Source: Pyrinomonadaceae bacterium (lineage in GTDB: Bacteria; Acidobacteriota; Blastocatellia; Pyrinomonadales; Pyrinomonadaceae). Taken from it: a DNA stretch of 57,245 bases. This document shows positions 1-57,245 of the stretch, in pieces (position 1 is the first letter of the stretch; the number at the start of each line of letters is the position of its first letter). The stretch spans positions 1-57,245 of the forward strand of contig DASVVZ010000256.1 in assembly GCA_036389875.1 (NCBI GenBank). Reading direction: 5' to 3'. A program made the position numbers and the translations under genes. The notes under the pieces were generated by a model. That model was not told the DNA's origin and ran no database searches. It saw nothing but the letters and a program-made list of their open reading frames with translations.

Positions 1-2499
1 ACAGAGCATTTCTCCGATCATGAGGTTGACCTACGGAAGAAGCTCGTCGAATGGCTTAAAGCCGAGGGGGTAGAGGTTAGGTGTGACGTAGAATGCGCGG
101 GCGGGGCTGCGGACGTCGTAACGGAGGAAGCGATCTTTGAAATCAAGCACGCGCTTACCCTTGCCGATTTCTATAAGACCTCGAACGATCTGCTCTCTTA
201 CTGGCGGGCGCTTGTCAATTCGGAGCAGCTGGACGATGGGGCCGACGCTATCATCCTGGTTTGTTGTGCGGAAGATTTGAATGCGCTCAAGGCCGCGGCA
301 GACACGGTAGCCGTCATGACGCTGGAAGAGATAATGGTCCCTTCCCCTCCTGAATTCTTCGAGTCTCTCTTAACCCAAGCCAATCAGACAGGCTCAATCG
401 CTGCATTCAGGAAGCTCATTGAAGATAACCAACTCCAGGATGTAACTATTGACAGAAGATTTACCCCGTCACAACGCACCAAGCTCCATGAAGCATTGGA
501 TGCATGTAATGTTTGTGTGTACGCTGGCCTGTCGGATTCTGAAGAGACGAGCGGCATTCTCACACAGCAGATGGATCCGGCCAGGATTAAGACCCACCCA
601 TCGCTTTTAATGCGCGCGCAGGGCCTTGACATAGATCACGTGGAAGAACTGGAGGCGGGCTACAGGGCCGGGCGGACCTACCCTCCTGCTGACATTTTCT
701 TCGACGGTGAAAATTATTGGCTCGCAGACGGAAACCACCGACACGCGGGAGCCACCAGGGCCGGCAAGCTTCTCGACGTTACAGTCCATCATGGGACGTT
801 ACGCGATGCCATCAGATTCGCGCTTGAAGCCAACGTCGAACACGGCCTGAAGCTCACCAACGACGACAAGCGGCTGAAGGTCGTGACGCTGCTATCCGAC
901 CCGGAGTGGTTCAAAGAGAGCGACACCATTCTGGGCGGGATTGCCCATGTTACACAGCAGTTCATAAGCAGCGTGCGCCGTGATCTCGTACCCCTGCTGC
1001 CGGCGCTGGAGCTCAACGAAGGGCAGGAGACGGATGAGACTTTGGCCTCAATGTTGAATGTTCCTGTTGGGCTCGTACGCGTGGTGCGCAGAATACCGAC
1101 GGATGAGCGCGCTTCCCTGACCCAAAATATTTTGAGTGATGACGGGCGCAGGCGCGGCGCCGATGGGGTTGTCAGGTCTATTCCGTCGAAGCCAGCCCAG
1201 CCTCGCGCTGAGGAACCCGAATTATTCTCAGAGGAAAGCGATGCGGCGAATGAATTCGTTGAGGAGACTTCAGCCCAGGCAGCTGAGGCCGCGCCGGCGG
1301 AAAGCAGCGATGAGATCGTCGAGGCCCAAAGGCCCGGCGCAAGTGATGCAGCAGCCGATTCGGTGTCGTCCTCGCCCGAGGCCACCGAACATGGCACTGC
1401 GCTCGCCAAACCTTCCGACGGCGCGCGTGCTGAATCTACCACATCCGGCGGCGGCGAAGCACTCACAGAACAACTCTCGCCGTCATACAGGCTCGCCTCT
1501 CTCTTGAAGAAATGCCCAGAGGGCATGACGACAGAGGAAGTACTGGCGCAGGGCTTCACCATGCATGACATCAACCAGGCCCGGACCGCGCGCGAAATCG
1601 AGCGCCACGAAAACGGGCGATGCTTCTACGTGTGGAAGCCTGCGGACGTCGTCTCGGCCCTCGAAGAATATGGAATGCTCTCCAGACTGGAGCTTGAAGA
1701 TCTCGGCTGCCAGTCCTATGTCATCAACGCGACGCTCTCGGAAGGCCTCATCAGCCAGCCTGAGACTGGCAAATTCACACTCCCCAAAGAGGCTTCCGGC
1801 GACCGTCCCGTGGAGCGAGCCGCTTCCGAATCCCGTCAAGAGACGAGGCCGGAGGCACCGGCCGAGAAGCATCCCGCACAGCAGGCCCCTTCCTCGAGCG
1901 CGCAAGTACAATCGGCGCCCAGGCAGGCTCCGCCCGTCGGGCTCGCAATCGAAAAGGGCCTTAAGAACAGGAAGATGATCATAGGCTTCACATTCATAGC
2001 CGGACTCAAGGGTAAGGTGCAGGCCACGGTAAACGTCGCAGACAACGTGCAGGGGGCAGGGCGTGAAGTCATCCCGCTTGAGGAACTGGTGCTGCCCGAC
2101 CGAGTCCTGAAAATGATTGACTATCAGCTTGGCACCAACATTTTCAATAAGGCAGACACCACCGCGGCTGAGAAAGCGGAGCCCAAGCCCAAAGTCGAGC
2201 GGATATTGGAAGGCTTGAAGGGGGCGAAGGACTTGGAGGCCCTTAACAGGTTGGCCGAGCACTATCACATCGGCAGTTCTAATTTCTATTCGCGGTTTGA
2301 TGCGAAGGACGCCAAGCGTATCACCGACGCGCTGGCCGCGCAGAAGAAAAAGTTTTCACCTGCCTCCAAGAAGAGAGTCTCCACCAAAAAATCCGCGACT
2401 AAGAAGCCGTCGGCGCGCGCGACCAAAGTGTCTGCGAAGAAATCATCCACTAAAGGCTCTAAGAAAGGAGCGCGCTCAAGTACCCGCGCCCGTGCCTGA
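1..2499 (+). CDS. ParB/Srx-like nuclease-domain protein (PRTRC-type) with N-terminal PD-(D/E)xK-like module and Lys-rich C-terminal tail; 5' end probably outside the window
   Basis: Frame 1 has no stop from nt 1 (track ORF starts at TTG 277; first ATG at 316). D-x8-ExK motif ADVVTEEAIFEIKH (112-147). ParB box YWLADGNHRHAGATRAG (DGNHR 727-741). Acidic/Pro/Ala low-complexity centre. Tail KKKFSPASKKRVSTKKSATKKPSARATKVSAKKSSTKGSKK. Confidence 0.75.
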   Translation, partial: TEHFSDHEVDLRKKLVEWLKAEGVEVRCDVECAGGAADVVTEEAIFEIKHALTLADFYKTSNDLLSYWRALVNSEQLDDGADAIILVCCAEDLNALKAAADTVAVMTLEEIMVPSPPEFFESLLTQANQTGSIAAFRKLIEDNQLQDVTIDRRFTPSQRTKLHEALDACNVCVYAGLSDSEETSGILTQQMDPARIKTHPSLLMRAQGLDIDHVEELEAGYRAGRTYPPADIFFDGENYWLADGNHRHAGATRAGKLLDVTVHHGTLRDAIRFALEANVEHGLKLTNDDKRLKVVTLLSDPEWFKESDTILGGIAHVTQQFISSVRRDLVPLLPALELNEGQETDETLASMLNVPVGLVRVVRRIPTDERASLTQNILSDDGRRRGADGVVRSIPSKPAQPRAEEPELFSEESDAANEFVEETSAQAAEAAPAESSDEIVEAQRPGASDAAADSVSSSPEATEHGTALAKPSDGARAESTTSGGGEALTEQLSPSYRLASLLKKCPEGMTTEEVLAQGFTMHDINQARTAREIERHENGRCFYVWKPADVVSALEEYGMLSRLELEDLGCQSYVINATLSEGLISQPETGKFTLPKEASGDRPVERAASESRQETRPEAPAEKHPAQQAPSSSAQVQSAPRQAPPVGLAIEKGLKNRKMIIGFTFIAGLKGKVQATVNVADNVQGAGREVIPLEELVLPDRVLKMIDYQLGTNIFNKADTTAAEKAEPKPKVERILEGLKGAKDLEALNRLAEHYHIGSSNFYSRFDAKDAKRITDALAAQKKKFSPASKKRVSTKKSATKKPSARATKVSAKKSSTKGSKKGARSSTRARA
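1119..1138. repeat. Degenerate copy of the 20-bp palindrome family (GACCCAAAATATTTTGAGTG), inside the parB-like ORF
   Basis: Two mismatches to GACTCAAAATATTTTGAGTC. It is the only copy well inside a coding region. Confidence 0.5.
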
Positions 2500-2540
2500 A
2501 ACACCGCAGAGAGAACAGCATCCGAGGAGGATAAGCATTC

Positions 2541-3020
2541 ATGGCAGTCGTAAAAATTGAAGGTAAAGAAGTGACGCTCCCCGACGAGATCGTCGCGCTC
2601 GGCAAAGAGGCGGTGCGCACGGCTCTTGAGGCTGACTTTCCCGGCGCGGCGAACGCCGACATCCAGATTGAAGGTAAGAAGGGCGGTGGCGCTCCAGCGG
2701 TCGTGACTGTCTCCAAGCGAGCAGCGCCGAAGCAGAATGTGCCGGCACTGGCTGGCAAAGCCACTTCACCTCTCGCGCGAGTCGTCGAATCGCTACTTGG
2801 TGCCCCTGACTATGTAAACCCCGCGATAACGATGGCGGCCGCCTGCCAGTTGGCCGAAACGAGGGGCGACAAGGAATTCTTCGGCCAGATGGCGCGCCGC
2901 GGCGAAATTGAGCGCGCCATCGTGGAGGGGGAGAGAGAGGCTAAGGCTGTACATCGCGCGCTTGCCGTCCTCGGTCAGTCGAAGCCGGCATCGTCTAAGA
3001 CTGTTCCCTTAGGATTCTGA
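2541..3020 (+). CDS. Ubiquitin-like (beta-grasp) candidate with C-terminal extension (PRTRC protein C-like position)
   Basis: N-terminus MAVVKIEGKEVTLPDEIVALGKEAVRTALEADFPGAANADIQIEG resembles small ThiS/MoaD/Ub-like modifiers. GAGGAGG Shine-Dalgarno lies upstream. It sits first in the E2/JAB/E1 cassette. C-terminus is ...TVPLGF. Confidence 0.5.
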   Translation: MAVVKIEGKEVTLPDEIVALGKEAVRTALEADFPGAANADIQIEGKKGGGAPAVVTVSKRAAPKQNVPALAGKATSPLARVVESLLGAPDYVNPAITMAAACQLAETRGDKEFFGQMARRGEIERAIVEGEREAKAVHRALAVLGQSKPASSKTVPLGF

Positions 3021-3023
3021 GAG

Positions 3024-3977
3024 ATGGAAGCTTTAACCACACAGAGCGCGGCCTCCATGCTGCTCGCCGACAAGTCGAAGCTCGGCACGACGGACGCGCG
3101 CTTTTACCTGGCGGGGCGCATGCGCACCAGGACAGCGGCAGGCGCCGTGGAGTATCTGAAGGTACTCTCCACTCATAAGAAGGAGGCTTGGGACGCGCGC
3201 GTAAAACTATCGCTTGACCTGATGAGCATTTACCGCGACCTCTACCCGCGACATTATGCGGCCTCGCAATCGCCAGCTTTTTCGACGGCGCGCGAGCATG
3301 AGTTTTACCGGCTAGTCAACGAGCACCTTTTCCCGCTGGTCGTAGCCGGTGACCGCAGGCACTCGCTCCTTGAGAAGTTAATCGAGCGCGACCCGGACTT
3401 TCTGTTGCCTGCTATCCCCGTCATGGGAACTCAACAGCACGACTGGCTACAACTGGGAGGTTGCTGCCCCTGGGACAATATCCAGCTCGTTTTCCAGTTG
3501 GTGCTGGTACTTGCGGGCCACCCGCTCGGCAGAAGGCATCGCAGCGAGTTTCTCAACTCATACGGGCTGGACGAATCACAGGTCGCGCCGCAATTGGGTG
3601 CGTACGCCTGGACGCACTTCAATTACTGGTGCGCGGTGGCCGGGAACTGGCTGAGCTACCTTCCCCTCGCATTCAAGTTCGTCGGTTACAAGACCGGCTC
3701 GCTATGGCTCGACATTCCGCCCGGGCAGGGGCCCGTGCTGCTGCCCTGGACGCGCCGTAATGTAGGCATGCTCTTCCTCCACCGACGTCAGGCCGAGGAG
3801 ATAAACCAGCAGGTGCTTGACTTCGACCGTTGGCTCCGCGTGACAGGACGGGTCGGCGTCATCCTTGCGATCCAGATGTGGAACGACGCCTACGAGATGG
3901 AGGCCGAATCGGGTCTCACGGGCGTGATGAGGGCGGAAGATTTACAGGACGCTTTAGAGAGGTTGGAGAGAGAATAA
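3024..3977 (+). CDS. Conserved-cassette protein of unknown function (PRTRC protein F-like position)
   Basis: 317-aa ORF starting 3 nt after the upstream stop; its stop overlaps the next start (TAATG at 3975-3979). No motif recognised. Confidence 0.55.
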   Translation: MEALTTQSAASMLLADKSKLGTTDARFYLAGRMRTRTAAGAVEYLKVLSTHKKEAWDARVKLSLDLMSIYRDLYPRHYAASQSPAFSTAREHEFYRLVNEHLFPLVVAGDRRHSLLEKLIERDPDFLLPAIPVMGTQQHDWLQLGGCCPWDNIQLVFQLVLVLAGHPLGRRHRSEFLNSYGLDESQVAPQLGAYAWTHFNYWCAVAGNWLSYLPLAFKFVGYKTGSLWLDIPPGQGPVLLPWTRRNVGMLFLHRRQAEEINQQVLDFDRWLRVTGRVGVILAIQMWNDAYEMEAESGLTGVMRAEDLQDALERLERE

Positions 3978-4726
3978 TGGAAGAGAACCAGCGATTACTC
4001 ATGCCCCGGCAGGACGAACAGTCCTGCCCGACAATTAAATTCTTCGACGGCCAGTTTCTGTTTACGATGGTGACGCTACAGGGCACGAAGATTGAAGCCC
4101 TCCGGAGCGAGGCGGCCGTTCGTGAGGCCTTCACCAACATCCCGGTCGATACGGGCTGGATCAACCAGGACACCACCTGCCGTTCGGTCGTGCGCTGGGG
4201 CGATGGCGGCCGCGGCGAGTGGGCCGTGCTCTACGTACCGCCCGGGCTTCATAAGCTTGAGCTGACGACGGACGCGAAGGCCATTGCCGACAATCTGGAG
4301 CGCATCACGGCGCCTTTGCCCTCCCTCATCTTCTTCGGCGCCGGGACGAAATACTGGCTCTGGGCTCTGAGGGCACCGAAATTCGAACCATACAACGATC
4401 TCATGCGTGCTCCCCTGCCCAACGTCTTCGAGGACGGGGAAGTCTGCTGGGGACCGCACAAGCCACCGGCGTGCACCGGGCGCGCGATTGTGAACGCATG
4501 GGAGCTATTTATCTCCACGACCTTCAGCAACCACGCCGCTTCCGGCAAATCCAGGAAGTATGACGAGGATGTACGCGATGGGCTACGCGAAGCCGCGCGC
4601 TCGGGAGAAAGCCCCTCCTATCCGTCTGAAGACCTTATCCGCTACATGGGGACGGGCCTGAGCATTGACCAGGTGATTAGGGCGTTTACTAAGGATGGCG
4701 AGATTGCGCCCTCAGAGGAAGAATGA
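3977..4726 (+). CDS. E2 (UBC)-like protein, candidate catalytic Cys157
   Basis: Start chosen at the ATG overlapping the upstream TAA. LPNVFEDGEVCWG (Cys codon 4445-4447) resembles the E2 motif HPN..G.IC. Flanked by Ubl-like, JAB and E1 genes. Confidence 0.6.
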   Translation: MEENQRLLMPRQDEQSCPTIKFFDGQFLFTMVTLQGTKIEALRSEAAVREAFTNIPVDTGWINQDTTCRSVVRWGDGGRGEWAVLYVPPGLHKLELTTDAKAIADNLERITAPLPSLIFFGAGTKYWLWALRAPKFEPYNDLMRAPLPNVFEDGEVCWGPHKPPACTGRAIVNAWELFISTTFSNHAASGKSRKYDEDVRDGLREAARSGESPSYPSEDLIRYMGTGLSIDQVIRAFTKDGEIAPSEEE

Positions 4727-5385
4727 TCACGTCGGGTTTCAATTCTTACCAGTTCGCGCTGCGCGGTCAGCCCCTGCCGGAGGTGGATGACTCCATGGCC
4801 GTCTGCTACTTAATCGGCGCAAACGGGGTGCTCGCGCGCTCGCGCCGCCCCGGGCTGGAGGTGGGGTTGCCCGTCGGCGTCCACTTCCAGCAGCTCAGGG
4901 GCCTGGAGCCCGTCACGCCTTACGTGAAGTGGGACCTGCCGCGTGTTCCGATGCAACTGGTAGAGCTAATGCTCACGGTCTCGCGCGCGTGCGCTTCTCC
5001 AGAGCCGACAGAGGCGCTCTTCTACCTGAACCATGGCGAGCCGCATACCAGTGACGCAATCATAAGCGAAGGCGGTTGGAACCTGGAGGCACCGCCGCAG
5101 CGCGCGAGCCGGGAGTGGGTTGAACCCGAAGAGACTGGTGCGGGCTCTTCTACCGAGCGCGCGTTGATAGAAGTCCACAGCCACCATTACATGAGGGCGG
5201 AATTCTCTCCCGGTGATGACACCGACGAGCTGGGCTGGTTCCGGGTCTATGGGGTGATCGGCAACATCTTCGAGAGGCCTGAGTTGCGCGTGCGCGTCTC
5301 ACTCTTCGGCCACGGGTGTGAATGGCCGGCCTCCGAATTCTTTGAACTGCCGACTGAATTAAATGACTGCTTGAAAGGTAACTAA
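4723..5385 (+). CDS. JAB/MPN (JAMM) metallopeptidase
   Basis: Complete JAMM motif H-S-H-x7-S-x2-D in EVHSHHYMRAEFSPGDD (5176-5217), with an upstream Glu (PTEALFYL). ATGA overlap with the E2-like gene. Confidence 0.8.
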   Translation: MITSGFNSYQFALRGQPLPEVDDSMAVCYLIGANGVLARSRRPGLEVGLPVGVHFQQLRGLEPVTPYVKWDLPRVPMQLVELMLTVSRACASPEPTEALFYLNHGEPHTSDAIISEGGWNLEAPPQRASREWVEPEETGAGSSTERALIEVHSHHYMRAEFSPGDDTDELGWFRVYGVIGNIFERPELRVRVSLFGHGCEWPASEFFELPTELNDCLKGN

Positions 5386-5388
5386 GAG

Positions 5389-6351
5389 ATGGGAAAGAAG
5401 GGTAAAAAATTTCAGGGCCGCAAGGCGCAGCCCCGGCCAGTAAAGACGGAGGTGCTCCCCACCCTCGACACGAACTATCTGAAGGCATCGGCGGTAAAGC
5501 TCCCCGACTGGGAGTTCGTGCAGATTGTGCAGGTGGGTGCCGGTGGTGGCGGCTCCTTCATGGCGATGCATATAGGGCGGCTGATGCACTCGCTATACAG
5601 GATGGGCAAAGCCTCGCACTTAACTATCGTTGATCCGGACATAGTGAAGGAGGAGAACGTCGGGCGATCGCTCTTCTGCGACGCGGAGTTCGAGGCCGCG
5701 GTGCCGAAAGCGGAGGCCCTGGCGCGCCGCTACGGCCAGGCGTGGGGCTTGAACGTCAGCTCTTACGTGGGCGAGTTCGACGAGAGCATGATTCTCGGCC
5801 GTGAGCTTACAGTAGTGGTTGGCTGCGTAGACAACGCGCGGGCGCGTCAGACTATCAACGACGTGCTCAAGCACAACCCCGAAGATCCAAACGAGCAGCC
5901 CCCCTCCTTCTGGTGGCTCGACAACGGCAACGTCAGCAACTTCGGCCGCGTGCTCTTAGGCTCGGCCTACTCCGCCGAGCACGTGCGTGGGGCATTCCCC
6001 GAGCCCGGAAAATGCGTAGCACTCCCAAGCCCCGCGATTCAATATCCGGGCCTTTTAGAGCCGCAGCCCGAAGAGGAGGCTGCGAGCGCCGACGGGATGA
6101 GCTGCGCGGAGCGGGCGGCGGCGAACCTCCAGAGCCTGAACATCAACGCCGCGATTGTCATCCAGGCCGCAGACATGCTCACGAGACTCCTGGTCACCAG
6201 AGACCTCAAACGCTTCGCGTGCGAAGTGAATCTGTCGTCGGGCGTAATGAAAAGCTCTTACTGCACTCCCGAAGAAGTGGCGCGCGCATCGCACAAGCCA
6301 ACTTCCTTTCTGACGAAGCAAAACAGGCAGGCGGCAGTAAATTATAACTGA
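5389..6351 (+). CDS. ThiF/MoeB/E1-like adenylyltransferase
   Basis: Rossmann loop VQVGAGGGGSF (5533-5556), then DPDIVKEENVGRSLF and VGCVDNARARQTIN, as in the ThiF/E1 family. Confidence 0.85.
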   Translation: MGKKGKKFQGRKAQPRPVKTEVLPTLDTNYLKASAVKLPDWEFVQIVQVGAGGGGSFMAMHIGRLMHSLYRMGKASHLTIVDPDIVKEENVGRSLFCDAEFEAAVPKAEALARRYGQAWGLNVSSYVGEFDESMILGRELTVVVGCVDNARARQTINDVLKHNPEDPNEQPPSFWWLDNGNVSNFGRVLLGSAYSAEHVRGAFPEPGKCVALPSPAIQYPGLLEPQPEEEAASADGMSCAERAAANLQSLNINAAIVIQAADMLTRLLVTRDLKRFACEVNLSSGVMKSSYCTPEEVARASHKPTSFLTKQNRQAAVNYN

Positions 6352-6441
6352 CCAAAATAAGGTAAGAGTTGAGAAAAAGGGCGCGGCCCCCGTTTGCCTG
6401 TGAAGACTTTCGAGGGCCGCGGTCTATGCCTTTCGGCGTGA

Positions 6442-6678
6442 TTATCGACGCAAGCGTTTGACGGAGCGTATTACCTGCGGAGCGTTTTGCAGCACCAGAC
6501 GGGCTATCTCTGTTACGTTATTGTCGTTCGGGTTGGAGTAAATGCCGTAGATTCCGGTGATGAAGAAGAAGGTCAGGATGGTGAGTCTCAGACTTTCAGC
6601 CAGCATGTCGAAAATACGACGGGGTTGTCGGTTGGACGAGGCGTGGTGGATCCACGTCGCCTTAGATCTAGTTTTCAC
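6442..6678 (-). CDS. Small membrane protein (hypothetical)
   Basis: GTG start preceded by AAGGAAA. One hydrophobic helix, LTILTFFFITGIYGIY. Confidence 0.35.
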   Translation of the reverse strand: MKTRSKATWIHHASSNRQPRRIFDMLAESLRLTILTFFFITGIYGIYSNPNDNNVTEIARLVLQNAPQVIRSVKRLRR

Positions 6679-6910
6679 GATAGTTTCCTTTGCCCCATTG
6701 CAGGGCGGTCTAGAGGGTGTGAGCTACAAACGACACAAGAGGGGCTTGCGGAGAATTGAGGTTGCTCTCAAAAGCTAATGTGCCATTCAGATTAATGACC
6801 GGGAAAGGACTCCCCGGCTAGGCCCCTGAGGGTAAGAGCGCGTGCTCTTTCGGAGCCGGCGGCAAGATAACAATAATTGAACTGCTTGACAAGTGGCCGA
6901 ACGTCAGGTG

Positions 6911-7840
6911 TCACTCGTCGTAGCTGAAAGAATTTACAGGGTTCCTCTCCAGATTCTCCCTACCCTTATCATAGCGCTGCACGGTCTTCGGATCCCTATG
7001 TTTTGTCACCATCTGAATGTCCCTATAGCTATGCCCCTTATTCAGCAGGTGCGTGACGACCGTCCGGCGCAGGTCGTGCGGCGAGACCTTCCCCAGGCGG
7101 CCGTAGTCGCCCCACTTCCCTACGATGTAATGCACCATCCTGGGCGATAGTCCCTTGTCGAATTCCAGGCTCCTGTAATTGACCGTGGGCTGGAAGAGGA
7201 AGGCATCCCCTCCCCCGCTCTTGACTGTCTCACGCCGCTTCTGGTCTAGCCTGAGGCAGTCGTCGATCGCGGCCTTGACGTCCTGCGGGAGCGGCCACTT
7301 CTCTTCCCTACCGCCCTTGACCTTGCAGGTCAGAGTCCAGCGCCCCTCTTCCCACCTCACGCTCGAGGCGCGCAGCGCGCAGACCTCGCTGACTCTCAGG
7401 GAGAGCCGCAACATGACGAGCATCATCGCGTAGTCGCGCGCGCCCTCGGGCTTTGACCTGTCCGGGCCAGCCAGGAGGTGCTTGACCTCCTTGGCCGAGA
7501 GCGCCCGCCCCTTCACGACGTCAGAGTTCCGCGGCGCCGAGACGAGCTTCGTCGCTGCCGGGTTGCGGGAGACCATGCCTCCCTCGCGCAGGTAGTCGAA
7601 GAGCGAGCGGACGACGCAGAGCTTGAAGATGATGGTGGAGTCACGTAGATTGCGCGCGCGTAGGCGGTCCCGCCAGGCGGCCACATGTGCCGGCGTCACT
7701 TCATGAGGCGCAACTCCTCCGACGAACCGAGAGAACTCCTCTACAGTCGCCCTATATTTGCGCCTGGTCTCCGCTGACAGAGACTTCTCTACGAAGAGCG
7801 CTATAGCCTTCTGGTCAAATTTTTGAAGCTCTGTGGACAT
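6911..7840 (-). CDS. int: Tyrosine recombinase / phage integrase
   Basis: Catalytic signature R (LRLSLRVSEV), HDLRRT and H..Y (KHRDPKTVQRY). N-terminal core-binding-like domain. Confidence 0.9.
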   Translation of the reverse strand: MSTELQKFDQKAIALFVEKSLSAETRRKYRATVEEFSRFVGGVAPHEVTPAHVAAWRDRLRARNLRDSTIIFKLCVVRSLFDYLREGGMVSRNPAATKLVSAPRNSDVVKGRALSAKEVKHLLAGPDRSKPEGARDYAMMLVMLRLSLRVSEVCALRASSVRWEEGRWTLTCKVKGGREEKWPLPQDVKAAIDDCLRLDQKRRETVKSGGGDAFLFQPTVNYRSLEFDKGLSPRMVHYIVGKWGDYGRLGKVSPHDLRRTVVTHLLNKGHSYRDIQMVTKHRDPKTVQRYDKGRENLERNPVNSFSYDE

Positions 7841-7992
7841 TCACCATTGCCCTTTCACTATTCACAAATTCCCTTTTGCCTCATAGCTTTTCAGGATAGC
7901 GCCATTTCCAGAAATGCCATGCTAAAAGAAAAGCCAAGCTCTATAGCGGCCTCACTTTTCCTCAATATTTCGCTATTTCTCAGTGTTTTCAT

Positions 7993-8009
7993 GTTTCACA
8001 GGGTTTCAC
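7993..8009. repeat. Two GTTTCAC direct repeats 10 bp apart in the int / 104-aa-gene intergenic region
   Basis: GTTTCAC at 7993-7999 and 8003-8009. Further TTCAC/TCAC motifs lie at 7841-7866. Confidence 0.3.
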
Positions 8010-8030
8010 GCAAGAGTTAAACCTCGGTCT

Positions 8031-8345
8031 TTATTTGGTCGTGATATTAATTATTTTAGATTTCGGATCCCAGCTAATATCGCCTTGGGTAGACCCCGCT
8101 CCCGGATTAAGAGGCTTTCCGTCTACATACACATTCCAAAAGTCTCTATCGAACCAAGTAGAGTGATATCCTCCCGTGCTCATAGACACGTTAGATCTGA
8201 GTACTGCCTTGCCTGTAGATGGATCGTAGAGCTCGAGAACTCCTTCAGCTTCACTAACTCGCGAGAAAACACTTTTGATGTAGCTTGTATCAGCTACCAC
8301 AACTGACTTGCCGACGGGCGTGTTAGTTACGTCTATATCTCCCAT
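8031..8345 (-). CDS. Hypothetical protein
   Basis: 104-aa ORF abutting the upstream rep-like gene. AT-richer than the phage core. No motif recognised. Confidence 0.5.
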   Translation of the reverse strand: MGDIDVTNTPVGKSVVVADTSYIKSVFSRVSEAEGVLELYDPSTGKAVLRSNVSMSTGGYHSTWFDRDFWNVYVDGKPLNPGAGSTQGDISWDPKSKIINITTK

Positions 8346-9319
8346 TATTTCTCTCCTAATCTTTCATGCCTGCAGCGCTTAATTCCCTTCTCAGGCCCCT
8401 CCGGGTAATACCAGGTAGACCCGCCGCAGTCGGGGCAAGCCTTGATCTGTTCTTCAGTCAGGGCCTGTGCGGCAGGCGTCTGGGGAGTTGCAGTTTGCTC
8501 GCTGGCGAGCTGGGCCTTGTCCTTTTTCCAGAGACGCCGCCGCAGGTGCTCGGCCAAGAAAGCAGGAAGGCTAGAGACGGTCGTGCGTGCTGCGGCTATC
8601 TTCGCTTCCATTACCAGGACTTCGGCCAGCTCCCTCCACCGCTCGTTCTCGGATGGAGACGGGTCCCTGCCTGTGATCTCCTTTGCGGCCTGTTTCAATA
8701 TTTCGTTCAGACCGGCCAGCGCAGCGTCATCATCAATTCTTTTGTCTTTAATACTTGTATTTAATTGTCTGGTAGAATTTGACTCAAGTACTCCACTACT
8801 TTCGACCCGAGTACTAGAGTGGTCTGGTACTCTAGTACTAGACCTATCGAGAATAATATATTCATCCCCAAGAGGGTCGTTGTTCCTGCTTATCTTCTTA
8901 ATAATACCTTTTGATATAAGACCGAAAAGGGCAATGCGAACAGTCTTCGCCGAACTATAGCCGGTTCGCTCTTTTAATTTGGAGACTCGGATCTGCCTGC
9001 GATCTGTGTTGAAGCCAACCGTGAGGCGCAGGAGATGGTCCAGTACTTTGCTTTCCGCAGGCGTTAAGGTTCTATCCAGACTGTCTACAGTCTCGTTGGG
9101 CTTCCTGTAAAAGTTCGACTGTGGTACTAGACCGCTCTGGTACTCTGGTACTAGAGTAGTAGAGAAAGGCTTTTCCTCAATAATTGGCGGCGTTTCAAGA
9201 TTATCGCTCTGGGACTCTAGTACTAGAGTACTAGAGTCTTTTTTCTGCTCCTGTTCCTGTTTCTTACGCTCGCTTATATCGTAGAGTGCGGCGTATCCCC
9301 GCTTATTGGATTGACTCAT
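8345..9319 (-). CDS. Replication-initiator-like winged-helix protein with C-terminal zinc ribbon (paralogue of 53693-54628)
   Basis: wHTH-like segment TGYSSAKTVRIALFGLISKGIIKKISR. C-terminal CPDCGGSTWYYPEGPEKGIKRCRHE. Iteron-like DNA repeats lie inside the gene. Confidence 0.5.
   Translation of the reverse strand: MSQSNKRGYAALYDISERKKQEQEQKKDSSTLVLESQSDNLETPPIIEEKPFSTTLVPEYQSGLVPQSNFYRKPNETVDSLDRTLTPAESKVLDHLLRLTVGFNTDRRQIRVSKLKERTGYSSAKTVRIALFGLISKGIIKKISRNNDPLGDEYIILDRSSTRVPDHSSTRVESSGVLESNSTRQLNTSIKDKRIDDDAALAGLNEILKQAAKEITGRDPSPSENERWRELAEVLVMEAKIAAARTTVSSLPAFLAEHLRRRLWKKDKAQLASEQTATPQTPAAQALTEEQIKACPDCGGSTWYYPEGPEKGIKRCRHERLGEK
8783..8844. repeat. Iteron-like cluster A (GTACT-containing units) inside the rep-like gene
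   Basis: GTACT cores at 8788, 8811, 8827 and 8835 (for example GAGTACTAGAGTGG, GGTACTCTAGTACTAGACC). An AT-rich stretch follows (GAGAATAATATATTC). Confidence 0.5.
9121..9238. repeat. Iteron-like cluster B (GGTACTAGA / AGTACTAGAG units) inside the rep-like gene
   Basis: Units start near 9123, 9139, 9147, 9219 and 9227. The last two form a tandem TACTAGAGTACTAGAG. Confidence 0.5.
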
Positions 9320-10118
9320 TCACCACCTCTGCTGTGATTAAATCTTCCTCCATCATCCCGCCGATAGTGATAGCGTTCATGCAGACTTTAACCACCTCGC
9401 GGGGGACGCCTTTTGAAAGCTCATAAATTAAATTCAGCGCATCTGGCGCGAAAAGAGGAGCATGGCGTCCTACGACAGAAAGTCGAAAGGCAATCATATC
9501 GGCAGTCTCTTCAGGAGTCAGAGGATCAAGAGTAGCCACGGCTGCGGCGCGTGAAACCAGGGCCCGCTTGAGTTTCAGCTTGTTTCGCAGGTTATTCTGT
9601 CCGGCGAGTATAATTTGAACCAACTTCCGGTCGTCACTTTCAAAGTTGGTAATCTGCCGTATCAGCTCAAACTGCTCGCCCCGCATCATTTGCGCCTCAT
9701 CAATAAGAATGAGCACGTTCCGATCGGCGGCAAACCTATCCACAAGATGGCCCTCCAGCTCCTGCATCTGGTCAAGTTTCGACGGACGACGAGGAAGCCC
9801 GAATTCATCCGTTAGCCGCTTTAATAGTTGGAGGGCAGTGGGGTAGTCGGGGTTGGTGACAAGCAGCGTCTCGTACGCTTCCTGGTCTTTATAAAGGCCG
9901 TAGAGGCGGCGAATAAGAGAGCTTTTCCCATGACCGACGTCGCCATACAGGACAGCAAATCCCTGCCGGCGCTCCATGACGTAGCGAAGTTTTGCCAGAG
10001 CAGCTTTATGCTGATTGGTGAGATATAAAAATCTGGGGTCTGGTGAAAGGGAAAAGGGGTCTTCTGCTAAACCATAACGACCTAACACCTCGTCGGCAAT
10101 GGTCATTGCTTTGGCCAT
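9303..10118 (-). CDS. AAA+ ATPase, ExeA/GspA-TniB-like (AAA_22 type)
   Basis: Walker A YGDVGHGKSSL, Walker B VLILIDEAQ, then ILAGQNNL. N-terminal EDPFSLSPDPRFLY is typical of ExeA-like proteins. Overlaps the rep-like gene by 17 nt. Confidence 0.8.
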   Translation of the reverse strand: MAKAMTIADEVLGRYGLAEDPFSLSPDPRFLYLTNQHKAALAKLRYVMERRQGFAVLYGDVGHGKSSLIRRLYGLYKDQEAYETLLVTNPDYPTALQLLKRLTDEFGLPRRPSKLDQMQELEGHLVDRFAADRNVLILIDEAQMMRGEQFELIRQITNFESDDRKLVQIILAGQNNLRNKLKLKRALVSRAAAVATLDPLTPEETADMIAFRLSVVGRHAPLFAPDALNLIYELSKGVPREVVKVCMNAITIGGMMEEDLITAEVVNESIQ

Positions 10119-10244
10119 TCAGCTCCTCCTATCAAGCCTATATACCACAAGCAAGTGGAATAGCAAAACAAAATAAGGACTATAGTGCTGAAATGAGCAT
10201 AATCCGGGCTTAGCTAGGAGGGTATGAAGGGAAGAGAAGTGGGT

Positions 10245-10264
10245 GACTCAAAATATTTTGAGTT
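10245..10264. promoter_or_regulatory. 20-bp palindrome family copy (GACTCAAAATATTTTGAGTT)
   Basis: One mismatch to the consensus. Lies in the divergent intergenic region between the AAA ATPase gene (start 10118) and the plus-strand Zn-ribbon ORF (10325). Confidence 0.6.
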
Positions 10265-10324
10265 GAGACTAGCACGTCAATGAAATCTGGAAAGTAAAAG
10301 TGTCGGTGTGCTATTTTCTCGCGC

Positions 10325-10486
10325 ATGGCTCTAGTTTCATGCCCTGACTGTCAGCGCAAGATTTCGAGTACAGCGTGGTTTTGTCCTCGTTGCGGCTGGA
10401 TTAACCTTCTCCCTCTAACTGTTTTCTTTATCGCCGGGTTAGCATTATTTTTTATCGGATTGAAAATCTACAACACCTATTTATAA
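10325..10486 (+). CDS. Small zinc-ribbon plus transmembrane protein (53 aa; below the ORF-track cutoff)
   Basis: Hand translation MALVSCPDCQRKISSTAWFCPRCGWINLLPLTVFFIAGLALFFIGLKIYNTYL: a CxxC..CxxC pair followed by a hydrophobic helix. Confidence 0.45.
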   Translation: MALVSCPDCQRKISSTAWFCPRCGWINLLPLTVFFIAGLALFFIGLKIYNTYL

Positions 10487-10507
10487 CATTCTTGCCATTA
10501 CATGCTT

Positions 10508-10690
10508 TTATTGCTGGCTACTTAATTCCGCAAACAGCCATACAATTAAGACCAGGGCCATCAGAGCCCGAATCAAGCGCCACATTGTCATACGACTTAT
10601 TAATATACTTGTTGCCCGGCCACAATTAGGGCAAGTTTTTGCTTGTTCTGATATTTCTTTTCCACAATCCAGACAGGGATAAAGAGCCAT
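10508..10690 (-). CDS. Small zinc-ribbon plus transmembrane protein
   Basis: CLDCGKEISEQAKTCPNCG followed by LIRALMALVLIVWLFAEL. Convergent with the paralogous 10325-10486. Confidence 0.55.
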   Translation of the reverse strand: MALYPCLDCGKEISEQAKTCPNCGRATSILISRMTMWRLIRALMALVLIVWLFAELSSQQ

Positions 10691-10691
10691 T

Positions 10692-11441
10692 TTACTTTTT
10701 AGGTTTTAGTTTCGCAGCCTCATTAGGTTTGAGTATGGCGCGTGCCACAATCAGCGGGACAGCAACATCCCATTGTGCAACTGATTTATACTGATAAAGA
10801 TGCTTTGCCAGATAACCCACTACTACTATACGATCTCCTTTAACAAAGGGCGTCTGAGAGACAACACTCACCATCACATAATCCCGTCCCCAATTCATTA
10901 GAACATCGGTAAAGAATTTGCCATCATCAGCAGGGTACTCAAAAATTTGGTAGATCCTTCCTGTAATTACAATAGGTTTTCCGTAGAAGGGAATTGGGTT
11001 TTTCATGACCTGATTGTAAGTGATGCTCTTATCAGCCTCTTGCATATTTCTAGCTATTGCTTCCGCGCTCTGATCTCCATCATCTCTCATCCGGTAGTAT
11101 AAATCACGGCAGCCATCTTCTGCCTTAAACCCATACTCTGCTTTTTCTAGTCGCCCTACTCCTTCCTCCGTTGAGCCTATTTCTGCATTGAGACCTTGAG
11201 TATTGTTAGTGGAATTAGGTTGCGCGCCTTTTGATGAAGCGCCTGCTGTTTGGTCAGTTGTTGGATTTAACCCTGATTTTCCATAAGCAAGAAAATATAT
11301 GACCGCGAGGGCCCCTACAACCAATACAAATATGAGCAACAGAAATAATGTCCAACTTCGTCGAGTGGCCTGTTCCTCATTATTTATTCGCGCCTTCTCT
11401 TCTTCGTAAATTCTGCGACGTTCTTCCGGGGTGAGATTCAT
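10692..11441 (-). CDS. Membrane-anchored protein of unknown function
   Basis: Start moved to the ATG at 11441 (AAGGA upstream). Charged N-terminus, TM helix WTLFLLLIFVLVVGALAVIYFLAY, Ser/Thr/Asn linker, beta-rich C-terminal domain. Confidence 0.6.
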   Translation of the reverse strand: MNLTPEERRRIYEEEKARINNEEQATRRSWTLFLLLIFVLVVGALAVIYFLAYGKSGLNPTTDQTAGASSKGAQPNSTNNTQGLNAEIGSTEEGVGRLEKAEYGFKAEDGCRDLYYRMRDDGDQSAEAIARNMQEADKSITYNQVMKNPIPFYGKPIVITGRIYQIFEYPADDGKFFTDVLMNWGRDYVMVSVVSQTPFVKGDRIVVVGYLAKHLYQYKSVAQWDVAVPLIVARAILKPNEAAKLKPKK

Positions 11442-11571
11442 GGGGCAAATCCTTTGAGATAATAAGGTCAAGCGAAACTGGCTGATGCTAACACAAGAAT
11501 GTCTCCTTGTGTGACAAGGCACGCAGTGAGCGACCTGTAACCCATGCTCTAACAAACGCCTCCAGCAACCC

Positions 11572-11614
11572 AAAGCCCGGATTCCTGCTTCGTGACGGCA
11601 GGAATCCGGGCTTT
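11572..11614. terminator. Bidirectional intrinsic terminator-like hairpin
   Basis: AAAGCCCGGATTCCTGC, 9-nt loop, GCAGGAATCCGGGCTTT: a 17-bp stem with an A-tract on one side and a T-tract on the other. Lies just downstream of 11641-12114. Confidence 0.7.
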
Positions 11615-11640
11615 TCTCGTTTACACTGTGAAAGCTGCTT

Positions 11641-12114
11641 TTAACCTTCTACGATAAGCCACGAGAGCGCGTACATATCGTGGGCGCTCAGCCTGACCAT
11701 ATTCTGGCCGCAGGTAGGGCAGGGATTGTGAAGCTCCTTGAGTCGCACCGGCGCGACATCTATCTTCACCTGCATGCTCTTCAGCTTCTCAATCTCCCGG
11801 TCGAACTCCTCCTGATTATCCCCGAACTCAAAAAGGTTGGATTTCTCATTAAGAGTTCCCAGCCTCTGGCAGAGTTTTATGCGGGTCGAGTGATAATGAG
11901 ATAACTTCTCTTCAACCTGCCCGATCGATTGGCTGAGCCGGTAAGAGAGGAACGGGTCGACAGGCTGGGCGTTGAGCCTGTGCAGCGCTCCGGGCCGCCC
12001 CGGCTGGCCAACGGAATCGAGCAACTCCCCGAGCCTGGGCATGACATACGACGCGTCGTTGCTCTTTGAAGCTCGCGCCGCCTTTCTCATGGCCGTACGT
12101 GTTGCGTTACTCAT
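11641..12114 (-). CDS. Hypothetical protein
   Basis: 157-aa ORF overlapping the upstream stop by 4 nt. Single CPTCGQ motif near the C-terminus. Confidence 0.5.
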   Translation of the reverse strand: MSNATRTAMRKAARASKSNDASYVMPRLGELLDSVGQPGRPGALHRLNAQPVDPFLSYRLSQSIGQVEEKLSHYHSTRIKLCQRLGTLNEKSNLFEFGDNQEEFDREIEKLKSMQVKIDVAPVRLKELHNPCPTCGQNMVRLSAHDMYALSWLIVEG

Positions 12115-12494
12115 TGTGCGTCAGCGGCTCCTTCAAAGAATGACCTGCGCGTGTCCGGTTGATCTTCGGCAGGTGGCTCGCCCACGTCTTTCTTCAGCAG
12201 TGCTTCGCTCCACATCCCGTTGAGCAGCATGCCCACCAGGTCAGGGTGTCGAGCTATCAACGCGTCGAACTCTTCGCCCTCGAAGGTGTAAGGCTTGGAA
12301 GCTCCGGCGATGGGCCATTTCTCCGCATCGTACGCGTCAGTGTCGTGATGCGCGACAGTTACAAACTGCAATCGTCTGCCGGAAATGTTCAGTTGTAATT
12401 CGTCTATGTACCAGAATGACTCTTCATGTGCCACGCCGTCGGCAGACTCGAAAGCCATTATCTTGCCGAGCCGCCTTCTGTAATCCAGTGCCAT
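12111..12494 (-). CDS. Hypothetical protein immediately downstream of the tail fibre (possible fibre-assembly factor, by position only)
   Basis: 127-aa acidic ORF 25 nt after the fibre gene's stop. Confidence 0.4.
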   Translation of the reverse strand: MALDYRRRLGKIMAFESADGVAHEESFWYIDELQLNISGRRLQFVTVAHHDTDAYDAEKWPIAGASKPYTFEGEEFDALIARHPDLVGMLLNGMWSEALLKKDVGEPPAEDQPDTRRSFFEGAADAQ

Positions 12495-12518
12495 ATTCTT
12501 CTCCTTTATCCAATGTTA

Positions 12519-14300
12519 CTAATTGGGAATCCTGAGCAACCTGAAGCCAACCCCGCCAGAGTCGGCCGCGCCACGGGACACGCGAACCAGCGCCCCCGCA
12601 GACACATCGTAAACAAGAAACCGAGTGTCACCGGCAGTCGCTGAAGCGTCGAACCTTCCGGCCTCCGCATTGGCGGCATAAAGCCTGATGCTGGAGCTGG
12701 CGGCTTGAGCATTGAAGACGAAAGCCGCGGCCGTGTTGTCCCAGTAATAAACAGCCTTCGTGACGTTATTATTTCTAATGTAGACCTGCGTGTACTGCTC
12801 GCCGGCGTTGTCCAGCACCAGTTGATTGCCGTTGCCGCCGCTGATGAGTGCTTTGAAGGTGCTTGCGGAAGCCGCGCCCACAGCCAGAGTCGTGAGGTTA
12901 ATCGCGTTGCGAGAGCTATCTATGACGTTCGTTGTGCCCAGCTTCAACGCGCCGTTCTGTATGTTCACGTCGCCGTCAAAATATCCGGCGTAAGCAGTGC
13001 CGGGCCCAGCACCTGTGACGGCAGCATAGATGCCGTAGCGAGTATTGGACGAAGCCGAGCTGTTATCCGCGATGAAATAGCCTCCGTAAATATTTCCTCC
13101 GGTGTTATTCGTCGCCATGCTCGCGCGACCGTAAACGCCAGTCAGCGTCTTGGCCCCTATAATGTTCGCGCTGCCTATAGCTTCGAAGTAGCCTCCGTAG
13201 GCTTTGGCGTCGTAGTGGCTCACTTCGCCGTAGCCTCTCACGCCCATCACGGAGCTGGTGAGGTTTCCGCCCCCGTTGTAGCCGTGGCCGTACACTCCAG
13301 CGCTGGTGACTCCGTTGAAGCCGCTCCCGATAATGCCGCTCACGCCGTAGCGTGTCTGTCCGTCTGCTGTGCTGGCGTTCTCGCCATGAATCGCCGAGTT
13401 GACTACAGGCACGCCGCCCGCAGCCTCACGAACCACCGAAAGAGCGCCGGTCATGGCATCCCCGGTGACGTTCACATAACGCGCGTCGTTGTGCGCGTCC
13501 ATCGCAGCAACGTCAAGGTCAAGAGTGAGCAGGTTTCCAGGGTCGTTGTAGTTCTTCGTGAAATAAACGCTATCCACAAACAGCCCGTTGACGCGGTCGT
13601 CTATGTACTCATGAAGATTTGCATCTCCGATGAACTGGTTGATGTCGTCTATCTGAGCCCATGCGTCGTAGAGCGAGCGGGCCAGTGGCCGCACGTCCGT
13701 TATCTTGTCGGCCGTCAATGCGACCGCCCCGGCCTCGACTCTCACTCGATACAGCGGCACCTCGTTCGGACCGGCGGCAGGAGGAACCGGATCAGCATTT
13801 GCCACACCGGCCCGGACCGCAATCGTGACCGTGTTGCGCCGCTCGGTCGCCACATTGAAAGGAACAGGATCACCCGGCTCTACGCCTGACTCCACCTCCA
13901 GCTCTGTGAGGAGCTTCCTGTGCGGGAGCAGCACGGGTTCAGCCTCCTGATCCTTCGCCAGGACGGCTACAATCAAATCTATGCGCGGCAGAGCGACGTT
14001 GGCCGCGCCTATCTGCGCTATAACATCGTCTTCGCCCGGGTACTGGTCGTAACCGTAGCCGTCTTCATCCACGGCGTGTCCCGGAGCTATTGAGACCTGG
14101 AGGAGGCCGGGAAGGTCATACTCGAATCCGGCAACAACCGGGTCCGCTGCGCCCTGCATCAGCAGATCGCGCGTGATGCCCTGTATATGGGCGTGTGAGT
14201 ACTCCTGCGACTTCATCAAATCAGAAGACTTGAAGACGCGGCCGTACTCTCTGCCGTCTATCGGATTGTCGTAAACCTGTACGAGAACTTCTCTGCTCAT
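12519..14300 (-). CDS. Tail fibre protein
   Basis: 593 aa following the gpI-like gene. Gly/Ala/Asn-rich C-terminal half with recurring G-Y-F motifs (AYGGYFEA, IYGGYFIAD, AYAGYFDGD). Confidence 0.65.
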   Translation of the reverse strand: MSREVLVQVYDNPIDGREYGRVFKSSDLMKSQEYSHAHIQGITRDLLMQGAADPVVAGFEYDLPGLLQVSIAPGHAVDEDGYGYDQYPGEDDVIAQIGAANVALPRIDLIVAVLAKDQEAEPVLLPHRKLLTELEVESGVEPGDPVPFNVATERRNTVTIAVRAGVANADPVPPAAGPNEVPLYRVRVEAGAVALTADKITDVRPLARSLYDAWAQIDDINQFIGDANLHEYIDDRVNGLFVDSVYFTKNYNDPGNLLTLDLDVAAMDAHNDARYVNVTGDAMTGALSVVREAAGGVPVVNSAIHGENASTADGQTRYGVSGIIGSGFNGVTSAGVYGHGYNGGGNLTSSVMGVRGYGEVSHYDAKAYGGYFEAIGSANIIGAKTLTGVYGRASMATNNTGGNIYGGYFIADNSSASSNTRYGIYAAVTGAGPGTAYAGYFDGDVNIQNGALKLGTTNVIDSSRNAINLTTLAVGAASASTFKALISGGNGNQLVLDNAGEQYTQVYIRNNNVTKAVYYWDNTAAAFVFNAQAASSSIRLYAANAEAGRFDASATAGDTRFLVYDVSAGALVRVSRGAADSGGVGFRLLRIPN

Positions 14301-14314
14301 ATTTTATCCACCTC

Positions 14315-14932
14315 TCAAGCGGCAAGTTTGTCTTCCACGATGATGTGCTGTCCTAAAGGCTGCTGAAATCTTAAGAGCTCGTCTATGTCGAGCCTTGTAA
14401 TCTGAAGCTGGGGGTCTATCGCTATGTCCTGATCTAGCGTGAAGTCTTCAAAGTAGGAAAGGTTCTCAGGCACGCCTTCTACGCGAGGGAATATCTGCAC
14501 GAAGATGTAGAGGGGGCCGTCGACCGTCCACTCCTCCTGGTCGAGCGTCACATCCTCATAGAATTGCGGCCTGTTGATGACGCGAGCCTTGACGCCGAAC
14601 TCTGCCAGAAACTCACGGAGGCCGCGCGCCGTTCCGCGCCTCGCGTAGTGAGTAGCCACGTTGCGGTAGAAGCTCCGCTTGCGCTCTAGGGTGAACCAGG
14701 CGGGGAACCAGCCCCAGCCGAAGAAGGAGAAGAGGAAGTAGTCTAAGAATTCCTCCGTGGCCGTGTCGGGATTTATATTCCTGTGGAACTCCGAAAAGAC
14801 GCGGTCGTATTCGTCCAGCTCCTGGCAGAAGGGGCTCATGAAACGCTTGAGAAAAAGGAATTCATCTGCCGCGAGGAAGTGCTCGGGCAGGTTCGAGTAG
14901 AAGAATTCAAGATTGTTGATAAAGGCGCTCAT
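14315..14932 (-). CDS. Baseplate/tail protein I-like (P2 gpI family)
   Basis: INPDTATEEFLDYFLFSFFGWGW..WFTLERKRSFYRNVATHYARRGTARGLREFL matches the gpI pattern (dp..a...fL.wLa...g..w....kR........rGT..gl). Confidence 0.7.
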   Translation of the reverse strand: MSAFINNLEFFYSNLPEHFLAADEFLFLKRFMSPFCQELDEYDRVFSEFHRNINPDTATEEFLDYFLFSFFGWGWFPAWFTLERKRSFYRNVATHYARRGTARGLREFLAEFGVKARVINRPQFYEDVTLDQEEWTVDGPLYIFVQIFPRVEGVPENLSYFEDFTLDQDIAIDPQLQITRLDIDELLRFQQPLGQHIIVEDKLAA

Positions 14933-14949
14933 TTACGCTATTAGCCGGT

Positions 14950-15192
14950 CTATACCTGTAAGTGTCCTGTATTTAGCCAGTGCTGTAGATGTGAAACCAT
15001 CTCGGTCACTTCCTCGCGGTTCAATCGATGTTTCTCTCCAATCCACAGGTAGCTACTACCCGGACGGTTATCAGAATCTTCGTAAGGCCCTATATGCGAG
15101 CATTCTTGAATTAATAATTCCTGTACCGAGGGGTTTACATAGCTTTCATGAGTGACTTTTACAAAGCCTCGTTCTGTCCGTTCAGCGTTCAT
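14950..15192 (-). CDS. Hypothetical protein
   Basis: Start moved to the ATG at 15192 (GGAGAA Shine-Dalgarno). No motif recognised. Confidence 0.4.
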   Translation of the reverse strand: MNAERTERGFVKVTHESYVNPSVQELLIQECSHIGPYEDSDNRPGSSYLWIGEKHRLNREEVTEMVSHLQHWLNTGHLQV

Positions 15193-15352
15193 CTCTAATT
15201 CTCCTCTAAACAACATTCAGGGTGACGGTCACATCCCACTTCAGGGTCTATAAGTTCCAGCGCAGGCCCGACTATCAGCGGCGGCAATCTTATGAGCCGT
15301 TAGTAATCCCCTTCGCTCCCATTCTCGCTTAGTCATGTGTTAAACTCTCTTA

Positions 15353-15553
15353 ATGTCTCGTTGCTCCCATTGCCGTACTAAAATCGGCACCTTAACCGCC
15401 ATCTGTCCCATGTGCAGAAACAGGCGGCCACTGTTTTATACCTGTATTGCTATGGGTATCATCCTCGCCTTTCTGGTCACGCTGTACTGGAGCGGCTCTC
15501 TGGGTGATTTCGTCCCCGTAAAGAAGACTAAAACATGGATAAAGCATAAGTAA
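15353..15553 (+). CDS. Small zinc-ribbon plus transmembrane protein
   Basis: CSHCRTKIGTLTAICPMCRN followed by FYTCIAMGIILAFLVTLYW. Its stop overlaps the methyltransferase start (TAATG). Confidence 0.55.
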   Translation: MSRCSHCRTKIGTLTAICPMCRNRRPLFYTCIAMGIILAFLVTLYWSGSLGDFVPVKKTKTWIKHK

Positions 15554-16251
15554 TGAGCACGGTAAGCAAACAGCTTGTTGATAATTACGCTGGCTACTAT
15601 CACGGCGAGAGCCGGTGGCGTGCTATTGGTGCCAGAGATAAAGCCGCGAATATAATTAAACTTTGCTCCGGCATTCCTCATGAAACTATTCTCGACATAG
15701 GTGCCGGGGAGGGTGCCGTTCTTTCCGAGCTTAGAGACTTTGGTAAAGAACTCCACGCGATTGAGCTTTCCCCTTCGGGCGCCGAAGCAATTCAACAGAG
15801 AAATATCCCGGGACTTAAAAGCGTTCAGGTGTTTGACGGCTACAAGATACCTTTCCCTGACAAATCGTTTAACCTTGCCTATCTTTCTCACGTCATTGAG
15901 CACGTTGAGCACCCGAGGGCGCTTCTTTACGAAGCAAAGAGAGTCGCGGAGTATGTTTTCGTTGAAGTGCCTCTTGAAGATACCCTGACGAGAAGAAAAG
16001 ACTACGTCGCTACTTCTGTCGGGCATATCAATAGATACAGCCCTAACTCTATCCGCTGGCTGCTTCAGTCCTGTGATTTGAGAGTCGTTAAACAAATCGT
16101 TACAAATCCTTCGTGGGGTGCTTATAAGTTCAAAACAGGAATGAAAGCCCTCCCTCGTTATGCTATGAAGGAAGGGCTTCTTCGCCTTCTCCCTTCTATT
16201 GCCACTCGTATATGGAGTTACCATTCAGCGCTCCTCACTGCCACACGTTAG
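15553..16251 (+). CDS. Class I SAM-dependent methyltransferase (Methyltransf_11-like)
   Basis: Motif I ILDIGAGEGAVLSEL. Post-motif FPDKSFNLAYLSHVIEHVEHPRALLYEAKRV. Confidence 0.85.
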   Translation: MSTVSKQLVDNYAGYYHGESRWRAIGARDKAANIIKLCSGIPHETILDIGAGEGAVLSELRDFGKELHAIELSPSGAEAIQQRNIPGLKSVQVFDGYKIPFPDKSFNLAYLSHVIEHVEHPRALLYEAKRVAEYVFVEVPLEDTLTRRKDYVATSVGHINRYSPNSIRWLLQSCDLRVVKQIVTNPSWGAYKFKTGMKALPRYAMKEGLLRLLPSIATRIWSYHSALLTATR

Positions 16252-19039
16252 CCCTCAAAGTACCTGACGCCAGATTCACAGTTGCCCCGGTATTATTAAT
16301 AAACACCACTCTCACGGTATCAGGCGATACGACATAAGCCCTGACCGTCCATCCCGATACTGCTATCGAAGAATGATCCGCGTGGGCCGCGTCTCCGACT
16401 ACGGCCCCGGTGACAGTGACGGTTGTCGAAGTGGAAGCGCCATTTGCTAAAGATGGTGGATCGTAAGTTGTCGTACTGGATAACCTGTCCGTTCTTTGTC
16501 TTGTGATGGGCCATACGAAGGCTTTCAGGGTGCCGGAGGCTAAATCTGCCGTCCCTCCAGTACGATTAACTATCGTCACTGTCACGGTGTCCCGTGCTGT
16601 CACGATCCCCGATATGTCCCAACCCGAAGCAGTTGCCGTGTCCAGACTCACAGCCGAGGGGTCGCCTGCGCTGGCACCCGGTACCGTAATGGTCGTAGTG
16701 GTAGACGAGCCGTTAGTAAGGGAGGGAGCATCGTAGGTGGCCGTCCCTGATAATCTCTGCGAGCGGGCCGAAGATATAGCCGTCACCGCAAGGTCGTAAA
16801 CATCAGCCCGGTTGTTCTCAACCAGTGTGTTGGTGACGCCCGCGCCGTAAACTCTTATGTCGTCGGTGACATGGCCCGTTGAAGTGTTGCCGACGACTCT
16901 TACATCATCCGTGAGCGTCGTCGTGCTGGTATTCCAGACCACAATCCCGTGATAGCCGTATGGAAGGAGGTTGATGCGTCGGCAGTTATTTAGAGAAACG
17001 ACAGTGCGAGAGCTTGATCCGCGAACGATTATATCCCCAAGCTTTACCGCATCGAGGTTGTTCGTCCACTGGCTATCGGTGATGATATTTTCAGTAATAA
17101 CATTATCAACGCCCTGTGAAAATATGCCGTACGTCCCTGAATGGCTTATTCGATTTCCGGAGATCAACCCCCTTGCCCCGTGAACAGTGATGCTGGAATC
17201 CTGGCTATCCTCTATTGTGTTGTCGGTTATTCTATACTGCTCTCCATAAACACTAATCTGGTCAGACCATCCACGTCTTAATGTGTTACCTGAAATCCTG
17301 ACTAATCTTGTGCTGGCCTCTAGGTTAATCGGGTAATTAGGATGTGAATACAATACTTCGTATCTAGTGCCTGAAGGGGGTGTGGCGGAGTTTCCGTCGA
17401 AGTCCCTCCACCTGTCCACACTGACAGTCGTTCCGGTTGAAGAGGAAACGCTGCCGAGCCACAATCCGTAAATTGTGAACGCGGTGTTAGTTGCCGGTCT
17501 GGCTACCGGGAGCCTGTCAGTATCGGAGAGCCAATCCTCGACTCTCAGAACCGTGTTTGAATCAACACTTGAGACCACGGCGAAGGCTGAGCCCGCACGA
17601 ATTATGTCCCCACGTTCTACCGCCCTCCCCATTGGATTTGAAGTGGAGTTGAAATTAACAGAGGTGTCCGTAATCTTTAGTCTGTCGTAAGTAACGGTAG
17701 CTCCCGAAGTTACTTTAACAGGCATGATTCGGACGGTATCGCTTGCGGATATTGCGGAAAAAGCAGCCGCGGAATCGGTCAGTACCGTACCCGTGTACGT
17801 ACCCGTAGAGCCTGTGTATTTCTCTTTGAGCGTCCACCACCCCGCGTTAAAAGTATTATTTTCTATATTGATGTTTTCTATAAGGTCGGCATACGGCCCC
17901 CCTTCGGTTCCGTTGGAATCACCCACTACGGCGTCAGTCAGATACCGAAAAGTATTCCCCCGGATGGTTATATTACTGTTGGCATTTTGCATGATTATGC
18001 CGACCGAGGAGCCGGGAATACCATCTGTCTGAAACAGATTATTTTCAATCGTGACGTTGGACATTCCGTTTAAGCCGACAGCCCCGCCGCCCCCGGGCTT
18101 CCAGAATGCACAACGGCTCACACGAAACGTTCCGCCCATCAAACTGCGGTTCGTGCTGATGGTCGAAGTGAAGGTGGCGAAGCTGTTATCGAAGCCAATA
18201 TCTTCAAACGCTATATTGAAATTCGAGCCGCCTGCGGGGCGTTGAAAGACACTTGAGGCCGAGGTCGTTCCGGCTATAATTGTCGCCCCCATCCCGGCCC
18301 CTTTAATCGTTAAGTTGTCACGGCTCATCTCTATCCCCCCGGTGGTATGCCAAATGCCCGGAGAGAAATAGAGAGTTGAAGACTGGCCGTTTGTGGGAAT
18401 GGAGTTCTTCGCGTAATTTATCGCTGCCGTATCGGGAGTGGCGTAGAACGCCTTAGCTCCCGAAACGGTAGTAGATGCCGCCAGAGTCAGAACAAAGTTT
18501 GAGCCGGAGCATGATGCTATTGTAGTGACTAAATCCGCAGCACCAGCGCCCTTAACGTTGATAGCCTTCCCCACGTCAGTCGGAGCGCAACTGGTCGCGC
18601 TCGTCATGATCGTGGAAGTGGCCGATATAGCTGCATCTGACAGCCTTACGCCGTCATGCTGTGCGCCGAACCACTCCGGGTAAACCTCTCTGGGGGACAC
18701 GGAGAAAGAAAGAGTAGCCCCCACACCCATGTAAAAAATCTGCTTGCTTGGCGGGTTAGCTATTCTTGCCAACGTGAGCGAGGTATTAACCTGAATCCCT
18801 GTTCCATCCGTGTTGTCTAAAGTAATGTTTGATGGAATCGTTAGGGTATCAACCGCGCACCTTGAGCCCCTCTTAAAAGGGAGCTTTATAGTTCCGGTAT
18901 TAGAGCCGATTGAGGCAATGATTGCCGAAAATACAGCAGTGTCATTTGACCCTGAACAGTTAGGTACGAATACGGTTTGTTGCGCTCTTACGGATGAAGA
19001 GACCAGAAGTAAAACGAACAATAGAAAAAGCTTTTTCAT
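16235..19039 (-). CDS. Right-handed beta-helix (pectate-lyase-fold) protein with N-terminal signal peptide and two C-terminal tandem ~90-aa repeats; tailspike/depolymerase-like
   Basis: Start moved to the ATG at 19039 (MKKLFLLFVLLLVSSSVRAQQ). PbH1-like repeats (ISGNTLRRG, ITDNTIEDSQDSSITVHG, ISGNRISHSGTYGIF, ITENIITDS). C-terminal repeats SQRLSGTATYDAPSLTNG... and TDRLSSTTTYDPPSLANG... Confidence 0.7.
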   Translation of the reverse strand: MKKLFLLFVLLLVSSSVRAQQTVFVPNCSGSNDTAVFSAIIASIGSNTGTIKLPFKRGSRCAVDTLTIPSNITLDNTDGTGIQVNTSLTLARIANPPSKQIFYMGVGATLSFSVSPREVYPEWFGAQHDGVRLSDAAISATSTIMTSATSCAPTDVGKAINVKGAGAADLVTTIASCSGSNFVLTLAASTTVSGAKAFYATPDTAAINYAKNSIPTNGQSSTLYFSPGIWHTTGGIEMSRDNLTIKGAGMGATIIAGTTSASSVFQRPAGGSNFNIAFEDIGFDNSFATFTSTISTNRSLMGGTFRVSRCAFWKPGGGGAVGLNGMSNVTIENNLFQTDGIPGSSVGIIMQNANSNITIRGNTFRYLTDAVVGDSNGTEGGPYADLIENINIENNTFNAGWWTLKEKYTGSTGTYTGTVLTDSAAAFSAISASDTVRIMPVKVTSGATVTYDRLKITDTSVNFNSTSNPMGRAVERGDIIRAGSAFAVVSSVDSNTVLRVEDWLSDTDRLPVARPATNTAFTIYGLWLGSVSSSTGTTVSVDRWRDFDGNSATPPSGTRYEVLYSHPNYPINLEASTRLVRISGNTLRRGWSDQISVYGEQYRITDNTIEDSQDSSITVHGARGLISGNRISHSGTYGIFSQGVDNVITENIITDSQWTNNLDAVKLGDIIVRGSSSRTVVSLNNCRRINLLPYGYHGIVVWNTSTTTLTDDVRVVGNTSTGHVTDDIRVYGAGVTNTLVENNRADVYDLAVTAISSARSQRLSGTATYDAPSLTNGSSTTTTITVPGASAGDPSAVSLDTATASGWDISGIVTARDTVTVTIVNRTGGTADLASGTLKAFVWPITRQRTDRLSSTTTYDPPSLANGASTSTTVTVTGAVVGDAAHADHSSIAVSGWTVRAYVVSPDTVRVVFINNTGATVNLASGTLRANVWQ

Positions 19040-19040
19040 G

Positions 19041-20129
19041 TTAAGGCTCCAGTAATGCCCAACCGACCACGCCATTGTCGCCGCCGTTTGAACTTGTGAT
19101 TGTGAAACTCAAGCCAGGTGTCCTTGCGGAGATTCCGAGCGTGCCTGAAATGTTCGCGTCCTGTCCTGTTGGGTGAATGATGGAATTAGCCGTGACGATA
19201 GAAGATGCAACGACTACCGAGCCATCAACCATCGCTGCGTTACCTATCGCTTTAGGAGCGAGGTCCGCCACGGCGTTTATTGAGCTAAGAAGAGAAGTGT
19301 CAGCGGCAGCCCTTGCCGCCACCTCGCTTGTAATATTGGCCTGAAGTGTCGTATCAGCACTTGCTCTTGCCGTCGCTTCATTCGTGATGTTTGTTTGTAG
19401 TGCAGAATCCGCCGCCGCTCTTAGAGTTGCTTCAGCGCTGACAGCACTTGCAACCTGTGCATCAGTAGCAAAAGCAGAATCTAAGTCACCTAAACTTAGT
19501 ATTCCGTCTTCATCAATTACTAACCCTTCACCGATTCGGACATGGCCTAAATCGTCAGCAGAAGCTATAAAGGACGTGTGGGCATTAAATGCAGACTGCA
19601 GCGCTTGGTCTACCTCCTCCCGCGCACCGACCTCAGTGTTAAGTTGAGCGGTAGTGGCATAAGGCGACAGGTCGATATCTGCGAGATGTTCATCCGTATA
19701 GTCATTGGCTGAAGCAAGGGTGGCAGAGTCGCCATCAGTTCGCGCCTCCGATTCAATTTCAGCATGCGAATCCACAAGTGCCAGCAACAGTTCCTGTGTG
19801 GAAGGCGCAGACCCGACCTCACTCGCCACGCGCAGCGGGCCTATATCAATCGGCTCTCCTGGCGGTAAGAAGAAGGAGAAGATGTGCTCTTCTTCCTCAT
19901 AGTATCTATACTTTGTCTGCTTTATGCCGCTCGACAGGCCGGTTGAATTACACCAAAGCTCAACCTGAAATTTACCCTCTTCATCAGTAACTGTAGAAAC
20001 GCTTGACTTGGGGAATTGTGCCTCCGCAGTGTAGTTGCTGTTCGGAACGGAGAATCTGATACGAGCCCCCACCCAGGGAGCGCCGTTCAGTCGTCTTACT
20101 GTGCCTCTGACTATTCTGGTCTCTATCAT
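19041..20129 (-). CDS. Tail fibre-like protein
   Basis: Follows baseplate J. Central Ala/Thr-rich repeats (AEATLRAAADSALQTNITNEATARASADTTLQANITSEVAARAAADTSL). Confidence 0.6.
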   Translation of the reverse strand: MIETRIVRGTVRRLNGAPWVGARIRFSVPNSNYTAEAQFPKSSVSTVTDEEGKFQVELWCNSTGLSSGIKQTKYRYYEEEEHIFSFFLPPGEPIDIGPLRVASEVGSAPSTQELLLALVDSHAEIESEARTDGDSATLASANDYTDEHLADIDLSPYATTAQLNTEVGAREEVDQALQSAFNAHTSFIASADDLGHVRIGEGLVIDEDGILSLGDLDSAFATDAQVASAVSAEATLRAAADSALQTNITNEATARASADTTLQANITSEVAARAAADTSLLSSINAVADLAPKAIGNAAMVDGSVVVASSIVTANSIIHPTGQDANISGTLGISARTPGLSFTITSSNGGDNGVVGWALLEP

Positions 20130-20148
20130 TTAGACCCTTCTCCTCTCC

Positions 20149-21375
20149 CTACACTATGTTGAGCATCACGCCCAGAAGTCGGGGCAATTTATAGGGAGCT
20201 ATATCCACATCAACCACGGGCTCGGCCAGGATTTCTCCATCAAGCTGAGGCTCTATTCGCCTGACGCCTTTTGTGCCTTCGATCACGGCGATGATCTCGC
20301 TTCTGGAAATGGCGCGCCCGAAGTTCTCCTCTTTCGCCGAATAGAAGTCCCTCAGGTTGGTTTCGACGGCCGCGAGCGTAGCGCTCTGGGTAATAAGCCC
20401 GTCGAGCTTTATGTCGGCCTCGATATTGAAATCCACGAACTCGGGGTCGATGACGCTGATGAAGATGCCGCCGACCCACTCATTAGCCTTGCTTCTGGCA
20501 AGGGATTTCACTTCATCAGAAAAGGCATTGCCGGTGCTCGTCATCATTACGACCGTCACATAACCGGCTGTTGTCTTTATTGAGCCGTCCAGGTTCAGCC
20601 AGTCACCGTCTTTGATTTTGTCGAAGACTTTAACAATGCCGTTTCCGAGCAATACTTCCTCAAGTATTGCCTCCTGCAAATCCCTGACATTGACTATCCG
20701 CTCGCCGCGTCGCTGGTAATGCCGCGCCCTCTCAAGCGCAGCTTCTAAAGTCTCAGCCTCCGAGCCTGAGTCGATTGCGTCAGGATTAGTGACGGCCGTC
20801 ACATAAAGCACGGCATCCACGAGCGCCGTAACAGTGCCTGGTGCCAGCCTGACGCTTCCCGTTTCGCTACAGGTAGCCGCGACACTCCCTTCCGTTTCGC
20901 CGGCAGGAATCACCAGTTCCTCGTCCGTCGCAAAGACGGAGCCGTCCGTGGCGCGCGCTTCAGTGCCTGCCGGGATGACGGTGTCAACTCCGGGAGGAGC
21001 AGCAGAAGTAAATAGCAAAGTAGTAGTAGCAGGCGTCGCCTCTCTCAGCTCAACCTTGAAGAGGCGCGCAAACTCTATGACGTTCTGCTCCGGCACCTGG
21101 TTGATGGCGCGCGTCACGAAGCTCACGAGCCAGGCGAAGGTTTCAATCAGCGTGTTTTCCGGCGTAGGATCATTAGCATTGGTCAGTTCAGGACACACGG
21201 GCGGCGCAGGGAAGGTTCCCGCCAGCAGCATTGCTTTAGCTTCGCGCATGATGGCTATGTAGCGGTCGCACAGCTCAGGAGTCAGAGCGCCCGAAACGCG
21301 CGCAATAGCCTGTGCCGCCAGAAGGTCTTCGTTTCGTACGTCCAGCACCGGTGCCGGAACAAGCTGTGCCATCAA
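20149..21375 (-). CDS. Baseplate J-like protein
   Basis: 408 aa directly after the gp25/W-like gene. Size and position match P2 gpJ / Mu gp47. Confidence 0.7.
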   Translation of the reverse strand: MMAQLVPAPVLDVRNEDLLAAQAIARVSGALTPELCDRYIAIMREAKAMLLAGTFPAPPVCPELTNANDPTPENTLIETFAWLVSFVTRAINQVPEQNVIEFARLFKVELREATPATTTLLFTSAAPPGVDTVIPAGTEARATDGSVFATDEELVIPAGETEGSVAATCSETGSVRLAPGTVTALVDAVLYVTAVTNPDAIDSGSEAETLEAALERARHYQRRGERIVNVRDLQEAILEEVLLGNGIVKVFDKIKDGDWLNLDGSIKTTAGYVTVVMMTSTGNAFSDEVKSLARSKANEWVGGIFISVIDPEFVDFNIEADIKLDGLITQSATLAAVETNLRDFYSAKEENFGRAISRSEIIAVIEGTKGVRRIEPQLDGEILAEPVVDVDIAPYKLPRLLGVMLNIV

Positions 21376-21813
21376 TTAGCTCCCAGTGATTTCAGGGCGA
21401 AGCTGCCACCCTGGGTAAACCATGTTGTGAGGCGTATTCGAGCCTCTTATCGTGTAAATAATCAGCAGCGCCACCCGCTGCTGGTCCAGAGAAAATTCTT
21501 GTATGAAGTCGCCATTTTCCAGAAAGCCCGGCCGGACGCTTATTGAAGAGATAATGGGCAGGTAATCCTTGACCTGCTCTTCCAGCTCATAAGCCAGACG
21601 AGCCAGCCATCCAGCGTCTGCTACCTGAAAGGCCGGGTCAGTTGTGCCGTAGTCGGGCACCAGCACTCTTTCATAGAGCCGTGTCTCAATCAGGTCGGTT
21701 AGGAACTGTCGCGCCATCTCTTCCGGATCCGAGACAGTGGCGAGGCTGCCCCGCGCGTCCACGCGGAAAGGGAAGGAGAGGCATGAGCCGTGAATGCTCT
21801 TTAAGTTTGCCAT
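21376..21813 (-). CDS. Baseplate protein GPW/gp25-like
   Basis: FPFRVDARGSLATVSDPEEMARQFLTDLIETRLYERVLVPDYG matches the gp25/W signature. Start at 21813 (TGATG overlap). Confidence 0.75.
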   Translation of the reverse strand: MANLKSIHGSCLSFPFRVDARGSLATVSDPEEMARQFLTDLIETRLYERVLVPDYGTTDPAFQVADAGWLARLAYELEEQVKDYLPIISSISVRPGFLENGDFIQEFSLDQQRVALLIIYTIRGSNTPHNMVYPGWQLRPEITGS

Positions 21814-22355
21814 CAGACAGCCCCCAGACAATTCATCGCGGTTTCTAGCCGCGAAGCCTGTGACTCCAGTTCGCCGAAATATTGGTTGTAGCGCTCAATG
21901 AGCTTAGCCTCAGTCCGGGTGCGAAGCTCTTCCGGGATGCTTTGTAGGCCCGTTCTGAGCTGGTCCAGCTCGCCCATTCTGGCATTGACGAAGTTGATTC
22001 CTGCCTGCAACTCTTCCGTTACTTCAGCCACTGTTTCAGTTATTGCATTAACCATCGTGGCTATGTCGGCAGTGATCCGCACAATCTCTTCTGCGAAGCC
22101 CTCGGCGCGCGGCGGATTATCTAGCTGGCCGATAGTCATAGTGATGATTCGCTGCTCGTACTCTTTTACCTTCTGCCGCAGGTGATTGAGCCTCAGTATG
22201 TCAGGGCGGTTCCCGAAATTCCTGCCGATATAGGTCTGCCCGTCGCCGGAGAAACAGCCGATAAAAGGCACGTTGATAGAGGGGGCGTTAAACTCACCCT
22301 GGATCGTAGGCACCTTCGCAGGAAGCCTTTCAATCTGCCCTGCTGCTATGCTCAC
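21813..22355 (-). CDS. Baseplate-module protein, unknown function
   Basis: 180-aa helical ORF between the spike and gp25-like genes, with overlapping stops/starts. Confidence 0.45.
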   Translation of the reverse strand: MSIAAGQIERLPAKVPTIQGEFNAPSINVPFIGCFSGDGQTYIGRNFGNRPDILRLNHLRQKVKEYEQRIITMTIGQLDNPPRAEGFAEEIVRITADIATMVNAITETVAEVTEELQAGINFVNARMGELDQLRTGLQSIPEELRTRTEAKLIERYNQYFGELESQASRLETAMNCLGAV

Positions 22356-22840
22356 GCTCCACCTCCGTCATCAACAGGACTTAAGATCAATCCGGCCGCT
22401 CCACTTATCTGCACAGTCCCGAACTCGCTTTTTATGAGGACCCGGCCGGCCTGAAGCATCAGGTCGCCTTCACACATAATTTTCAGATCGCACGGGAAGC
22501 GCAGGCAGGCCACCGACTCGTCAGGAACGTCCTCGGGCAGAGCGCCCGCCTCGTTAAACTGAGTGGTGTAAAAGAGCTCGTTCTTTCCGCCGGCGCGACT
22601 CCAGAGGGCGACCTCGACACCCTTCTGTGGAATACTCGCGAAGCCGTGGCCTTGCGGGCTCGTAGCCCCCGGGAAAGGAAGTATCCATTTCTCGCAGACC
22701 TCCTCTTCGCTTATTGCGGGGATGATGACTTTGACCCTTCCGAGGTGTAGAGGGTCTTCATTATCCGCGACGATACCAACCAGTCCCGGCGGTATTCCGG
22801 GCTGCTTTTCATCCTCTTTTTGTCGCCTCCTGCGCGTCAT
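22352..22840 (-). CDS. Baseplate spike / assembly protein V-like
   Basis: GRVKVIIPAISEEEVCEKWILPF...GFASIPQKGVEVALW is an OB-fold spike-type motif. Position follows the gpD-like gene. Confidence 0.7.
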   Translation of the reverse strand: MTRRRRQKEDEKQPGIPPGLVGIVADNEDPLHLGRVKVIIPAISEEEVCEKWILPFPGATSPQGHGFASIPQKGVEVALWSRAGGKNELFYTTQFNEAGALPEDVPDESVACLRFPCDLKIMCEGDLMLQAGRVLIKSEFGTVQISGAAGLILSPVDDGGGA

Positions 22841-22842
22841 CG

Positions 22843-23925
22843 CTATCGGATAACCTTTCCCCTCTTCACTCCCTTAATGTCGCGGTTTAGGCTCAGTTCT
22901 GCCGTCAATCCATTCGGGCGCCCCTGATATGAAACCGCGTCGACGACATAGAGGCCGCTATAGAACAATCCCACCTGCATAAGTTTGACCGTATGGCCCT
23001 GAAGAATAGGCAGCCCCCTGCGTAGGAATCCGGGCATTAAGATTATGCTGTGTTCAAACGCCTGCTCTCGGTGGCGGTTGCGGCGCGCGCGCGCGCGCCT
23101 TCTAGCTGCTCGCTCGCTGGAAGACGGTAGATCATCAATCGCCTGCACCTCTTCCGTCCCACGCGCGCCGCCTTCGGTATCTACGCCGGAAACGCGGCGG
23201 CCTGCTCGCCCCCTGGTTCTGACCTCAACGCGGCCGTGCCGCCCTCGCTTATGCTCCGGGAGTTTGTGACTAAGGCCCAGCCCACGCAGCATGCGAAAAT
23301 CGCCATCCGTGCCCTTGTAGACCAGTTCGGCGACTGCCTTATCCCCGGCCTTTCCCGCTTCCTGGGCGTAGAGCGTCTGCCCGCGAGCGTAGAGCCTCAA
23401 TCCGAGGTCGCGCGCCGTCTCCATCGCCAGTTGCCAATCCGTCTGATTCCACTGGATAATCACGTCATACTCTTCGGAGTCAGGCACCTCGCCTTTTACA
23501 ACCAGGCTCAACCCATTCTCTTCAGCCAGCTTTTTGAGCAGCTTCAGGGCAGTCGTCCTATTGTGGTAGCGCGGACGTTTCTTCTGCTTCATCTTGCTCG
23601 TAGGATCGTCGAAGGAAAAAGTAGCAACCTGCCCGTCGTGACGGTGGCAGGAGAGCAGCCCTTCGAAAAGTGGTTGGCCTTGAGCGACCTGTTCTCCGTA
23701 GCCCAGCCACACGCGCACGCGCGCTCTCTTCAGCCCCGTAGTATCGAGGAACATATCCGTGTATTTGAAAGCCGGGTCGCACATACTGATATTTGCCCCG
23801 CCTGTCTTGTCCCTGGCCATTTCAGCGCTCACCAGCGTAAGCAGTCCCGGATGACGCCATGAGTCGAATGTGACGTCGTTGATCTCCACGACATAATGAG
23901 GAACATTAAGTAAGCCTTCGCTCAT
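22843..23925 (-). CDS. Tail/baseplate hub protein (P2 gpD / Mu gpP-like, by position)
   Basis: 360 aa between the LysM tail protein X-like gene and the spike gene. Confidence 0.6.
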   Translation of the reverse strand: MSEGLLNVPHYVVEINDVTFDSWRHPGLLTLVSAEMARDKTGGANISMCDPAFKYTDMFLDTTGLKRARVRVWLGYGEQVAQGQPLFEGLLSCHRHDGQVATFSFDDPTSKMKQKKRPRYHNRTTALKLLKKLAEENGLSLVVKGEVPDSEEYDVIIQWNQTDWQLAMETARDLGLRLYARGQTLYAQEAGKAGDKAVAELVYKGTDGDFRMLRGLGLSHKLPEHKRGRHGRVEVRTRGRAGRRVSGVDTEGGARGTEEVQAIDDLPSSSERAARRRARARRNRHREQAFEHSIILMPGFLRRGLPILQGHTVKLMQVGLFYSGLYVVDAVSYQGRPNGLTAELSLNRDIKGVKRGKVIR

Positions 23926-24173
23926 AACGAATTGAACAGCCCGCTCTCAAGGGGGGCTTCAGGTATCAGCAAAGTCGTCCCCGGCTCCAGCTTGCGCGGG
24001 TCCGCGATATTATTTCTTGTTGCTATCTCGCGCCAGAATCTTCTGTCCCCCCAGTAGCGATGTGTGATGCCGTCGATGTTCTCCCCGAAAGCTACGACGT
24101 GCACGCGCAATCGCTCCTCGGTCTGAGGGTTAAAGTGTCCGTAACGGCGGAACGGGCTGATACTCTTGGCCAT
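23922..24173 (-). CDS. LysM-like tail protein X
   Basis: YWGDRRFWREIATRNNIADPRKLEPGTTLLIPE is a LysM-type motif, as in P2 gpX. Confidence 0.7.
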   Translation of the reverse strand: MAKSISPFRRYGHFNPQTEERLRVHVVAFGENIDGITHRYWGDRRFWREIATRNNIADPRKLEPGTTLLIPEAPLESGLFNSL

Positions 24174-24175
24174 CT

Positions 24176-24697
24176 TTAGAAATTCCCGATAGGCGAGAAG
24201 CTTTCCGCCTCTCCTTCGTCTATCTCCACGATCCTGGAATTTACCTGCTCTCTTAATTCAGGCAGTTCAAAGAGCGTCATGGAGACTTTGGCGCGCTGCT
24301 GATTGTTCTCCGGAGTGAAAGCATCGCGATCTATATCAAGCTCTTCGAGCGTGCATCTGACCTGCCAGTCGCCGCAGATCATTAGCAGGGGCGGCGGCGT
24401 TCCATTGTCCCGCTGGTTCATCAATGCGCGTATGTGCTCAATCGCCTCAGTCAACGAAAGGTTTGTGCCGACCGTGGTCAACCAGCATTCGTCGAAGGAT
24501 ATTTTCTGCGGCTCCCTGTTAGCGTACTGGGGCGGCTTTACACCTCCGATTGTGTCAGCCATCTCCCAGTTATTCCTGTCAGAAGTCCTGATTGACGCAG
24601 GGAAGGGTAGCCCCACGTCGCCCTCATCCAGGTCAAAAGTGTAGGTGCCCGGGCGACGCAGGTTGATAAGAACTAATTTTTTACTTCTACGCGACAT
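24176..24697 (-). CDS. Tail protein downstream of the tape measure (tube-initiator/gpU-like, by position)
   Basis: 173-aa ORF between the tape measure and LysM protein genes. Confidence 0.4.
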   Translation of the reverse strand: MSRRSKKLVLINLRRPGTYTFDLDEGDVGLPFPASIRTSDRNNWEMADTIGGVKPPQYANREPQKISFDECWLTTVGTNLSLTEAIEHIRALMNQRDNGTPPPLLMICGDWQVRCTLEELDIDRDAFTPENNQQRAKVSMTLFELPELREQVNSRIVEIDEGEAESFSPIGNF

Positions 24698-24712
24698 AAA
24701 ATATTTTGAGTC
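24693..24712. promoter_or_regulatory. 20-bp palindrome family copy (GACATAAAATATTTTGAGTC)
   Basis: Two mismatches. Spans the tape-measure stop and the start codon of 24176-24697. Confidence 0.5.
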
Positions 24713-27700
24713 AGCTCAGGTCCTCATCTCTTTCTTCCATGTCGTACATTTTTGCAGCAAGCTCCTCGAAGAAATCATCCTTGCTGCTAGCCAGCGCCTT
24801 CTCGGCTGCCGCCTGAGCCAGCTCTTGCAACTGCTGTGGGCTCAAGTTACTGCCCATCACCTGCACGGTGATGGAAGGCGCGAAAGTAACGGGACCAAAA
24901 GCCATAGAAGCAGGAGGGGGTGCAGAAGCGCGGACATAACTGCCGCCATCCTGTGCGCTGCTGACAGCCAGGTTGCGCAAAGCCTCTACGTCCTGAAGCC
25001 AGTCACCCGGGCTCCGGCGCGACAGACTGGCAGGAAATACTTGATTTCTATTTCCGTCTGCATTAAGAGTGCGAGTGTATGCAACGTATTTCTGTAGCTC
25101 ATTATTCGGAGTAACGAATCCGTTAGCGTTAGGCGTAAATAGCTCTACACCGCGCTCGCCTCCGATGTAGTCCACACCTTTAAGCACGCGCCCACCTTTA
25201 GCGAAGTAGCCGCCGAAAGGTCTAACGTTCGGCGTGTTGCCTGTCTGATTTGAAGGTGTCGGAAAAGCGGGGAATGTTGGCCGTTCTATAACAATGGAAT
25301 TTACTTTATCAGCGAGATTCTGAGCAGCAGAAGAGACGTTCTTGAATGCAGGCGGAATCTTATTAGCGGGGTCAATGCACTGGCCGAAAGCGTCTGCGGT
25401 CTGCTTGGCAGGCTCGGCTATGTTTAATATGCTTTGTGCGAAACCTCCCATTACAGAATTATCAAGGGACGGTTTAGCTGGTATCTGTACGCTTGCAAAT
25501 ACGCTCTCTATAGCACGTTGTAGATTAGCTTGGCCTTCGGGCGATAAGCCTATCTTCGGAAGCTCAGTCTGTATAAAGCTCTGGCGAACTTCTGGAATAG
25601 CAAGTTGAGGCGCGAACCTTTGAAGCATCTCTTTGTCTGTAGCTAAAGGCTGATTGCCATAGAAGGGCCGCGCTAATCTGCGATAAAGAGTATTTTCAAA
25701 TTCTGTTGCTGTGAACGTTCCCCTTGCTCTGCTCAGTTCGCCGCCGCGCATAAGAGACTCACGAACAGAGCGAGCAGATACGGAATAGTCAACTACGTCG
25801 CCTTTCTGCCGTCTCTGATTGATAGTGTTGTAATCAAGAGTTGCGCCCTGTTCTCTTCTTAACTGCTCTCTATACGCTTGCACGTTTTTGTAACTGGCGA
25901 ACGCGCCTCCAGCTATCGCCGCAATACTCATAGTCACGGGGTTGGTAGCAAGGCCAGCAGCACCAACCGCGCCCCTGCCTATCAAGCTTGCTCCGCCCGC
26001 AGCTACTTCCGAGTTGATGCCTCCGCCGCCGCTTCCACCGCGTAGCATACCGTTGAAAAGGCCAACTCCGTCTGCGGCCTCCGCGCTCGCTTTACCTAGA
26101 GACAAAAGACCAATCATAGCGGCGGACATGGCCGGATTGTCTGAAGAGGTTGCTTGTAGGCTCTTGATTTGATTTGATAGCTGCTCTGCTACGTTTCCGC
26201 CTAATGTCATAACGGGTGCGCCAGCCGCAGCCCTTGCATTCGTTTGTGAGGCTGTAAATTCTAAGAATTGTCCGAGCGGGTTTCCCCTCTCGAACATCTG
26301 ATTATAAAAGCCCTCAACATTAGGCACGCGCACATAATTCTCAGTCTCTTTCGACAACTGCCTACGCATGAGCATCATCTGCGCTACTTCACGCTTTGCC
26401 GTGCGGTTGCCGAACATCACTTCTAATTGCTTGGCTACAGCTTCTACGTTCGTAGTGTCAACGCCCTTTCTATCGAAAGCGGCCATCAACTTGTCTGTGA
26501 AGGTAAACGGGTCTCTTCCCATGTCGTTACTTATAGGAATAGCCCCGGGAAGCAGGCGCGAAATCTCGCCACGTCTATTGAACTCAACTTTTGAGCGGTC
26601 AAGCAATCCCATTTCGCCCCAATACTTGAGCTTGTGAGCAGGGATTTGACCGCCAACAACAGCGCTATAAAGTGAAGTGAGAGCAGTACCCGCAGCCTTG
26701 CCGCCCATCTGCTGAATGAGTGGCATAAACTTCATAAGCCCTTCGGGGGACATCTGCATGCCTACAATCTGACCTTGCTTGATAAAATTGCGAAACTCAG
26801 AAGGATTTACTTCTCCACCTGTTGCCAGATTCGTCTGCGCTATGAGATTCAAAAACTGTTTGGCTGTATTAGTGTCAATGTCTTTACCCATTAACTCAAC
26901 AGCCTTCACCGCGTCAGAAAATGCTTTGATAGACTGCTCTCGCCCTACTCTGTCACCGTTAAGCGCTTCGGTTGCCGCAACGAATCTTGAAGCTTGAGGC
27001 AATAACGCTATAGCCTCATTAACGCTTCCCATAGTGCCTGTAAGGTTCGTGAGTAGTTCTGTCGCGTCTACTTGACGCACGCCCCTTATTTGAGATGTGA
27101 CCTGTTCCACAGCTTGCAACCCTCTGGCCGTCTCAGCTTGTGGATAGTTGAGAAGTTGAAAGCGGGTCTGTGCGCGTTTGAGTTCAAGGGCAGGGTCAAC
27201 GAATCCACCCCTTACCATGTCGTAAGTGCGCTCTGCTACATAGCCTACGTTGCGGGCAGTCCGCACGCCCCTGTTAAATCTGTCTACGTTGTCGTAGTCG
27301 CCGGATGCGCGCCTCCCCCTGCGGCCTGTGCGGCCTGTCGCTCTAGCCGCTTCACGCTCTAAACGTGCGCGCTCTCTTAGTAGCTTTATGTCTGCTATCT
27401 CTGCTGAGCGCTGCGCGCCAGTGGCCCGCGCTTTGGTTTGAGTAAGCCTAGCCTGCTCACGCTCTAAACGAACGCGGTCTTGCATCAGCTTGACTTGCTC
27501 ACGCACGGCACGAGTCTCGCGGTTTAATGCTGTAGCAGTCGCCCCGCTCTTTGGCAGACCGCTCTTAGGCACGCTGCTATTAGGCTTTAGTTTGTTGAGC
27601 GCTCTTTGAAGTGATATTGCCTCTTTATTCGCGCCGCGCAGTTGCTTAGTGAGAGCAGAGATACGCTTCTCCGCTTGGCCCTGAACCAAGAATTGAAGGA

Positions 27701-27731
27701 TAAGCTTGTGAGTTTCAGAACCTTTGCCCAT
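24711..27731 (-). CDS. Tail tape measure protein
   Basis: Largest tail-module ORF (1006 aa from the ATG at 27731). Helical, Ala/Gly/Gln-rich, with a charged coiled-coil N-terminus and a Gly-rich patch GGSGGGGINSEVAAGGAS. Confidence 0.85.
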   Translation of the reverse strand: MGKGSETHKLILQFLVQGQAEKRISALTKQLRGANKEAISLQRALNKLKPNSSVPKSGLPKSGATATALNRETRAVREQVKLMQDRVRLEREQARLTQTKARATGAQRSAEIADIKLLRERARLEREAARATGRTGRRGRRASGDYDNVDRFNRGVRTARNVGYVAERTYDMVRGGFVDPALELKRAQTRFQLLNYPQAETARGLQAVEQVTSQIRGVRQVDATELLTNLTGTMGSVNEAIALLPQASRFVAATEALNGDRVGREQSIKAFSDAVKAVELMGKDIDTNTAKQFLNLIAQTNLATGGEVNPSEFRNFIKQGQIVGMQMSPEGLMKFMPLIQQMGGKAAGTALTSLYSAVVGGQIPAHKLKYWGEMGLLDRSKVEFNRRGEISRLLPGAIPISNDMGRDPFTFTDKLMAAFDRKGVDTTNVEAVAKQLEVMFGNRTAKREVAQMMLMRRQLSKETENYVRVPNVEGFYNQMFERGNPLGQFLEFTASQTNARAAAGAPVMTLGGNVAEQLSNQIKSLQATSSDNPAMSAAMIGLLSLGKASAEAADGVGLFNGMLRGGSGGGGINSEVAAGGASLIGRGAVGAAGLATNPVTMSIAAIAGGAFASYKNVQAYREQLRREQGATLDYNTINQRRQKGDVVDYSVSARSVRESLMRGGELSRARGTFTATEFENTLYRRLARPFYGNQPLATDKEMLQRFAPQLAIPEVRQSFIQTELPKIGLSPEGQANLQRAIESVFASVQIPAKPSLDNSVMGGFAQSILNIAEPAKQTADAFGQCIDPANKIPPAFKNVSSAAQNLADKVNSIVIERPTFPAFPTPSNQTGNTPNVRPFGGYFAKGGRVLKGVDYIGGERGVELFTPNANGFVTPNNELQKYVAYTRTLNADGNRNQVFPASLSRRSPGDWLQDVEALRNLAVSSAQDGGSYVRASAPPPASMAFGPVTFAPSITVQVMGSNLSPQQLQELAQAAAEKALASSKDDFFEELAAKMYDMEERDEDLS

Positions 27732-27740
27732 ACAAAAAGA

Positions 27741-27774
27741 CCCGCGACTCAAAATGATTTTGAGTTAAAGCGGG
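27741..27774 (-). terminator. Terminator-like hairpin embedding a palindrome family copy (27746-27766, GACTCAAAATGATTTTGAGTT)
   Basis: CCCGC and GCGGG arms extend the palindrome. On the minus strand the stem is followed by TCTTTTTGT, directly before the tape-measure ATG. Confidence 0.55.
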
Positions 27775-27822
27775 CCTCTGGTTCGGGCCTCTATGATTTA
27801 TGGCGCTCTACTTCGGCGCTCT
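27772..27822. repeat. Four GGSSCTCT direct repeats
   Basis: GGGCCTCT at 27772 and 27785; GGCGCTCT at 27802 and 27815. Lies between the lipoprotein-like gene's stop and the hairpin. Confidence 0.4.
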
Positions 27823-27872
27823 ATGTAAAGGGGATTATAACAGAGAAGCTAATTTCGTAAAGAAAAAGTTTC

Positions 27873-28247
27873 TCACTGAAACGCTACAGCGATGTTCTCA
27901 ATTCTCCATTTATGGCTTTCCCTGGTTAACGTGATGATGCTTTTACCGCCGCATTTCCATTGAATCACAACCTCTGCGGATTCATGCACGATAGTTTCGT
28001 TTAGTATCTCAAATCCTTTATTCTCACATTCCAGATAAGTCTTGCGCGTAGCAGCCGACAGTATCCTTAAACCTGTTACCTCTTGACTCTGAGCAGCGCG
28101 TGAAGAGTAGTATTGAAGAGAGCCTTCTATATCCCCCTGCTCTAGCTTACCTGCCCAATTCTTAACAGTATCAGAAGGAGAAGAGAGCGAGCCGCAGCAG
28201 ATTAGCAAGATGCATGAGAGGGCTAACAGGGTGGGCGTGCGCGTCAT
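27873..28247 (-). CDS. Secreted/lipoprotein-like small protein (NTF2/DUF4878-like)
   Basis: Signal peptide MTRTPTLLALSCILLICCGSLSSP, then SDTVKNWAGKLEQGDIEGSLQYYS. Confidence 0.6.
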   Translation of the reverse strand: MTRTPTLLALSCILLICCGSLSSPSDTVKNWAGKLEQGDIEGSLQYYSSRAAQSQEVTGLRILSAATRKTYLECENKGFEILNETIVHESAEVVIQWKCGGKSIITLTRESHKWRIENIAVAFQ

Positions 28248-28310
28248 GCGGCAGATTGTAGCTGAAAATATTTAAGGGGCAAAGCTTACACTCTGCCCCT
28301 TCCTTGTCTT

Positions 28311-28475
28311 GCCATGCCTCGCCTCACCATGCGATGCCCAGCCTGCCCACGCCACGCCTCAAAAACCTTAGAAATAATAGCGCGGGATAATAACCATGCC
28401 ATGCCTGCCAAGCCCTGCCCAGCCCGTCCGGGCCAAGCCGTACCATCCCTTGCCCCGCCGCACCAAGCCCTACCT
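28311..28475. repeat. Two blocks with CC dinucleotides at strict 5-nt periodicity (28311-28360, 10 units; 28406-28475, 14 units)
   Basis: gccat gcctc gcctc accat gcgat gccca gcctg cccac gccac gcctc, and tgcca agccc tgccc agccc gtccg ggcca agccg tacca tccct tgccc cgccg cacca agccc tacct. Confidence 0.7.
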
Positions 28476-28490
28476 CGAAAACTTAAGACT
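28473..28490. repeat. Left arm of an 18-bp perfect inverted repeat (CCTCGAAAACTTAAGACT)
   Basis: Exact reverse complement of 30992-31009. Overlaps the stop codon of 28483-28683. Confidence 0.8.
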
Positions 28491-28683
28491 TCTTTTTACT
28501 ACCCTTCTTTGTTGAAGGTCTACCCATTTTTGGCGGCGTGAAGTTTTTAAGGTCACTATCAGGAACGACCCAGCCGCCAACTTGCTTTGCGTTTGGAAAG
28601 CGCCCCTGCCTACACCACAGTCTTACCGTGGTTTCGTCTACGTTCAGCCGCGCAGCAACTTCCGATGTAGATAGTAACTCCAT
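28483..28683 (-). CDS. Excisionase-family / MerR-like HTH DNA-binding protein
   Basis: LLSTSEVAARLNVDETTVRLWCRQGRFPNAKQVGGWVVP. Basic C-terminal tail. Confidence 0.7.
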   Translation of the reverse strand: MELLSTSEVAARLNVDETTVRLWCRQGRFPNAKQVGGWVVPDSDLKNFTPPKMGRPSTKKGSKKKS

Positions 28684-28727
28684 AGGTCAGCATATTAAGA
28701 GCAGAGCAATGTTTTGTCAACAAATAT

Positions 28728-28780
28728 TTACCGCCAGCGAGAATATTTCTATTGACAAAGTTTCTCGCTGGCGGTAAACT
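28728..28780 (+). promoter_or_regulatory. Sigma70-like promoter (TTGACA-17 nt-TAAACT) overlapped by a perfect 16-bp inverted repeat (candidate operator)
   Basis: TTACCGCCAGCGAGAA (28728-28743) pairs with TTCTCGCTGGCGGTAA (28762-28777). The -35 box is at 28752-28757 and the -10 box at 28775-28780. The GAAAGGGG Shine-Dalgarno and the ATG at 28807 follow. Confidence 0.55.
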
Positions 28781-28806
28781 TATAGACATCGAAAGGGGCG
28801 AATCAA

Positions 28807-29016
28807 ATGAGCAAACTTGAGCAGGCCAAACAAAAGCTCGGATTCATAGGCCGCACGCTTGAAAACGGCTATCTGGACTTTGACACCATAGACGAGCTAC
28901 AGCATGCGGTCTGTAGCGTCAAGCGGCTAATCACTGAGCATGAGCAGGATACGTTGCAACTGCCTTTGATAGAGGGCGCTTCTACATTGGTAGTTTATGA
29001 GCCGAGAGAGGCATAA
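28807..29016 (+). CDS. Hypothetical small protein
   Basis: 69-aa ORF with a good Shine-Dalgarno; first gene after the candidate promoter. Confidence 0.5.
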   Translation: MSKLEQAKQKLGFIGRTLENGYLDFDTIDELQHAVCSVKRLITEHEQDTLQLPLIEGASTLVVYEPREA

Positions 29017-29021
29017 GAAGC

Positions 29022-29056
29022 GGGCTTAGGAAAGCGCAGCAACGCTCCCTAAGCCC
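29022..29056 (+). terminator. Imperfect hairpin between the first and second cassette genes (attenuator/terminator candidate)
   Basis: GGGCTTAGGAAAGCG..CGCTCCCTAAGCCC. No clear T-run. Confidence 0.3.
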
Positions 29057-29087
29057 TTCACCATTCACCACTTGAGAGGGGCAAACG

Positions 29088-29333
29088 ATGAAGGGACAGA
29101 ATAACACATCCCGCAAGACAAAGACACGCGCAGAGCTTCGGGCAGAACTGGCACACGACCTTGCGTTGGTTCTCAACAATCCAGAGCTTCCAAAAGAAGT
29201 ATATGAGGGAATCACGGACGACCTGAAAGAGTTTTACAGTATGCTTTCGGGGGAAGGCCAGCGCTACATTAACGACTCAGAGGATTACATCAAACTCGTT
29301 TTAGAGGGCGGCTCTAAAGGGGGTGCGCGCTGA
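29088..29333 (+). CDS. Small protein, paralogue of 29641-29880
   Basis: Shares the basic N-terminus, RAEL...NPELP.E.Y, and the C-terminal KGGAR with the 79-aa ORF. TGATG overlap with the next gene. Confidence 0.55.
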   Translation: MKGQNNTSRKTKTRAELRAELAHDLALVLNNPELPKEVYEGITDDLKEFYSMLSGEGQRYINDSEDYIKLVLEGGSKGGAR

Positions 29334-29644
29334 TGGCTAAGAGAGGCGAAGCAATAGAATCTGGCGGCTTTACAATGCAGCCTTTCACCTCCGCTGATAT
29401 TGACTACATGGTTGAGCTAACGCGACTTGCCGTAAGCTATGAAGACGACGAAGCCACAACCGCCTTCGCACTCTTAATCGCTGGCATCGCAGCCACTGAC
29501 TTTGACCGTGAAACTCTTGCTTGTTTCATCATTGAAACTGCATTAAGCAAGTCAAGAGAAATCCATTACATGATGAGCGACTACATGAATAAGGAGAGCA
29601 AGAGACTGCGAAAAGAGTTAAATAAAGGGGGTTCGCGCTCATGA
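29333..29644 (+). CDS. Hypothetical small protein
   Basis: 103 aa ending KGGSRS. ATGA overlap with the next gene. Confidence 0.5.
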   Translation: MAKRGEAIESGGFTMQPFTSADIDYMVELTRLAVSYEDDEATTAFALLIAGIAATDFDRETLACFIIETALSKSREIHYMMSDYMNKESKRLRKELNKGGSRS

Positions 29645-29880
29645 AAAAGGTTTCCGACACAAAGCGTAAGTCTAGGGTTCAATCCCGCGCTGAACTGGCG
29701 CGGCTGCTCGCCAAAGTAATGGCACACCCTGAACTCCCCTTTGAACTCTACCACGCCATAGGAGATGAAGTTATTACTTGGATTGATAACAACGCCGCAG
29801 AAGACCCGGCTTACATCGAAACAGCACTAAACGCTTATTTTCGGAAAGTGGCGCGGAATAAGAAAGGGGGTGCGCGCTGA
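29641..29880 (+). CDS. Small protein, paralogue of 29088-29333
   Basis: See 29088-29333. The 3' end AAAGGGGGTGCGCGCTGATGGCTAAGA is identical to 29320-29346. Confidence 0.55.
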   Translation: MKKVSDTKRKSRVQSRAELARLLAKVMAHPELPFELYHAIGDEVITWIDNNAAEDPAYIETALNAYFRKVARNKKGGAR

Positions 29881-30335
29881 TGGCTAAGAAATACAACCCC
29901 TTAAACCTTCCTATTCCAGATTGGAACAAGCGGAAAATGACAAGTGTGGACTTTGAAGCTGTCTGCAAACGTGAAGGAATTACAGTAGAACGCACACGTA
30001 TGAAAGGCGACACTCGCGGCCTCTACTTCATACAGGATGGATGCTCGCACATCATCATAGACACACAGTTGAGAGGGATTAGAAGGGTACAAGTTGAGTT
30101 TCACGAATTAGGCCACTACTTCCTACGACACGAAAGAAACAAGCGGGCATTGAAGCAGATTGACCCTGATACGCATAAGTACGTAAAAGGCAGTCGCTCT
30201 CCCTTACAGGAATGGCTAGAACTTGAAGCGAATATAGTCGCCTGCATAGCAATAGCACCGGGTTTGATGGGCGCTGACGAATTACGCCATCTGGCGCTAA
30301 CCGCTACGAGAATCAACTGGCTAAAGCACAAGTAA
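29880..30335 (+). CDS. ImmA/IrrE-like (COG2856-type) zinc metallopeptidase
   Basis: HEXXH in VEFHELGHYFLRHERN. About 150 aa, a typical size. Confidence 0.65.
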   Translation: MAKKYNPLNLPIPDWNKRKMTSVDFEAVCKREGITVERTRMKGDTRGLYFIQDGCSHIIIDTQLRGIRRVQVEFHELGHYFLRHERNKRALKQIDPDTHKYVKGSRSPLQEWLELEANIVACIAIAPGLMGADELRHLALTATRINWLKHK

Positions 30336-30354
30336 ACCCAAAATATTTTGACTC
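30335..30354. promoter_or_regulatory. Degenerate palindrome family copy (AACCCAAAATATTTTGACTC)
   Basis: Three mismatches. Lies between the ImmA-like stop and the 208-aa gene's start. Confidence 0.4.
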
Positions 30355-30372
30355 AAAAAGGAGAATCTAGGC

Positions 30373-30999
30373 ATGGGAAGTAACATCACAAAAGTAAAGG
30401 TCACAATCAAAGGCGTACGGCCTTTGCTATTACATCACTTCGGCCCTGACGCGCTGCCGCTCGAAAAGCGGGAGAAGACAGGCGTAGCAGGCAACGACCC
30501 CGAAGAGTGGCGCAAGACCGCGCTCGTCAATAAGGATGGTCAAATCTACCTTGACCCTTCTTATGCTTTCGCGTGCATTAGAGACGGCGCAAAGTACACG
30601 AAGAAAGGCAAAGGCTCAATCCAAGCTGTGGTTGCCGCAACTCTTCAAGTCTTGGATGATTCTGTGTTGATAAACCGCTATCTCCCCGGCTTCCCTAATG
30701 GTCATGCTTGCGACCTTGCCAGCGCGGAAGCTCCGACGCGAGACGCTAGCGCTCCCGTTTATCTGGACGTTCGCAGCGTCAAGAACCCAAGCACGAAGGG
30801 GCGCAACGTACGCTATCGCGTGGCCTGCTCTGCCGGATGGTCAACCAGCTTCACTATCCTTTTTGATAAGACCATAGTGAGCAGGGCAGAAATGGAAGCC
30901 GTATTGAATGATGCAGGCGTGCTTGTAGGCATCGCAGACGGGCGCTCTATCGGATTCGGGCGCTTCACCGTAGAAAGCTTTGAAGAGTTAGAGTCTTAA
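30373..30999 (+). CDS. Hypothetical protein (208 aa) with a C-terminal glycine-rich loop
   Basis: Good Shine-Dalgarno (AAAGGAG). C-terminal VGIADGRSIGFGRF. No family recognised. Confidence 0.55.
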   Translation: MGSNITKVKVTIKGVRPLLLHHFGPDALPLEKREKTGVAGNDPEEWRKTALVNKDGQIYLDPSYAFACIRDGAKYTKKGKGSIQAVVAATLQVLDDSVLINRYLPGFPNGHACDLASAEAPTRDASAPVYLDVRSVKNPSTKGRNVRYRVACSAGWSTSFTILFDKTIVSRAEMEAVLNDAGVLVGIADGRSIGFGRFTVESFEELES

Positions 31000-31009
31000 G
31001 TTTTCGAGG
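30992..31009. repeat. Right arm of the 18-bp perfect inverted repeat (AGTCTTAAGTTTTCGAGG)
   Basis: Reverse complement of 28473-28490. Overlaps the stop codon of 30373-30999. Confidence 0.8.
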
Positions 31010-31072
31010 CGCGGCTCGGCTCTGCATGGATTGGCGCGGACTGGCGGGGCGAGGCAAGGCGAGGCATGGTAG
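31008..31072. repeat. GG dinucleotides at strict 5-nt periodicity (13 units)
   Basis: ggcgc ggctc ggctc tgcat ggatt ggcgc ggact ggcgg ggcga ggcaa ggcga ggcat ggtag. Mirror image of the CC tracts at 28311-28475. Confidence 0.7.
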
Positions 31073-31090
31073 GCAAGGCAAGGTTCTTTA

Positions 31091-31387
31091 ATGCCAAAGA
31101 AAAGGCAACCTAAAGAAATCTGGCGAGAGACACGACGCAGGATATTGGCGCGAGACGGCTATAGATGTGTCGGGCCAACGTGCGGCGGCGTGTCTCTCAC
31201 AGAACAGACCGCCCACATAGACCACATACGAAGCGGGAAATTAGGGACTAACGCTGACGATAACTTGAGAAGCCTATGCAGGCGATGTCACGTCCTGCGC
31301 GTTGATTTCAGGCATAGAGGAATGATTGCTAATGCTTTGAGAGATGGAATCATTCCTCCGAACTGGCGCGGGTTGGTTTGGGACTGA
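31091..31387 (+). CDS. HNH endonuclease
   Basis: CVGPTCGG...AHIDHIRSGKLGTNADDNLRSLCRRCH. Confidence 0.8.
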   Translation: MPKKRQPKEIWRETRRRILARDGYRCVGPTCGGVSLTEQTAHIDHIRSGKLGTNADDNLRSLCRRCHVLRVDFRHRGMIANALRDGIIPPNWRGLVWD

Positions 31388-31513
31388 CGATAGTACGAAG
31401 GTATTGAATCTTCCGCACTTCTCACATTTAATTTCAATACAACCAACGGTTTTAGGACTCACCTTTGCGGCAAGCCTAAAACAGTCCTTTTGATTGCATC
31501 GAAGTTTTATCAT
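31274..31513 (-). CDS. Mu Com-like zinc-finger protein
   Basis: MIKLRCNQKDCFRLAAKVSPKTVGCIEIKCEKCGRFN resembles the Mu Com motif (RC..C...L......iEIkCpRC). Its 3' part overlaps the convergent HNH gene, so the true end is uncertain. Confidence 0.45.
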   Translation of the reverse strand: MIKLRCNQKDCFRLAAKVSPKTVGCIEIKCEKCGRFNTFVLSSVPNQPAPVRRNDSISQSISNHSSMPEINAQDVTSPA

Positions 31514-31668
31514 TTTCTGTCGCTTTTTCGAGCAGGTGGAGTACGGCTAGGGACTACCTGATAATGATTCAACGATCCACAGTGAAAACACTTTTTGTAA
31601 ATACCCGGCGGAGTCCTATCTGGATACTCCGCTCTCTTTCTGCAATTACTGCAAGCCGTAACAATCAT
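31510..31668 (-). CDS. Small zinc-ribbon protein (52 aa; below the track cutoff)
   Basis: Hand translation MIVTACSNCRKRAEYPDRTPPGIYKKCFHCGSLNHYQVVPSRTPPARKSDRK. ATGA overlaps at both ends. Confidence 0.45.
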   Translation of the reverse strand: MIVTACSNCRKRAEYPDRTPPGIYKKCFHCGSLNHYQVVPSRTPPARKSDRK

Positions 31669-31847
31669 CTTCTATTGCGAGTTCTTAATGCTTTCGCTGT
31701 TTCCGCAGCATCTTCGTTGATAAAACTTACATAAGTATTACGCCTTATCACAGGCAAGGCCATAACTTCGGCTTCACTCATGCCTGTTTCCTGCATCAGC
31801 CTGTATATAGTTCGCAGGTAAGCTTTCTTCTTCTTCTCCCTCCGCAC
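31665..31847 (-). CDS. Overlapping ORF downstream of the tail chaperone (candidate frameshift extension)
   Basis: Overlaps the 3' end of 31774-32445 in the +1 frame, across a (GAA)4-A purine tract. Confidence 0.4.
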   Translation of the reverse strand: MRREKKKKAYLRTIYRLMQETGMSEAEVMALPVIRRNTYVSFINEDAAETAKALRTRNRR

Positions 31848-32445
31848 GAAAGGAATTTAACCAGCCACTCTCCTTTTCAGCTAAAGCGAACAAGCTTATA
31901 GCGTCCAAACCCTCGAACATATCCAGAGGCACAGGCCCTTTCATAGTCGCCGTGCCCTCTGATTGGGAAAGCTCCGAAATCTCTTTACCTATAATGAGGT
32001 AGTTCTTTCGCAACCCCTCCAGCTCGTCGGCTTCGCCCTCCATATAGGCGTCTATCAGCGTGCCGAACTCGACCACGTCATACTCAACGCCCCCGCGCGT
32101 GAAAGGGAAAGGCAGCTGGATCTTGCTGTCTGAAAGCTGCTTAGGTTTTCGACCGCCTGCTGTTTTCAGTAGGAAGGCGTTATAGCCGCGAGCCAGCGCC
32201 ATTCGATCCGGGCGATTAAGTGACATGAGAACAGTCATCGGCACCGGCATCCTTAAATCACCGAAAGAGGTGATGGCGCCGCCCAGCATCATGAGCTGGC
32301 TTTGCGTCTCTTTGTCGAACCCTTCCTCCTCGCTCATTTCGAAAAGGTCACGGCCCGTAAGCCTTCTGCCGAACACAACCTTGCTGTGCCTCACCTGGTC
32401 AGGTCCGGTGTAACCGAACCTGAGATTAACCTCGACGTTACTCAT
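31774..32445 (-). CDS. Tail assembly chaperone-like protein (by position)
   Basis: 223-aa acidic ORF immediately after the tube gene, with an overlapping downstream ORF. Confidence 0.5.
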   Translation of the reverse strand: MSNVEVNLRFGYTGPDQVRHSKVVFGRRLTGRDLFEMSEEEGFDKETQSQLMMLGGAITSFGDLRMPVPMTVLMSLNRPDRMALARGYNAFLLKTAGGRKPKQLSDSKIQLPFPFTRGGVEYDVVEFGTLIDAYMEGEADELEGLRKNYLIIGKEISELSQSEGTATMKGPVPLDMFEGLDAISLFALAEKESGWLNSFRAEGEEEESLPANYIQADAGNRHE

Positions 32446-32471
32446 AACTTCCGCCTTTAGCTTCTATAGAA

Positions 32472-32906
32472 TTAGATCCAGCGCGCGTCTTCAGGCTGAA
32501 CGGTGAAGGTGAACTTCAGCATGTCATTTGATGTGCCGTCCCCGTCGTCAATCTTGAAGCTGGTTATCATGGTGTCTATCAGCTCCCTGGTGCGAATGGG
32601 CACGCGCTTGGCGTCGTCGTAGTAGATGACTCGGATCGTCTTTCGCTCGTCGCCGATCCGGAGCTTAGCGGTGCGGTAGTACCAGGAGTGGATTTCGCGA
32701 TCCACCTGGTTTGTACTGATAGCGCCGGAGAATGTAGCCTCTCCGATTTCCACGTTGCCCATGCCGTGCTCTGCCATCACCGTATTGCCCGGCTGATTCG
32801 TGCTGGGCGTCATCTTGTCGTCGGGATCGGTGAAGTCGTTGCACTCAAACTTTCCGATGCCGTCTATCTCGACTCTAAAATTACCTTTGGTTGTATGCCT
32901 GCCCAT
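32472..32906 (-). CDS. Tail tube protein
   Basis: 144 aa directly downstream of the sheath gene. Confidence 0.7.
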   Translation of the reverse strand: MGRHTTKGNFRVEIDGIGKFECNDFTDPDDKMTPSTNQPGNTVMAEHGMGNVEIGEATFSGAISTNQVDREIHSWYYRTAKLRIGDERKTIRVIYYDDAKRVPIRTRELIDTMITSFKIDDGDGTSNDMLKFTFTVQPEDARWI

Positions 32907-32949
32907 CTCTTCACACCTCTTTCAAAGAAGATTCAAATGCACCGGAAGT

Positions 32950-34470
32950 TTAAGCTTCGAGCTTCACCGTCAGTGGCTGCTGGTTTAGCGAGACGTTGAC
33001 GCGCTCGGCCGTGGGCGAGATTCTCACGTCCACCTTGACGTTCAGAACCTGCTGATCGAGGCTCTCCGCCGGGTTGTTCTGCTGGTCGCAAACAACCAGG
33101 AACGCTTCCTCTTCCGTCGCGCCGTAGAGGCCGCCCGCCCTCCAGAGCTGTCGGCAGATGCTTTCACATACTGACTTGGCCTCTCGGAACAGTTGCCCGC
33201 TGCCATCGATGGTCTGGAAGGGGATGTTCTGCAAAGAAGCCTTGAGCTGATAGTAGAGATAATTCAGAGTGCGAATCTCGTGAATCATCTGCACGCGGGA
33301 GTCCGGGCTTATCAGGCGCTCGCCGTATATGCGGATGCCCTGGCCCCGGAACGGCACGATGGCGTTGATCTGATTCTCATTGAGGAAGGCGCGCGTGTTG
33401 TCGTCCATCTGCGCCAGGCCCGTCGAGTACGTCTCAATGCCGAGCGCACCCGGAATAAGACCCGTCAGCCCCGCCGGTGCCTTGAACACGCCTATAGAGT
33501 CGGCCTTCGCGCACGCGCCTGCGGCAAAGGCGCTCGTCGGGTAAAACTTCCTGACGCCGGAGCCTGCGAAATCCAGCATCACGACGCGCGGCCAGTGCAG
33601 CCCCCCGAATGTAATGGCGTCGCGTACGTCTTTTACTTCGTCCTTGTCCAGACCTTCGGCGGCGTCATGAAGCGGTAACCTCTGATAGGCGAGTCCGTGG
33701 GCTTCGAGAGCGGCGTGCGCAGCATCCGTGGTCACGCCGGGGAGCGCCACTTGACCGGGGCCGAACTCTTCCGAGTTGAGCACCTGCAAGCCGGTAGCTT
33801 CAGCAGTGCCGGCGCCTGCACCGATGAAAGACGCGTCAGAAAGCCCTGCGAAGTCGTCAGAGCCTCCGACCAGTAGGGTTTCAGCTGTTAAATCCGGCAG
33901 GTTGGCGGGAGCGGCATTAGCTGAAGCAAGGTTCGTTAGCTTCACGAGCTTCGAAGCGGCGTTGACGATGGCAAGTGACGCCGCATCCATCTTCAGGTTG
34001 TTGTAAGACTCCATCAGGTCTAGCTTGTTCGACCAGACCGTGAGCCTGACCGTGTTGGCTTCGGTGCCGGCTTCTATCTTGAAGCGCACTTCCACGCTCG
34101 AAGACGGATACTTCGCGTCAATCCGCAGCGTGTCGTCTTCCGCCTCGTCCACGCCCCTGTCTTTAATGGTCTTGGTGGCCACGGCCGCCGCCGCGCCGAC
34201 GACGCGCACGACCACGGCGCGGTCGCCGGGAAAGACGTTGAAGAAGATGTACATGGCGTCCCCCAGCGCGGAATTGGCGTGCAGCCCTCCGAACTGCCGG
34301 CGGTAATCTTCGAAGCCGGTGATATTGACGGGCTGGTTGACCGGGCCCCAGGGCGAGTATCCGACGGCGAGGAGCCGCGAGTTGGTTTCCAGTTGAGAGG
34401 GGCGAGCCACCGGCGAATCGTTGACGCCTACGTGAACGCCCGGTGTCGATGAGCCTGTAATGGGTAGCAT
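32950..34470 (-). CDS. Contractile tail sheath protein
   Basis: 506 aa. N-terminus TPGVHVGVND and C-terminal INAIVPFRGQGIRIYGERLIS are sheath-like. A tube gene follows. Confidence 0.85.
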   Translation of the reverse strand: MLPITGSSTPGVHVGVNDSPVARPSQLETNSRLLAVGYSPWGPVNQPVNITGFEDYRRQFGGLHANSALGDAMYIFFNVFPGDRAVVVRVVGAAAAVATKTIKDRGVDEAEDDTLRIDAKYPSSSVEVRFKIEAGTEANTVRLTVWSNKLDLMESYNNLKMDAASLAIVNAASKLVKLTNLASANAAPANLPDLTAETLLVGGSDDFAGLSDASFIGAGAGTAEATGLQVLNSEEFGPGQVALPGVTTDAAHAALEAHGLAYQRLPLHDAAEGLDKDEVKDVRDAITFGGLHWPRVVMLDFAGSGVRKFYPTSAFAAGACAKADSIGVFKAPAGLTGLIPGALGIETYSTGLAQMDDNTRAFLNENQINAIVPFRGQGIRIYGERLISPDSRVQMIHEIRTLNYLYYQLKASLQNIPFQTIDGSGQLFREAKSVCESICRQLWRAGGLYGATEEEAFLVVCDQQNNPAESLDQQVLNVKVDVRISPTAERVNVSLNQQPLTVKLEA

Positions 34471-34536
34471 AATCTATTCGTCCTCGCTTTCAGATAAACT
34501 CGTTACTAGAGACTGCTGATTACTATGCCGCCGCTT

Positions 34537-34836
34537 CTACTTCTTGTTGTTAGTTGAAGGCGGGCGCTGCTGCGAAGAAGAAGGAGAAGCAGTACTACTA
34601 CCTGAGCTGGTTAGTGGTGCAGGCTCCGGAGCAGGCGTGCCTTCCTCTTTGGGGGGCGCGGCCTCTTTTTTCTGTCGCTCGGGCAGCACCATGAGCATTT
34701 CGGTGTCGACAAAACGCCTGCGATCGCTCTCGGAGAGCTGGACTGTTTTCTCGCTGCCGTCATGACCGGCGGCGCCGATGAGCGTGCCGTCTTCGAGCAT
34801 GATTGTTTGAAGCGTCATGTTACGGACTGTGGGCAT
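34537..34836 (-). CDS. Hypothetical protein with Pro/Ser-rich tail
   Basis: 99-aa ORF upstream of the sheath gene. Confidence 0.45.
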   Translation of the reverse strand: MPTVRNMTLQTIMLEDGTLIGAAGHDGSEKTVQLSESDRRRFVDTEMLMVLPERQKKEAAPPKEEGTPAPEPAPLTSSGSSTASPSSSQQRPPSTNNKK

Positions 34837-34841
34837 TTTGT

Positions 34842-35516
34842 CTATTCCTCCTGATTACTCTCTGCGTGAACGCCTGGAGCATCTGTCTCCGGGTGCGGTG
34901 CATTCCTGACGCCCAGGCTGAAATTGATCTGCTCTATTTCAATCGGCACATCGGGTACGACATCTGCCGCCAAGTACTTGAACATCGTATCGAAGTGGAC
35001 TGCGTAGGCCGTAAGCTCCGGCAATCTCACAACGTATTCAGGGTTGGGCGGGTCTTCCGAAACTGTCATCACATCAAGATTAAGGATGACCTCTTCCACC
35101 CCGCCCCCCTCAATCTCTTCGGTCTTTACAAATTGCCTGCCTACGACTGCGGCCTGTGCGGTGGCGATCATTTTCGCTACGCCGATTTTCTCAGCCGCCT
35201 CGCCCCGCCAGTCGGAGCCACAGCAAAGAACCGTGAACGTACAGCGATGAACACGCACTATCTCATCGCCTGGAAAGATTGGCCCGGAGCCGTCGGACGT
35301 GTCATACCCTGCGGCGTACGCAATCAGGTAAAACGGCAGGCGGCTGATTAAGGATTTGAGGGCCGACTTTGACTCCTTCTTCAGCTCCTCCTGGTCCAGT
35401 TCGCCCTTGTAAGGTCGGACGGCTTCGCTGGCAACACCGCTCTGCGCTTTAATGGCAGTGATAATGCCGTCCTCAATGCCCCTTACGTGGTAATCAAATG
35501 GCTTCATCAGCTCCAT
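34842..35516 (-). CDS. Tail-completion/neck module protein (unknown family)
   Basis: Start moved to the ATG at 35516 (MELMKPFDYHV), overlapping the upstream stop. Confidence 0.4.
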   Translation of the reverse strand: MELMKPFDYHVRGIEDGIITAIKAQSGVASEAVRPYKGELDQEELKKESKSALKSLISRLPFYLIAYAAGYDTSDGSGPIFPGDEIVRVHRCTFTVLCCGSDWRGEAAEKIGVAKMIATAQAAVVGRQFVKTEEIEGGGVEEVILNLDVMTVSEDPPNPEYVVRLPELTAYAVHFDTMFKYLAADVVPDVPIEIEQINFSLGVRNAPHPETDAPGVHAESNQEE

Positions 35517-35935
35517 AGGTGGCGCGCGAAGACTTCTCCGACGTCGCGTATGTCTTCGTCCTGCCACATGACAAAGGTTCGCGCCGGCGTAAATGAATGG
35601 CCTCGGCCAGGGCCTCCCGGGTAGCCGAAGTTTTGTCGCGGGCCATAGATGACGTTAGAAAACGCCTCGCCCCCGCTGTTGGTGGCCTTCGGCCTAAAGG
35701 AGTTTCGCAGCCGGGCTTTGGGGCCGACGAGAATTGAGCCGCCGCGCTTGGTCCTGAGGGTGCTCTTGGCAAGCCCTCGCCATTTCGGCCGCCCGCCCAC
35801 ATCGAAGTTCTTCTGGATAGACGCAATGCCGATGTCAACGGCTTTTGCGACGGGCTCTCTGGTTCGCCTGGAGCGCGTTGCCAGTTCCATCAGGCGAGCC
35901 GCCAGAGGTTCTATACCTTGAAGGCTACCACTCAT
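35507..35935 (-). CDS. Virion morphogenesis / tail completion protein (Mu gpG / HK97 gp10-like)
   Basis: IQKNFDVGGRPKWRGLAKSTLRTKRGGSILVGPKARLRNSF matches the virion-morphogenesis-family pattern. Start at 35935 (ATGA overlap). Confidence 0.55.
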   Translation of the reverse strand: MSGSLQGIEPLAARLMELATRSRRTREPVAKAVDIGIASIQKNFDVGGRPKWRGLAKSTLRTKRGGSILVGPKARLRNSFRPKATNSGGEAFSNVIYGPRQNFGYPGGPGRGHSFTPARTFVMWQDEDIRDVGEVFARHLWS

Positions 35936-36345
35936 CCTTCGCCCTCTTCCGGAGCACTGATGAGTTGCCCTTCGGTCAGGTACACCCTCATGATCCACTC
36001 ACGAGGTTCCACCACCGGTGGCTCCACGTGATCCTTTATGATCTTGTAAGCAACGCCCCCTATACCTATGTCGGTTGCTTTATCGTCAACATCCGTCAGG
36101 AAGTCTCTGAGAACCAAGCCAATAGCTGCGTTGCGCCCCGCATCCACCGTCTCTTCAATCACTACCTCCAAGTATTGAGTGGTGTCATCTTCCTCGGTAC
36201 GACGCTTAGGCCATGCGCCCCATCCGTCTTCAACTGAGAGCAACTCTTCGTACTGGCCCGCGCCCTTGAATCTTAAAAATTTCAAAGAACCTGTCGGCCC
36301 CCGCCGACTCCTGAAATAGTTCAGCCTTCTCAGTCGCGCGCTCAT
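35932..36345 (-). CDS. Head-tail joining module protein (by position)
   Basis: 137-aa ORF within the neck gene string. Confidence 0.4.
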   Translation of the reverse strand: MSARLRRLNYFRSRRGPTGSLKFLRFKGAGQYEELLSVEDGWGAWPKRRTEEDDTTQYLEVVIEETVDAGRNAAIGLVLRDFLTDVDDKATDIGIGGVAYKIIKDHVEPPVVEPREWIMRVYLTEGQLISAPEEGEG

Positions 36346-36347
36346 TA

Positions 36348-36776
36348 CTAGTATTTGCCGCGTGTCCCGTGGCCGAGCGCGAAAAATGTCGGCATCCGCG
36401 ACTTGACCGTTGCTTTGTCTGGCCCAAGAAGCGCCATCTGCTCACTCCCCATCCGTTGGAGGTTGGCAATCAGCTTGTCTACGTCAACCTGCTGCCTGCT
36501 GTATCCGCCGCCGTCCCCGAAGTCTTCCTTTGTTATGAAAGGGACAAAGCGGGCGACCGTCGCCGCAAGGAAAAGGTTCAGAGCAAGTCCTACCCGCTTT
36601 TGCTTGTCCCCTTCGTAGCCAGCCGCATCCGGGTCGCGTTGCAGCACTTCAGTGATGGCCAGATTGACGTAAAGCTCGTCATGTATAACTTCATCCGGTA
36701 GATCGCTGGCCTTCAATGAAGCATCTATGGCCCGCCTCACGCTTTCCGGCTTGATAAGCTCCGCCAAATTTCCCAC
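36348..36776 (-). CDS. Head-tail connector/adaptor-like protein (by position)
   Basis: 142-aa ORF in the neck gene string. Confidence 0.4.
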   Translation of the reverse strand: MGNLAELIKPESVRRAIDASLKASDLPDEVIHDELYVNLAITEVLQRDPDAAGYEGDKQKRVGLALNLFLAATVARFVPFITKEDFGDGGGYSRQQVDVDKLIANLQRMGSEQMALLGPDKATVKSRMPTFFALGHGTRGKY

Positions 36777-36798
36777 CGCCCACCTCCGACGAACTGAC

Positions 36799-37074
36799 TT
36801 ATTTAGTAGCGGGCGGTTTGCTCTCAGCCTTCGGCGCCGGGATTCTCGCTATCTTCCCATCACGCAGGAGCTGGCTGACGGCGGGCGTCATCGCGACCTC
36901 CACCGGCTTCTTGCCCGCGATCAGGATCTCGCCCTTCGGGTGCGCATCGTCTTTCTCCCATAGCACCACTTTATTGCCGCCGTCCTCTTCGGACTTGAGC
37001 GCCGACCTGACCCAGATGGTCCTGGGCTCGTGCTGCTCAGTTGCGCCCTGCTGCTGATCTCTCTCGTCTGCCAT
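36799..37074 (-). CDS. Hypothetical small protein
   Basis: 91-aa ORF; first gene after the palindrome at 37144. Confidence 0.45.
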   Translation of the reverse strand: MADERDQQQGATEQHEPRTIWVRSALKSEEDGGNKVVLWEKDDAHPKGEILIAGKKPVEVAMTPAVSQLLRDGKIARIPAPKAESKPPATK

Positions 37075-37143
37075 ACATTCACCTCAAGTGTTATGAGGGC
37101 GCTTCCTCCAGGAGATAAGCGCCCCGCCTTGTTCCTTGGCTTC

Positions 37144-37163
37144 GACTCAAAATATTTTGAGTC
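37144..37163. promoter_or_regulatory. Perfect copy of the 20-bp palindrome GACTCAAAATATTTTGAGTC
   Basis: Intergenic, between the capsid gene's stop (37185) and the next start (37074). Confidence 0.7.
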
Positions 37164-37184
37164 ACTCTCGCGGGCGACTGCGGT

Positions 37185-38453
37185 TTACGCCGCCAGGTTC
37201 GCCAGCTTCGTCGCGTTGTTGTCGAGCTTGCCGTAGCCCTCGGTCTCCGTCATCACGATGGCCTGCGTCTGCCTGGTGGCGAAGCGCTCCACTTCAGTGA
37301 TCTCGGACCCGATCTCGGTCACGCGCTCAATCGCGAAGCGGGTATCGACGCCCACCCAAGTGTCTGCCGGCGCTCCGTCCGTGTTGCCGTAAGCCACGCC
37401 GTCGCCCAGAGACGAGGCCGCTCCGCCCATCAGCTGGAAGTCGCCGAGGCCGATGAACTTCTGTATCAGCACGAGCGGCACGTTGGCCGTTCCCGTGTTG
37501 ATGAGCATCGCCTTCAGGATGCCCTTCTTACGCGCCAGAAGAGCCGTCATCTTGTAAGGCGACTTGAAGTTCAGGCGGAAGGAGAGCCACGCCTCGAGCG
37601 TCGTGTTCATCGCCATGGTGTCCGGGTCAAGGTCCGTCAGGTCGTAGGAAACGGCCGCCGTGTTCGGGTTGCCGTCGCCGTTGACGATGACGTCGATGAT
37701 GGTCTCCACCTTGTCGTTCTCGGCCTGGATGGCCATGAGAGCGATCTGTAGCGCAATGCGGTCCAGGCGCTCTCTGCGCAGAACTTCGTAGGAGGCCTCG
37801 ATGATGCGGCCGTACTTGAAGAGCTGCACGATGTGCTGGCTCGCCTTGAGCGTGACGCGCGGAATCTCCGTGGCCTCAACTACGCGCACCTTCCGCTTCT
37901 GCTTCGGATCAACGTCCTGCAGGTAGATGACGCGGTAGGTGTCGCCCGGGATCGGGGTCGTAATGGCGACGAGCGCCGAGACCGGAATCTCGGGCACGAA
38001 GCGGTCCGTGACGATGCGCGCCGAGTCGACGTAGGGGCGCATCGCAGAGCCGGCCACGTCTTCGGTCGAAGTCTGCACGGCGCGCGCGCCGCCCGCGGAC
38101 GCGGGCCGTGTGCTGACAGCGCCGCCGTTGGTTACGGAGAGCCACTGGCGGCGGCACCATTCGAGGCCGAGCACGCGGCGCTCCGGAGTCTCGTCAAAGG
38201 CATCCTCCCAGATGTCGGCGTAGACGCCCGCCGACGGGATGCTGCGCGTGTAGATGTTGGCTTCTGCCATGACGCGGCCGAAGGCATCACGCACGTCGTT
38301 GTCGTTCGGGTCAGAGGGATTAAGGCGCTCCATCCAGGCCGAGAGGCTCATGCCGTGCTCGTAGGCATCTCTAACCATGCGAGGGTTAACCTGCTCGAAG
38401 ATCGCCTTCGGCCCCATGCGCGTGACCTGCGCAAGCTTCTTGAATTGTTTCAT
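37185..38453 (-). CDS. Major capsid protein
   Basis: 422 aa downstream of the protease/scaffold and decoration-size ORFs. Called on size and position only. Confidence 0.7.
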   Translation of the reverse strand: MKQFKKLAQVTRMGPKAIFEQVNPRMVRDAYEHGMSLSAWMERLNPSDPNDNDVRDAFGRVMAEANIYTRSIPSAGVYADIWEDAFDETPERRVLGLEWCRRQWLSVTNGGAVSTRPASAGGARAVQTSTEDVAGSAMRPYVDSARIVTDRFVPEIPVSALVAITTPIPGDTYRVIYLQDVDPKQKRKVRVVEATEIPRVTLKASQHIVQLFKYGRIIEASYEVLRRERLDRIALQIALMAIQAENDKVETIIDVIVNGDGNPNTAAVSYDLTDLDPDTMAMNTTLEAWLSFRLNFKSPYKMTALLARKKGILKAMLINTGTANVPLVLIQKFIGLGDFQLMGGAASSLGDGVAYGNTDGAPADTWVGVDTRFAIERVTEIGSEITEVERFATRQTQAIVMTETEGYGKLDNNATKLANLAA

Positions 38454-38521
38454 CTACTTACTCTCCTTCGAGTAGTCGCGCGCAGCACGCGCGGAGGGTT
38501 ATGGGGCTGAGCGGTTAACCT

Positions 38522-38950
38522 TTACAACCTGACGGTGACTTTCGTCGGGTCAGAGGAATCGACGATGGAGCCGCGCGCCACGAGCGCGTCCGCGGCGTTT
38601 GCGGCTTCGCGAATGTAGCCGCGGTCTCCGGCGCCGCCAGCGCCAACCGCTCCGACGAACTTCTTTCCCGGGGTGAGGGCGGCGCCATTTCCGCCCGGAG
38701 CTTCTCCGTAGCCGCCGCTCTTGATGCCGACTTTACCGTCCGGCTCGACGTTCTCGAGGATGCCTTCGACCGCCGCCCCGTCGCTGGTGAGGGCGACTGT
38801 CTTATGCGCGCTCAACATCACGGCACGGCCAACCTTGTCGGAGCCGTTAGGCTGCGTGCGGTCATAAACTATGGTCACGCCGTCGGCGATGTAAGTGGCC
38901 GGCAGGCGCCCGATGTCGGTGTAATCAACAGTGTTCCTGGGGTTACCCAT
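38522..38950 (-). CDS. Head decoration-like protein (DUF2190-like position)
   Basis: 142-aa Gly/Ala-rich ORF between the protease and capsid genes. Confidence 0.4.
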   Translation of the reverse strand: MGNPRNTVDYTDIGRLPATYIADGVTIVYDRTQPNGSDKVGRAVMLSAHKTVALTSDGAAVEGILENVEPDGKVGIKSGGYGEAPGGNGAALTPGKKFVGAVGAGGAGDRGYIREAANAADALVARGSIVDSSDPTKVTVRL

Positions 38951-38983
38951 ACGTCTCTCCTTTTCGAGGGCTTAAAAGCCGAT

Positions 38984-40384
38984 TTACATGAAAGCCTGCG
39001 GCGGCACTTCAACCCGCACGGCGCGGTCCTGTTCCGAGGGCGGCAGTTCGGTCTCGTCGCTCGTAGCCCTTCCGCCCTGAAGATTCGCCTTCGCCTGGCG
39101 GGCCCAGTCGTCGCGCATGAGCTTGATCGTCTCGATCTCGGCCGAGCGCAGCGTCTTCTCGTACTGCTCCCGCTTGAAGTTGTCCGCTCCGTGCGCGCGC
39201 ACCCCCTCCTTGAGCGCCTCTTCGATCAGGTCGCGGCGGTAAGTGAGGCCGTCAAGCGCAAGGTCAAGCACGCGGACGCTCGTGGGAAGAATTGATGCCT
39301 CTAACCCGCGGGCTGTGAGAAGCGTGCGGAGTTGCGGAAGCATGCGTGCATCATCGGCCGTTGCGCCTGCGGCCTCCGTGGCAGCTTGGTCCGTCGTGCC
39401 AGGGGAGTCTGTGGTCGTCCCGCCGCCATCGGTGGTGCCGGTCGTCGTCGCGCCAGCGCCTTCACCGGCAGACGCGCCCGCATTTGCCCCAGCGCCATTT
39501 GTGCCGGCGTTCGTGCCGTCTGTAGTCGTCGTGGTCGTCCCGGCGTTCGCGTCGGTAGTGGTGGTGGCTTCACCTTCTCGTCTATGGGTAGCCATATCTC
39601 TGTTCTCCTCAGTGGAATGGCCGGGGAATGACCGGCGCGTGCGTGAAAGGTTGAGATCAAGGAATCGGTAGCGCATCTCGAGGAAGCGGGCCACGTCCGG
39701 CTTCATGCGCCCCTCTTCGACGTCGCGCAAAGCTTTGACAATGACGGCGCCGGGGGTCGCCCCCTTGTAAACGGCGCTTAGCTCAGCCAGGTGCGCGTCC
39801 TCCACGTCGGCGGTCGCGATCACTTTGCGCACGGTCTTCGAGCCGTCAGTGTTCTCCTCTTCGACCTCTACTTCGCGACCCGGATAGTGCCAGCAGTCCC
39901 AGCTCATCATGTCGAGACCGCAGATGGAGCAGATGAAGGTGCCGCCGTAGAAACCTATGGAGACATCACGCGCTATGCCCGTTCGGTACTTCGAGATGAA
40001 GTTGCCGGTCTCGGGCAGGTTCTGGATCGTGTAGAGATTAACGAGGACCCGGGCCTTGCCGTCACCCTGTGCGCCGATGTATTCACCCGTGAGTGTCCGC
40101 CCCATCATGAAGGTGAGGGCGTCCGTCTGGTGGCTGTCCTGGAAGGACACCCCCTCGGCCGCTTCCGCGGCGTAGTTCTTCAGTGAGGAGGGCATCATCC
40201 GGGTGTAGTAGGCGTCGAGCCGATTGTTAGTGGCTTCCGCCGAGATAAAGAGAGGGGGGTACTCGTCGAAGGCGGCAGGGTCCGGGGCACGGTTCTTGGC
40301 GAGCGTCATCAGCTCCTCGGAGTTGAGCGCACGAGTGACGATCCCCGCCGGGTGAGTAAATTTCATGTTGGCTAATTCGCTCAC
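38984..40384 (-). CDS. Prohead protease (HK97/S78-like) fused to a low-complexity linker and a scaffold-like C-terminal domain
   Basis: VSFQDSHQTD and ARDVSIGFYGG are S78-like motifs. Thr/Gly/Ala linker (TTTTDANAGTTTTTTDGTNAG...), then a helical C-terminus. Confidence 0.65.
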   Translation of the reverse strand: MSELANMKFTHPAGIVTRALNSEELMTLAKNRAPDPAAFDEYPPLFISAEATNNRLDAYYTRMMPSSLKNYAAEAAEGVSFQDSHQTDALTFMMGRTLTGEYIGAQGDGKARVLVNLYTIQNLPETGNFISKYRTGIARDVSIGFYGGTFICSICGLDMMSWDCWHYPGREVEVEEENTDGSKTVRKVIATADVEDAHLAELSAVYKGATPGAVIVKALRDVEEGRMKPDVARFLEMRYRFLDLNLSRTRRSFPGHSTEENRDMATHRREGEATTTTDANAGTTTTTTDGTNAGTNGAGANAGASAGEGAGATTTGTTDGGGTTTDSPGTTDQAATEAAGATADDARMLPQLRTLLTARGLEASILPTSVRVLDLALDGLTYRRDLIEEALKEGVRAHGADNFKREQYEKTLRSAEIETIKLMRDDWARQAKANLQGGRATSDETELPPSEQDRAVRVEVPPQAFM

Positions 40385-40587
40385 TGTGGCCTCCGCCTGT
40401 TCTTAGGGGCTCTTTCCTGCCTGAAATGCTGCCGAGGGTCGTCTTTGGCCTTTGGCCTGCGTCTCGGATCGGTAACCGGCTTAGTAACCTCGTCCCCGCA
40501 GCGGGGGCATTGGGCGCTCTTCAAGTCCGCGCCGTTCAGAGGCGCGCCGCAGGAAGGGCAGAATGTCTGTTGCTGGCCTTTGCTCAT
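40381..40587 (-). CDS. Small zinc-ribbon protein
   Basis: CPSCGAPLNGADLKSAQCPRCG with a basic tail. Confidence 0.5.
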   Translation of the reverse strand: MSKGQQQTFCPSCGAPLNGADLKSAQCPRCGDEVTKPVTDPRRRPKAKDDPRQHFRQERAPKNRRRPQ

Positions 40588-41088
40588 TTAGGCGACGGGT
40601 GCCCTCTTGATAGTGATGGAGACGTACAGGTCAGAGCCTGGAGTGGCGACGCCGATCTGGTCCACGTCCACTGTGATACGGTCGCCTGCCGCGACGGCTA
40701 CGATGTCAGGCAAGGTAGTGGTGCTGGCCTTCGCGCCGTCGGCGACTGTGGGGCGGTTGCCCTGCGTGGTGAAGAGCGTGACGCCGTTCTTATTGACATC
40801 GACGATGAGAGCGGCGCCGATGGGCTCGGTGTCGACATAAGCCCTGACGTCCACGATGTTGCCGGCAACTCCGATAAGGGCGGCGGCTACCTTAGCGGCG
40901 ACGGCCAGGCCGCCCGCGACGAAGAGCGTGACAGTCTCGAGCGTATTAGGCTGAGTAAGCTTCGCGGGGGTGATGCCACTCAGGCGCGCGAGCGGAACTG
41001 TGCCGGACGTCAATTCGCTGGCGTTGAGCTTCTTAATGCCGCTGCCGTCCTTGGCGCTCAGCTTGTCGAAATTCGTTTCGCCCATCAT
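40588..41088 (-). CDS. Hypothetical virion-associated protein with a fibre-like N-terminal motif
   Basis: N-terminus FDKLSAKDGSGIKKLNASELTSGTVPLARL resembles fibre N-termini. Preceded by its own repeat/promoter-like region. Confidence 0.4.
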   Translation of the reverse strand: MMGETNFDKLSAKDGSGIKKLNASELTSGTVPLARLSGITPAKLTQPNTLETVTLFVAGGLAVAAKVAAALIGVAGNIVDVRAYVDTEPIGAALIVDVNKNGVTLFTTQGNRPTVADGAKASTTTLPDIVAVAAGDRITVDVDQIGVATPGSDLYVSITIKRAPVA

Positions 41089-41158
41089 TTACCTCAACTT
41101 TGTGAATCACTCGGAGAGTAAAACCGAAAAGGAGCAACCCTTCGCTCATGTCCAGCGC

Positions 41159-41222
41159 GCATTATGGGGTTAAGGTGCAGGGCTTGTGTGTGAACAACCT
41201 CGAAAACAACCTCGAAAACAAC
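41159..41222 (-). promoter_or_regulatory. 64-bp repeat, copy 1; contains tandem GTTGTTTTCGAGG on the minus strand
   Basis: The 37-nt core at 41186-41222 is identical to 49119-49155. Lies upstream of 40588-41088. Confidence 0.6.
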
Positions 41223-41241
41223 CTTGCGCGCACTACAAAAA

Positions 41242-41277
41242 AGAGTGGGGACTCAAAACATTTTGAGTCCCCACTCT
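41242..41277 (-). terminator. Intrinsic terminator built around a palindrome family copy (41250-41269)
   Basis: 36-nt near-perfect palindrome AGAGTGGGGACTCAAAACATTTTGAGTCCCCACTCT, followed on the minus strand by TTTTTTG. Lies downstream of 41301-41807. Confidence 0.7.
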
Positions 41278-41300
41278 CTCGTTAAGGTAAAAGATATGAT

Positions 41301-41807
41301 CTAGGTGGATTCCGCCGGCTGAACCGCGGCATCGTCTCGCGCGGGGCGTCCGGCGTCTTCGCTCATCTTCTCCAGAAGCGCCTTGTTAGCGCTCGCCTGG
41401 TCGTCATGGGTGGTAACATTCCCGTTCCAATGAAGCTCGTACTTTCTGCCTTCTTCCGTATCGACAGGCTTTATTCCGTTCATGCCTCTCTCCTTGTCTG
41501 CAATGTTGAAGTTTAGGGGCTGAATTCCATAACCGAATCTCTCCCACCGAACCCTTGACTTCTCGTCCCATTCGGACTGCACCCGCCGAGCTTTATCCCG
41601 CGCATCTTCAGTGTTGATTGTGCTCTCATGAAAGATAATGCCTTCGGGGTCATCTCTTTCGTCCCAGAAGCCTGTAATGCTAACGGCCTTACCCTCATCA
41701 TCAACCAGGACTTCTAGGGCTAGGCCGAGCGGGTGAAAGAATTGGCGGTTGACCTCCTGGAGGTAGCCGAACCTGACGAATTCGTCTAAAGAAATAAATC
41801 TCTTCAT
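41301..41807 (-). CDS. Hypothetical protein downstream of the portal gene
   Basis: Start moved to the ATG at 41807 (GGGGGAA Shine-Dalgarno); 168 aa. Confidence 0.5.
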   Translation of the reverse strand: MKRFISLDEFVRFGYLQEVNRQFFHPLGLALEVLVDDEGKAVSITGFWDERDDPEGIIFHESTINTEDARDKARRVQSEWDEKSRVRWERFGYGIQPLNFNIADKERGMNGIKPVDTEEGRKYELHWNGNVTTHDDQASANKALLEKMSEDAGRPARDDAAVQPAEST

Positions 41808-41817
41808 CACGTTCCCC

Positions 41818-43434
41818 CTATTGCACTGTGTGCGTCTCAATCGTCGAAGAAGTGTGCCTGCGCACGAGGTCAACCAGGTCGCCCGAGAACGTGCGGTGGC
41901 CGTTGGCCTGCGCTTTGCGGTTACTGCCCGGATCGGGATTAGTGTTGGCGGCGTCCGTCGCCCCGTTGTTTCCGGGCGAAGGTGCCTGTCGCGGTGCGGG
42001 CGCGTCAGCTTTGGCCTTTCCCGCCGACTTCTGCGCCATCTCATCGGCCGAGATGGATCCGTTGTCATATTGCATGCGGGCCGTCTGAGTGTTCAGTAAT
42101 TCGACCTGCGCGTCGCGCAAGAGTTCCGCCGCGCGCAGCTCCGCGAACTTAAAGTCCACGGACGCGTAGACGCCCTTGGCCTGCATCGCCAGCCCGAACT
42201 GGTGCTCCAGCATCGTCTCGCCCAGCTGTTGGATGGATTTGATGAAGGCCGCGTAAATCTCCCACTGGCGGTTGGCGTTCGCTTCACTGACACCGTCCGT
42301 AGTGGCCATCAGGAGAGGCATGGACTTAGCCGCACGGGTCGTCATCCTCTCAAGGGCTTTGAATAGCCCGTCGATTGCCCCGAGGCTTGAAGTGTTTGTC
42401 GCGCCGACGGTCTGCTTGTTGACCTGAATGAAGGAGGCGTGGATGTAGGCGTCATCCGGTTCCAGCCCGCTGTAGACAGACTGAACCAGCTTGACGACGC
42501 CCTCGGCCCAGTCCATAAACTCCTGCGGGTCCGAGCCCATGTCCTCAGGCATGGAATCCCTGAGCTTCTCCAGATCGATCTCAATATCAATGCGGGGATA
42601 GCCCTGCTGCTGGATAACCCGCCTCAAATCGTGTAGCACGCCTAAGAGGAAAAGGGCGCAGAAGAGCGCGGACGAGAAGAGGGGTCTTCCTTCGGGGCGC
42701 CCGGGGAGCGGCTGTATGGGGATGTAGCTGATGGTGGGCCTGTCCAGTACGACGAACTGCCCGTTCTGCCACTGCCCTAACTGCCAGACAGCGCCTCGAA
42801 TGGGATCAGGCACGCGGCGGAAGGCGACGTAAGCCGGATCCGGAGTGACGAGGTCTACCAGCTCTCGGCCCGCCTCATCAAGGACTGCTTCGGAGAAGAA
42901 GGCGCCGCGCAGTGCGGCGTTCGTGAAGAGCCTGTCGATTACTACTTTCGGGGAGCCATACAGCTTGCGCAAAGTAGCAAGTATTGAATCCAACTCCTTC
43001 TGCGCTTCCTTGTCCTGATCATCCGTGCCGGGCCTGACCGCCCGCGCCTCATAGCCGGGGTTGCACATCAGCACGAAGTCCGAGAGGGCGCGGGAAATCT
43101 CCGGGGAGACGTCCGCCATCAGCTCCATCAGCTTCCACGGGCTAATCTTGCTCATGGGGTCTTTGTCGAGCACCAGGTCGCGCCAGTAGCGGTCGGCGCT
43201 GAAGGGCGCGACCGTCTGGAGGGCGCTCGCAAACATATCCTGCGGCGTGTCGTAGGTAACGCGGGAACTACCGGAGACGCTGCGCGCAAAGCCGTAGGTG
43301 TCGAGCGCCGGGGCAGAGGCGGAGGCACGCTTCTTTGCGTTAATGGTGGGCTGCTTTACATTACCAAGCACATTCTCCGAAGAGCCATCCGAAAACGGCT
43401 CCCAACCCGCCAGGCCCAGCATGTTGACCTTCAT
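41818..43434 (-). CDS. Portal protein
   Basis: 538 aa immediately downstream of the large terminase gene. Called on size and position. Confidence 0.75.
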   Translation of the reverse strand: MKVNMLGLAGWEPFSDGSSENVLGNVKQPTINAKKRASASAPALDTYGFARSVSGSSRVTYDTPQDMFASALQTVAPFSADRYWRDLVLDKDPMSKISPWKLMELMADVSPEISRALSDFVLMCNPGYEARAVRPGTDDQDKEAQKELDSILATLRKLYGSPKVVIDRLFTNAALRGAFFSEAVLDEAGRELVDLVTPDPAYVAFRRVPDPIRGAVWQLGQWQNGQFVVLDRPTISYIPIQPLPGRPEGRPLFSSALFCALFLLGVLHDLRRVIQQQGYPRIDIEIDLEKLRDSMPEDMGSDPQEFMDWAEGVVKLVQSVYSGLEPDDAYIHASFIQVNKQTVGATNTSSLGAIDGLFKALERMTTRAAKSMPLLMATTDGVSEANANRQWEIYAAFIKSIQQLGETMLEHQFGLAMQAKGVYASVDFKFAELRAAELLRDAQVELLNTQTARMQYDNGSISADEMAQKSAGKAKADAPAPRQAPSPGNNGATDAANTNPDPGSNRKAQANGHRTFSGDLVDLVRRHTSSTIETHTVQ

Positions 43435-43446
43435 ATCTTCAGCCTC

Positions 43447-45273
43447 CTACATGGGAATCTTGGTGCTGCCCTGGACCAGCGCGCCCGGTATGTGGCGGGG
43501 CAGCGTCCTCTGCGCTATAAGGTCGTAGACGGCCGCGTGGAACAGGTGGTCAGGCTTCGTATGCACCCACGTTGCGAAGGGCTGTCCCTCGTCGTTCGTG
43601 GTGACTTTGCGCACGGGGGCGCTCATGTGTGCGATGACTTCGGAGTCGTTATGCACTGCTGCCGGCCAGACCTCCCGCCCTCCAGCGATCAGGTTGTAAA
43701 TTGTGTCCATCGCCATGGTGCGATCGACTTGGACGATGTCTTTCTTGAGTACCTTTGGCTTACTCACCTTAATCCCGTGCATCTCCTTCTCTTCCGCAGA
43801 GGGGAGCTTAAACAATTCGCCCTTCAGATCCTTGTAGAAGGCGCGAAAGACTTTGCCCTTGTGCTTCTGCGACCAGGCCTCCGCCCCGTGCAGCTCCGGC
43901 ATCGCGTCAACTACGACGTGGCGGACCTTGTACCTGACCATAAGATCGTCCAGGTCGTCCCAGCTATTGACAGAGCCCATCGCCAGCACGTAACGCTTCT
44001 TATCTGTCCCTGTGCCTGATATGCGGTAGTGGTAGTGCGCGCCAACGTCTACCCCCATCGTGACGTCGCGCCACGGTCCGTCGGGGAGGAGCCCGTTATC
44101 AAGATCGGCGCTCAACTGCTTGAGCATGGCCTCTGTTACGCGGCTGTCGGCAGCGTCATAGGGGATTCCGAGATCGGAGCGGTAAAACTCAATTATCTGC
44201 TCCGGGTCCGTGCTGATGGAGGAGATGCACAGCTCTCTTAACGAGACTGACGGGAAGGCGAACCAGGGTACGTGGTAGCCGCGGGTGCGCGTGATCTCGG
44301 GGTGCCGCGCGATCCAGCGGCCTGGGCCGAACCTGTCAGCGTCCTGCATGGGCTCTTTACAATTGGGACAAGATACTGTGATTGTTCCCTGATGAATCCG
44401 CTCCTCATCCCACTTCTTCCACTCGTCATAGGCGGCCCCGTTTACTTTAACGTCCCGGTGGAAGCTCAACGTATTCCACGCATCACAGAGCGAGCACCTG
44501 ACTTCCCATTCCCTCTGGTCGGACTTCAAATAATCGTCGTGAATTCCGAAGCCGGGAAACGTCGGGGTGGAGAGCCTGAACTGGCGCTTGACCTGGCTGT
44601 GGCGCAGGCGCTTGACCGCAAGGGCCACGGCGCGGGGCAGCATCTCGTCGCGCTCGTCCAGTATGAGAACGTCGGCCTTGAAGGATTTCAGTGCCTTAAC
44701 AGACCACGCGCCGCGCATGTAGAAGTAGCTTTTACCAGCCTTCTTAAACCTGACGTCGTCGTAGTCATCGAAGAATTTATCGAGCTTTTCCGACTCGTCC
44801 TTGAGGGCGCTGATACGCTCCTTAGAGAAATCGAAGAGCGCCTCCTGCGTGGGAAAGAGGTAGCCTACGTTAAGGCCGTCATTGCTGGTCTTCCAGTATT
44901 GTGCCCCTATATCCAGGGCGTGAAGGGCGCGGGTGATGGCGAGCTCTGAGACGCCGACCTGTGCGGGCTTCATGACGACTATGAAAGGGTGGTCGTCATC
45001 GTAGATTTCCCTGAGAGGCTCGTAACCTGTCGCGGGCTCCGTCTCGCTCGCGGGCTTATAGTCGAGGGAGAAGGCCTGCCCCTCTATTTGGCGATACATT
45101 ATCGCCCAGGCCAGAGGCGAGAGGATAACCTTGCGAGCCTCCTCACCGGTAGCTGGGTTGATTTTAGTTTCCGAGTAGAGTTCGACGGCAATATCAATCG
45201 CCTGGTCCTGAAGATCAGGCGGAAGCGCCATGATGCGCTCGAACAGTTCTGTGCGTGAAAGCTGTTGCATCAA
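43447..45273 (-). CDS. terL: Terminase large subunit (lambda GpA-like)
   Basis: VVMKPAQVGVSE (GpA-type Walker A), VLILDERDE (Walker B), zinc-ribbon CSLCD...CPNCKEP; 608 aa. Confidence 0.9.
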   Translation of the reverse strand: MMQQLSRTELFERIMALPPDLQDQAIDIAVELYSETKINPATGEEARKVILSPLAWAIMYRQIEGQAFSLDYKPASETEPATGYEPLREIYDDDHPFIVVMKPAQVGVSELAITRALHALDIGAQYWKTSNDGLNVGYLFPTQEALFDFSKERISALKDESEKLDKFFDDYDDVRFKKAGKSYFYMRGAWSVKALKSFKADVLILDERDEMLPRAVALAVKRLRHSQVKRQFRLSTPTFPGFGIHDDYLKSDQREWEVRCSLCDAWNTLSFHRDVKVNGAAYDEWKKWDEERIHQGTITVSCPNCKEPMQDADRFGPGRWIARHPEITRTRGYHVPWFAFPSVSLRELCISSISTDPEQIIEFYRSDLGIPYDAADSRVTEAMLKQLSADLDNGLLPDGPWRDVTMGVDVGAHYHYRISGTGTDKKRYVLAMGSVNSWDDLDDLMVRYKVRHVVVDAMPELHGAEAWSQKHKGKVFRAFYKDLKGELFKLPSAEEKEMHGIKVSKPKVLKKDIVQVDRTMAMDTIYNLIAGGREVWPAAVHNDSEVIAHMSAPVRKVTTNDEGQPFATWVHTKPDHLFHAAVYDLIAQRTLPRHIPGALVQGSTKIPM

Positions 45274-45752
45274 TTAACGCGATCAGGGATCTCTTCAGGT
45301 TTGACCCCTAGAATGTCAGCCAGCGTTTTTCGCTTGTCGTCAACTTTCAACTTTCTCGTATTCGTAAAGAGGCCGCCGCGCTCTTTCGCCGCCTGCTCCA
45401 GGTGCTGCGCGGCTATCACATCCTTGCCGTCTTTAAGAGCGGCGCGGTAGAGCTTGCCCAGCTCCCTGAGGCGAAAGCTCCTGTGCGCGACGTCTATATT
45501 CGACTCGTCATCAACGAACTTCTTACGCTCTTCCCAGAACAGTTTCTTCAACTCGTCGCCGAGCTTCTGGCCCATGAACTTCGTCGGATCATAGGCTTCG
45601 ACGGCCTGGCGCGACATCTCAACGCCGAGATCCTCTTCGACTAGATCTGCCACCTCAGTGGGAGACATAAACTGCGCGAGGCATCGCACGACGAAGCGCT
45701 TCTGCGCGACATTGAGCCTCTTTTTCTTTTTCTCCTCCGCCACCTTTTTCAC
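45270..45752 (-). CDS. DUF2280-type putative terminase small subunit
   Basis: QKRFVVRCLAQFMSPTEVADLVEEDLGVEMSRQAVEAYDPTK, then AAQHLEQAAKERGG. GTG start. Overlaps terL by 4 nt. Confidence 0.65.
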   Translation of the reverse strand: MKKVAEEKKKKRLNVAQKRFVVRCLAQFMSPTEVADLVEEDLGVEMSRQAVEAYDPTKFMGQKLGDELKKLFWEERKKFVDDESNIDVAHRSFRLRELGKLYRAALKDGKDVIAAQHLEQAAKERGGLFTNTRKLKVDDKRKTLADILGVKPEEIPDRVN

Positions 45753-45774
45753 CTGCCGGGCAACTCAAAATGTC

Positions 45775-45936
45775 TTAAGCCGCCCCCTCCTTATCAATCA
45801 GCACCAGCACCTCGGCGTCATCGTCGAAGTAACGCTGTCTCATCTCGCCGTCCAGTGCGCATTTTTCGTCTGCTTTGACGTAGAGCTTCGCTTCCACGGT
45901 GAAAGGCGCTGTGACTTTCACGCTGCTAAACGGCAT
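45775..45936 (-). CDS. Possible small ORF (53 aa)
   Basis: Hand translation MPFSSVKVTAPFTVEAKLYVKADEKCALDGEMRQRYFDDDAEVLVLIDKEGAA. Weak Shine-Dalgarno. Confidence 0.3.
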   Translation of the reverse strand: MPFSSVKVTAPFTVEAKLYVKADEKCALDGEMRQRYFDDDAEVLVLIDKEGAA

Positions 45937-45968
45937 GACTTCAGTTGTAAGCACTTAGCATTCTCCTC

Positions 45969-45988
45969 GACTCAAAATATTTTGAGTC
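45969..45988. promoter_or_regulatory. Perfect copy of the 20-bp palindrome
   Basis: Intergenic, upstream of the packaging operon. Confidence 0.7.
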
Positions 45989-45993
45989 CTGCG

Positions 45994-46638
45994 TTATGCC
46001 ACCAGCCTGAGACATGTCCCGCATGCCGCGCGGACCTGAGAGGCTCCAACCTCAGGCTCAAGACCTGCGACCTCCGCCAGTTGACGCGAAGCCCCACGCG
46101 CAGCGCCCGCGCCGTACCTCCGCCACTCGCTGACGAAGACTTCAACGTCGTGGCTTCGAAGGTCGAAGATGGGAGAGCCGTCCTTTTTCCACCTCTTGGT
46201 CTTGCCGTCGTCCTCGACTGCCTGCCCGCAGTGGAGGAATTCGTGCTCTACCCCCGAACAATATGTGTAGTCGTCCGCGCGCGCGAAGAAGGGGGCATAG
46301 AGGGTGATCAGGAAGTCGAAGGTAAGATAAGCACTGCCGAACCACTGGCGGAAGGGGATTTCCTGGCGGGCCTTTTGACGCGCCTTGCCGCGAAAGCTCA
46401 GAATCTCGGCCGTGCCGATTACTTCGACTCCTCCCTTTCCTTCCCAGACGCTAGACCACAGCACGCCGATTTTGGCGTACTTCAGGTGCGTGTGCTCGGG
46501 GTTGTGGATGGGGCCCTTCTCGTCAACTACAGCCTTGCGGAACCAATCGTAGACCTCGGGCGCGGGCTTCCACAGATCACCTGGCTCGTGCATCTCGGGT
46601 GGCGGATAAGGCCTGTTGAGTTCGATTAGCTTCGTCAT
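45994..46638 (-). CDS. Putative phage metallopeptidase (HExxH)
   Basis: GVEHEFLHCG motif in a 214-aa ORF upstream of the terminase genes. Confidence 0.5.
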   Translation of the reverse strand: MTKLIELNRPYPPPEMHEPGDLWKPAPEVYDWFRKAVVDEKGPIHNPEHTHLKYAKIGVLWSSVWEGKGGVEVIGTAEILSFRGKARQKARQEIPFRQWFGSAYLTFDFLITLYAPFFARADDYTYCSGVEHEFLHCGQAVEDDGKTKRWKKDGSPIFDLRSHDVEVFVSEWRRYGAGAARGASRQLAEVAGLEPEVGASQVRAACGTCLRLVA

Positions 46639-46648
46639 TAAGCAATAA

Positions 46649-46681
46649 GGGGCGCGGGCTTTTATTCATGCCCGGCGCCCC
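46649..46681 (-). terminator. GC-rich hairpin (terminator candidate)
   Basis: GGGGCGCGGGC, 10-nt loop, GCCCGGCGCCCC, with one bulge. Confidence 0.4.
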
Positions 46682-46741
46682 GGCAAACCGTCAGTCCTGG
46701 AGGGAGCGGCCTCTCAAGTTTTGCCAGGCTTACTAAAACAT

Positions 46742-46855
46742 TCACTTACGCTTCATTCGCTTCTCCATAAAAAGAAGTAGTAGGGGCTGCGCAATCGCTC
46801 CGAGCGTCACCAGCACGATGAAGGCCCATGACGCTGCTATCAGCCAGCCCTTCAT
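46742..46855 (-). CDS. Small hydrophobic peptide (37 aa)
   Basis: Hand translation MKGWLIAASWAFIVLVTLGAIAQPLLLLFMEKRMKRK. GAGGG Shine-Dalgarno. Starts 2 nt after the receiver-domain gene's stop. Confidence 0.4.
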   Translation of the reverse strand: MKGWLIAASWAFIVLVTLGAIAQPLLLLFMEKRMKRK

Positions 46856-46857
46856 AG

Positions 46858-47319
46858 TTAGCCCTCTGGGGCCTCGCTTTTGCCGAGGGCCGAGAGCCAC
46901 CCGTCGACTACGGCCGTCAATTCCTCAATCTCAATTGGCTTTGTCATGCGGAATCGGATGTCGTACTTCTGGAACTCGGAGGACATTTCCGCCGTCTCCA
47001 TGAAGGCCGTGACGACGCCCACGATGGCCGGACGCGCGATGCCGATTTCCCGCTCCAATTCACGAAGGATGCGAGCGACCATGAAGCCGGTAGCGTCTTT
47101 CATCGCAAGATCGAGCAGGTAGAAATCGTAGGGGTGAGTCCTGAGGCGGGGATCGACGTGATTACGATCTTTTAATTGCGCGATTAGACTGATGCTCGCG
47201 TCGAAGGCGTTATCGAAGAAGTCTATGTCACAGGGCCAGCTGCGCGTGGCATCCCGCAGCAGGTCCAGCGTCTCATCGGTGTCATCTACTATCAGTCCTC
47301 TTCTTCGCTCTTTGCTCAC
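46858..47319 (-). CDS. Stand-alone response-regulator receiver (CheY-like REC) domain protein
   Basis: LIVDDTDE, phospho-acceptor region YDFYLLDLAMKDATG, VVTAF, and MTKPIE (conserved Lys). GTG start at 47319 preceded by GAGAGGTGG. Confidence 0.75.
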   Translation of the reverse strand: MSKERRRGLIVDDTDETLDLLRDATRSWPCDIDFFDNAFDASISLIAQLKDRNHVDPRLRTHPYDFYLLDLAMKDATGFMVARILRELEREIGIARPAIVGVVTAFMETAEMSSEFQKYDIRFRMTKPIEIEELTAVVDGWLSALGKSEAPEG

Positions 47320-47791
47320 GCTGCCACCTCTCAAGCTCCGCGACCCTCTGAGACAGTTCACTGAATGTTTTGAGTGCGCTTCTGATTGCGCTATTGGCCT
47401 GTTCATCCCTCTCATCACATTCTTTCTTTATGCGGTCGCGCTCCTTCTCCGCCTCTTCAACTCGTCTTTCCAGTTCCTCATTCCGGCGCTTTAGCTCCGC
47501 ATTCTCTTCTTTGATGTCCTCCAACCTCCGGGACCGCAGGTCTGCCAGTTCCTGGCTCTCCGCGGCTATCTTTCGGGCCCCCTCGGTTCTGGCGTCGACC
47601 GTGTCTTCAAGCTCGCGCGCGCGCGCCTCGTCTCCGGCCTTTAGTCTTTCGCGGACCCCCTTAAACCAGGCCCACAGCTTCCTGCCCACCCACGTGACGA
47701 CAACAGTGCCGCCGCCGAGGCCCCCAATGATAATCAGGATGACGGCCCATACTTCCTCAGCATTAGGTTTAGCCAGCCCCATCCGATTCAC
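47282..47791 (-). CDS. N-terminally membrane-anchored coiled-coil protein (i-spanin-like architecture)
   Basis: TM helix WAVILIIIGGLGGGTVVVTWV, then a long charged heptad-rich region. Confidence 0.5.
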   Translation of the reverse strand: MNRMGLAKPNAEEVWAVILIIIGGLGGGTVVVTWVGRKLWAWFKGVRERLKAGDEARARELEDTVDARTEGARKIAAESQELADLRSRRLEDIKEENAELKRRNEELERRVEEAEKERDRIKKECDERDEQANSAIRSALKTFSELSQRVAELERWQREQRAKKRTDSR

Positions 47792-47957
47792 TCTGGCGGC
47801 GCTCTTCTTCCAGGTTAAAAATCCGGCATTCTATCTCGGCCTGCTGCCGCTCAAGCATCGAGAGGCTGATTCTGCTGTCGTCACTGGCTTGCGGGGGCGC
47901 ATAAACCCGAGTAGTAATCTCTCGTAAGGCCTGCATAATGTTCTTCCGCCACTGCAA
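47769..47957 (-). CDS. Hypothetical small protein
   Basis: 62-aa ORF; start uncertain (internal ATG at 47936). Confidence 0.35.
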   Translation of the reverse strand: MQWRKNIMQALREITTRVYAPPQASDDSRISLSMLERQQAEIECRIFNLEEERRQSESDGAG

Positions 47958-48079
47958 GGTTGAAGTTTTCCGGCTCCGTGCTAATCTCCTTCATGTTGCG
48001 CGACGGATACTTTAACCGGGTCTGTCGCGTGACATGCTCGGCGGGTTGTGCAACCAGCCCGCCGGGCCTCCGCTCCGGC

Positions 48080-48577
48080 CTACTGAGGCGGATTCTTCAG
48101 CAGATCTTCGAGCCTCTTTATGTCCGCTTCCTTCACATTCAAGCCATCTGACTCCTCAGTCGCAGCGGCAGGCACGGACTTCATCAACGCGCGCGCCGTA
48201 GACGGCGGCGGCAGCCCTACGAAGGCGCGCACGAGCGCCAGGATGTCGTTCTTCCACGTCTCGGCCGTGGGGTTGTTACTTTGGACAAAATCGTCGGAGA
48301 TAACCTGCGCGATGTCGGAGGCGAGCTGGCGTTTGGCCTCTCTCTTTAATTCGGGGGTGGACTTATCGGCGGCACGATAGCCGCGCAGTGAATTGCTGGT
48401 GCGGCGAAAGCCTCCGGACCATTTCTCTTTTGTGGCCTCATCTATGTTCATACGCGAGACCGCCGACGGGCCGAGATCGGAGACCGCAATGAGCTTGTCC
48501 AGGGCGCCGCATCCAATGCTGAATAGGGCAATCAGGGAGAGGGTGACTGGAATACATATCCGAGAAAATATCTTCAC
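48080..48577 (-). CDS. Lipoprotein-like secreted protein
   Basis: Signal sequence MKIFSRICIPVTLSLIALFSIGCG with a lipobox-like IGC. Confidence 0.55.
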   Translation of the reverse strand: MKIFSRICIPVTLSLIALFSIGCGALDKLIAVSDLGPSAVSRMNIDEATKEKWSGGFRRTSNSLRGYRAADKSTPELKREAKRQLASDIAQVISDDFVQSNNPTAETWKNDILALVRAFVGLPPPSTARALMKSVPAAATEESDGLNVKEADIKRLEDLLKNPPQ

Positions 48578-48589
48578 TTCGATTCTCCT

Positions 48590-48976
48590 TTAAGTTGTGG
48601 CGTTAGATTTCCCCGAGTCAGGGAAGATGACCTTGAAGACGAGGGTGGCGATGCCGAAGACGGCCCATCCGACGGTGTACAGCTTCGACAGGTTGAACTG
48701 CCTGCCCTCCACCATCGCGTGGAGGTCCGCGTCGCCCGTCAACCAGAGAGCCACCAGTGAGACGATTGCGCTTATCACGAGGGCCACGAAGAGCGCGGGC
48801 CTGCCGTGCAAACGGCCATTCTCGTCCGTGAGATTCCAGCTCTTCGGGAGCAGTCCCCGATTGACGAACCAGGCGATGCCGGTTGAGACGGCGCCGGCAA
48901 TGCTTAATGCCATGGCCTGACCTGAAGTAAGCGCGGCGGCAATGAAAAGTGTTGCGATTAAGACAGCTGTTAGCAT
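48590..48976 (-). CDS. Multi-pass membrane protein (holin-like)
   Basis: 128 aa with about four hydrophobic helices; heads the membrane-protein cluster. Confidence 0.45.
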   Translation of the reverse strand: MLTAVLIATLFIAAALTSGQAMALSIAGAVSTGIAWFVNRGLLPKSWNLTDENGRLHGRPALFVALVISAIVSLVALWLTGDADLHAMVEGRQFNLSKLYTVGWAVFGIATLVFKVIFPDSGKSNATT

Positions 48977-49007
48977 TTACGCACCCCTCACATTTGGTTA
49001 ATTGGTA

Positions 49008-49045
49008 CCCTTGCGGGCAAAGCCGGAAAGGCCCGCCCGCAAGGG
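49008..49045 (-). promoter_or_regulatory. 11-bp perfect-stem hairpin in the leader of the holin-like gene
   Basis: CCCTTGCGGGC, 16-nt loop, GCCCGCAAGGG. Lies between the 64-bp repeat and the start codon at 48976. Confidence 0.5.
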
Positions 49046-49091
49046 CTCGCGCGGCTGGTCAGCCCCTAAGATGGCAGCCGCGGGTAGGGTT

Positions 49092-49155
49092 GCATTATGT
49101 GGGCAGGGGTGGCTGGGCGTGTGTGAACAACCTCGAAAACAACCTCGAAAACAAC
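49092..49155 (-). promoter_or_regulatory. 64-bp repeat, copy 2 (tandem GTTGTTTTCGAGG on the minus strand)
   Basis: The 37-nt core at 49119-49155 is identical to 41186-41222. Confidence 0.6.
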
Positions 49156-49168
49156 TCTACGCCGGTGG

Positions 49169-49456
49169 CTAGGCAGTCACCTTGGAGTAATAGTTTCGGT
49201 CGAAGTAGCCTTTAAGGTTCCGATGGTCCGCGCAGAGGGAGACCTCTCCCTCCTTAAGCTTCTTACCGCATTCGAGGCACCGGCCCAGCTTTTTACGGCG
49301 GGCGCGCTTTGCTTTATTGCGAACCTTCTGTTTATTGCTATGCTCTTGGGCGCAGGCCTGGCAGCGTGTGCCGGTCCCTTTGGGGCCGCGCTCTTCTCCA
49401 CAGTCGAAACATTTTCCTTCCTTAACCCATGTCGATCTAATTTTAAGACCGGGCAT
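49169..49456 (-). CDS. Cys-rich zinc-finger protein
   Basis: CFDCG...RCQACAQEH...RCLECG...LCADH. Confidence 0.55.
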   Translation of the reverse strand: MPGLKIRSTWVKEGKCFDCGEERGPKGTGTRCQACAQEHSNKQKVRNKAKRARRKKLGRCLECGKKLKEGEVSLCADHRNLKGYFDRNYYSKVTA

Positions 49457-49769
49457 CTAGGGAATCCTCCTCGGGATTAGGGGCCGAGCAGATACTCATT
49501 TCTACGATTTGCGCTGAATCAATGACGAGCGTTTCGCCTTCAACGTGAGATTCAAGAATGCGGATGGTGGTCTCGAGTCTGACCTGGTCAAGCGAGATTT
49601 GTACATATTTCCAACCGCCGAGCACGTCCGGCGATATGAATGTAAAGTCGGAGACCTGCCCTTGCGGCAGTATGGCGACAAGAGAGCTTGAAACGGTTTT
49701 CAATCGCTCTACCCTCTCGGTTTCATTCTTGTCTTCCGGTTTTCCTGCGCTCATTATCTTGTGCTCCAA
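49443..49769 (-). CDS. Hypothetical protein
   Basis: 108-aa ORF in the co-directional early string. Confidence 0.5.
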   Translation of the reverse strand: MEHKIMSAGKPEDKNETERVERLKTVSSSLVAILPQGQVSDFTFISPDVLGGWKYVQISLDQVRLETTIRILESHVEGETLVIDSAQIVEMSICSAPNPEEDSLDARS

Positions 49770-49771
49770 TA

Positions 49772-50218
49772 TTAAAAGACGTCGAAGCGAGCCTTACCGC
49801 TGCACACGGGTAGAGGCCCGGGCTTAATCGGCATGCGCGCCTCCAGGCCGTCAGGCGAAGCCATGGGCTCATGAGGGCTGAGGCCAAAAGGAAGTCCGAC
49901 GAAGTGAAAGGGCATGCCGCACTGATCACAGCTGACTGTAATGTCGGCGAAGTAGTGCGAGGCCGGCTCAGTCTCCGCAACCCCTTCATCCATGATGCGC
50001 GCGACGTTGACCTGGGCCATAAAGTTCAGGTGCTTGCAGTCCTCCGGACTACATTTAATTGGTAATGGCTCTGGTGCGCCGAACAAGCTGTTTTTAGCTA
50101 CAGGGACGGCTTCCGGAAATTCGCGTCGGTCTACGATGTTCCCATTCGGCAGGGTCCCGGCGTAGCCGCTTTTAATCAGGTCAAAGAGTTCTGGAAGAAC
50201 TCCATTTGAATCACTCAT
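49772..50218 (-). CDS. Hypothetical protein
   Basis: 148-aa ORF; contains CDQCG. Confidence 0.5.
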   Translation of the reverse strand: MSDSNGVLPELFDLIKSGYAGTLPNGNIVDRREFPEAVPVAKNSLFGAPEPLPIKCSPEDCKHLNFMAQVNVARIMDEGVAETEPASHYFADITVSCDQCGMPFHFVGLPFGLSPHEPMASPDGLEARMPIKPGPLPVCSGKARFDVF

Positions 50219-50424
50219 CTATTCTTTTTCCCTTCCTGTGGAAATGCTGCGACTTCAACGCGCTCAATCAGACGAACCTTCGTTTCTACTTTTGAAGGAT
50301 CGCCGTACACGCTGACCGATACGTCTAGGCCCAGCTTCTCCGCGTCGCGAATGCATTTCTGCATGAGCATCGAAACTTCTATGACCTTCTTTGCCGCGGC
50401 CTCCTGCTCAGGTGTTGTTGTCAT
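50215..50424 (-). CDS. Hypothetical small protein
   Basis: Start moved to the ATG at 50424 (GGTGGAG upstream). Confidence 0.45.
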   Translation of the reverse strand: MTTTPEQEAAAKKVIEVSMLMQKCIRDAEKLGLDVSVSVYGDPSKVETKVRLIERVEVAAFPQEGKKNR

Positions 50425-50986
50425 TCTCCACCTTCCGTCTCTTCGAATTGTTAGCCTTAAGCATCCTGTTTTTACGCGGGATGCGCACGGGGGATATCCC
50501 CTGCGCCATGCGCAGCGTGGCATCTAGCTGTTGAATCTCATCCCTGGTCAACTCGGGCTGCTTAGCTGACTGGTTCGTGTTGAAGATCTGGTTGACGATG
50601 ACGAAGGCGTCCAGGAGCTTCTCCTCCTCTTTCCTGAGCGCCTTCTTATAGGTTCTAAGGAGCAGAACCACTTCGGCGCGCTCGGCGGGAGTAAGCTCAA
50701 CCCAGACACTATTCTTCTGCTTGCCCTTGAAGCGCCTGACTTCGACCTGGTCAGTCATCTTTACTTTGCCGATAATATGGACCAACAGCGTGAGGTCCAG
50801 CTTGCGGCTGAAGCTGAACTGGTAGAGCTTCGGCTCGGAGGCAATCAGGTCCTCCATGCTGATGCTGTATTTTATGAGCAGTCTCTCAAGCATCTTTGCC
50901 GCTGTCTGCCTCTCGTGAGTGGTGCCGCGCTCGGCCAGCTCCTTGATCTTTCTGAGTTTGTCCCTGAGGCTATCGCCCATTTTCAC
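50408..50986 (-). CDS. Hypothetical protein with DUF2786-like N-terminus
   Basis: KLRKIKELAERGTTHERQTAAKMLERLLIKYSI. Confidence 0.45.
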   Translation of the reverse strand: MKMGDSLRDKLRKIKELAERGTTHERQTAAKMLERLLIKYSISMEDLIASEPKLYQFSFSRKLDLTLLVHIIGKVKMTDQVEVRRFKGKQKNSVWVELTPAERAEVVLLLRTYKKALRKEEEKLLDAFVIVNQIFNTNQSAKQPELTRDEIQQLDATLRMAQGISPVRIPRKNRMLKANNSKRRKVENDNNT

Positions 50987-51251
50987 CTTCAGTCTGATGT
51001 AGTTTAAGGAGGTAGGCCCCGGGCGTGGCAGGGTCGTATTCTACGCTGCGGTCGCCGCGCCCCTTTATGGAGTCCGCGATCTCTTTAATCACTACCTCTT
51101 TCCAGTCCTCGTAGGCTCTGAGAAAACATTCCCGGTAATTCTCCAGGCTCTCCAGCGCCGGCAGCCACGCCCGAAAAGTAAAGTCCCGGTAAATTACTGA
51201 GTCGCCGATTTTGAATTCAACGCTCAGGCGTGTTATCGGAGGTCTGGCCAT
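50970..51251 (-). CDS. Hypothetical protein
   Basis: 93-aa ORF. Confidence 0.45.
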   Translation of the reverse strand: MARPPITRLSVEFKIGDSVIYRDFTFRAWLPALESLENYRECFLRAYEDWKEVVIKEIADSIKGRGDRSVEYDPATPGAYLLKLHQTEGENGR

Positions 51252-51253
51252 CC

Positions 51254-51472
51254 TCAGGCTCCTCCTACGTGCTTGCCTTCAGGGACAGGGATGTTCAAAG
51301 ACATTGTCTTAGAAGAGCAGCCGGGTGAATGAAGCAGGTGGTGCGCGCCGACCGAACGCATGATCTGCTTTTCCCATGTCGCATATTTGACGCAGCGCGG
51401 CCGGGCCGGCACGGGCAACTCGCCTTTGTAGTGGCACCTGACGCATTCGTAGCTGATAGTGATTGTGTTCAT
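51254..51472 (-). CDS. Small Cys-rich protein
   Basis: CVRCHYKG...RPRC...SPGC. Confidence 0.45.
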   Translation of the reverse strand: MNTITISYECVRCHYKGELPVPARPRCVKYATWEKQIMRSVGAHHLLHSPGCSSKTMSLNIPVPEGKHVGGA

Positions 51473-51609
51473 TATCGACCACCGTTCCAGACGTCAGTAG
51501 CTATAACAATCAAGACCGTGATGAAACCCACCTTCCAGCTTATGCCCCAGTGCTGACCCAGTAGGAGGGCAACAAGAAGGATGGCCACTGCGATTAAAGC
51601 TCTCACCAT
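51472..51609 (-). CDS. Small two-helix membrane peptide (45 aa; below the track cutoff)
   Basis: Hand translation MVRALIAVAILLVALLLGQHWGISWKVGFITVLIVIATDVWNGGR. TAATG overlap with the next gene. Confidence 0.4.
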   Translation of the reverse strand: MVRALIAVAILLVALLLGQHWGISWKVGFITVLIVIATDVWNGGR

Positions 51610-51613
51610 TGCC

Positions 51614-51985
51614 TTAGACCTTTCCTTTGTGACGCATCCGCAGCCAGTTAAAACCGGCGTCCCTCAGCTCCAGAAGCCGGATGGCCAGCGTAGCCCCGTC
51701 GCGCTTACGGCGCCCAATATCCCTCCATGATGGGCGATGTTCCATACGTCTATAGGCCAAGCCCCAGACAGCCAAAGTCAATATCAATCGTGAGTAGAAC
51801 CAGTAGGTGGTGCGCTTGCCTTCGCCCACAGCCACCACGACACCCTCCAGCGGCTTCTCCTTGGCGTTATCCGGTATGACAATAAGGCTTTGTTCCTCAC
51901 TCTCATCCGCGCGACGGATGATGACTCTATCCTGAAGAGGGGTGCCGATTTGCTTTGTTGCTTGTTTGTTCATTGTCTTCTCCAT
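51614..51985 (-). CDS. GroES (Cpn10)-like N-terminal half fused to an unrelated hydrophobic/basic C-terminus
   Basis: [42 protein letters not shown] aligns by eye with GroES (PL.DRV.v.r.e.e....GI.iP..a.ekp..G.VvAvG.G). Similarity is lost after that point. Confidence 0.55.
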
Positions 51986-52019
51986 AATTTGTGCCCGCCG
52001 AGTATCTCGCCGGGGAGGT

Positions 52020-52039
52020 GACTCAAAATATTTTGAGTC
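52020..52039. promoter_or_regulatory. Perfect copy of the 20-bp palindrome
   Basis: 35 nt upstream of the GroES-like gene's start. Confidence 0.7.
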
Positions 52040-52339
52040 GTGTTAGTGCCTGAAACAGAGCGGAGTTCTGCCAGCTAAAATTAAACACTTCGTATGAAAT
52101 AACGAGGCCGTACTTATTGAGCCGGACCGCGCGAGTCGTGAAATTGATGTCTCTGGTGAGTTGGCTTTTTCTCATAGGATTTAGTCTTGACGGTCAGATT
52201 GAATGAAAACATTAACTTGTTGATAAACAACTCGCTTAAAGTAAGGCCACTCCGCTTCCCCATGCCTCAGCGTCAAGGCCGGTCAAGATTCATAGGCTCG
52301 CGGGCGTGCTTCTCGGCGATCGCTATAACCTCAAATTCA

Positions 52340-52711
52340 TCACTTCCTTACTTTCGCAGGATCCAGGACTGTAATTACAAACCAATGAACCTTCTCTATT
52401 CCTTCCAGACTCTTTAGGTAAAAGCCCGGGTCGTGCTTTAACTCCCCATCTTCACAGACTACGCTATGCAGTAAGCCATTTCTGCGGATGACAAGAATCG
52501 AAAACCCTCGTGGGGCATCGTTGTATTTCGCGTAGTACCATTCCAGGCCGAAGCCATAGGGCTTAAGCCATTCCCGCCAGATCTGCAGGGCTTCCGGCGT
52601 GTTCGGCACGTAATCCGGCATCTCCCAGACAGGCATCTCGAAGCGGCTGGCCATGCATGCTTTGAAGCAATCGCCATCGAATCTTCTAACTCTCTGAGCA
52701 AGAGGCAGCAT
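52340..52711 (-). CDS. Hypothetical protein with a possible Cys-His peptidase dyad
   Basis: N-terminal GDCFKAC and later LLHSVVCEDGELKHDP. The reading is weak. Confidence 0.35.
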   Translation of the reverse strand: MLPLAQRVRRFDGDCFKACMASRFEMPVWEMPDYVPNTPEALQIWREWLKPYGFGLEWYYAKYNDAPRGFSILVIRRNGLLHSVVCEDGELKHDPGFYLKSLEGIEKVHWFVITVLDPAKVRK

Positions 52712-52736
52712 TAGTCGCTATCCGCTATGAGACGGA

Positions 52737-53048
52737 TCATTTAACCGCCGTTATCACTCGTCCCTCGCCTGCTTCCCAGCTCCTGCATGCTGGCGAGCGT
52801 ACGAGGATGTCTGAGCCCGGGCCGCCAGTCCACAGGTGTCGTACTAGGCCGCACTTGTGATAGGTCCTCGAGTATCGGAGCTGGCAGTGATGCTTGCATG
52901 TGCCGCAGGTCTCGCCCTCGGGGCCTGTGCCGGGCTTCGCGGCGTAGCCGTTCGGCCTGGTAGGCTTTCTCTTTTTCTTCCCGGACGCATCGACCTGAGC
53001 CGGTGGTTCATTAGTCAGGGGGTCGCCGAATAGGTGGCTCTGCTGCAT
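52737..53048 (-). CDS. Cys-rich zinc-binding protein
   Basis: CGTCKHHC...HKCG...SPACRSW. Confidence 0.5.
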   Translation of the reverse strand: MQQSHLFGDPLTNEPPAQVDASGKKKRKPTRPNGYAAKPGTGPEGETCGTCKHHCQLRYSRTYHKCGLVRHLWTGGPGSDILVRSPACRSWEAGEGRVITAVK

Positions 53049-53084
53049 AGATGTTTTGGGTTCGCCGGCTACGTACGTCCTATC

Positions 53085-53477
53085 TTAGAAGCGAGATTTG
53101 TTGTATTGAACTCGCGTTCGGTCATCAATAAACGACCACATCAAATCAGCCGCTTGGGCCAGTTCCTCAGCTGCCTGCGCGACATTTCCGCCCTCATAGA
53201 TTTGAGAGAAGTGGTCGTACAGGAAAGAGCACTCGACAATGCAATAGCCTTTCTCCGCGACCGCGTCAGTTATGAGTTCAACCGCTCTGGCTTTGTATTC
53301 GTCCCTGGTGCTTGGCTTCAGGTCGCATTTATGAGTGCCCTCAAGCTCGGACTTCGCATGTAGAGCGAGAGAGCCCCAGACCAGGCGTTCGTATAAAACA
53401 ACCGTGTCGCCATAACGCTCTTGAATCATGGTCAGGCGTCCAATCAACTCGCTGATATGTAAATAGGTGAATGACAT
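53085..53477 (-). CDS. Hypothetical protein
   Basis: 130-aa ORF. Confidence 0.5.
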   Translation of the reverse strand: MSFTYLHISELIGRLTMIQERYGDTVVLYERLVWGSLALHAKSELEGTHKCDLKPSTRDEYKARAVELITDAVAEKGYCIVECSFLYDHFSQIYEGGNVAQAAEELAQAADLMWSFIDDRTRVQYNKSRF

Positions 53478-53486
53478 TCCCCACTC

Positions 53487-53696
53487 CTATCGATTTCGTA
53501 TCCTTTTCTTCGGCGCTCCCTTGATACGAACTGTGTTGGGTTTGACGTGATATTCAGTCAGCCTCTCCAGAACCTCCGTGATGGCCGCGAGCAGGATTTC
53601 ATCCGAGTAGCCAGTCACTTCAATGGTCGCGCGGCTCACGCGGTAAGGCGATCCGTCATTACGCTTCTCGACGACCTTTTTCCTGATTATGATCAT
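53487..53696 (-). CDS. Hypothetical small protein
   Basis: 69-aa ORF overlapping the rep gene's stop by 4 nt. Confidence 0.45.
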   Translation of the reverse strand: MIIIRKKVVEKRNDGSPYRVSRATIEVTGYSDEILLAAITEVLERLTEYHVKPNTVRIKGAPKKRIRNR

Positions 53697-54628
53697 GTTC
53701 TGTTCATCTCTAGTTTGGCTTCTTCGATCTCACGCTCAAGGCGCTCAAGCTCTGCCTCTAGTCGTGGGTGCTCGCACTTGGCAACCCCCTGCAATCTCCC
53801 TTCAGGGGTGTCGCCGGCGGGATAGTAGAGTCCCTTTCCTTTGCAGTCCGGGCAGCAGCTCGTATCCCTCTTGGGCTCGGTGGAAGCTGGTTTTTGAAGC
53901 TCGCGTTTGCGCTTGAGGAAGACAGAGTCGTAGGTTCCTCTGCGTGCTTCAAGCGTCATCGCATAACGCTCTGGGCTTCGAACCCCGGGCATGTTGCTGG
54001 CGATGCGGATGCGCTCTTCGTCGCAGAGCTTTGAGCGATGTGGAGTGGCACACACACACTTCTGCTGCCCGACTGCGGAAGGCGCTCGCGCGCCGTGTGT
54101 GTGTGTCTGGTTCAAATGGGTCTGGTTAGATGTATCTAGTTCGGGTACAGATTCTGTACCACCGTGGTCTAAAATCTGTATCAGGGGTGGTGCGGATTCA
54201 GTACTAGGTGGTGTAGATTTTGTACTACCGCGTCTGATAAGTTTCTCTGGGGGGTGGTCTAGATTCTGTACTACCTCTTCGGACTGAGCGCGGCGCTTTT
54301 TGATGTGCAGGATCTTGTAGTTGTTCGAGGCCGCATCGCCCGCTTCGTCCGTGCGCGCCTCCTTCCTGATTAGCTTGTGCTCTATCAAGATTTTCACGCC
54401 ATTGATGGCCGTCGTGCGAGAGATGCCGAGCTTGTCGGCGATGGTCTGGTAGGACGGGAAGGATGAAGAGCCTGACCTGTTGGCGTGCCTGACGAGGACG
54501 TTGTAGACTGCGACTCCCAGGGTGCCGATCTCGGAGCCGTAATCGTCAATCAACTCTTCGTCAACAATATAGAATCCCGGCTCGCGCCCGTCTATAAGTT
54601 GATCGTCATCCGGTTTGTGTTTAGCCAT
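53693..54628 (-). CDS. Replication initiator (lambda O-like organisation: wHTH, iteron-encoding linker, C-terminal zinc ribbon)
   Basis: wHTH-like segment YQTIADKLGISRTTAINGVKILIEHKLIRK. Iterons at 54124-54272 inside the ORF. C-terminal CCPDCKGKGLYYPAGDTPEGRLQGVAKCEH. Confidence 0.6.
   Translation of the reverse strand: MAKHKPDDDQLIDGREPGFYIVDEELIDDYGSEIGTLGVAVYNVLVRHANRSGSSSFPSYQTIADKLGISRTTAINGVKILIEHKLIRKEARTDEAGDAASNNYKILHIKKRRAQSEEVVQNLDHPPEKLIRRGSTKSTPPSTESAPPLIQILDHGGTESVPELDTSNQTHLNQTHTHGARAPSAVGQQKCVCATPHRSKLCDEERIRIASNMPGVRSPERYAMTLEARRGTYDSVFLKRKRELQKPASTEPKRDTSCCPDCKGKGLYYPAGDTPEGRLQGVAKCEHPRLEAELERLEREIEEAKLEMNRT
54124..54272. repeat. Iteron array (five good units plus one degenerate unit, consensus about GGTSTAGATTCTGTACT)
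   Basis: Units start at 54124 (degenerate), 54144, 54166, 54189, 54210 and 54256. Spacings are 20, 22, 23, 21 and 46 nt, roughly two helical turns. Confidence 0.7.
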
Positions 54629-54649
54629 GAAGTCTTAGTCCTATGCGAC

Positions 54650-54997
54650 CTAACGCTTCTCCTGTTTCTTCTTGACTGCTTCGGCAAAAGATTCAAGCTC
54701 GGGCGGTTTTACAATGCCGGAAGCCGTGGCTAGGTACTGATGCTCCTCCAACACTCCCAACGTCTCCTCGGATACAGCGGGCTCAGGCGCGCGCTCCAGG
54801 TAGACCACGAAATACTTGAGACCTCCGCGCAGCAGTGCTCGCTGTACGGCCGTCTCGCAGCCCTCTTCGAAGACGAGACGATCGCCTATGCGCGCGCCAA
54901 GTGCGTCACCGATAGCCACAGGCACTGAGGCGCGACCCTTAAGGTTGTCGCCGTCCTTACGAACCGGCGCTTCTTCTCGAATTCGATTCTTCATCAT
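54650..54997 (-). CDS. AbrB/SpoVT-like DNA-binding protein candidate
   Basis: NLKGRASVPVAIGDALGARIGDRLVFEEG resembles a swapped-hairpin AbrB/MazE motif. Confidence 0.4.
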   Translation of the reverse strand: MMKNRIREEAPVRKDGDNLKGRASVPVAIGDALGARIGDRLVFEEGCETAVQRALLRGGLKYFVVYLERAPEPAVSEETLGVLEEHQYLATASGIVKPPELESFAEAVKKKQEKR

Positions 54998-55412
54998 TTA
55001 CGGTCTCCGTGAACCCACCCTCACGATTCAGCGCAAGTATCGCCTTCTTCAGATTCTTAGCGGCGCGCTCCTTCTTTCTCTTGTTTTTCGTGGTAAGGAA
55101 GATTTGCAGGGCACCGACCGCCAGGATGGCCAGAGCTTTCTTAATGCCGCGCGCCTTGCCGTAATAGCCCTCCGCCGCGAGCGCCCCGACTTCGCGCCTC
55201 CAACCCCGGCAAATGACCAGCAACCCGGCCTGCACGCGCCCACGGCGCTCACTAGAGGTCATGGCCGGATGATCCTGCAGAGAGCCGTCCTTCGCGTGGT
55301 GGCAGTAGAAGGGCAGCCCGCCGAGCAGGGCGAGCTGGGCTTTCAGGTGACTCTGGGGCTCGCGATTAGCCTCAGCCCCTTCGGTGTATGCGCAGCCTTC
55401 GCAAGGATTCAT
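54957..55412 (-). CDS. Hypothetical protein
   Basis: 151-aa ORF with N-terminal CEGC and a basic C-terminal half. Confidence 0.45.
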   Translation of the reverse strand: MNPCEGCAYTEGAEANREPQSHLKAQLALLGGLPFYCHHAKDGSLQDHPAMTSSERRGRVQAGLLVICRGWRREVGALAAEGYYGKARGIKKALAILAVGALQIFLTTKNKRKKERAAKNLKKAILALNREGGFTETVNDEESNSRRSAGS

Positions 55413-55421
55413 CCTGACGCC

Positions 55422-55589
55422 TCACAAAAAGAAGAATCTGACAATTCGCCACAGACCGTATAGAGCGCCGACCATGAAGGCTCCTGCGCCGAACATCCAT
55501 CGCGACAGATGGGTGCAGGCCGGGCAGAGAAACCGGCGGCTAAAGGGAGGCAGCTGCTCGCGACATCTTGAGTTCTTACAATTGTTCAT
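55422..55589 (-). CDS. Small zinc-ribbon plus transmembrane protein (55 aa; below the track cutoff)
   Basis: Hand translation MNNCKNSRCREQLPPFSRRFLCPACTHLSRWMFGAGAFMVGALYGLWRIVRFFFL. ATGA overlap with the upstream gene. Confidence 0.5.
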   Translation of the reverse strand: MNNCKNSRCREQLPPFSRRFLCPACTHLSRWMFGAGAFMVGALYGLWRIVRFFFL

Positions 55590-55819
55590 CTGTCTGACAT
55601 CACCTTTCCGACCTCTCTCTCGATAGCGTCTTTGTAGTGCAACAGGTCTTGAAGCGTGCCGTTGATGACGAGGCTTGTGAATTCCCTGTACACCCTAAGG
55701 GCCTTCTTGAGAGCGGCAACGCATTGGGCAGTTGACTGATGAGGGGATGCGACCGGTACGGGCAGGTCGCATTCTCCGCAAGTGTAGGTCTCGATTTCCT
55801 TATTCTCTTCTGGCTTCAT
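55586..55819 (-). CDS. Small Cys-containing protein
   Basis: 77 aa; contains CGECD. Confidence 0.45.
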   Translation of the reverse strand: MKPEENKEIETYTCGECDLPVPVASPHQSTAQCVAALKKALRVYREFTSLVINGTLQDLLHYKDAIEREVGKVMSDR

Positions 55820-56124
55820 GGTATCTCCGAAGACATCCCCAACTCGTCATATAAATCAGGCCCGTAGCCGTAATAGCCATCTTCTTCATCGTATCGCTCG
55901 TCTTGGCACCAACTGCACGGGCAACCCCAGGGAGGCTCTCTGGTACAATGCGGGCAATGCAGGCCGTTCTCAATGAATTCGCCGCAGTCGCAGAGCCATG
56001 CCTGGCTTTCGTCGTAATCATCCAAGTCGCCCACTTCCCACCATGGGTCGCGGTAGAATCGGCGCCTGTGATGAAGGTCAAGCGAGCGCTCTTTACGCCG
56101 ATGATGTGCTTTAAGACGCGCCAT
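55816..56124 (-). CDS. Cys-rich zinc-binding protein
   Basis: CDCGEFIENGLHCPHCTREPPWGCPCSWC. Confidence 0.5.
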   Translation of the reverse strand: MARLKAHHRRKERSLDLHHRRRFYRDPWWEVGDLDDYDESQAWLCDCGEFIENGLHCPHCTREPPWGCPCSWCQDERYDEEDGYYGYGPDLYDELGMSSEIP

Positions 56125-56244
56125 ATAAGTTTTCAGCCCTTAGCAGAAAATCCAGTCAGTACCGATGCAGCTCATTCTGCGCTCTGAAAACACAGTGAAA
56201 ATTAACCGTCAATGCTCGCGGCCCATCAACATGCGTCTCTTCGT

Positions 56245-56616
56245 CTATTGCTCGCCTTCGGCTTCAACGTCGGGTGAGAGCGGAAGAGGTGTAATCGTCA
56301 GGCCGTCTCTGACCAACGGGTTATTGCCGATTTTTGCTACATAGTTCTGATTACAATGGGGGCAGCTAAGCATGATGTGGTTATTCTTCGACTCGTTATC
56401 GAGTGACAGATTGAACCCATCAACCAGCTTCCCCTGTGCTATGGAGAGAACACGTAGGAAACTCAGGGTTCGCTCGGTAAAGTCAGCCTCGACATCGGAG
56501 CGAAAGCCCTCAGAGCTATAGGCCTCATAAAGCCGGCTTAGATTGCGCCAAAGCTCTGCCTCTTTCGGATCTGTGATTTCTTCTGGTGTAGGTGCGGGCA
56601 TATCTTTTCCTTTCAT
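56245..56616 (-). CDS. Hypothetical protein
   Basis: 123 aa; contains CPHCNQ. Confidence 0.5.
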   Translation of the reverse strand: MKGKDMPAPTPEEITDPKEAELWRNLSRLYEAYSSEGFRSDVEADFTERTLSFLRVLSIAQGKLVDGFNLSLDNESKNNHIMLSCPHCNQNYVAKIGNNPLVRDGLTITPLPLSPDVEAEGEQ

Positions 56617-57074
56617 TTATCATCCGGGTCCGGGGTCAAAAAGCGCAGCACAATTGCGTCCGTATGAACGAAGATGTCGTCCTCTCTGAGACGAGCAACC
56701 ACCTGCTTTACAGAGGTGACGCAGTTATTCATCCACGTCGTCATTCGCTCAGGATCTTGAAGCATGTCTGGCGGCATGAAGCGCGTCATCTTGCCAACTT
56801 CAAGAATGACTTCGAGCACGCCGCCCGGAAGCTTTAAGACCGCGCAGCGCAGCTCATTCTCCGGGGTCACTGGCAGCGCCTGAGCCGTCACTTCATACTT
56901 CCTGCCGGGAATATGCCAACAGCCTTCGTCGCCGATGCGCAACGCGCAGATTGAGCAGATCATGCTCAGCTCTTCTTGACTCATGCCTTCGTCCTTATAT
57001 AGAGGCCGTCTATCCATTTCGTTATCAGACACAAACCATTCAACCCAAAACATTGTGGGTTGCGGGCTCAGCAT
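56613..57074 (-). CDS. Hypothetical protein
   Basis: 153-aa ORF with a 4-nt overlap with the downstream gene. Confidence 0.5.
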   Translation of the reverse strand: MLSPQPTMFWVEWFVSDNEMDRRPLYKDEGMSQEELSMICSICALRIGDEGCWHIPGRKYEVTAQALPVTPENELRCAVLKLPGGVLEVILEVGKMTRFMPPDMLQDPERMTTWMNNCVTSVKQVVARLREDDIFVHTDAIVLRFLTPDPDDK

Positions 57075-57245
57075 TAATTGGCAAAGGTTGTTGGGTGCGC
57101 CTCGCCCCGTATGAAAGATAGGTTTCCGCCAGTCGTCTGATGTGATCGCCGTCTACGGCCAGCTTCTCAACCAGGTCGGCATTAGGCTCTCTAACGCCTT
57201 CTATCTGATGGCGCTTGATGCCTAGCACCTCGGCGATTACAGGGT
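57040..57245 (-). CDS. Xre-type HTH protein, 5'-truncated by the window edge
   Basis: The frame stays open to nt 57245. PVIAEVLGIKRHQIEGVREPNADLVEKLA is a typical HTH_3 recognition region. Confidence 0.55.
   Translation of the reverse strand, partial: PVIAEVLGIKRHQIEGVREPNADLVEKLAVDGDHIRRLAETYLSYGARRTQQPLPINAEPATHNVLG

Follow-up and report, generated by a model that had tools for sequence, protein, structure and literature searches.

The window, as we call the whole 57,245-nt stretch of DNA analysed here, contains an accessory cassette (27732-31664) between the tail chaperone and tape-measure (TMP) genes. A sequence-only reading of this DNA had placed such a cassette here; it is real, the ORFs listed are all present with the coordinates originally given, and the borders lie as claimed, with a chaperone extension ORF ending at 31665 and the TMP ATG at 27731. 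The upstream border is formed by the tail assembly chaperone (223 aa, TAC223) and its overlapping extension ORF (31665..32445, minus strand). The chaperone gave a weak Phage_TAC_7 match and is 52% identical to that of L031, in which the extension is conserved; the coordinates (start offset 598 nt) place the extension in the +1 frame. TMP (24711..27731, minus strand; 1006-aa product, in agreement with public gene calls) was assigned by position, size and context only, and its ORF yielded no profile match. It is 78% identical to TMP#2 of L034 and has a mosaic structure, resembling TMP#2 to about residue 885, followed by an L035-like patch, with the last 70 residues TMP#1-like. The chaperone and TMP genes are indeed adjacent in relatives, as had been claimed, with gaps of 121 nt in L039 and 63 nt in L031 and L034.

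Organization and composition of the cassette

The TMP restart region (27732..27861, minus strand) comprises a promoter (TTTACG-16-TGnTATAAT), four GGSSCTCT copies and a leader hairpin pairing with the TMP start codon. The four copies reported previously were found again, accounting for 4 of the 18 in the window and packed into 51 nt (27772-27822). The terminator-like hairpin also exists, but is no plain terminator: on the tail-gene strand, it belongs to a larger fold (-39.3 kcal/mol, z -4.25) burying the TMP start codon. In L034, a 64-nt stretch of this region is replaced by a second chaperone gene. Next in the cassette is a 124-aa ORF (27873..28247, minus strand) with no family match, 77% identical to a 125-aa gene lying directly after the HTH gene in L034; it forms part of the conserved cassette frame, outside the system described below, and the sole basis for its lipoprotein label is a hydrophobic N-terminus.

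HTH66 (28483..28683, minus strand) is an excisionase/MerR-type HTH_17 protein (PF12728, E 1.6e-11; PADLOC mad1, E 7e-9), as the initial annotation had it. The adjoining control region (28692..28780) contains two divergent sigma70-like promoters, TTGACA-17-TAATAT (minus) and TTGACA-17-TAAACT (plus), with 10/12 matches each, both overlapped by a 22-nt inverted repeat (28727-28778, 91% complementary). The proposed promoter/operator is thus confirmed, together with an accessory block having its own promoters and a direction of transcription opposite to that of the tail operon. HTH66 is likely to be the repressor of these promoters. In L007, L009, L028 and L029, a homolog is transcribed divergently from the vipr operon, and the L034 cassette, which lacks vipr, has one as well. 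Five genes precede vipr in the plus-strand operon (o69, o81, o103, o79 and ImmA151; 28807..30335). The o81 and o79 genes are paralogs, and an exact 27-nt junction repeat occurs at 29316 and 29863. ImmA151 is an ImmA/IrrE/CapP-like metallopeptidase with an HELGH motif (Peptidase_M78, E 3.7e-5; CapP, E 3e-5). The HTH gene, the inverted-repeat operator and this peptidase resemble a regulatory switch and may act as one. Of the five, the nearest relative shares o69 alone (58%), and each of the other VIPR loci examined differs in these genes. At the chaperone end, the Com-like zinc-ribbon ORFs Zn52 and Zn79 (31274..31668, minus strand) are connected with the chaperone extension, at its end, through ATGA overlaps. 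These Cys-rich ORFs, previously called zinc-finger genes, exist, but their Zn_ribbon_Com matches (E 0.0022 and 0.023) remain sub-threshold (phrog_6417, E 5.8e-5). Both are missing from L034 and L007.

The cassette has a GC content of 0.495, and its GC3 (0.38-0.57) is below that of the head and sheath genes (0.75-0.87). The compositional contrast proposed earlier therefore holds, but its boundary was misplaced: TMP shares the low GC3 (0.50), and the atypical block thus extends from about 24.9 to 31.7 kb. The cassette frame is kept in the nearest relative, with homologs of o69, the HTH gene and the 124-aa gene, and different cargo. The DNA identity between the window and L007 is limited to the segment from vipr to the HNH gene plus one guide RNA tail, which supports horizontal acquisition of the cargo.

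Cas7-like protein, HNH nuclease and repeat arrays of the cassette

The identity of the system had been missed, as had its three YNNGG repeat arrays and the relationship of the 208-aa ORF to RAMP proteins. This ORF (vipr, 30373..30999, plus strand) encodes a Cas7-like RAMP, and the cassette very probably carries, to judge from its sequence, a self-regulated accessory operon with an RNA-guided VIPR system in which this protein and an HNH nuclease are combined with three guide RNAs (vrRNAs). VIPR (Viral Interference Programmable Repeat), known since 2026 (bioRxiv 10.64898/2026.04.26.720920), is a weapon of phages that resembles CRISPR; the preprints on it describe filament assembly, a one-base-skip rule (NNxNNx) and transcription repression. 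A profile of 30-35 Vipr208 homologs matched PDB 36pp_D, "SUSP1 Vipr protein" (E 1.2e-8 and 2.8e-8), in alignments that include the G-loop, and tblastn gave 29% identity to Felixounavirus Vipr genes across 95% of the length. In a Foldseek search of the PDB with the AF2 model (pLDDT 83.5), the top 50 matches were Csm3/Cas7-type RAMP subunits of type III, type VII and Cas7-11 complexes; no Pfam domain was found in any of 1579 homologs. The protein is predicted to form the backbone of a guide-RNA filament.

Outside the vrRNA arrays, the window has no long phased NNNGG run. Their unit consensus (n=39) has a pyrimidine at position 1 (34/39) and G at positions 4 (37/39) and 5 (38/39). vrRNA1 (30997-31083, plus strand) consists of the leader TAAGTTTTCGAGG, which contains the vipr stop codon, 12 YNNGG units (31010-31069) and the tail TAGGCAAGGCAAGG; the start codon of the HNH gene lies 8 nt past its end. 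In vrRNA2 (28394-28485, minus strand), the same leader directly follows the stop codon of HTH66 and is succeeded by 13 guide units and the tail CAGGCATGGCATGG. Its 14 NNNGG units in strict phase compare with a maximum of seven in 100 window shuffles and six in local shuffles. vrRNA3 (28274-28370, minus strand), with a promoter-like site immediately upstream (28402-28374), has the leader TAAGGTTTTTGAGG, about nine guide units, a CAAGACAAGG tail and an intrinsic-terminator hairpin (28274-28301); its tail and terminator are 75% identical to the corresponding part of L007. The three RNAs would be expressed and processed in this phage. An 18-nt perfect inverted repeat (28473-28490 and 30992-31009) flanks the block from the HTH gene to vipr, but its interpretation as mobile-element ends was rejected, as it corresponds to the conserved 5' leader of two vrRNAs plus a stop codon. 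Of the three module types suggested before, "defence locus" is the nearest, whereas the small-mobile-element remnant is not supported.

The HNH endonuclease noted previously was confirmed (HNH98, 98 aa; 31091..31387, plus strand; PF01844, E 8e-7), although its ORF is absent from public gene calls; it is a candidate VIPR accessory (Vap) nuclease. Its 3' end overlaps that of Zn79, on the opposite strand. The catalytic motif is intact, with C26, C31, D44, H45, N54, N58, C63, C66 and H67 invariant.

Guide targets and sister modules

Under the one-base-skip rule, vrRNA2 matched the TMP gene of L039 (12761-12801; AACCTGCACCGCGGGAACGTCGTCTTCCCGGCGAAGCTCTCG) at 27/28 positions, with all skipped bases at codon third positions. 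L039 is a myovirus without the cassette and is distant from the window (sheath 43% and TMP 27% identity; GC 0.63 vs 0.55). Matches to the TMP genes of L035 (21/26, or 23/28 counting the leader unit) and L038 (20/26) were also obtained, the L035 score being reached by at most 1 in 300 unit-order shuffles. The peptide encoded by vrRNA2 predicted Arg and Lys variants, which were found in P0143 (12/13 guide-peptide positions); this peptide match came first, and the P0143 DNA then gave the 27/28 match to vrRNA2. Satellite-like elements carrying the target motif matched less well. In the phage's own TMP, half of the motif (25024-25061) is replaced (13/26), and no self-target above the null was found in the window. 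These matches suggest that vrRNA2 is aimed at the TMP gene of related, putatively rival phages, which may confer a benefit in phage-phage competition. The target search gave no convincing target for vrRNA1 or vrRNA3; vrRNA1 weakly matched the phage's own chaperone (16/24).

The junction was described as inviolate, which is too strong. In the window, the module sits at the 5' end of TMP, as it does with unrelated TMP genes in five other phages (L007, L009, L012, L013 and L017); elsewhere it adjoins portal (L008), terminase (L015 and L030) or Neck1 (L016) genes. The HNH gene directly follows vipr in all 11 IMG/VR loci examined (58-74% identity), repeat arrays adjoin every vipr homolog examined, with none in the VIPR-less relative, and an array separates vipr from the HNH gene in L007, L008, L009, L013, L014, L015, L017, L028, L029 and L030. 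The core is 56-82% identical between phages with unrelated structural genes. Vipr is 82% identical in the window and L007, with nearly identical vrRNA tails and unrelated NN content. Guides spell in-frame variants of the carrier's own structural gene in L007, L008 and L016 (flanking gene) and in L009 (TMP, about 2 kb away), with peptide scores of 60, 63, 42 and 47, respectively, versus null maxima of 48, 42, 37 and 47; the own copies escape via conservative changes or Ser/Leu codon-family switches. One L029 vrRNA matches, at 18-19/20 positions, the codons for the G-loop in other vipr genes, including that of the window, but its own vipr at only 15/20, a pattern that may reflect inter-VIPR conflict within the clade. 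No similarity was detectable in the module-flanking DNA of the carrier phages, so no empty-site/filled-site pair from one lineage was found.

Proposed mechanism and relationship to known VIPR systems

We propose that Vipr208 would polymerise along each of the three roughly 90-nt YNNGG-repeat vrRNAs, with the NN dinucleotides of successive repeats reading double-stranded DNA as NNxNNx. vrRNA2 would be directed at the conserved C-terminal TMP motif NLHRGNV-FPAKLS of related myoviruses, sparing the phage's own TMP gene, and its binding would silence the late tail operon of the rival. Since no DNA-binding domain is recognisable in HNH98 itself, it would most likely be recruited for cutting the bound DNA. 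HTH66, bound to the inverted-repeat operator, and the ImmA/CapP-like peptidase would probably set the timing of the operon jointly.

An RNA-guided counterpart of free-standing homing endonucleases, unlikely but deserving weight, would make the 1-kb vipr-vrRNA-HNH unit selfish, its guides aimed at rival alleles of the adjoining essential gene (homing or marker exclusion): HNH would cut the rival allele in a mixed infection, and repair from the carrier would copy both the resistant allele and the module. The conserved core amid unrelated structural genes, the constant proximity to an essential late gene, the guides spelling variants of flanking or nearby genes, the escape changes in the own copies, and the TMP and chaperone matches of vrRNA2 and vrRNA1 are all consistent with this reading. 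So are the mosaicism of TMP, which has a junction at its counterpart of the target site, the low-GC3 block covering both cassette and TMP, and the presence of LAGLIDADG-like and HNH-like genes in this cassette in the VIPR-less relative. However, the module and the vrRNA2 target are about 3.3 kb apart, a long way for co-conversion, the carriers provide neither flank similarity nor an empty/filled-site pair, and plain exclusion accounts equally for the guide-target pattern. It is rather less probable that VIPR here is a silencer only and HNH98 an unrelated free-standing homing or packaging-associated HNH travelling with vipr. Repression is the sole VIPR activity demonstrated, for type II, in a literature of two preprints with overlapping author lists; phage structural clusters often harbour small HNH genes as selfish passengers, and the PHROG matches of HNH98 are to generic "HNH endonuclease" families, one terminase-small-subunit family among them. 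Against this stand the invariable association with vipr, with a vrRNA between the two genes and often another behind, and the window-L007 identity, which begins at vipr and stops exactly at the HNH stop codon; moreover, HNH98 lacks a recognisable domain for autonomous site recognition, and the terminase genes are 12 kb away.

Self-regulation, with guides near-matching the phage's own late genes and keeping the tail operon silent in the lysogen, is highly improbable. The near-self matches in L009 (TMP) and L008 (portal), each 85% (22/26), would exceed the 80% threshold given in the VIPR preprint, and the operon is antisense to the late genes, with its own promoters; but the own TMP site of the window scores 13/26, against 27/28 for the foreign allele, own copies resemble escape variants and a nuclease partner would be hazardous. 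There is scarcely any likelihood that this is an ordinary protein-coding moron or defence island in which the GC-rich pentamers are incidental low-complexity DNA or transposon-remnant ends. The 18-nt inverted repeat and the variability of the other frame cargo would fit such an island, but that repeat is accounted for by the shared leader, no transposase or recombinase gene was found in the block, and the reading is already contradicted by array phasing far beyond chance, the linkage of arrays to vipr and the decoding of one array (vrRNA2) to a natural target.

The preferred reading, a guide-directed weapon against rival phages, makes this system a further member of the very recently described VIPR kind. 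As in the preprint, VIPR is mainly phage-encoded, typically with two protein genes and with vrRNAs in flanking intergenic DNA; nucleases occur in some types, targets lie in competing phages or satellites, and skipped bases fall at wobble positions. By contrast, the nuclease-bearing types of the preprint are found mainly in cellular defence islands, whereas the window system lies inside a phage tail operon. The vrRNA 3' tail is here a short CAAGG/CAAGA repeat, whereas the type II systems that have been characterised possess a pseudoknotted one of roughly 40 nt, and processing and capping may therefore differ.

A Vipr homologue, its guide arrays and an HNH partner

VIPR systems, RNA-guided relatives of CRISPR backbones carried by phages, were first reported in 2026, and the experiments concerned the non-nuclease type II only. 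Each system combines a minimal RAMP protein (Vipr) with an accessory gene (vap) and ~100-nt vrRNAs of 9-16 YNNGG repeats (four being the minimum) in flanking intergenic DNA, and successive NN dinucleotides, skipping one base in between, read double-stranded DNA (bioRxiv 10.64898/2026.04.26.720920). The natural targets are competing phages and satellites, mainly their coding sequences, the skipped base falling on wobble positions (bioRxiv 10.64898/2026.04.26.720920). The preprint distinguishes seven types, in some of which the Vap is a nuclease or a helicase, and its mention of an HNH-domain Vap is limited to a figure legend (fig. S21).

A 208-aa ORF of the cassette (30373-30999, +; hereafter referred to as vipr, and its product as Vipr208) belongs to no Pfam or PADLOC family, and its only PHROG match is of unknown function; its homologues (n=1579) include none with a name and two from Pyrinomonadaceae metagenome-assembled genomes (MAGs). 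A profile of 30-35 homologues matched a single solved structure, PDB 36pp (36pp_D), the “SUSP1 Vipr protein” (E 1.2e-8 and 2.8e-8), and the C-terminal G-loop GRSIGFGRF, invariant in these 30-35 homologues, aligned with RFGRF of SUSP1 Vipr. A tblastn search also aligned 95% of the length of Vipr208, at 29% identity, with a conserved hypothetical gene found in Felixounaviruses, the group to which we take SUSP1 to belong. The AlphaFold model of Vipr208 (pLDDT 83.5) matched Csm3/Cas7 subunits from CRISPR complexes of types III and VII (E ~1e-7, Foldseek) and, in a viral structure library, uncharacterised viral proteins, one of which is annotated as a RAMP. Judged from its sequence, Vipr208 can be assigned to the Vipr RAMPs as a predicted homologue of the characterised Vipr proteins.

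Two GC-rich stretches flanking the block, overlooked in the sequence-only reading, consist of phased five-base YNNGG repeats. One array (vrRNA1, 30997-31083, +; ~12-13 units) lies between vipr and the HNH gene, and two others (vrRNA2, 28394-28485, and vrRNA3, 28274-28370, both -; 13-14 units and about 9-13 units) lie downstream of the small HTH gene HTH66 (28483-28683, -). Across 39 units, position 1 was a pyrimidine in 34 and G occupied position 4 in 37 and position 5 in 38, positions 2-3 being free. The longest strict run comprised 14 units, whereas no run exceeded 7 units when the window was shuffled 100 times with dinucleotides preserved, or 6 units in 1000 local shuffles. Every array begins with a common leader, TAAG(G)TTTT(C/T)GAGG; because the arrays have this leader in common, an 18-nt perfect inverted repeat arises (28473-28490 / 30992-31009), and the suggestion that the cassette is a transposon remnant was therefore discarded. 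In the closest relative carrying vipr (L007), Vipr is 82% identical and the vrRNA tails are nearly identical, with unrelated NN content; the same constant GGY frame with hypervariable NN was found across 13 further loci. The indications of vrRNA expression and processing consist only of predicted promoter-like and terminator-like sites. An Rfam search of the cassette yielded no match above threshold, and thus no ribozyme or known RNA.

The HNH gene (HNH98, 31091-31387, +; PF01844, E 8e-7) lies directly 3' of vipr in all 11 IMG/VR relatives (58-74% identity), and its zinc-binding cysteines and catalytic D-H...N...N...H are invariant. Most of these 11 loci have a YNNGG array between vipr and the HNH gene, often with another beyond the latter. 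Similarity at the DNA level between the window and L007 extends from 18 nt inside vipr to the HNH stop codon, and the conserved unit can therefore be delimited as vipr-vrRNA-HNH, ~1 kb in length. In six loci, including the window, the neighbour of the module is the 5' end of unrelated tape-measure (TMP) genes; elsewhere it is a portal, terminase, neck or tail-tip gene, and the portal, terminase and neck neighbours rule out a constant association of the module with TMP. Three points bear on annotation: the lack of a Pfam or PADLOC family for Vipr208, the absence from the public gene calls for this contig of HNH98, which overlaps an antisense ORF (Zn79), and the resemblance of the vrRNAs to low-complexity DNA.

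Setting of the cassette in the tail operon

The window is a phage or prophage of the myovirus type. Its late operon, on the minus strand, comprises, in order, terminase, portal and head genes, sheath (32950-34470), tube (32472-32906), a 223-aa chaperone (TAC) with an overlapping extension ORF (31665-32445), a tape-measure-sized gene of 1006 aa (24711-27731), tube initiator, LysM protein, hub, spike and baseplate genes. All the ORFs previously named for the interval from the chaperone extension to the long gene were recovered, and domain searches identified HTH66 as HTH_17 (E 1.6e-11) and ImmA151, encoded upstream of vipr, as Peptidase_M78 (E 3.7e-5). The two Cys-rich ORFs Zn79 and Zn52 (31274-31668, -) matched Zn_ribbon_Com below the curated cutoff only (E 0.0022 and 0.023), with a phrog_6417 match at E 5.8e-5. 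The operon has candidate promoter and operator sequences of its own, as had been proposed: a 22-nt inverted repeat, which occupies 28727-28778, overlaps divergent promoter-like sites (28692-28720, -; 28752-28780, +). The four GGSSCTCT copies are indeed grouped at 27772-27822. The hairpin described at the end of the cassette is also present, but belongs to a strong fold on the tail-gene strand rather than being a simple terminator. The AT-richness of the cassette was confirmed (GC3 0.38-0.57, versus 0.75-0.87 for sheath and head genes), but not the boundary; because GC3 is also low in TMP (0.50), the compositional boundary must be shifted to take in this gene, and the low-GC3 block reaches from Zn52 through TMP.

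Several local features of this region were recorded. By coordinate reading (start offset of 598 nt), the chaperone extension (31665-31847) is read in frame +1 with respect to the chaperone (31774-32445, -), across an A-rich GAAGAAGAAGAAAG run; this frame departs from the usual -1, and the extension is kept in the MAG relative described below. Translational coupling links Zn52 and Zn79 to the end of the extension. The TMP start codon, downstream of a sigma70-like promoter and the four GGSSCTCT copies, is base-paired in a leader fold of -39.3 kcal/mol (z -4.25; 27725-27861, -). The Com-like ORFs and the buried TMP start look like Mu Com/mom-type translational activation, by which, by analogy, TMP synthesis might be tied again to the tail genes on the upstream side of the inserted cassette. 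A 27-nt gene-junction sequence, AAAGGGGGTGCGCGCTGATGGCTAAGA, occurs in two exact copies and a third at 78% (29316-29342, 29624-29650 and 29863-29889), and this repeat, together with the paralogous operon genes o81 and o79, suggests that part of the operon was duplicated locally. Plus-strand genes (277-6351, including a 740-aa ORF without a Pfam match) and a tyrosine integrase (6911-7840) delimit the element on one side.

No close relative was found among GenBank phages (megablast of 24000-35000). The chaperone had no relatives in IMG/VR and a single one in the protein database, the contig of which stops inside the chaperone extension, the junction being read from an overlapping contig (L034); sheath scans recovered only the same MAG and one 28% match. 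This Pyrinomonadaceae MAG contains the nearest phage relative, with 95% identity for the sheath and 84-96% for baseplate proteins. The junction had been regarded as normally inviolate, and in relatives TAC and TMP were adjacent wherever it was readable: TMP starts 63 nt past the extension ORF in the MAG relative (L031/L034), the gap between TAC and TMP is 121 nt in a distant myovirus with the same tail synteny (L039), and the two genes are adjacent in three shorter contigs with TMP homologues (L035, L036 and L038).

The MAG relative (SMAG_U3204; L031/L032 and L034) has two chaperone-TMP pairs (TAC 223 aa/TMP 1038 aa and TAC 215 aa/TMP 1012 aa), and between them a cassette without VIPR. This cassette retains homologues of o69 (58%), HTH66 (37%) and a 124-aa gene (77%), and, in place of vipr and the arrays, it contains a LAGLIDADG-like gene (347 aa) and a different HNH-like gene (103 aa). 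From this gene content, o69, the HTH gene and the 124-aa gene form a conserved cassette frame, with VIPR as exchangeable cargo, and HTH66 was ruled out as a VIPR-specific Vap because the VIPR-less L034 retains the HTH gene. The HTH_17 gene is also divergent from the vipr operon in L007, L009, L028 and L029, and in both L007 and the window minus-strand vrRNAs come after it. Gene content from the HTH gene to vipr is different in every locus (ImmA-like in the window, S24 peptidases in L028, a PD-(D/E)XK protein in L030), and ImmA151 resembles CapP (E 3e-5); the operon may be switched by an HTH repressor with an ImmA-type anti-repressor. The cassette is, as the sequence-only reading had it, accessory and horizontally assembled. 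In a siphovirus-like relative (L028, 1584-6792), a similar cassette of ~9 kb lies between tail-tube-side genes and a long gene, and contains, besides VIPR, an AAA_15/AAA_21 ATPase, two S24 peptidases and a GvpU-like protein, suggesting a defence-gene hotspot.

The window TMP is 78% identical to the second-copy TMP of the MAG, downstream of the MAG cassette, and is mosaic: it is second-copy-like to about residue 885, followed by a short L035-type patch, and its last 70 residues are first-copy-like. One mosaic junction coincides exactly with the motif (25024-25061) that corresponds by homology to the vrRNA2 target. L035 is, with L036 and L037, one of three contigs of 15-18 kb with ParA and Prim-Pol genes, sharing with the phage only chaperone, TMP and tube initiator or hub homologues; they resemble the TMP- and hub-bearing satellite targeted by SUSP1 VIPR in the preprint.

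Targets of the guides

Targets were read by the published one-base-skip rule, with the preprint threshold of at least 80% NN match. In the window and the first locus set, no one-base-skip match of the three guides exceeded shuffled controls, and the best within-window match (self-target) was at chance level; skip lengths of 0, 2 and 3 returned arrays matching themselves and nothing else. Exact-seed scans of IMG/VR and metagenome contigs gave chance-level matches only, with zero matches for units 1-9 of vrRNA2 and of vrRNA1. Candidates judged to be due to chance were four matches of vrRNA2 units 5-13 to one AT-rich sequence (19/26, without extension), two matches of vrRNA3, one of them inside a long ORF in the wrong codon phase, two matches of vrRNA1 units 4-12 without extension, and one metagenome match of an 11-unit vrRNA2 seed, out of phase in an apparent luciferase-like oxidoreductase ORF. 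The match of vrRNA1 to the phage's own chaperone (16/24; peptide score 36, null maximum 41) was not significant, and these searches found no target for vrRNA1 or vrRNA3.

The target of vrRNA2 was found through TMP homologues fetched for other reasons and the peptide encoded by the guide. vrRNA2 matched the L035 TMP at 21/26 positions (23/28, or 82%, with the leader unit) and the L038 TMP at 20/26, in both cases in codon phase and at the same conserved C-terminal TMP motif; a score of 21 was reached by at most 1 of 300 unit-order shuffles of vrRNA2. Because the mismatches correspond to conservative codons, the guide predicts the allele NLHRGNV[I/M]FPA[K/N]LS. When the L035 TMP was searched against 1.84 billion representative proteins, a family with the predicted motif was retrieved, and the top match to the guide peptide was P0143, NLHRGNVVFPAKLS. 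The corresponding DNA, from the distant myovirus contig L039, matched vrRNA2 at 27 of 28 specified positions, with all skipped bases at codon third positions; neither the cassette nor arrays were found in L039. The motif of the window's own TMP is half replaced (ADGNRNQVFPASL) and matches at only 13/26, at the mosaic junction.

When 33 arrays, taken from 19 loci, were scanned against 332 kb of sequence, real guides gave five ten-unit matches of at least 18/20 and 12 of exactly 17/20, versus none and four, respectively, for shuffled guides. The strong matches included that of the window's vrRNA2 to TMP alleles. A vrRNA of L029 (9625-9674) matched the G-loop codons of other vipr genes (18/20 in the window, 30934-30962; 19/20 in L030), versus 15/20 in its own vipr, where the match is broken by a switch of serine codons from TCN to AGY and an Ile-to-Val change. 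A guide of L009 (10591-10655) matched its own TMP (6924-6961) at 22/26, and one of L008 (4047-4136) its own flanking portal gene (4191-4243), also at 22/26. Guides of L007, L008 and L016 matched their own flanking genes (a 141-aa gene, portal and Neck1) in codon phase, with peptide scores well above null. Near-self matches of 85% would rank as self-targeting by the 80% criterion, under which no self-targets are reported in the preprint (bioRxiv 10.64898/2026.04.26.720920).

The best-supported interpretation is a VIPR-HNH system serving competition between related phages and satellite-like elements and aimed, in the window, at a conserved motif of a rival's tape-measure gene. What the nucleotide and protein comparisons show directly is the homology of the protein, the guide arrays and the match to the target; filament assembly and the reading rule, taken from the preprints, would apply here by analogy, and HNH98 would cut the target selected, presumably to the benefit of the carrier. 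The same unit could also spread by RNA-guided homing or marker exclusion. The guides of each module would then be aimed at rival alleles of the adjoining essential gene (tape measure, portal, neck or chaperone), with the carrier's own allele escaping by a few coding or codon-family changes; an HNH cut followed by recombinational repair would spread the module with its linked allele, and the mosaic TMP, with its junction at the target motif, would be a trace left by such an event. This scenario is consistent with the horizontal mobility of the 1-kb core and its position beside essential genes, and also with guides against flanking-gene alleles, the escape changes in the carriers' own copies, the mosaic junction and the patchy distribution, but this evidence is circumstantial, and we consider it unlikely that the HNH-linked clade consists of homing or marker-exclusion elements inside phage structural operons.

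Under either the competition or the homing interpretation, the window provides a worked example of a nuclease-linked VIPR in an uncultured phage, the closest relative of which is in a Pyrinomonadaceae (Acidobacteriota) MAG, with vrRNA coordinates, a candidate control switch and a near-perfect natural target (27/28). With respect to the preprints, the novelty lies in a clade located in late structural operons, with guides spelling variants of a neighbouring or nearby essential gene. This position and guide pattern make it testable whether VIPR-HNH destroys rival genomes and whether it spreads by homing.

Comparison with known systems

The control module resembles the CapH/CapP and ImmR/ImmA pairs, in which a small HTH protein is encoded beside an inverted-repeat operator and an ImmA/IrrE-family metallopeptidase (HELGH) lies in the controlled unit; by analogy, HTH66 may be cleaved by ImmA151. 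The HTH is Xre-like in those pairs, whereas that of the window is of the MerR/excisionase type (HTH_17), and the window peptidase is short (151 aa), without a C-terminal sensor domain.

T-even phages have free-standing homing endonucleases (encoded by the seg and mob genes) that cause marker exclusion. Like these endonucleases, the window system has a small nuclease gene between essential genes, a patchy distribution among related phages, and a target that is the rival's allele of a neighbouring gene, the carrier allele being resistant; LAGLIDADG-like and HNH-like genes also occupy the same cassette in the VIPR-less relative. The specificity of these endonucleases resides in a protein DNA-binding domain, whereas RNA guides are proposed here.

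With the backbones of class 1 CRISPR complexes (Csm3/Cmr4/Cas7), Vipr208 shares the RAMP fold and a glycine-rich loop and, as a proposal, an RNA-bound filament that would recruit a nuclease. Type I Cascade variants with fused HNH domains are a further point of comparison. Unlike class 1 systems, that of the window has no large or small subunit, and its guide is non-contiguous, two bases being read, one target base skipped and three guide bases left unread. The cassette contains no direct-repeat/spacer array, its proteins gave no Cas family match, and CRISPR-Cas was ruled out on the lack of a repeat-spacer array with cas1 and cas2.

Nuclease-bearing VIPRs (types III-V) are similar in combining Vipr with a predicted nuclease, and single vrRNAs are reported for one of these types. 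The preprint describes an enrichment of types III and V in cellular defence islands, with viruses as their targets (bioRxiv 10.64898/2026.04.26.720920), whereas the window system lies in a phage late operon and would be aimed at a structural gene of a relative.

Type II VIPR (SUSP1/Felixounavirus and a Pseudomonas fulva prophage; 10.64898/2026.04.26.720920, 10.64898/2026.04.26.720927) shares with the window system a Vipr RAMP encoded by a phage (29% identical along the full length), 9-16 YNNGG repeats beside vipr, one adjacent accessory gene, and a target predicted by the one-base-skip rule, with wobble skips, in a competing mobile element with a tape-measure homologue. The accessory protein is a winged-helix DNA binder in type II and an HNH nuclease in the window; the ~40-nt pseudoknot tail of type II is replaced by a short CAAGG/CAAGA repeat or terminator; and the type II vrRNAs are in an array, whereas those of the window are single and dispersed on both strands. 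The Felixounavirus locus lies among DNA-metabolism genes and that of the window inside the tail operon, and the window system is further distinguished by its conserved 5' leader (TAAGTTTTCGAGG) and the attached HTH and ImmA-like control module. Every sequence-testable feature of the VIPR definition is present in the window, and the cassette is a member of this recently described kind, with an HNH partner.

Follow-up and report, generated by a model that had tools for sequence, protein, structure and literature searches.

A probable VIPR (Viral Interference Programmable Repeat) system in a temperate tailed phage: three phased GG repeat tracts around a Vipr homolog

All that is known of VIPR (Viral Interference Programmable Repeat) systems comes from two 2026 bioRxiv preprints (10.64898/2026.04.26.720920; 10.64898/2026.04.26.720927). 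According to the parts of these preprints used here, guide RNAs of alternating GGY/NN composition (vrRNAs), each a run of 9–16 YNNGG repeats, flank the vipr gene. Each 5-nt GGY-NN repeat is held by one Vipr protomer, and Vipr polymerises along the guide RNA with periodic base flipping, a behavior shared with Csm3, Cmr4, and Cas7 (10.64898/2026.04.26.720927).

We analyzed the window, that is, the whole 57,245-bp stretch of DNA, and conclude from homology, fold, repeat statistics, and gene linkage that its region 28274–31387 is very probably a VIPR system of a temperate tailed phage. Since VIPR systems have already been described in the two preprints, the cassette is a further example of a known RNA-guided phage-versus-phage system and not a new kind. 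The statement in the first-pass annotation that no element with such a layout had been described is thus outdated by the 2026 account of GGY/NN vrRNAs flanking vipr.

The Vipr homolog and its gene neighborhood

The window is phage DNA with terminase, capsid, sheath, tape measure, and integrase genes, and the cassette is inserted between the tail-chaperone and tape-measure genes. The host lineage is likely Acidobacteriota, with close homologs in MAGs of Pyrinomonadaceae. The central gene of our argument (30373–30999, plus strand) encodes a 208-aa protein that we assign, from its match to SUSP1 Vipr, its predicted fold, and its GGY-contact residues, to the minimal RAMP (Cas7-like) protein Vipr. 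The family profile of this protein matched PDB 36pp_D, 'SUSP1 Vipr protein', with E = 2.9e-8 (2e-7 for the single sequence). A tblastn search with the protein retrieved 117 phage records, nearly all from Felixounavirus-like Escherichia, Salmonella, and Shigella phages; query coverage was at least 80% in 116 of the 117, and identity was about 29% among the 30 matches listed. Felixounavirus Vipr and the 208-aa protein were about 29% identical across 95% of the length, and SUSP1 is presumably a member of this Felixounavirus-like phage group.

An AlphaFold model of the 208-aa protein (pLDDT 86) matched Csm3/Cas7 subunits of type III and type VII CRISPR complexes (E ~2e-8, probability 1.0). Four of the five residues contacting GGY are conserved, with H21, R149, D189, and R191 corresponding to SUSP1 H17, R138, D177, and R179. 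In the clade alignment (A1), R149 and R191 were invariant and H21 nearly so, and D189 was not among the conserved residues listed. The fifth residue, W178, which according to the preprint stacks on G2 in SUSP1 (10.64898/2026.04.26.720927), aligns with G190 and is not conserved. Judged by these sequence comparisons, the 208-aa protein is a Vipr, and like its SUSP1 counterpart it would be expected to polymerise along the repeats of the vrRNAs.

The genes of the cassette diverge from a central region (28692–28780) with sigma-70–like promoters on both strands (plus, TTGACA-17-TAAACT at 28752–28780; minus, TTGACA-17-TAATAT at 28720–28692), overlaid by an operator-like 22-nt inverted repeat (28727–28748 and 28757–28778). 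On the plus strand follow four small ORFs of 69, 81, 103, and 79 aa (28807–29880) lacking a family match, of which the 81-aa and 79-aa products look paralogous and whose junctions carry a 27-nt repeat; the cargo of this slot differs among relatives. Next come an M78/ImmA-IrrE–like metallopeptidase with an HELGH motif (29880–30335; PF06114, phrog_87, capP with E = 3.2e-5), vipr, and a predicted 98-aa HNH endonuclease (31091–31387; PF01844), which is a conserved accessory (vap) gene of the Vipr clade. On the minus strand, a 66-aa HTH_17 (MerR/excisionase-type) DNA-binding protein is encoded at 28483–28683 (PF12728, E = 1.6e-11), and it is likely the cassette regulator or a second accessory protein. 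PF12728 gene calls also lie divergently upstream of vipr in the related loci L130, L131, L132, and L134. In L119, the closest viral relative, a 71-aa ORF occupies the matching place.

Phased GG tracts and their boundaries

Three tracts of GG in a 5-nt phase were detected, with GG in 14/14, 12/13, and 11/13 units, and they are the sole such tracts in the window. The first, putative vrRNA-L1, lies on the minus strand (28405–28474, read from 28474 to 28405) and consists of 14 GGYNN units, after which comes CAGG CATGG CATGG. The second, putative vrRNA-L2, is also on the minus strand (28294–28358, read from 28358 to 28294), and 11 of its 13 units begin with GG (GGCGT GGCGT GGGCA GGCTG GGCAT CGCAT GGTGA GGCGA GGCAT GGCAA GACAA GGAAG GGGCA). 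It is preceded by a weak promoter-like site (28402–28374), and its final units overlap the stem of a terminator-like hairpin (28301–28274, minus strand; 12-bp stem and T-rich tail) that closes the leftward unit and appeared again on folding of the tract. The third, putative vrRNA-R, is on the plus strand (31008–31072), directly upstream of the HNH gene, and 12 of its 13 GGYNN units begin with GG; its guide dinucleotides are, in order, GC TC TC AT TT GC CT GG GA AA GA AT AG. The unit numbers of these tracts (13, 14, and 13) lie inside the published vrRNA range of 9–16.

The phasing, described as strict in the first-pass annotation, is complete in 28474→28405 (14/14) and nearly so elsewhere because of the exceptional units CGCAT (9/10 within 28311–28360) and TGCAT (31023–31027; 12/13 at 31008–31072). 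When GG/CC spacing was compared with random controls, as had been proposed, the three tracts reached 10–12 phased dinucleotides per 12-pentamer window, against at most 7 in 50 first-order Markov simulations of the window. Among 523 units in 34 tracts from the window and its relatives, the first three positions were G, G, and Y with frequencies of 0.95, 0.93, and 0.91, and the NN positions held almost no information (0.09 bits at position 4 and 0.05 bits at position 5); because GG phasing was the criterion by which tracts were detected, independent evidence in this profile comes from the Y and NN columns only. A short conserved 3′ end, a 4-nt unit followed by CAAGG CAAGG or CATGG CATGG, recurs after the tracts. 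For vrRNA-R this end is GGCGAGGCATGGTAGGCAAGGCAAGGTTCTTTA (31058–31090, plus strand), which holds the HNH ribosome-binding site and is identical to L119 at 29 of 33 positions (88%). Shuffled versions of tract R folded more stably than tract R itself (z = +1.8 for the tract), as would suit a guide that is single-stranded and bound by protein. Together, the sequence features argue that the three phased tracts are vrRNA genes encoding GGY-NN guide RNAs.

The 18-bp inverted repeat of the first-pass annotation proved exact: CCTCGAAAACTTAAGACT (28473–28490) is the reverse complement of AGTCTTAAGTTTTCGAGG (30992–31009), and the match cannot be extended by one base either way. The left arm comprises the end of the HTH_17 reading frame (final codon TCT and stop TAA), the vrRNA 5′ boundary GTTTTCGA, and the first GG, and the right arm comprises the same elements with the end of the vipr reading frame (likewise TCT TAA). 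The arms thus do contain the stops of the adjoining genes, as had been noted, but both genes read outward from the central divergent promoter region rather than inward. The inverted repeat is one vrRNA 5′ boundary occurring once per orientation, because both outward transcription units end in vrRNAs. A degenerate third copy, TTTCTAAGGTTTTTGA, forms the 5′ boundary of vrRNA-L2 (28359–28376, minus strand).

Related loci showed the same linkage. Among the 63 with at least 700 bp past vipr, 59 carried one or more same-strand tracts in the 1.5 kb that follow vipr and all 63 carried an HNH homolog downstream of it; all 11 IMG/VR loci encoding the homolog had same-strand tracts downstream of vipr. 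The same tract finder recovered five tracts around vipr in Felixounavirus VpaE1 (three upstream and two downstream), and in 1.55 Mb of unrelated phage and viral DNA it found only two, which were weak and identical. The search for this architecture in other genomes bore out the downstream tracts and not the perfect inverted repeat, which is particular to the window; in L119 the two matching 5′ flanks differ from one another.

Proposed mechanism and alternative explanations

RNA expression, ribonucleoprotein formation, DNA reading, and biological role would follow the account in the preprints. The 208-aa protein would be a minimal Cas7-like RAMP, and the three tracts would each give an RNA with a run of 13–14 GG-Y-N-N pentamers. 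The leftward unit would run from HTH_17 through vrRNA-L1 and vrRNA-L2 to the terminator, and the rightward unit from the small ORFs through the M78 peptidase, vipr, and vrRNA-R to HNH; the layout would be a mirror image because the two units diverge from the central promoter/operator and each terminates in vrRNAs read from its own sense strand. If the homologous SUSP1 complex, whose structure has been solved, is a guide, each pentamer would be occupied by a single Vipr protomer that buries GGY and presents the two variable bases; this agrees with the earlier suggestion that the repeats as RNA could hold a protein. The row of NN dinucleotides would then read double-stranded DNA, passing over one target base in every repeat and giving a target of ~39–42 bp, and binding would silence transcription of competing phages or satellites, as it does in those type II systems that have been studied. 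The invariable linkage of HNH suggests that it may in addition cut the bound target.

Under the 1-nt skip rule, no self-target was found in the window (best match 69%), and the preprint likewise reports none for its own VIPR systems. Seed scans, five of IMG/VR and one of GTDB, gave no DNA target of the three vrRNAs beyond chance-level extension (best 22/26, 21/28, and 20/24); these scans used exact seeds of 8–9 units and so miss targets with scattered mismatches. When 136 clade guides were compared all-against-all on 2.1 Mb, a 1-nt skip was not favored over 0, 2, or 3, which leaves the reading rule a putative one for this clade. These target results count against the VIPR reading, as do G190 in the place of W178 and a 3′ end unlike the SUSP1 tail.

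We weighed three other explanations. In the first, which takes up the transposon-like ends or recombination sites proposed in the first-pass annotation, the inverted repeat and mirrored tracts mark the ends of a 2.5-kb cassette that is transposon-like or invertible, with the tracts serving as DNA sites for protein binding. The arms are indeed perfect (by our own arithmetic, chance expectation is ~6e-5 for the 2.8-kb region) and symmetric at the edges of the cassette, and the HNH nuclease adjoins one of them. This explanation is nevertheless very unlikely. Pfam, PHROG-type, and defence-family matches revealed no transposase, invertase, or recombinase in the cassette (28311–31387), and the perfect arm pair is window-specific. 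In most related loci the tracts are one-sided: an upstream opposite-strand tract was present in 10 of the loci listed (8 without near-identical duplicates), whereas same-strand downstream tracts are near-universal. In addition, each tract takes the strand of the gene beside it and the tracts show the GGY-NN profile of an RNA guide, and the third arm copy lies before vrRNA-L2, inside the supposed end.

Equally hard to credit is a second explanation, in which the tracts are Vipr-independent regulatory leaders or 3′ UTRs, acting as two-tetrad G-quadruplexes or as a CsrA/RsmA-type GG-binding sponge, that control the HNH and lipoprotein-like genes. Weak G-quadruplexes are in principle possible for G2N3 repeats, and the position of vrRNA-R, with the HNH ribosome-binding site within its 3′ end, upholds the part of the first-pass annotation that saw the right tract as a leader. 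The left tracts are not the leader of the lipoprotein-like gene, since the terminator-like hairpin separates them from it, and other tracts lie behind HNH or ahead of terminators, where no gene follows. A CsrA GGA site has A as its third base, whereas a pyrimidine is conserved there in the tracts; tract and Vipr homolog occur together in 59/63 loci whereas tracts are essentially absent from unrelated phage DNA, and a G-quadruplex is not needed to explain the tract data. The last explanation, that the tracts are ordinary coding sequence (such as ORF 28314–28541) or a compositional accident, is effectively refuted already. ORFs of 40–75 aa do overlap the left tracts, but none of them matched a Pfam family significantly (the best E, 0.014, fell short of the curated cut-off). 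Codon structure does not allow a strict 5-nt period, the observed phasing was unreached in simulated sequences, and dozens of independent loci carry the same feature with NN bases unrelated to one another. The tracts are thus borne out as a real non-coding, strand-specific feature, and the interpretation given in the first-pass annotation is, overall, partly supported.

Within the VIPR reading, the vrRNA boundaries (the 5′ stop-codon/GTTTTCGA element and the 3′ GGCAAGGCAAGG end) might serve as recombination handles for swapping or duplicating whole guide modules from one position or phage to another, with the always-linked HNH possibly initiating the exchange, although we regard this as unlikely. 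The 5′ element is perfectly duplicated in the window as the 18-bp inverted repeat. Between the window and L119, the 5′ flank is identical at 15/18 positions and the 3′ end at 29/33, whereas the tract interior is 53% identical with 13 versus 17 units; the neighboring genes are 70–74% identical. This pattern of near-identical boundaries, a completely replaced interior, and another unit number is compatible with boundary recombination and also with simple hypermutation and selection. If true, boundary recombination would give VIPR a route of guide acquisition, a step left without explanation in the preprints' account as used here.

Comparison with known systems

The cassette most resembles type II VIPR, described from Escherichia phage SUSP1 and a Pseudomonas fulva prophage. 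As far as the preprints' account was used, both share a homologous ~200-aa Vipr, GGY-NN vrRNAs of 9–16 units on the vipr strand in intergenic DNA flanking vipr, a phage-borne setting with an adjoining accessory gene, and a lack of self-targeting. The accessory gene here encodes a predicted 98-aa HNH nuclease, in contrast to a DNA-binding protein there. Unlike SUSP1, whose vrRNA has a structured pseudoknot tail of ~40 nt, the window tracts showed no such tail and no conserved fold but only a short conserved GGCAAGRCAAGG-type 3′ end, and G190 stands in place of W178. Further differences from type II are the two vrRNAs appended to a divergent HTH_17 gene, which give the mirror-image layout and the 18-bp inverted repeat, the likely Acidobacteriota host lineage, and the empty target searches for the window vrRNAs.

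In having a predicted nuclease as its accessory gene, the system resembles the nuclease-associated VIPR types III–V, against which the window stands out with three vrRNAs. Fig. S21 of the preprint places an HNH domain among type II, III, and VII accessory proteins, and the text, in the part used here, gives enzymes only to types III–V; by elimination, the HNH gene is therefore a pointer, and only that, to type III. [quoted passage not shown]

With the backbone subunits of Class 1 CRISPR-Cas (Csm3, Cmr4, and Cas7), the modeled 208-aa protein shares the RAMP fold, with an RRM core, a glycine-rich loop (GFGRF, 194–198), and a thumb hairpin. Unlike Class 1 systems, the window has no repeat-spacer array in Tandem Repeats Finder output, and Pfam and PADLOC detected no other cas families in the cassette. 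The VIPR period is 5 nt with 2 bases read, compared with 6 nt and 5 bases in CRISPR, and its guide is a degenerate tandem repeat and not a spacer. Short G-containing RNA motifs every ~5 nt, each bound by one protein subunit, are also found in the TRAP–trp leader and CsrA–CsrB systems. Unlike VIPR, however, TRAP and CsrA have unrelated folds, their RNAs sequester or sense a regulator without DNA reading, and the motifs are GAG/UAG or GGA rather than GGY.

The 208-aa protein and the phased GG tracts

The cassette at 28274-31387 is very probably a VIPR (Viral Interference Programmable Repeat) locus. In the available text of two preprints, Vipr is a minimal RAMP protein that polymerises along a guide RNA (vrRNA) of 9 to 16 YNNGG repeats, one protomer per repeat; the GGY bases are buried in Vipr, and each repeat pairs with dsDNA through its variable dinucleotide, so that every third target base is skipped (10.64898/2026.04.26.720920; 10.64898/2026.04.26.720927).

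A protein search with the 208-aa product of the cassette (30373-30999, plus strand), which falls in the function-unknown family PHROG 4652, returned 1,579 homologs at E ≤ 0.001, the named ones being from Pyrinomonadaceae MAGs. The family profile matched one solved structure, 36pp chain D ("SUSP1 Vipr protein"; E = 2.9e-8), and the AlphaFold model (pLDDT 86, pTM 0.82) matched Csm3/Cas7 subunits of type III and type VII CRISPR complexes (E ~2e-8). His-21, Arg-149, Asp-189 and Arg-191 aligned with the GGY-holding residues of SUSP1 Vipr (His-17, Arg-138, Asp-177 and Arg-179), and SUSP1 Trp-178 aligned with Gly-190. Using tblastn against GenBank phages, we obtained 117 records, nearly all Felixounavirus-like phages of Escherichia, Salmonella and Shigella, with about 29% identity among the matches listed and query coverage of at least 80% in 116 of the 117; SUSP1 presumably belongs to this group. 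The cassette had no blastn match in GenBank phages.

In a window-wide scan, phased GG or CC occurred in three tracts only: L1 (28474 to 28405, minus strand; initial GG in 14/14 units), L2 (28358 to 28294, minus strand; 11/13) and R (31008 to 31072, plus strand; 12/13). Phasing, described as strict in the first-pass annotation, is so in L1 and has exceptions in L2 and R. The excess of 5-nt phasing over simulated controls was borne out, since the tracts had 10-12 of 12 phased and 50 Markov simulations of the window never gave more than 7. Tandem Repeats Finder returned only period-5 fragments because the units are degenerate. Across 523 units from 34 tracts, position 3 was a pyrimidine in 91%, and positions 4 and 5 carried 0.09 and 0.05 bits of information; the tract-finding procedure biases the GG columns but has no bearing on the Y and NN columns. 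When run on Felixounavirus VpaE1 as a positive control, this tract finder placed three tracts upstream and two downstream of the vipr gene, with a conserved tail after each.

The tracts and the protein gene were also linked. All 11 IMG/VR loci encoding a homolog had phased GG tracts just 3′ of its gene on the same strand, and none was found in about 1 Mb of unrelated phage DNA, the control being the matches (at least 118, at chance level only) to an IMG/VR scan for TTAAGTTTTCGAGG, a 14-mer of the inverted-repeat arms. In 1.55 Mb of unrelated viral DNA there were two weak, identical tracts, within a G-rich gene. Related loci from viruses, MAGs and metagenomes were counted where 700 bp or more of sequence followed vipr; of these 63 loci, 59 had a same-strand tract and all 63 an HNH homolog. 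Once Vipr homology and gene linkage had been established, we dropped the G-quadruplex that had been floated for these G-rich tracts and a CsrA sponge, both of which are unlikely, together with TRAP-like attenuation, a Rho-utilisation site on the antisense strand, and iterons or pac sites. A pentapeptide-repeat coding region was dropped likewise, and it is improbable that the tracts are coding sequence at all.

Predicted guide boundaries and guide content

As the first-pass annotation had stated, the 18-mers at 28473-28490 and 30992-31009 are exact reverse complements; the match extends no further in either direction. Each arm consists of TCT TAA, which ends the upstream gene (last codon plus stop), then GTTTTCGA and the first GG; the C at position -3 is no more than the Y of a first YNNGG unit. 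A third, degenerate copy of the arm, TCTAAGGTTTTTGA-GG, lies directly 5′ of L2, and close relatives have similar 5′ flanks (GAGTTTTCCC, GATTTTACCC, AAGTTTTCGG and AAGTTTACAT) 8-11 nt past a stop codon. This makes the arm the 5′ boundary of a predicted vrRNA, present twice in opposite orientations because both divergent transcription units end in vrRNAs. The transposon-like ends suggested by the inverted repeat are unlikely. Identity between the arms extends even to the final codons of two unrelated genes. The simplest idea is that the guide boundary was recently duplicated or underwent gene conversion; alternatively, the identity might reflect a promoter -10 element (TAAGTT) or an RNase E-like site. 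Besides the identical arms, we observed a TTAAGT-like motif 4-13 nt 5′ of the first GG of vrRNA tracts both in the window's clade (30994-30999 and 28483-28488) and in a distant E. coli phage clade (Felixounavirus VpaE1, 2050-2067, 2172-2189 and 3709-3722), which could be a shared -10-like or processing element.

At the other end, a short GGCAAGRCAAGG-type 3′ end recurs across tracts, a partial candidate for a 3′ tail, and no conserved fold was seen at tract 3′ ends. Near the 3′ end of many tracts, one 4-nt unit (phase shift -1) precedes two identical units (CAAGG CAAGG or CATGG CATGG), as at 31057-31084 in the window and 5699-5725 in the closest viral relative, L119; this may be a clade-specific 3′ handle. 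Between the window and L119, the 5′ flank is identical at 15/18 positions and the 3′ end at 29/33, the tract interiors (13 and 17 units) share 53% identity, and the flanking vipr and HNH genes share 74% and 70%.

We searched for guide targets under the 1-nt skip rule and found none within the window, where the best match covered 69% of NN positions. At a threshold of 75% of NN positions, the window and related loci yielded only three chance-level 18/24 matches to the shortest guide. Seed scans of IMG/VR and GTDB with exact seeds of 8-9 units gave extension at chance level only, and comparing 136 clade guides all-against-all on 2.1 Mb showed no enriched skip length and no preference for the 1-nt skip. 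By our arithmetic, hundreds of 80% matches over 26 positions are expected by chance at such database sizes, so only near-perfect matches would count.

Cassette layout in the phage

The window is a tailed phage encoding a terminase large subunit, capsid, sheath, tube, tail chaperone, 1,013-aa tape measure and integrase; it is temperate, given the tyrosine integrase (6911-7840) that lies with a ThiF-family protein (5389-6351) at its left. Its host is likely an acidobacterium (Acidobacteriota). The cassette lies in the interval that separates the tail-chaperone gene (31774-32445) from the tape-measure gene (24711-27752), and its strand is opposite to theirs; when IMG/VR was searched via the tail assembly chaperone for related phages with an empty site there, no relatives turned up. 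Neither ARAGORN nor Rfam, the latter at gathering thresholds, detected anything in the window, which thus lacks hammerhead-interspersed arrays. In its head and packaging part, the 12-mer AACAACCTCGAA forms perfect tandem arrays of 2.5-2.7 copies at 41193-41224 and 49126-49155, about 8 kb apart.

The cassette encodes an HTH_17 protein, four small ORFs without family match, an M78/ImmA-like peptidase, the 208-aa protein and a 98-aa HNH endonuclease (31091-31387, plus strand). The genes whose stop codons overlap the arms had been taken to face inward; they actually read outward from a central divergent promoter region, with predicted promoters TTGACA-17-TAAACT (28752-28780, plus) and TTGACA-17-TAATAT (28720-28692, minus) overlain by a 22-nt operator-like inverted repeat (28727-28778). 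This repeat, the HTH_17 gene (28483-28683) and the M78/ImmA-like peptidase gene (29880-30335; weak PADLOC capP match) resemble a repressor/anti-repressor protease switch. In L130, a homologous cassette in a Pyrinomonadaceae MAG, Peptidase_S24 genes (3882-4685) occupy the corresponding slot. A stress or induction signal may therefore feed into the VIPR cassette. An AAA_15/AAA_21 ATPase gene adjoins the L130 cassette (1-1257); this domain pair is typical of defence systems.

A 27-nt direct repeat, AAAGGGGGTGCGCGCTGATGGCTAAGA, marks three gene junctions (29316-29342, 29624-29650 and 29863-29889; two identical, one 78%), and the 81-aa and 79-aa ORFs ending in it (29088-29333 and 29641-29880) look paralogous, suggesting from sequence a tandemly duplicated two-gene module. 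Left of the cassette, before the tape measure, there is what looks like a moron-type gene (27873-28247, minus): its 124-aa product has no family match and an N-terminus resembling a signal peptide with a lipobox, and a promoter-like site of its own lies at 28282-28255. The left tracts had been assigned to its leader; a terminator-like hairpin (28301-28274) separates them from it. The stretch from the HNH gene to the tail chaperone holds two small Cys-rich, zinc-ribbon-like ORFs (31274-31513 and 31510-31668, minus), the former of which overlaps the HNH 3′ end by about 110 nt on the opposite strand.

Comparison with described VIPR systems

Systems of this kind have been public since April 2026, from preprints only, and their signature was found again from raw sequence in the first-pass annotation. 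The available preprint text describes vrRNA genes both upstream and downstream of vipr, transcriptional silencing of rival phages and satellites as the outcome, and an accessory gene, vap, whose product binds DNA or, for types III-V, is a nuclease or helicase, HNH domains being among the examples (10.64898/2026.04.26.720920; 10.64898/2026.04.26.720927). By elimination from that text, the HNH gene hints at type III. What sets this locus apart is that an HNH gene is always linked to vipr, that guides lie on both divergent arms, that an HTH/peptidase switch may be present and that the phage host is likely acidobacterial. With three natural guides (13-14 units each), guide boundaries conserved at both the 5′ and the 3′ end, and a possible repressor/peptidase switch, it lends itself to tests of vrRNA production, of regulation and of whether HNH converts silencing to cleavage. 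The locus contributes a well-defined HNH-linked VIPR clade whose carriers are phages, probably of soil Acidobacteriota; phage-borne and nuclease-associated, this clade bears on the idea, in the preprint text available, that nuclease-carrying types act in host defence.
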